A stretch of 15,494 nt of DNA from a virus, in the IMG/VR virus record IMGVR_UViG_3300049448_000440; one strand, 5' to 3'. The position numbers and the translations under genes are program-made. The notes under the pieces are model-generated. The model did no database searches. It worked only from the letters and a program-made list of their open reading frames with translations, and had not been told where the DNA came from. How positions within the stretch are numbered: position 1 is the first letter of the stretch; each line of letters begins with the position of its first letter. Of this stretch, positions 1 through 15,494 are shown in pieces.

Positions 1-579
1 CATCAGCTCCTGCAGGCGGGCGCCGAGGATGGTCTTGCGGGCGCTGGTCAGGATCCCCTCGTGCGGGCCCGGGATCAGCAGCACGGTCTCGGAGTCGACC
101 TCGTCGTTGCCGTCGATCAGGACCGACCCGTCGCTGTCGAAGCTCCACAGTTCGGCGGGGACCCGCTCGACGCGCAGGATCCGTTTGCGGGCGTCGCGCT
201 CGCACGCCCACAGCGACCAGCCGCCGAACAGCAGGTCGTCGATGGTCCACGCCATCCGGTGCCAGGGCGACATCGTGCCGTCGGTGCGGGTAATCCACAG
301 CGGCTGCGGGTCGACGGCCTGGTCGACCGCGACGGCGCGCAGCGGCAGCCGGGCGATGGTGCCGACCAGCAGGTGCCGGGCCCGGGCGACCGCGGGGACC
401 TGCATGGCGGCCGCGCGGGTCAGCGGCCAGTTCTCGGCGTCGGCGCCGAACAGGTCGGCCCATACGATCCGGGACAGGTCACCGGTCGACCAAGGCGAGC
501 GGATCGCGGTCGGGCCACGCGGCGGCACCTGCAGCTCCTGAGCCGCCTGCACGAGCCTGAGCGCCGAACGCAACCCCAT
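1..579 (-). CDS. Portal protein, N-terminal part (continues across the circle junction into 14897-15367; about 349 aa in total)
   Basis: The minus-strand frame is open from ATG 579-577 to the window edge. Hand translation gives MGLRSALRLVQAAQELQVPPRGPTAIRSPWSTGDLSRIVWADLFGADAENWPLTRAAAMQVPAVARARHLLVGTIARLPLRAV...LLIPGPHEG. With offset 15367 this is in frame with ORF 14897..15451. The gene lies directly downstream of the large terminase. The start is uncertain because no clear RBS precedes it. Confidence 0.8.
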   Translation of the reverse strand, partial: MGLRSALRLVQAAQELQVPPRGPTAIRSPWSTGDLSRIVWADLFGADAENWPLTRAAAMQVPAVARARHLLVGTIARLPLRAVAVDQAVDPQPLWITRTDGTMSPWHRMAWTIDDLLFGGWSLWACERDARKRILRVERVPAELWSFDSDGSVLIDGNDEVDSETVLLIPGPHEGILTSARKTILGARLQELM

Positions 580-637
580 GAGGGGCAGCGTGTGGGTGCG
601 GGCCTCAAGGCGTCCACAACGGCGTCTGGCGGGATAT

Positions 638-2083
638 TTAGCGTCGGGGTCCGCGGATCGCGGGGCGGGTGTCGGGTGGCAGTTCGTCGACGGCGCCGAG
701 CGCGACGGTGCAGGCGATCAGCGCGGAGATGTCGGCGGTCGACGCGCGCCGGCCCCAGACCCAGCCGCCTTCGCCGATGCTGCGTTTGGCGGCGCCCTCG
801 ACGGCCTCATCAAGCGGGACCTCACCCTCGTGGCGCAGGGTGCGGTCGCCGATCTCGGCGAGCAGCTGCGCGCAGCGGGCCTGCATCTGGCGCATGTTCG
901 CCGGGGCGAGCTTGGGCCGCGGCGGCCGCCGGGACAGGGTCTCGGCCACGGCGATGTTCGGGCCGATGGAGTCGTAGGCGATCGGGGCGCGCAGCTTGGT
1001 CGACAGCTTCCGCAGAACGTCGGGCATCCAGGTGTGGCCGCGGCCGTGTTCCATCACCTTGAGGTGGCCGACGCCGGCGTCGTCGCGCCACACGCACACG
1101 ATGGAGGCGGCCGACCCGTCGGGGGCGACGTCGTAGCCGAGGACGCAGGTGCCGGGCGCCGGGCGCGGCACGCGGGTCTGCCCGGTGTAGCAGGCTTCCC
1201 AGGCGGCCGCGGAGATCACCCGTACCTGCTCGGTGGTGGGCCACATGCCGAGGTACTCGCGGGCGAACTTGGTGGGGTCCTCGTCGCCTTTCAGGTCGCG
1301 CCAGCGCTGGCGGATGATGGCCAGGGTGGTGAGGGTCCCGATGCCGGGGTGGGTGGCGAGCCAGACCTTCTCGTCGGCGGGGTCGGATCCGTCCTCGGCG
1401 GCGTAGTCGACGACGCCCCACCCGTCGGTGCCGGCGCGGCCGCGCTCGAGGCAGTGCCACAGCAGGCCGTCGCGGCGTTCGCCGGCGGTGCCGGCCACGA
1501 TCAGCTGCGCCAGGGGCTGGGTGTCGAACAGCGGCATGATCGCTTGGAACAGTTCGTCGGCGGCCTCCTGGTCCTCGACCTCCTGGGCTTCGTCGAACAA
1601 GACAGCGTCCTTGCCCTCGCCGCGGAAAGCCCCGGGGATCGGGGGGAACATCTCGATCCGGGATCCGGTCTCGGTCCAGGTGATGTGCTCGTTGCCGACC
1701 CCGCGGCCCACCTTGATGTGGGGCTGCCGTTCCAGGACGTCGGCCACCTTCATCAGCCGCGCCCGGGCGCGCTTCCCGGACTGCGCGGTGGTGATGACCT
1801 GGTATCCGGGGATCGTCTCGCAGCGGCCCACGAGCACGGCCCAGATCGACGTGGTCTTGCTGGAGCGCCGCGGCGCCTGGTCGACGACCTTGTCCCGGGC
1901 GGGCACCATCTGGCGGCCGCCGAGCCCACCGCGTTTGCGTGCCTCCAGGACGCGGGCGATCACCATGCCTTGCGGGGTCGGGTCCAGGTTCAGCAGCCGG
2001 TTGCCGGCGTTGAACGCCGAAAGGTCGACGCTGTAGCGGGCGGTGGCGGTTAGGTGTAGCGGCGTGGCGCGGGTTCGTCGCAT
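638..2083 (-). CDS. Terminase large subunit
   Basis: This is a 481-aa ORF. It has a Walker A-like APRRSSKTTS, a Walker B-like DAVLFDEAQ and a C-terminal nuclease-sized domain. Its position is upstream of the portal and downstream of the HNH gene. Confidence 0.9.
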   Translation of the reverse strand: MRRTRATPLHLTATARYSVDLSAFNAGNRLLNLDPTPQGMVIARVLEARKRGGLGGRQMVPARDKVVDQAPRRSSKTTSIWAVLVGRCETIPGYQVITTAQSGKRARARLMKVADVLERQPHIKVGRGVGNEHITWTETGSRIEMFPPIPGAFRGEGKDAVLFDEAQEVEDQEAADELFQAIMPLFDTQPLAQLIVAGTAGERRDGLLWHCLERGRAGTDGWGVVDYAAEDGSDPADEKVWLATHPGIGTLTTLAIIRQRWRDLKGDEDPTKFAREYLGMWPTTEQVRVISAAAWEACYTGQTRVPRPAPGTCVLGYDVAPDGSAASIVCVWRDDAGVGHLKVMEHGRGHTWMPDVLRKLSTKLRAPIAYDSIGPNIAVAETLSRRPPRPKLAPANMRQMQARCAQLLAEIGDRTLRHEGEVPLDEAVEGAAKRSIGEGGWVWGRRASTADISALIACTVALGAVDELPPDTRPAIRGPRR

Positions 2084-2097
2084 CGTCGCTGGTCAGC

Positions 2098-2289
2098 CTA
2101 GATATCTAACTGAAAGGGACGGCTGGCATGGGTTTCCACCTCTGCGTCAAAAACTTCCACGGTCACTCGAACATTCTTTCGATCGATGACCTCGGGGGCG
2201 AGGTGGCGTGGGTGCCGGCGACGCCAACGGCGCAGCCATCGGACCAGCAGCCACCCCGTCACTGCTCGTAGGTACGTCGCCTCGCTCAC
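2098..2289 (-). CDS. Hypothetical 63-aa protein (W/R-rich); coding status uncertain, sits where a small terminase would be
   Basis: A GTG start forms a GTGA overlap with the HNH stop. The 3' half lies in an unusually low-GC stretch (about 50% by hand count) with poor third-position GC. No recognisable domain was seen. Confidence 0.3.
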   Translation of the reverse strand: MSEATYLRAVTGWLLVRWLRRWRRRHPRHLAPEVIDRKNVRVTVEVFDAEVETHASRPFQLDI

Positions 2290-2531
2290 CAGGGCTTGAT
2301 ACCTGCCACGACACGGGCGCGGGCCTGGCGCCGGCGCTGGCCCAGCGCCTGACCCGCGCTCATGTTGCAGCGGGCGTGTGCCACGCCCAGGTTGGAGCGG
2401 CCGTTGCCGCCACCCACCACCCGCTCAACGAGGTGGTCCACGTGCCACACCATCTCGGAGGTGACGGTGCGACCGCAGCGTGAGCAGGGCAGGGGGAGCA
2501 GGGCGGCGAAGTACGCGCGCTCACGCGTCAC
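2286..2531 (-). CDS. HNH endonuclease
   Basis: The translation contains CSRCGRTV...WHVDHLVERVVGGGNGRSNLGVAHARCN, which gives the CxxC, H-N-H and HxxC elements. The chosen start is GTG 2531 with GGAG 10 nt upstream. In-frame alternative starts are GTG 2558 and GTG 2567. The long N-terminal extension of ORF 2286..2873 overlaps the upstream gene and was discarded. Confidence 0.8.
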   Translation of the reverse strand: MTRERAYFAALLPLPCSRCGRTVTSEMVWHVDHLVERVVGGGNGRSNLGVAHARCNMSAGQALGQRRRQARARVVAGIKPW

Positions 2532-2826
2532 CCGGCGGCCACTCCACCCCTTCGCCACGCCATCCACGATAGGTCTGGTCCCGCTCGATCTTGAGCCTTG
2601 ACGCCTGCAGCGACGCGGCCAGGTCGAGCAGCGCGGCGCGAGTGGTGCTGAGGACGGCGTGGATCTCGTGCGGGTCGCCCCGCTCGTGGGCCATCTCGGC
2701 GAGCGGGTACGTGAACGCATGGCCGGCGCCGTTGGCCAGGACGACGACGGCCAGGAGCGGCGGGTTCGACTGGTCCATCCACTGCTCGAGCGCGCGGAAC
2801 TCGCGCTCGATCCGCTCACGATCCAT
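2521..2826 (-). CDS. Hypothetical protein (101 aa)
   Basis: ATG 2826 gives MDRERIEREFRALEQWMDQ..., in frame with ORF 2521..2913. It overlaps the upstream gene's end by 11 nt. No recognisable motif was seen. Confidence 0.55.
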   Translation of the reverse strand: MDRERIEREFRALEQWMDQSNPPLLAVVVLANGAGHAFTYPLAEMAHERGDPHEIHAVLSTTRAALLDLAASLQASRLKIERDQTYRGWRGEGVEWPPGDA

Positions 2827-3493
2827 GGCTGGCTCGCAGCTGGCGGGACTCGGCGCGGCGGCACAGCGGGCACAGCGCCTGACCGTCTGGCAAGCGGCTG
2901 ACGACCTGGCCATGACGGCAGGTCGCGCGCACGCGTTCTTTTCCCTCTAGGTAGATAGGCCCCGGCGATATCGCCGGGGCTAGGCCCGGCACTTTCGCCG
3001 GGGACCCCCCGGCACTTTCGCCGGGGCTAGGCCCGGCAGATTCGCCGGGGTCAGCCCCGGCACTTTCGCCGGGGTTCATGCCAGCCCCGGCACTTTCGCC
3101 GGGGTCAGCCCCGGCGATATCGCCGGGGCTGCCTTGGCTATCTGGCCAGGTCACCTGCTGGTTTGGGTCTAGGTCGTCGTACAGCACGTACTCGTTCCAT
3201 CCGCGCCGTCCTGCTGGCCCGTTCTTCTCTGCCACCTGGAGGTAGCCACGTGCGATCAGCTCACGCTGAGCGTCGCGCCGGGCCTTGTCGCTGCTGCCGC
3301 CCATCGCCTTGTTGATGTCCGCGGCCGACCGCATCAATTGACCAGCATCGTTCGCGAGCCGGGACAACGCGGCGTAAAGCCGGAATGCACGGTCGCTGAG
3401 CTCGGGGTCTTCGATCAGGTGATTGCTGACGATGGTGAATCGGCTGTTCCGCCGGCGGACCTTGACGCGCCTGGCCTCGGCGGCCGTGGTCAC
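2816..3493 (-). CDS. Replication-initiator-like DNA-binding protein: N-terminal winged-helix/HTH, repeat-encoded linker, Cys/His C-terminal tail
   Basis: The N-terminus RFTIVSNHLIEDPELSDRAFRLYAALSRLAND resembles phage and plasmid replisome-organiser wHTH domains. The central region is a PGESAG repeat region. The C-terminus reads CRHGQVVSRLPDGQALCPLC. The start was taken as GTG 3493, which forms a GTGA overlap with the upstream stop. TTG 3502 is an alternative start. Confidence 0.6.
   Translation of the reverse strand: MTTAAEARRVKVRRRNSRFTIVSNHLIEDPELSDRAFRLYAALSRLANDAGQLMRSAADINKAMGGSSDKARRDAQRELIARGYLQVAEKNGPAGRRGWNEYVLYDDLDPNQQVTWPDSQGSPGDIAGADPGESAGAGMNPGESAGADPGESAGPSPGESAGGSPAKVPGLAPAISPGPIYLEGKERVRATCRHGQVVSRLPDGQALCPLCRRAESRQLRASHGS
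2960..3128. repeat. Array of seven 19-20 bp dyad-symmetric repeats CCCCGGC-N6-GCCGGGG (candidate iterons / origin)
   Basis: Copies lie at 2960-2979, 2985-3003, 3007-3026, 3032-3050, 3055-3074, 3085-3104 and 3109-3128. The two outer copies are the perfect palindrome CCCCGGCGATATCGCCGGGG. The inner copies have ACTTTC (x4) or AGATTC (x1) cores. Confidence 0.9.
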
Positions 3494-3702
3494 GACGCCC
3501 AACTCTCGATCAGCGCGTGCACCTCGGCGCGGTCGTAGCGGGGGCGTCGGCCTGGCGTCAGGTAGCGCCGGACCTTGCCCTCGCGGGCGTAGCGGTCGAG
3601 CGTGCTCGGGGTAACACGCAGGATCGCCGCGGCTTCTGTCCGGGTGATCCAGTCAGGTTCCGATGTGAGAGGTACTTTCGCTCTGTGTGCATCTGTGCTC
3701 AT
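3490..3702 (-). CDS. Small HTH DNA-binding protein (excisionase/MerR-like HTH_17 fold); Cro-like by position
   Basis: This 70-aa protein contains WITRTEAAAILRVTPSTLDRYAREGKV...YDRAEVHALI. It is divergent from the XRE repressor gene and is the first gene of the long minus-strand unit. Confidence 0.7.
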   Translation of the reverse strand: MSTDAHRAKVPLTSEPDWITRTEAAAILRVTPSTLDRYAREGKVRRYLTPGRRPRYDRAEVHALIESWAS

Positions 3703-3789
3703 GCTTGGTGACCGTATTCAAGCCTGAAGACTTGCGCAAGTATGCGTGGGTCTGCGTGTCGCTGCGCGTACATGCGTTAGGGTGGTGGC
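3703..3789. promoter_or_regulatory. Divergent switch region with candidate promoters and operators
   Basis: A 12-bp perfect palindrome ACTTGCGCAAGT lies at 3730-3741. TGCG(C/T) occurs at 3733, 3743, 3753, 3763 and 3773, an exact 10-bp phasing. The minus-strand candidate promoter is TTGCGC (3739-3734), a 17-nt spacer and TACGGT (3716-3711), 8 nt before ATG 3702. The plus-strand candidate -10 is TAGGGT (3778-3783), 6 nt before ATG 3790. Both genes therefore look leaderless or nearly so. Confidence 0.5.
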
Positions 3790-4104
3790 ATGACTTCAGT
3801 GGCGAAGCAGGACCCCATTGATGCCGTGATCGGCGAGCGGCTGCACACGTGGATGTGGCGCAACAGGATCAGCCAGGTCGACCTGGCTGCGCGTCTCGGG
3901 ATCAGCGGGCCCTCGATCGGGCGCAAGCTGCGCGGCGAGTCGGCCTGGTCGGCCGGTGAGCTGGCGCGCGCGGCCGCGACGCTGGGCGTGCCGGTGGGCT
4001 GGTTCTTCGGCGAGGCCGATGATGTGCGCCCGAAGGGATTCGAACCCCTAACCTTCTGGTTAGGAGTCTGTGAGCACGTCGACGACCTGGCGCTGGTCGC
4101 ATGA
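3790..4104 (+). CDS. XRE-family HTH repressor (cI-like), viral-form C-terminus ...DDLALVA
   Basis: This 104-aa protein contains IGERLHTWMWRNRISQVDLAARLGISGPSIGRKLRGESAWSAGELARAAATLGVPVGWFF, a classic HTH_3 pattern. It is divergent from the Cro-like gene and is the first gene of the operon ending in int. Confidence 0.8.
   Translation: MTSVAKQDPIDAVIGERLHTWMWRNRISQVDLAARLGISGPSIGRKLRGESAWSAGELARAAATLGVPVGWFFGEADDVRPKGFEPLTFWLGVCEHVDDLALVA
4025..4066 (-). other. 3' half of a tRNA-Arg(CCT) (positions 32-73); candidate attP common core
   Basis: The minus strand reads CTCCTAA CCAGA AGGTT AGGGG TTCGAAT CCCTT CGGGCGC A. These are the anticodon loop (U33, CCU, A37), 3' anticodon stem, variable loop, T arm, acceptor 3' strand and discriminator. 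No matching 5' anticodon stem, D arm or acceptor 5' strand lies upstream, so it is a fragment and not a gene. Confidence 0.7.
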
Positions 4105-4640
4105 GCGCGGATCTCGGTGACGAAAACCGGCACTGCGTCGAGTGCGGCCGCTACGTCGGCGCCCTCGAGGTAGCCAAGTACCTCAACGACGACACGGTCG
4201 AGGACCAGGTCGACGTGATCTGTAACGCCTGCTACGGCGCCGTGCTTGCCAGAGCTGGCGCTGGCGGCATGACGCTCGAGTGGGGACCGTCCTCGAGTGA
4301 CCTGGTCGACGTGGCTGCCGAGCTGAGGGCCTGGGCGGCCGGCTGGCTCCCTCAGATGGCGGCGGTGGAGTTCGTTCTCGGCGTCTATCCGAACCTGAGT
4401 CCGAACAGCTCGATGGTCAGAGAGCACGCCGAGGACGAGGGCGGCGGCTGGTACCTGGACCTCTACTGCGATGAGGAGATCTGGGAGGCCCGCACGGCCT
4501 ACATGTCTGGCGGCGAGCGGGCCACCTGGTGGCTCGCTCGGTCGCTCGCGAGGGGTGAGCTGGCCGAGCACTTCAGCCGACTGGACGCGCACCGGCGGCT
4601 CGCGTTCAGCATGGCGCTCGAGGTCTGGAACCTCGGGTGA
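4101..4640 (+). CDS. Hypothetical protein with N-terminal CxxC...CxxC zinc-ribbon-like motif (179 aa)
   Basis: Its ATG forms an ATGA overlap with the repressor stop. The N-terminus contains CVECGRYV...CNAC, and the C-terminal region is Trp-rich. No function was recognised. Confidence 0.6.
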   Translation: MSADLGDENRHCVECGRYVGALEVAKYLNDDTVEDQVDVICNACYGAVLARAGAGGMTLEWGPSSSDLVDVAAELRAWAAGWLPQMAAVEFVLGVYPNLSPNSSMVREHAEDEGGGWYLDLYCDEEIWEARTAYMSGGERATWWLARSLARGELAEHFSRLDAHRRLAFSMALEVWNLG

Positions 4641-4939
4641 GCGACCGCGGGCACATCACGTGGCCGGCGCTGCTCGATGCCGGGCTGACGCATGTGGACG
4701 TGCTGAACCGCGGTGTGCACGACGCGTCGGAGTGGGTGGTGCGCTCGCCGTCCGGGAACGCACTGGTGCGGATCCACCTGAACAGCCTCGAGTCGTGGTC
4801 CGTGGAGTGCTTCGTGCCGGCGGTCCATCACCCGGGCGCGTCGTCGAGCACGCTGGAGTGGCAGCTCGAGGACACGCGGACCTACCTCGGCGGACAGGTG
4901 ACACAGATGCTCGACGACGTCGCGGCGATCGTCGGCTGA
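4637..4939 (+). CDS. Hypothetical protein (100 aa)
   Basis: A GTG start forms a GTGA overlap with the upstream stop, and its own stop overlaps the int ATG (TGATG). No motif was recognised. Confidence 0.55.
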   Translation: MSDRGHITWPALLDAGLTHVDVLNRGVHDASEWVVRSPSGNALVRIHLNSLESWSVECFVPAVHHPGASSSTLEWQLEDTRTYLGGQVTQMLDDVAAIVG

Positions 4940-5796
4940 TGACGCTTGTGAGCATGACGATGACCGAGCCCACGCCGGCGTGGGACACAGAGATCGAAGC
5001 GTGGCTGATGACGCTGCGCGGCGCCGGACGGCGCCCAGCGACCGTCAAGGCCAGGCGGCAGCAGCTGCGGCTGCTCGCGCGGTGGGCTCGCGAGCGCGGG
5101 CCGTGGACGCTGAGCACCGACGACCTGCTCAGCTGGTGCGCGTCGCGCGACTGGTCGCGCGAGCGGCGCCGCTCCGTCCGCTCCGCGCTGCGCACGTTCT
5201 ACACGTGGGGTGTGCGCACCCACCGCATCCAGGACAACCCGGCGACCGACCTGCCGGCGGTGCGCGCGGCCGAGCCGCGGCCGAAGCCGTGTCCCGATCG
5301 CGTGCTGGCGGCCGCGGTCGCGGCCGCGCCGGCGCGTGACGTGCTGATGCTGAGGTTGGCGGCCGAGTGTGGGCTGCGCCGCGCCGAGGTCGCCCAGGTC
5401 CACACCCGCGACGTGTTCCCGGACCTGCTGGGCTGGTCCCTGCTGGTGCACGGCAAGGGCGGCAAGGAACGCGTCGTCGCCCTCGAGGACGACCTGGCCC
5501 GGGCGCTGCTCGCGCGGCCGCGCGGGTACGTGTTCCCGGGGAAGATCGACGGCCACCTGTCCGCGCGGTGGGTCGGCAAGGTCGTCCTGCGCTGGCTCGA
5601 TCAGGGCTACACGCTGCACAGCCTGCGGCACTGGTTCGCCACCACGACCTACCACGAGCAGAACGACCTGCTGGCGGTCCAGCAGGCCCTGGGACACGCC
5701 AGCCCGGAGACCACCCGGCGCTACATCAAGCTGCAGGACGACCGGGTGCGGGCGCTGGTGACGACGGCCTCAGCGCGGCTGCGGGCGATCGCGTGA
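4939..5796 (+). CDS. int: Tyrosine integrase (short XerC/D-like, 285 aa)
   Basis: Catalytic-type motifs are present: LRLAAECGLRRAEV (Arg), KGGKERVV (Lys), HSLRHWFAT (HxxR) and LGHASPETTRRYI (His...Tyr). The 441-aa ORF 4471..5796 was trimmed to the ATG at 4939, which overlaps the upstream stop. In-frame ATGs at 4954 and 4960 are alternatives. Confidence 0.9.
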   Translation: MTLVSMTMTEPTPAWDTEIEAWLMTLRGAGRRPATVKARRQQLRLLARWARERGPWTLSTDDLLSWCASRDWSRERRRSVRSALRTFYTWGVRTHRIQDNPATDLPAVRAAEPRPKPCPDRVLAAAVAAAPARDVLMLRLAAECGLRRAEVAQVHTRDVFPDLLGWSLLVHGKGGKERVVALEDDLARALLARPRGYVFPGKIDGHLSARWVGKVVLRWLDQGYTLHSLRHWFATTTYHEQNDLLAVQQALGHASPETTRRYIKLQDDRVRALVTTASARLRAIA

Positions 5797-5918
5797 AACA
5801 AAGTTCCAGAGTTTCAGGGGGTCGGCGAGGGATCTGGCACCTACAAGCCCATATGACCGCAACAGGCCACAGATCTAGAGATTAGGAGTTTGCGGGCACG
5901 AACGGCACCAAAGGGGGG

Positions 5919-5986
5919 AAGGGCCACGCCTTGCCCCCTATGAACGAGGGGGCAGAGGGCAGTGGCCCTTCCGGGATCGAACCGAA
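5919..5986. other. Nested 52-nt hairpin (5919-5970) abutting a tRNA T-arm-like motif on the minus strand (5962-5986)
   Basis: The outer 9-bp stem is AAGGGCCAC (5919-5927) / GTGGCCCTT (5962-5970). The inner 7-bp stem is GCCCCCT (5933-5939) / AGGGGGC (5947-5953) with the 7-nt loop ATGAACG. The minus strand of 5986-5962 reads TTCGG TTCGATC CCGGA AGGGCCA C, which looks like a T arm plus an acceptor-like strand. Confidence 0.5.
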
Positions 5987-6017
5987 CCGATGCAGATACC
6001 ACGATGGAGGATCACAG

Positions 6018-6452
6018 ATGCTTTCGCAGAGCGGCGCGCCGCTGTTGACGGTCCGGCAGTTCGCCCAGCGGCACGGGGTGGCGGTGCGCACGGTGGAGCG
6101 GTGGCAGGAGGACGGCCACCTGTCCGGGGTGGTGCGGCTGGACTCGGGGAACCTGATCCCGGACCAGCCGCGCCCGGCGATCGGACGGCGCGCGGCCGCG
6201 GCGCCCGAACCGCTCGAGCAGCGGGCGCTGGCGGTGCCGGCGCCGGCGGCGCTGGAGCAGGGCCCGCGCAACCTGGCCGAGGCCCTGGCGCTGCTGCCGG
6301 CGTTCCTGACGCTGGAGGACGCGGCGCGGCTGCTCGGGATCCCGGTGGTGCGGATCAAGGAGAATCCCGAGCGGTTCGCGGCGGAACCGGTCGACGACCG
6401 CCGGCAGCTGATGGTGCCCGCGCGGGTCGTGCGCGAGGTCGCCGGCATCTGA
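6018..6452 (+). CDS. DNA-binding protein with two HTH_17/excisionase-like modules (144 aa)
   Basis: GGAGGA (6006-6011) lies 6 nt before ATG 6018. The first module is LLTVRQFAQRHGVAVRTVERWQEDGHL. The second is FLTLEDAARLLGIPVVRIKENPERF...MVPARVVREV. An Ala/Pro-rich linker separates them. The TTG-5931 extension was rejected in favour of the RBS-supported ATG. Confidence 0.7.
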   Translation: MLSQSGAPLLTVRQFAQRHGVAVRTVERWQEDGHLSGVVRLDSGNLIPDQPRPAIGRRAAAAPEPLEQRALAVPAPAALEQGPRNLAEALALLPAFLTLEDAARLLGIPVVRIKENPERFAAEPVDDRRQLMVPARVVREVAGI

Positions 6453-6515
6453 GGTCCGACACCGCCGACATGTCGGACCGACACGGCCCGGGGTCCGACA
6501 TGTCGGTGCTGTCGG
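6453..6515. terminator. Candidate bidirectional terminator / protein-binding cluster between convergent genes
   Basis: A perfect 15-bp inverted repeat CCGACATGTCGGACC (6465-6479) / GGTCCGACATGTCGG (6492-6506) has a 12-nt spacer. An additional GGTCCGACA lies at 6453-6461. The hexamer CCGACA/TGTCGG occurs 7 times within 63 bp. No U-tract is present. Confidence 0.45.
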
Positions 6516-6519
6516 TGGG

Positions 6520-7464
6520 CTACCAGGTGGCGATCTGGGCGTTGGCGGCGGTGACGACGGCGTCGGTGTTCGCCCATGCCTCGATCCGCAGCCAGTCGCT
6601 GGAGGTCAGGGTGCCCTGCTGGGCGACCTCGAGGCGGGCGTGGCCGGTGATGTCGATGGTGGTCTGACGCAGCGAGTAGCGGGCGTTGCTGCCGTCCTTC
6701 CACGGGCGGACCTGCACGATGGTGCCGGGCTCGCCCTGCACGTACAGCTGGGCGGACAGGTTGAACCAGCCGGCGGGGCCCTTGCGCACGGCGTACTGCC
6801 CGGTCGGGTCGCCCTCCTTGTCGGACAGCTTGAGGTCGACCCAATCCCCGCCGATGGCGCGCTCGGTGGTGCTCGACTTGGTCAGGGTGTCCACGGGTGC
6901 TCCTTCGTCGAGCGCGGGCGGGTTCAGGACCACGGCGCGCAGGTCGTCCATGTCCAGCGGGTCGGGGTCGACCTTGCGGGTCGGCGCCCATTCCTTGTGG
7001 GCGATCAGCCAGTCGAGCAGCTCGCCGGCGTTGTCGCGGACGCCGAGGTGGTCGGCCAGGGCGACCAGGCCGGTGATGCCGCCGGTGCGCTGGTCGGCAG
7101 ACCATTCCTCGTTGGTGGTGTGGTCGGTCTCGATCCCGATGAACTTGGCGTTGCCGTCGGTGACGCCATGCCAGGACCCCTCGCCGGCATGGTTCGCCCG
7201 CCCGGCGGCGCAGCAGTGCCAGCGGCCGTCGAAGTCCAGCCACAGCTGCGCGAGGGGGCCCTCGAGCCCGGGCCGGCCGTTGATGATGACGTCGGCGCCG
7301 TGGCTGGTCTCACCCGCGGGCGAGGCGTCGTGGTGGAGCATGACGCCGCGTGGGGAGAACGCGCCGGAGGGGCGGCCGCGGGTCTTCCACCCGTCCTCCT
7401 CCACGACCTCGCAGCCGGCGCCACGCAGGACGTCGGCCATCCAGACCAGCGGGAACCAGCCCAT
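6520..7464 (-). CDS. Endolysin: N-acetylmuramoyl-L-alanine amidase (Amidase_2/PGRP-like) with an uncharacterised ~130-aa C-terminal domain
   Basis: Amidase_2-like elements are present: VMLHHDAS, GRANHAGEGSWHG, FIGIETDH and IAHKEWAPTRKVDPDP. It is the last gene of the late unit, directly after the tail genes. Confidence 0.8.
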   Translation of the reverse strand: MGWFPLVWMADVLRGAGCEVVEEDGWKTRGRPSGAFSPRGVMLHHDASPAGETSHGADVIINGRPGLEGPLAQLWLDFDGRWHCCAAGRANHAGEGSWHGVTDGNAKFIGIETDHTTNEEWSADQRTGGITGLVALADHLGVRDNAGELLDWLIAHKEWAPTRKVDPDPLDMDDLRAVVLNPPALDEGAPVDTLTKSSTTERAIGGDWVDLKLSDKEGDPTGQYAVRKGPAGWFNLSAQLYVQGEPGTIVQVRPWKDGSNARYSLRQTTIDITGHARLEVAQQGTLTSSDWLRIEAWANTDAVVTAANAQIATW

Positions 7465-7466
7465 GG

Positions 7467-8036
7467 TCAGGTCCCCAGCGGGGTGACGACCATGAACGAG
7501 TTCGTGAAGCGGACCAGGTCCGCGACGGTGGCGACGGCCTGGGCGAACTGGAACTGCAGGTAGCCGCCGGTGCCGCCGACCTGGACGATCAGGTCCTCGC
7601 GGACGTGGCTGTTGTTGGTGGGGATGACGCCGAAGATTTGCGCCGAGGTGAACGTGGCGGCCGGGCGGGCGGCCATCAGCGTGGCGGCCACCGACGTCGT
7701 GGCGGTCTCGGCGCCGAGCACGAACCGGGACTGGAACGTGACGTCACCGGTGGCGCGCCATGCCTGCTGCACGTCGGCGCCGGCCGCCGAGCACGCGTAG
7801 CCGGTGACCAGCTCCACGCGGTAGAAGCCGGCCGCCCCGGAGGGGAACGTCCAGCGGAACGCGGGGTCATCGGTCATCACCGCGGAGTTGTTGACGGTGA
7901 ACGCACCGGTGGTGATGCCCTGCTTGAGACCCGGCAGCCGCGGGTCGAGGGCTTCCGCGAGGCGCTGGATGTCGCCGGGCACGTCCGGGATGTTCGCCGG
8001 GCTCGGGTAGGGCAGGCCCTTGGTGGTGGTGGGCAT
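7467..8036 (-). CDS. Minor tail protein (candidate receptor-binding/tail fibre protein, 189 aa)
   Basis: ATG 8036 is preceded by GGAGG 6 nt upstream. The N-terminal KGLPYPSPANIPDVPGDIQRLAEALD motif is common in actinophage minor tail proteins. The R/P-rich upstream extension of ORF 7467..8429 was discarded. Confidence 0.6.
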   Translation of the reverse strand: MPTTTKGLPYPSPANIPDVPGDIQRLAEALDPRLPGLKQGITTGAFTVNNSAVMTDDPAFRWTFPSGAAGFYRVELVTGYACSAAGADVQQAWRATGDVTFQSRFVLGAETATTSVAATLMAARPAATFTSAQIFGVIPTNNSHVREDLIVQVGGTGGYLQFQFAQAVATVADLVRFTNSFMVVTPLGT

Positions 8037-8038
8037 CG

Positions 8039-9187
8039 TCAGCCTCCGGTGATCGTGTCGTCGAGGGGTAGCTGGGTGCGCACGTCCATCGAGCCGGTCT
8101 CCAGGGTGAACGTGACGGCGCCGACCTGGTGGCGTTCCTGGGGGCCCAGCGGCAGCTGGATCGAAACGGTGTCCAGGGGCCTGATCCAGTAGGCGGCGAC
8201 GGCGCTGATCGTGATGGCGCGGCCCAGGGTGAACGCCGTGCGCAGGGTCGCGGCCGCGCGGTTGGCGGCCGCGGCGGCGTTGCTCTTCCACGGCAGCTCG
8301 TCGGCCGCGGTGACCTGGCCCACGACGGAGGTGGCGTAGGGGCCGGAGGTGATCTGCGCGGTCCCGATCACGGTCTGGGTCAGGCCGGCCTTGTCCCAGC
8401 GGTAGCGGACCACGGCGGCGTTGGCCCACCGGTCGCGGGTCAGCTCGGTGCTGGAGGACACGACGGTGCCGGCGGCGCCCACGTTCAGGGCGTGCACGGG
8501 CTGCCCGACCGGCGACTGCCCGGTCAGGCGCCAGACGCCGGTCTCGTCGCAGCGGAACCAGCCGCCGACCCGGGCGGCGATGTCGCGGGCGAAGTCCAGG
8601 GCCGGATCAGTGGCCGCCGGCACCCACTGTTCGGGGGCGGCGTCGGCCCACCGGGTGGAGGTCAGGGCCTGCCCGTACGCCCAGGACGGGTCGGTGATGC
8701 CGGACACGGCACCGCAGGCGATCAGGCACCGGTTCACCGCGTCCCGGGCGGTCGTGGTGTTGTCCCAGGACGCACCGGCCCAGGCGGAGTTGGACAGCGC
8801 CCGCCACCCGTCGTACAGGTACTCGGCGCCCTGTACGGACAGGGTCAGGGTGTTGCTTGGCCGGTCCACGTCGCGCCGCGCCAGGTACATCACGGCCAGC
8901 GGGTGCACGTCGACGACGGCGCCGGGCAGCACGTAGCCGGCCGAGACCACGACCTTGACCCGCCCTCGCGGGTCCAGCGCGTCCAGCTCGGCCTGGTCCT
9001 GGGGCACGGGCCCGGTCAGCACACCCTGCACGTATGGCGACCAGGAGCGGTCCAGGGTGACCGAGCAGGTGCTCACCTTCAGCGGGATCGGGTTGCCGGC
9101 GGCGTCGGTGACGGCCACAGTCCACCGGTGCTCGAGGCTGGAGCGCAGCAGCTGCTCCAGGGCGCCGCTCCAGGGCGCGGTACTCAC
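8039..9187 (-). CDS. Minor tail protein (tail tip/hub-like by position, 382 aa)
   Basis: A GTG start forms a GTGA overlap with the upstream stop. It is the second gene after the tape measure. No enzymatic motif was recognised. Confidence 0.6.
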   Translation of the reverse strand: MSTAPWSGALEQLLRSSLEHRWTVAVTDAAGNPIPLKVSTCSVTLDRSWSPYVQGVLTGPVPQDQAELDALDPRGRVKVVVSAGYVLPGAVVDVHPLAVMYLARRDVDRPSNTLTLSVQGAEYLYDGWRALSNSAWAGASWDNTTTARDAVNRCLIACGAVSGITDPSWAYGQALTSTRWADAAPEQWVPAATDPALDFARDIAARVGGWFRCDETGVWRLTGQSPVGQPVHALNVGAAGTVVSSSTELTRDRWANAAVVRYRWDKAGLTQTVIGTAQITSGPYATSVVGQVTAADELPWKSNAAAAANRAAATLRTAFTLGRAITISAVAAYWIRPLDTVSIQLPLGPQERHQVGAVTFTLETGSMDVRTQLPLDDTITGG

Positions 9188-10014
9188 CGGATCGGGGTGT
9201 TGCTGAGGAGGTCGCCGTAGGTGGCGAACGCGGCGCGGACCAGCAGATAGTCGCGGTAGCCGGCCAGCAGGTCGGCGTAGGCCCAGGCCCCGATGGGCAC
9301 CAGGATGCCCGGCGGTGACGCGACGGACGCGAAGCTGACGGAGACGTCCCAGCGCCGCTCGGGCCGAGGGCTGGTCGTCCAGTCCTCGGCGCTGTGCGCC
9401 AGGGACACGCTGGTCACCGCGAAGTAGAAGTCGAGGTTGACCTGGTCGGACTGGCGCAGCATGAAGATCGCCGGGCTGGACAGCACCCCGATCAGCTGCT
9501 GCGCGGCGGCGAGACTGGCGCAGCGGATGACCAGGGTGCCGGTCGGGTCGGCGGCCGCGCCCAGGACCACGAGCGGGTCGGTGCGCCCGACGACGGGGTG
9601 GACCGTGGAGGTGCCTTGGCTCGTCTGGTCGTACTGCACCGCGATGCTGTCGGTAGGTGCGCCGGCCGCGGACAGCAGCAGCCCTGACGCCGGGTACAGG
9701 GGCACGGTCAGATAGGCCACGCCGTGCTGGGTCAGGGGCGGCAGGGTGACCGTCGCCACGATCGCGGTGGCGGTGTACACGTAGTAGGTGATCGGCACGC
9801 CGCCGGTCTGCAGCGAGTACTCGTAGTCCGAGACATAGGTGGGGGCCGATATCGGTAGCCCTCCGTAGGCCCCGGAGGGCATTCGGACGGCGGCTGATCC
9901 GGCGGCGTCGGTGCGGATGACCTGGGTGAGGACCGGGTCGTCGGGTGGGGTGGCGTTGATGTACAGCTTGACCCGCTGCGGGGTGACGGAGACCACGGTC
10001 ACGGTGACGGCCAT
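9184..10014 (-). CDS. Minor tail protein (distal tail protein-like by position, 276 aa)
   Basis: ATG 10014-10012 shares one base with the tape measure stop (TGATG). The sequence MAVTVTVVSVTPQRVKLYINA... looks beta-rich. The 823-aa ORF 9184..11655 was trimmed because its upstream part is an out-of-frame overlap with the tape measure gene. Confidence 0.6.
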   Translation of the reverse strand: MAVTVTVVSVTPQRVKLYINATPPDDPVLTQVIRTDAAGSAAVRMPSGAYGGLPISAPTYVSDYEYSLQTGGVPITYYVYTATAIVATVTLPPLTQHGVAYLTVPLYPASGLLLSAAGAPTDSIAVQYDQTSQGTSTVHPVVGRTDPLVVLGAAADPTGTLVIRCASLAAAQQLIGVLSSPAIFMLRQSDQVNLDFYFAVTSVSLAHSAEDWTTSPRPERRWDVSVSFASVASPPGILVPIGAWAYADLLAGYRDYLLVRAAFATYGDLLSNTPIR

Positions 10015-11597
10015 CAGGTGGGCACCGGCTTCCCGAGCTTGGGCTGCGTGACTCTGGGCTCGACGTTGACCTTGTACGTGCGGCCGCTGAAGTAGTCGTC
10101 CAGCTGCTTGTTCACCCCGCGCAGGTCGGGCACGACCTTGACCGACGTCGTGCGGTCCGCGGCCGCGTCGTCGACGGCGTCCTTGGTGGTCTTGGCGGTG
10201 CCGTGGTCGGTGACGGTGATCGTGGTGTGCTTGGCCGGGGGGATCCCGCCGAGGGTGTCCACGAAGTGCTGCGCTTCCTTCCTGGTGATCCCGAATGCCT
10301 TGGACACCTTGTCCACGAGGACCTTCTCTTGGGCCTCCATCTTCTTCGTGGCGGTGGTCGAGGCGGTGCCGTTGTCGACCAGGGCGTCGCCGTAGGCGAT
10401 GATCCCCTTGCGTGCGGCGTCGACGGCGCGCAGGTTGTCGCGGCCCTTCTCGCTGAACTTGGACAGGCTCTTGCCGTTGGTGTCCTGGGCGTCGGAGACG
10501 CCTTGGATGGCGTCGAGCAGGTCGAGCTCGTTGGTGATCGCGTCGTTCTTGAGGCCGGCGGCGATCCGGGCCTGTTCGTTGTTGCCGGCCAGGGCGTCGG
10601 TGTTGCCGGTGACGGCGTCGGTGTTGTCGTCGGTGGCGTCGGTGGTCTGCGGCATAAGGCGGTTCAGCAGGTCCTGCTGGGCGCGGGCGTCGCCGTAGGC
10701 GTTGCCCTGGTCGCCCAGCGCCGCGTTCAGGACGCCTATCGCCTCGATCTGCTGGCGGGCGTGGGCCTGCTGCGCCAGCGAAGCGGACGGGTCGAGCAGC
10801 TGCCCGCGCAGGATGATCAGGTTCCCGGTGAGCAGCTGCTGCGCGTCGGCCAGCTCGCCGGCGTCGCCGGTCAGGCCGGCGAAGTAGGTCTGCAGTGAGC
10901 GGGTCGACAGCCCGGTCTGCTGCAGCAGGTCGTTGAACTCGTCGACGTTGCCGACGTCGAACGCCTTCTGCAGCTCCTTGGCGTCGGAGATGATCCCGGC
11001 CAGGGTGTCGGACTTGAACTCGGGGGTGATGTCGCTGTTGGCGCGCAGCTCCTCGAAGATCGACAGGACCCGCTGGCGGAACTCCTCGGCGGCCTCCTTG
11101 CTCTTGCCGAACAGGTTGCGGGCCAGGCCGATCCCGACGCCGATCGCGGCGGCGCCGACCAGGCCGGCCGGGCCGAGCGCGGCGACCAGGCCACCGAACG
11201 TGCCCTGGATGGCGTCGACGGCGCTGGAGGCCGAGCCGTCGAAGCTGGACACGGTCTCGGCGACGTTCTGCTTGGCTTCTGCGGAGAACTCGCGCAGGGT
11301 CGCGGACCCCTTGTCGCCGACGTCGTCGACGTCGGCCTTGACCTTGCGGCTGCTGGTCCGCCCGGCGGCCTCGACCTCGTGGAACGCGGTCTTGAACGAC
11401 TTGCTGATCTTGTCGGCGCTGGCGTCGGCGGTGGCGGCGACGTCCTTGAGGTCGCCGCCGACCTTGGCGTCGATGTCGGCGCCGGCGGTGGAGATGTCGT
11501 CGAGGCTGTCGGCGACGTCGTCGAGGCTGTCCTCGAGGTCCTTGGTCCCGGCGAGGAACTTGGTGACGTCGGCGATGAACGGGATCTTGATGGCCAC
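10014..11597 (-). CDS. Tape measure protein (527 aa)
   Basis: GTG 11597 is preceded by GGAGG 7 nt upstream. The protein is long, Ala/Asp/Leu/Gln-rich and looks helical. It has an internal hydrophobic segment GGLVAALGPAGLVGAAAIGVGIGLA. It lies between the major tail and minor tail genes. Confidence 0.85.
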   Translation of the reverse strand: MAIKIPFIADVTKFLAGTKDLEDSLDDVADSLDDISTAGADIDAKVGGDLKDVAATADASADKISKSFKTAFHEVEAAGRTSSRKVKADVDDVGDKGSATLREFSAEAKQNVAETVSSFDGSASSAVDAIQGTFGGLVAALGPAGLVGAAAIGVGIGLARNLFGKSKEAAEEFRQRVLSIFEELRANSDITPEFKSDTLAGIISDAKELQKAFDVGNVDEFNDLLQQTGLSTRSLQTYFAGLTGDAGELADAQQLLTGNLIILRGQLLDPSASLAQQAHARQQIEAIGVLNAALGDQGNAYGDARAQQDLLNRLMPQTTDATDDNTDAVTGNTDALAGNNEQARIAAGLKNDAITNELDLLDAIQGVSDAQDTNGKSLSKFSEKGRDNLRAVDAARKGIIAYGDALVDNGTASTTATKKMEAQEKVLVDKVSKAFGITRKEAQHFVDTLGGIPPAKHTTITVTDHGTAKTTKDAVDDAAADRTTSVKVVPDLRGVNKQLDDYFSGRTYKVNVEPRVTQPKLGKPVPT

Positions 11598-11600
11598 GGG

Positions 11601-12107
11601 TCAGCCTCCTTCCTCGGACGCGTCGTAGTAGACCTTCACGATCAGCTGCGTCCACAGCGACGCGGCGCGGCCGCCGAACTCGGCCAGGGCGCCCATCACG
11701 GGCCCGCTCTTGCGCGGCCGCGGAAGCTGCCGGCGGGTGTGCCGGGTGACCTGCGTCGAGCCACCCGAGCGGGTCCGACGCCGGTAGGTCGTCGTGATGT
11801 CGGGGGCACCGAACTCGACCGCGGCCGCGTCGGCGTCCGGGACCAGGCCGCCGGACAGCCGGCGACGCGAGGTGCCGGCGACGAACGCCGGCGGGTTACC
11901 GGCGGCGACGCGTGCGCCGGGCACGAGGACGCGCTGCTCGAGCGGCGTCGTGGCACGTGCGGCGATCCCGGCTTTCCAGGGCGCGTTGAGCAGGGTCCTG
12001 GTGGCGTCGTTGACGCGCTTCTTCAGGCCACGGTCGGCGAGCTTGAACGCCAGCACCGCGGCCTGCAACGACCGGTCGTCGCCGACCGAGACCACCATCG
12101 GGGTCAC
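11601..12107 (-). CDS. Structural/assembly protein of uncertain role (168 aa); N-terminus loosely HK97 gp10-like; occupies the tail-chaperone slot
   Basis: The start is GTG 12107, with ATG 12098 as an alternative. The N-terminus reads MVVSVGDDRSLQAAVLAFKLADRGLKKRVNDATRTLL. The protein is basic (RRRTRSGG, RRQLPRPRK) with an acidic tail EEGG. It lies between the major tail and tape measure genes. Confidence 0.45.
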   Translation of the reverse strand: MTPMVVSVGDDRSLQAAVLAFKLADRGLKKRVNDATRTLLNAPWKAGIAARATTPLEQRVLVPGARVAAGNPPAFVAGTSRRRLSGGLVPDADAAAVEFGAPDITTTYRRRTRSGGSTQVTRHTRRQLPRPRKSGPVMGALAEFGGRAASLWTQLIVKVYYDASEEGG

Positions 12108-12110
12108 CCG

Positions 12111-12521
12111 TCACGGCACCGCGGTGAACACCGGTTCGCCGGAGACGCCGAGGGTGACGGTCGCGACGGCGTAGGCGTTGACGGTCCCGCCGACGGCGCC
12201 GGGGGCGATGATCAGGTCGACCGCCCAGCTGCCGGCGCCGGGGTTGGTGGTGAACGTCGCGGCGATCGTCTCCCCGGCGTGGGCCTGCAGGTACTGCGAG
12301 AGGCTGTTCGGGGTCGTCCAGTCCTGCGCGTAGGACAGGGTCGCGGCCCACGAGGGGGAACTGACGTCGGAGAACGACGCGGACGGGGTGAGGCCCTGCC
12401 AGGTCAGCTGCGAGACCGAGGGGGTCAGCTCGACCTGGGAGACGTGGGCTTCGTAGTTGTCGGCGCCAACGAGAAAGGTGGCGTCCTTGAGCACGAACGG
12501 GAGGACGGCGACGGGGGCCAT
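12111..12521 (-). CDS. Major tail protein (136 aa)
   Basis: A strong RBS AAGGAG lies 8 nt before ATG 12521. The sequence PFVLKDATFLVGADNYEAHVSQVELTPSVSQLTW... is typical of small actinophage tail tube proteins. The position also fits. Confidence 0.7.
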   Translation of the reverse strand: MAPVAVLPFVLKDATFLVGADNYEAHVSQVELTPSVSQLTWQGLTPSASFSDVSSPSWAATLSYAQDWTTPNSLSQYLQAHAGETIAATFTTNPGAGSWAVDLIIAPGAVGGTVNAYAVATVTLGVSGEPVFTAVP

Positions 12522-12533
12522 GGCTGGATCTCC

Positions 12534-12899
12534 TTATGGGGTGGCGGTGGTGTAGACCTCGACCTCGAGGCTGAACGCGTTGAACGCGTCGTCGGCGACG
12601 GACTGGCGGGTGCCCTGGGTGAACGCCAGCGGCTGAGCGGCGACCAGGGCGTCGACGACCTTGAGCAGCGCCGCCTCGAGGTCGTCCTCGGCGGTCTCGC
12701 TGAGGTAGGCGGTCAGCACGTAGACGGCCAGCGTCCAGGTCAGCTGTCCCTGCGGTGGGCCCGGGACGACCGAGCGGGTGGCGATGACCAGGGTGGGGGC
12801 GGTGACGTTCGCCGGCCAGCGGCCGTCGACGATGGTGTAACCGGTCGGGGCGAGCGCGGCCGCCACGATCCCGCGGGGGCTGCTCGCGGCGGCCGCCAT
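12534..12899 (-). CDS. Head-tail joining / tail terminator-like protein (121 aa, assigned by position)
   Basis: The ATG shares one base with the upstream stop (TGATG). It lies between the connector and the major tail protein. Confidence 0.5.
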   Translation of the reverse strand: MAAAASSPRGIVAAALAPTGYTIVDGRWPANVTAPTLVIATRSVVPGPPQGQLTWTLAVYVLTAYLSETAEDDLEAALLKVVDALVAAQPLAFTQGTRQSVADDAFNAFSLEVEVYTTATP

Positions 12900-13243
12900 C
12901 AGTGCAACCTCGGCACGGCCGGCCGCGGGCGCAGCAGCGCCTTGACGGTGTTGCCCAGCGGCCGCACGCGGATGACGGTGGTGTCACTGAAACCGATGAC
13001 GTCGCCCTCGCGGCGCGACGCGGCCCACAGTTCGTCGGCCTGGTAGATCTGCGCGAGCGGCCACCCCTCCGGGATGGGGTCGCCGTCGGGCAGGGTCGGC
13101 GCGTACTCGCGGCACTGGTCGTAGGCGGCGCCGAGCAGCCGGGCAAGACTGGTCTCGCTCAGCTGCTCGGAGTCGGCCCACAGTTCCGACAACAGCGCCT
13201 TGTCGGCGTCGTCGTCGGTGTCGACCCAGCCGATCAGGGGCAC
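12899..13243 (-). CDS. Head-tail connector (gp6-like adaptor, 114 aa)
   Basis: GTG 13243 lies 4 nt after the capsid stop. The pattern VDTDDDADKALLSELWADSEQLSETSLARLLGAAYDQCREY resembles gp6-type connectors. The upstream part of ORF 12899..13384 overlaps the capsid gene out of frame and was discarded. Confidence 0.6.
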   Translation of the reverse strand: MPLIGWVDTDDDADKALLSELWADSEQLSETSLARLLGAAYDQCREYAPTLPDGDPIPEGWPLAQIYQADELWAASRREGDVIGFSDTTVIRVRPLGNTVKALLRPRPAVPRLH

Positions 13244-13247
13244 GGGG

Positions 13248-14891
13248 TCAGCTCTTCGCCTTGCGGGACCTGCTCGCCGCCGACGCGTCGTCGGCCACCG
13301 GCGCTGTCCCGGAGACCAGCGCCAGGCCGTTCTCGTCGTTGAACCCGGCGGCCAGGTAGCCGAACAGTCCGGTGTCGACGCCACCGTTGGCGATGTTGAG
13401 TGCCTCGACGCGAAGCGGTGTTCCGGGCAGTTCGTAGACGGTCGCGGCCGGCTTGGCGCCGACGATGACGGTGTCGGCGGGGAACCCGGCGGCGCCGGGC
13501 ACGACGGAGAAGCTGGCGATGGTGCCGTCCTCCAGGCCGAGGGCGAGGTTCAGGTAGGCCAGGACGTCCTCGTTGCGGGTGAGCAGCAGGTCCCGGTAGA
13601 GGTCCTTGGACACGATCGCGAACGTGGGCAGGGCGGTGTCGATGATGGCCAGGGCGCCGTCGACGATGTAGCTGGCGCCCTTGCTGACCCCGGACGGCAC
13701 GGTGCCCGGCGCGACGTAGGGGGCGTTGTCCAGCAGCACGGTGCCGACGACGGCGTCGGACTGCTTGGCGTAGGACTCGGCCATCGCGGCCCAGTAGGAC
13801 GACCAGAACTCCTCGACGTTGAAGTCGCGGAAGATCCGGTCGATGTCGTGGGCGCCGGCGATCCGCTGCGCGTCCAGCACGTAGGGCTCGGTGGTCGCCG
13901 CGTTCGACGGGACGGGCGCCTTGTTCCCGGCGTAGGGGGCGACGGTGGGCTTGACGACCCACTTCCATCCCTTCACCTGCATCGCGGTCAGCGGTGCTGA
14001 GGTGATCAGCGGGATGTAGCGGCGCTGGAACGTGCGGCCGTCCCAGACCTCGCCGAGCCACTGCGGGATCTGCAGGACGTCGTCGACGGATCCGGCGGCG
14101 GGGGTGATGTCGGACAGCGCCGCGAACAGCTGCGTGGAGCGGGGCGATGCCTGCTCGAGGGTCGCGAACAGCCGGCCCTCGCCCTGGGTCCGTCCGGCGC
14201 TCGCGAGCAGCCGGACGATTTCGCGGAACCCGGGTTCGGGGCGGGCGGGGCGCGAGGTCGGCAGCCCGGCCGGCGCGCGGGTGGCGGCCAGCGTGCCCGC
14301 GGCCGCGGTGGTGGTGGTGGACATGTCGGCCTCACTGTCGTCGGTGGTGTCGGGGTCGTCGGTGTCGGGGGTCGTAGCCTCGCTGACCTGCGAGTTGTCG
14401 GTGTCGTCGTCCTCGGTGTCGGTGCTGTCGTCGTCCTCGGTGTCGGTGTCGTCGCCGACGTCGGAGGCTGCCAGCTGCGCGGAGGGGAACGCGGAGTCGA
14501 CGACCGCGGCCGCGCCGACCAGCCGCGCGGACAGCAGGGCGCCGGCGCGGATGACGACGTCGTCGAGCTCGACGCTGGCACCGGTGCGCAGACCGGCGGC
14601 GGCCTCGGCGAGCAGGTCGGTGCCGGCGGTGGTCCCGGCGATCGCGAAGGTGGCGTCCAGGCCGTCGGGGCTCTCGACCAGGGCGATGCCTCGCCCGACG
14701 GGACGGTGCCGGTCGTGCTCGAGGTTCAGCACGACCGCATTGGGCTCGGGCAGCTCGACGGTGCCGGCGGCCGCGGTGATGACGCCGAGGCTGGTGCGCC
14801 CGGCCTCGCCGTAGGGCAGCAGCCGGTAGGTCAGCTGGCGGGTACCGGGGTCGGCGGCGAGCAGGACGCCGGCGGCGCGTAGGTCGGTCAT
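13248..14891 (-). CDS. Prohead protease (HK97 gp4/S78-like) - acidic linker - major capsid protein fusion (547 aa)
   Basis: ATG 14891 has GGAGG 10 nt upstream. Residues 1-135 contain VVLNLEHDRHRPVGRG...ESPDGLDATF...GLRTGASVELDD, a His/Ser protease pattern. Residues ~143-189 are the D/T/E-rich DVGDDTDTEDDDSTDTEDDDTDNS...DDSEAD. The C-terminal ~320 aa look like an HK97-fold capsid protein. No stop separates the domains. Confidence 0.75.
   Translation of the reverse strand: MTDLRAAGVLLAADPGTRQLTYRLLPYGEAGRTSLGVITAAAGTVELPEPNAVVLNLEHDRHRPVGRGIALVESPDGLDATFAIAGTTAGTDLLAEAAAGLRTGASVELDDVVIRAGALLSARLVGAAAVVDSAFPSAQLAASDVGDDTDTEDDDSTDTEDDDTDNSQVSEATTPDTDDPDTTDDSEADMSTTTTAAAGTLAATRAPAGLPTSRPARPEPGFREIVRLLASAGRTQGEGRLFATLEQASPRSTQLFAALSDITPAAGSVDDVLQIPQWLGEVWDGRTFQRRYIPLITSAPLTAMQVKGWKWVVKPTVAPYAGNKAPVPSNAATTEPYVLDAQRIAGAHDIDRIFRDFNVEEFWSSYWAAMAESYAKQSDAVVGTVLLDNAPYVAPGTVPSGVSKGASYIVDGALAIIDTALPTFAIVSKDLYRDLLLTRNEDVLAYLNLALGLEDGTIASFSVVPGAAGFPADTVIVGAKPAATVYELPGTPLRVEALNIANGGVDTGLFGYLAAGFNDENGLALVSGTAPVADDASAASRSRKAKS
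14402..14449. repeat. Tandem 24-bp duplication inside the acidic linker
   Basis: TGTCGTCGTCCTCGGTGTCGGTG occurs at 14402-14424 and again at 14426-14448. It encodes the repeated TDTEDDD peptide. Confidence 0.85.
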
Positions 14892-14896
14892 GGGTG

Positions 14897-15494
14897 TCAG
14901 TCCTCCGTGGTAGGCCCGAACGGCGCCGGCGGGACGGTGGTCAGGTAGGTGGTGTCGAACGCGCAGCGCTGCCCGCGGGGCACGACGTCGTCCATCGACA
15001 GCCGCCCGGAGACCGGGTTGGAGTAGAGGGCTGCGGCGCGGTTCAGCTCGCCCTCTGCGGTCTCGGCGGTGGAGTAGGTCAGCGACGCGGTCGACAGCGA
15101 CGCGTTGAGCGCCTGGGCGGGTAGCCCGGTGTGTGAGGCGATGTCGACGGCGACCGCGTTGCGGGCCTCGATGAGCAGGTCGGTGGTGGCGGTGCCGTGC
15201 GGTTTGAGCTCGATGTTGTAGGGGGTGAACGCGACCGCGCCGTCCGGGTCCGTACGGTTGGCGACCCACGCGTCGATGAGGGCGTCCTGCTCTTCCTCGC
15301 TGAGGGTGTCGTCGGTGGTCTGGTGGATCTCCATGGCGGGGATCGGCGCCGCGACCCGGCGTTGCCACATCAGCTCCTGCAGGCGGGCGCCGAGGATGGT
15401 CTTGCGGGCGCTGGTCAGGATCCCCTCGTGCGGGCCCGGGATCAGCAGCACGGTCTCGGAGTCGACCTCGTCGTTGCCGTCGATCAGGACCGAC
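14897..15494 (-). CDS. Portal protein, C-terminal part (15368-15494 duplicates 1-127)
   Basis: The frame is open to the window end. It contains ...LIEARNAVAVDIASHTGLPAQALNASL..., which is typical of portal clip/wing regions. The stop is at 14897-14899, inside the RBS region of the capsid fusion gene. Confidence 0.8.
   Translation of the reverse strand, partial: SVLIDGNDEVDSETVLLIPGPHEGILTSARKTILGARLQELMWQRRVAAPIPAMEIHQTTDDTLSEEEQDALIDAWVANRTDPDGAVAFTPYNIELKPHGTATTDLLIEARNAVAVDIASHTGLPAQALNASLSTASLTYSTAETAEGELNRAAALYSNPVSGRLSMDDVVPRGQRCAFDTTYLTTVPPAPFGPTTED
15368..15494. repeat. 127-bp exact copy of window bases 1-127 (circular-closure overlap)
   Basis: A base-by-base comparison shows the two segments are identical. 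Confidence 0.95.

Follow-up and report, generated by a model that had tools for sequence, protein, structure and literature searches.

Here, we report that an array of seven dyad-symmetric repeats, together with an adjoining low-GC tract, is probably the replication origin of a very small phage and lies inside the linker-coding part of its sole replication gene. The window, that is, the whole stretch of 15,494 nt that was analysed, represents a complete circular phage genome of 15,367 bp, as indicated by a 127-nt terminal overlap, a portal gene running across the junction and PHROG and Pfam matches. In line with this, the region 5886-15494 was ruled out as host DNA beside a prophage because of its capsid, tail and endolysin matches (PHROG, Pfam), the terminal overlap and the junction-spanning portal gene. 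We regard the phage as temperate and actinobacterial; its GC content of 71% and the kinship of its capsid with those of Arthrobacter and Gordonia phages point to a high-GC actinobacterial host. Profile searches with Pfam, PHROGs and NCBIfam revealed no helicase, primase, polymerase or loader in the whole 15.4-kb genome, and the initiator-like gene is its only replication-type gene. The related, cultured Arthrobacter phage BlueFeather has its genome ends between the HNH gene and the terminase, immediately ahead of the latter, a position that corresponds to window 2090-2290; further low-GC segments of the window are found at these positions.

The locus comprises the following features, given in window coordinates:

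2521-2826, minus strand: ORF101 (101 aa), downstream of the initiator-like gene and overlapping it, with a strong GC3 signal.
2816-3493, minus strand: initiator-like gene (225 aa) with a GTG start at 3493.
2819-2926, minus strand: C-terminal Cys/His tail (C195, H197, C211, C214).
2927-3169, minus strand: predicted disordered linker, residues 112-192 (pLDDT <50), holding the whole array and the low-GC tract.
2934-2959, no strand: low-GC tract, a putative DNA-unwinding element, adjoining the last unit towards the C-terminal end of the gene.
2960-3128, no strand: seven 20-bp dyad units, putative iterons, of the pattern CCCCGGC-N6-GCCGGGG; numbered in the direction of the gene, u1 3109-3128, u2 3085-3104, u3 3055-3074, u4 3031-3050, u5 3007-3026, u6 2984-3003 and u7 2960-2979.
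3182-3445, minus strand: N-terminal winged-helix DNA-binding domain, approximately residues 20-107, placed by phrog_270, HTH_36 and the predicted fold.
3490-3702, minus strand: gene of an HTH_17/excisionase-like DNA-binding protein, upstream and translationally coupled (Pfam HTH_17, 1e-08).

The start of the initiator-like gene overlaps the stop codon of the HTH_17 gene (GTGA), and between 3150 and 3420 the GC3 frame (GC at third codon positions) speaks for coding. The mechanical ORF extends to a TTG at 3502, and the residue numbers of the N-terminal domain follow the 228-aa numbering. The gene is not labelled an initiator in existing annotation, where it is unnamed or listed as 'hypothetical protein' or, in one relative, as a MocR-family regulator. 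The syntenic gene of BlueFeather is annotated just as a helix-turn-helix DNA-binding protein, and no homology of its product, gp21, to the initiator-like family could be demonstrated (hhalign probability 1.3%).

In its N-terminal domain, the protein has a winged helix of the type seen in phage replication initiators. A winged helix-turn-helix had been proposed at this position in the first-pass annotation, and this assignment is now backed by a match of the window protein to phrog_270 'replication initiation protein' (4.9e-13), by HTH_36 (PF13730) matches in 12/12 aligned relatives (best 5.4e-17; 28.8 bits for P0007) and by structural similarity. The window protein itself scores 18.9 bits against HTH_36 (E 0.0013), below the Pfam cut-off of 25, which counts against the origin reading; given the relatives and the phrog_270 match, membership is nonetheless likely at the level of the family. 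The profile search of the relatives also returned weak RP-C and DnaD_N matches. AlphaFold2 predicts helices at residues 37-49, 60-66 and 72-85 and strands at 88-93 and 102-107 (pLDDT 79-91), and Foldseek matches to this model in BFVD include replication protein O entries (lambda-O-N-domain) with E values of 1e-4 to 3e-4. Against the PDB, Foldseek retrieved generic winged helices only (E > 0.009), and a sequence search gave nothing meaningful; Rep_3-type winged-helix initiators were among the weak structural matches. Among cultured phages, proteins related through this domain carry the labels replication protein, DnaD-like loader or RepA-like initiator.

The Cys/His tail is probably a small zinc ribbon. 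Its four residues C195, H197, C211 and C214 are invariant in the alignment of relatives, the C-x-H...C-x2-C pattern recurs in P0005, P0007, P0008 and P0016, and the similarities found are weak ones, to Zn_ribbon_8 and RING-like domains. The array falls within residues 112-192, between the winged helix and this tail, just as first described. For the downstream ORF101, searches of Pfam, PHROGs and NCBIfam gave no family match; most related loci carry a small ORF overlapping the stop codon of the initiator gene, and ORF101 may be a partner of the initiator.

The unit starts at 2960, 2984, 3007, 3031, 3055, 3085 and 3109 confirm the spacings noted initially, with steps on the coding (minus) strand of 24, 30, 24, 24, 23 and 24 bp. 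As also claimed, the outer two units form the perfect 20-bp palindrome CCCCGGCGATATCGCCGGGG, and the five inner units have the plus-strand cores ACTTTC (four units) or AGATTC (one unit). The first-pass annotation had further assigned the full pattern to all seven copies, which holds for five; those at 2984 and 3031 begin with GCCCGGC and form 6/7 complementary arm pairs. Likewise, the symmetry attributed to the arrangement is seen in the outer palindromes, but the spacings are not mirror-symmetric and the five asymmetric cores all point in the same direction. When the window was searched for CCGGC-N6-GCCGG with at most one mismatch, 20 matches were obtained compared with 6.9 +/- 2.7 in shuffled sequences. 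The exact copies with an A/T core, seven in number, all sit in the array, which is also the strongest in the window by Tandem Repeats Finder (period 24, 7.0 copies), and therefore the array is far from a chance occurrence. A CRISPR array was rejected, as the units abut with spacers of just 3-10 bp. Translation from the 5' end of the gene gives PGDIAG, four times PGESAG and then, past the 23-bp step, PAKVPG and PAISPG, exactly the five and two copies reported before. A sequencing frameshift was rejected because the step of 23 bp is kept in homologues, as is the frame of the Cys/His part that follows.

The AT-richer 24 bp reported next to the array, at 2936-2959, indeed have 41.7% GC compared with 71.0% for the window, and only 0.22% of the 24-mers in the window are as low in GC. 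The entire tract (26 bp, 42-46% GC) is one of only seven segments of the window that are this GC-poor, and a matching 26-nt tract with 35-50% GC is found 3' of the array in 6/6 related loci; across the seven-unit subfamily its sequence is kept (CCTATCTACCTAGA-GGAGAA). For an unwinding element, however, a tract of this length and composition is modest, which counts against the origin reading. The cumulative GC skew of the window is monotonic and thus uninformative on the position of an origin. DnaA-box-like sites are absent near the array and occur at chance level in the whole window, and no promoter- or terminator-like sites were found within the array.

The initiator-like family is rare and known from metagenomic contigs only, a further point against the origin reading. 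Its members were drawn solely from protein collections and their short contigs (P0001 is identical to the window protein), and none was found in GenBank phages, PLSDB plasmids, GTDB genomes, IMG/VR or JGI metagenomes. Six independent arrays were compared, that of the window (L006) and those of L001, L003, L005, L007 and L008, whose proteins are 30-55% identical. All six loci share one plan: a winged helix, 5-7 dyad units, the 26-nt low-GC tract and a zinc-ribbon tail. Seven units are also present in L001 and L003, and unit number and spacing are kept at 45% protein identity. The steps are 24/30/24/24/23/24 bp in the window and L003, 24/29/24/25/23/24 bp in L001, 25/24/23/25 bp in L007 and L008, and 27/24/23/27 bp in L005; a 23-bp step separates the third-last from the second-last unit in 6/6 arrays.

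The half-sites themselves have diverged, from CGGC-N6-GCCG in the window to GGCC-N6-GGCC in L003, GGGGCTCA-N4-TGAGCCCC in L007 and CCCGGCAC-N2-GTGCCGGG in L008. Comparing the window with L003, 20/49 arm pairs are changed on both sides with complementarity kept, and unit identity within one array (0.71-0.88) is higher than that between matching units of these two loci (0.54). Gene conversion can homogenise tandem repeats without any function, a point against the origin reading. The reading frames of the units differ as well, being 0,0,0,0,0,2,2 in the window and 0,0,2,2,0,2,2 in L001, where units 3 and 4 are read in the other frame. The suggestion to look in relatives for a DNA repeat conserved despite peptide drift led to an outcome in favour of the first interpretation: the DNA architecture (number, spacing, dyads and low-GC tract) is kept, while the peptide drifts.

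Since relatives keep the array and the tract next to an initiator-type winged helix, and no other replication gene is found, the analogy to lambda O and its origin drawn in the first-pass annotation is supported. The best reading of the sequence, by analogy with lambda O/ori-lambda and pSK41 Rep, is an origin bound by its own initiator. Dimers of the N-terminal winged helix would bind each palindromic unit, and seven sites at a fixed 23-24-bp step would give rise to an ordered nucleoprotein complex. This complex may then strain and open the adjoining AT-richer tract at 2934-2959, after which the Cys/His tail or the small downstream ORF could recruit the host helicase and primase. Recruitment from the host is proposed because the phage encodes neither. 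The linker peptide would need only to tolerate what the DNA sites encode, which may explain how units can be read in differing frames. The anatomy, its conservation and covariation among relatives, the fold class of the protein and the lack of further replication genes are observed; the binder of the array, the melting step, the host-factor recruitment and origin function are what we infer.

A different view would be that the array is a mere coding tandem repeat, i.e., a Pro/Gly/Ser/Glu-rich flexible linker grown by 24-bp duplication with no function at the DNA level. The segment is predicted to be disordered, and Glu-Ser is kept through different codons and frames: the A/T core is still read as Glu-Ser by means of a serine codon switch (GAAAGT vs GAATCT), and in the -1-frame units of relatives the core has moved by one base (AGAATC). 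This visible peptide constraint also weighs against the origin reading. However, the linker peptide is not conserved among homologues whereas the DNA architecture is, frames differ in relatives, rare codons ending in A/T recur (11/57 codons in the array; AGT, ATA, TCT, CTA and GCT), and unit number and spacing outlast the divergence of the proteins. Furthermore, the peptide cannot explain the dyads, as synonymous resampling with the peptide fixed gave a mean of 1.05 dyads compared with 11 observed, and 0/20,000 recodings matched. The diverged yet complementary half-sites, the frame differences and this resampling result therefore argue for selection on DNA, and a repeat of purely coding origin is strongly disfavoured and very improbable. 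The earlier statement that selection acts on the DNA and not on the peptide accordingly stands for the DNA, through compensatory arms, frames and resampling, and was slightly overstated for the peptide, in which Glu-Ser is kept. Dyads and compensatory changes suit hairpins equally well as dimer-binding sites, which is a further argument against the origin reading. Hairpins in single-stranded nucleic acid might, as mRNA structure, slow translation or make the early transcript more stable, or they might serve as a rolling-circle hairpin origin as proposed for RepAM elements. In agreement with this, single units fold with -14 to -17 kcal/mol and the whole array with -150 kcal/mol (z = -9.7), T stands opposite G in three L003 units, equivalent to a U-G wobble on the sense strand, and the binding region of RepAM forms a hairpin (PMC2440964). 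Nevertheless, 4/7 L001 units keep just 4-5 pairs (-5.9 and -8.1 kcal/mol) and one L003 unit does not fold (-2 kcal/mol), while spacing and inner half-sites are still kept. No Rfam hit reached the threshold (hairpin noise below it only), the array has no terminator-like site and the protein no HUH or rolling-circle Rep signature (Pfam); the pC194-type nick motif CTTGAT is absent from 2900-3200, the nearest copy being at 2295-2300; and a fixed 23/24-bp step is a feature of duplex geometry. Hairpin function is accordingly quite improbable.

The array might also be a protein-binding site without a role in replication, serving autoregulation or as a transcriptional roadblock by the initiator-like protein, or as an operator array for one of the other DNA-binding proteins of the phage (HTH_17/excisionase-like, cI-like or Cox-like). 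The HTH_17 protein is a possible alternative binder, as its gene directly precedes the initiator gene, in translational coupling, at nearly all related loci (L001-L004, L006, L007 and L009), and the genome encodes three further HTH proteins. A regulatory role has likewise been suggested for the RepAM sites inside repAM (PMC2440964). Yet L005 and L008 keep the array without an upstream HTH_17 gene, the array always accompanies the winged-helix domain and changes in sequence with it, the constant low-GC tract and the iteron-like geometry are characteristic of origins, and no related site occurs in the early promoter region 3703-3789. We therefore consider an exclusively non-replicative site unlikely, although one array could serve both regulation and origin function. 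Recognition by a terminase component, as a cos or pac packaging site, would be in keeping with the repeat arrays of some packaging sites and with the lack of a recognisable small terminase subunit in the genome (Pfam, PHROGs). In contrast, the BlueFeather genome ends correspond to the low-GC segments at 2090-2290, approximately 900 bp from the array, which lies inside a replication-type gene; a packaging site is extremely unlikely.

If the array is an origin, it would provide a sequence-level origin assignment for very small temperate actinobacterial phages without a described replication mechanism. More tentatively, and with a good chance of being wrong, the winged-helix/array/zinc-ribbon gene might be a complete one-gene replicon (<700 bp), in which helicase or primase of the host is brought in directly by the zinc-ribbon tail (~35 aa), with no phage loader. 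The invariant 24/23-bp geometry and the co-diversified half-sites and recognition helices would then define mutually orthogonal mini-replicons of the smallest temperate actinobacterial phages, possibly also of the cultured 15-16-kb Arthrobacter phages, in which the equivalent gene is annotated only 'HTH DNA binding protein'. Compact as they are, at one gene of ~0.7 kb, and differing in specificity by nature, the candidate replicons could be of use for building plasmids and vectors in high-GC Actinobacteria. The locus is also a clean natural case in which an array of DNA sites dictates how a protein linker reads, with frames differing between lineages, and a caution for annotators, since such repeats can be mistaken for low-complexity coding sequence or frameshift errors. 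The understanding of how origins work is unchanged by this array.

Among known systems, the Rep_3 iteron plasmids (F RepE, R6K pi, RK2 TrfA) similarly have spaced arrays of initiator sites beside an AT-rich unwinding element. Rep_3-type iterons are direct, non-palindromic, bound by monomers and located outside the rep gene, whereas the window units are palindromic and within the gene; the Rep_3 domain (PF01051) has no match in the window protein and 12 relatives. RepAM from the actinomycete integrative element pMEA300 is closer in setting, being an initiator, from an actinobacterial mobile element, that binds several copies of one repeat within its own gene, in a region that can form a strong hairpin (PMC2440964). 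Unlike the window units, its repeats are 8 bp long, occupy the 3' end of the gene and flank a pC194-like nick motif, and a rolling-circle mode is proposed for RepAM. RepAM is a DUF3631 (PF12307) protein (PMC3218068), and membership was rejected because this defining domain is absent from the window protein and 12 relatives.

In pSK41 Rep, the N-terminal winged helix binds Rep boxes located centrally in rep, which encode a linker dispensable in trans, and the C-terminal domain contacts the host replisome protein DnaG; in the chimeric Rep of pPR9, a PF13730 (HTH_36) N-terminal domain has been exchanged together with the origin as one module (PMC5703833). The window array is similarly central in its gene and encodes a predicted disordered linker. 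The RepA_N systems differ in belonging to Firmicute plasmids rather than an actinobacterial phage and in having a DnaD-like C-terminal domain of ~120 aa instead of a tiny zinc ribbon. RepA_N membership was rejected, as the defining domain (PF06970) has no match in the window protein and 12 relatives.

In the case of lambda, four 18-bp iterons and a 38-bp AT-rich tract lie inside gene O (PMC3349717). The window phage differs from lambda in having seven (or, in relatives, five) 20-bp units at a 23-24-bp step, an AT tract of 26 bp, a C-terminal part reduced to the ~35-aa zinc-ribbon tail and, in all likelihood, a high-GC actinobacterial host. A P-like helicase-loader gene is absent, and ORF101 without family match takes the downstream position. 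The similarity of the proteins is at fold level only, since Phage_rep_O (PF04492) has no match at E <= 0.1 in the window protein and 12 relatives, while the structure search finds lambda-O-N-domain proteins at E ~1e-4. In both phages, nevertheless, the candidate or known origin is situated inside the initiator gene between an N-terminal DNA-binding domain and a C-terminal domain, with dyad-type iterons encoding the linker and an AT-rich tract on the downstream side. An origin within the gene of its own initiator would thus be an arrangement of an already known kind.

Seven 20-bp units of the form CCCCGGC-N6-GCCGGGG occupy positions 2960-3128 of the window (+ strand starts at 2960, 2984, 3007, 3031, 3055, 3085 and 3109), inside the minus-strand ORF 3502..2816. 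Along the coding strand, they are spaced start to start by 24, 30, 24, 24, 23 and 24 bp. A perfect palindrome, CCCCGGCGATATCGCCGGGG, forms each of the two outer units, and the inner units contain + strand cores of ACTTTC (four units) or AGATTC (one unit). All these elements were re-located where the first-pass annotation had placed them, but its seven full copies are five, as the units at 2984 and 3031 possess six complementary arm pairs instead of seven. Its description of the array as symmetric applies to the outer palindromes; the spacings show no mirror symmetry, and all five asymmetric cores share the same orientation. The array is the top tandem repeat of the window (Tandem Repeats Finder; period 24, 7.0 copies). 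For the relaxed motif CCGGC-N6-GCCGG, the window contains 20 matches compared with 6.9 ± 2.7 in shuffled sequences, and all seven exact copies with an A/T core lie within the array. The adjoining segment 2936-2959, described earlier as AT-richer, has a measured GC content of 41.7% against 71.0% for the whole window, and only 0.22% of the window's 24-mers are as low. Both the array and this tract are bracketed by an inverted repeat (2892-2912 / 3143-3163; 21 nt, 76% complementary, 230 nt apart), which may well be due to chance.

Known relatives are few and all derived from metagenomic contigs; the DNA-level comparison comprised the window and five independent ones (L001, L003, L005, L007 and L008). 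Loci L001 and L003 (55% and 45% protein identity) carry seven units in the same position as the window, with spacings of 24/29/24/25/23/24 and 24/30/24/24/23/24 bp, respectively, and the distance from first to last unit is 149 bp in all three. The half-sites change from CGGC...GCCG in the window to GGCC...GGCC in L003; among the 49 arm pairs compared between these two, 20 were changed on both sides while staying complementary, 19 were unchanged and 10 were otherwise altered. Unit identity within single arrays (0.88, 0.78 and 0.71) is higher than that of matching units between the window and L003 (0.54), which indicates that the units of each array evolved in concert. The more distant loci L005, L007 and L008 (~30% identity) contain five units each, with quite different palindromes.

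Position of the 23-bp step in the six arrays, with unit form and spacing (bp) for the five-unit loci
Window: step at 2984-3026
L001: step at 1035-1077
L003: step at 2112-2154
L005: step at 2079-2124; unit G6-N11/12-C6; spacing 27/24/23/27
L007: step at 10360-10402; unit GGGGCTCA-N4-TGAGCCCC; spacing 25/24/23/25
L008: step at 1595-1637; unit CCCGGCAC-N2-GTGCCGGG; spacing 25/24/23/25

The 23-bp step from the third-last to the second-last unit is common to all six arrays, in both the seven-unit and five-unit subfamilies, and causes the reading frame to shift at this point in every case. This shared step suggests that the geometry of the presumed nucleoprotein complex is fixed. Directly after the array, all six loci contain a 26-nt tract of 35-50% GC (locus GC 67-73%), followed by the region coding for a Cys/His tail. 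L007, a 16.7-kb contig, has the gene order of the window, and no other replication gene was recognisable on it.

In the window, the array is translated as PGDIAG and four copies of PGESAG, then as PAKVPG and PAISPG beyond the 23-bp step, which confirms the two-frame reading from which the first-pass annotation had argued for selection on the DNA motif and not on the peptide. It had also proposed to examine homologues for a DNA repeat kept despite peptide drift, and the array architecture is indeed common to the five relatives, while the encoded peptides differ: units 3 and 4 of L001 are read in another frame than in the window, giving PAKSPP and PAEMPG compared with PGESAG. To separate DNA from peptide, the window peptide was kept fixed and synonymous codons were drawn 20,000 times according to the phage's own codon usage. 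The 11 observed dyads (5-bp arms, 6-nt spacer) compare with a mean of 1.05, and none of the resamples (0/20,000) reached 11. Furthermore, rare codons account for 11 of the 57 array codons (AGT 1.3%, ATA 0%, TCT, CTA, GCT), so that the A/T-rich core is kept against codon bias. On the coding strand, the core of unit 4 (3031-3050) reads GAATCT in place of GAAAGT, both encoding Glu-Ser via a serine codon switch (AGT/TCT); in the L001 and L003 units read in the -1 frame, the core is shifted by one base (AGAATC), whereby GAA again encodes Glu. The core is thus under some peptide-level constraint. The dyads are not explained by the peptide, but the exclusion of peptide selection was slightly too strict. 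We infer that the unit arms and spacing are set by DNA recognition, while the uncontacted core may only need to be A/T-rich and be chosen for an innocuous hydrophilic linker.

The N-terminal 110 residues of the encoded protein match phrog_270 'replication initiation protein' (4.9e-13), in line with the initiator role proposed earlier; matches to phrog_428 and to a family of DnaD-like loaders are weaker. Pfam HTH_36 scores 18.9 bits for the window protein, below threshold, and is matched by 12 of 12 aligned relatives (best 5.4e-17), with RP-C and DnaD_N matches being weak; at family level, the protein is likely a member of the HTH_36 group. AlphaFold2 predicts a confident winged helix for residues 37-107 (pLDDT 79-91), disorder for residues 112-192, whose coding segment holds the array and low-GC tract, and a small element at the C-terminus. 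Foldseek retrieved only generic winged helices from the PDB, and 61 matches at E ≤ 0.001 from viral models, mostly unnamed HTH proteins but including two replication protein O entries. Cultured-phage relatives of the family members' N-domain are annotated as replication protein, DnaD-like loader or RepA-like initiator. The tail residues C195, H197, C211 and C214 are invariant among homologues. Changes in the half-site are accompanied by changes in the putative recognition helix (window protein, ...RRDAQRELIARG; P0003, ...RRRAQTELVKLG; P0008, ...RKRAQNELVSAG), an anecdotal co-variation to which we attach little weight. Among the best 150 profile hits, 94 of 143 short proteins contain recurring peptide words just past the winged helix, which hints that within-gene origin arrays are common and unannotated in this protein group.

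Five distant HTH_36-type relatives (P0019, P0022, P0027, P0077 and P0108) possess other C-terminal domains and at least three recurring words after the winged helix, e.g., GGRTDAA, GRNSA and ATSDT. At the peptide level, this suggests that within-gene site arrays are widespread in the protein group.

The first 127 nt of the window (1-127) are identical to the last 127 (15368-15494), the portal gene crosses the junction (alignment of a related portal: 477..19 and 15487..14897), and other ORFs match a capsid-protease fusion, major tail protein, tail protein and endolysin. Thus, with 15,367 unique bases, the window is a circular contig that represents the whole genome of a very small temperate siphophage, and host DNA beyond 5886 is ruled out by the same observations. 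Its capsid is ~40% identical to capsids of 15-16-kb Arthrobacter phages.

Genes surrounding the array in the window
4471-5796, + strand: tyrosine integrase
3790-4104, + strand: cI-like repressor
3702-3490, - strand: HTH_17 / excisionase-like protein
3493-2816, - strand: initiator-like gene carrying the array
2826-2521, - strand: 101-aa ORF (ORF101) without family match
2531-2286, - strand: HNH endonuclease
2289-2098, - strand: 63-aa ORF
2083-638, - strand: large terminase

No helicase, primase, polymerase or helicase loader gene was found in the whole genome, nor was a small terminase subunit recognisable. Three of its seven lowest-GC segments lie at 2090-2193, between the HNH/63-aa ORF genes and that for the large terminase; this is probably the cos region, judging by where the genome of the Arthrobacter phage BlueFeather (MT024867.1) ends. 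Low-GC segments directly after the integrase gene (5791-5894) are the probable attP. On the integrase strand, 5886-6452 (+) encodes a 188-aa protein with Cox-like/MerR-like HTH matches (phrog_22141, phrog_575), which could be the true excisionase/directionality factor rather than the HTH_17 gene product (3490-3702).

The units would also fit hairpins in RNA or single-stranded DNA, since the compensatory arm changes agree with pairing, the predicted folds are very stable, and three T-G oppositions in L003 would be wobble pairs in the sense strand. However, four of the seven L001 units are down to 4-5 pairs with the spacing and inner half-sites retained, one L003 unit has no fold, and the array lacks any Rfam family, terminator or pC194-type nick motif. 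Alternatively, the array could be a non-replicative binding array, serving autoregulation or as an operator to which the HTH_17 protein binds, although L005 and L008 keep the array without an upstream HTH_17 gene. A packaging site is unlikely, because the BlueFeather genome ends fall between the HNH region and terminase, corresponding to window 2090-2290, which holds other low-GC segments. A purely coding repeat is contradicted by the relatives' arrays, the compensatory arm changes and the synonymous resampling.

A lambda-type origin formed by the array and low-GC tract is the best-supported explanation, and the comparative evidence supports, short of proof, the origin proposed by the first-pass annotation. 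Each palindromic unit would be occupied by a dimer of the winged-helix domain, the constant step of 23-24 bp would produce an ordered complex, and the adjacent low-GC tract would then open. Since the phage lacks such genes, host helicase and primase may be brought in via the Cys/His tail, a probable zinc ribbon, or ORF101.

BlueFeather gp21 (14404-15069), which bears no annotation beyond 'helix-turn-helix DNA binding domain protein', is syntenic with the window gene, being preceded by a small HTH gene and followed by the HNH gene. It is built like the window gene, with an N-terminal HTH, four repeat copies (TAGCC(A/G)GAATCCGGCTA at 14761, 14778, 14826 and 14871) and a Cys/His tail, but no homology to the window protein was demonstrable (hhalign probability 1.3%; HTH_36 E = 0.007).

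In ori-lambda, four 18-bp iterons and an adjoining 38-bp AT-rich sequence lie within gene O (PMC3349717). Rep of pSK41 recognises four Rep boxes in the middle of its own gene; the central domain encoded by this origin serves as a linker that can be dispensed with in trans, and DnaG is bound by the C-terminal domain. In pPR9, a PF13730-type domain derived from a phage has taken the place of the N-terminal domain together with the origin, as one module (PMC5703833). RepAM of pMEA300 likewise has its binding sites, 8-bp repeats, within its coding sequence (PMC2440964), this family being defined by DUF3631 (PMC3218068). The window element would work like these systems. Its protein matches none of Phage_rep_O, RepA_N, RepAM and Rep_3 by sequence, and the element combines a minimal, probable zinc-ribbon C-terminus and the absence of a loader gene with an array of five to seven palindromic units that includes a conserved 23-bp step, in the smallest temperate actinobacterial phages.
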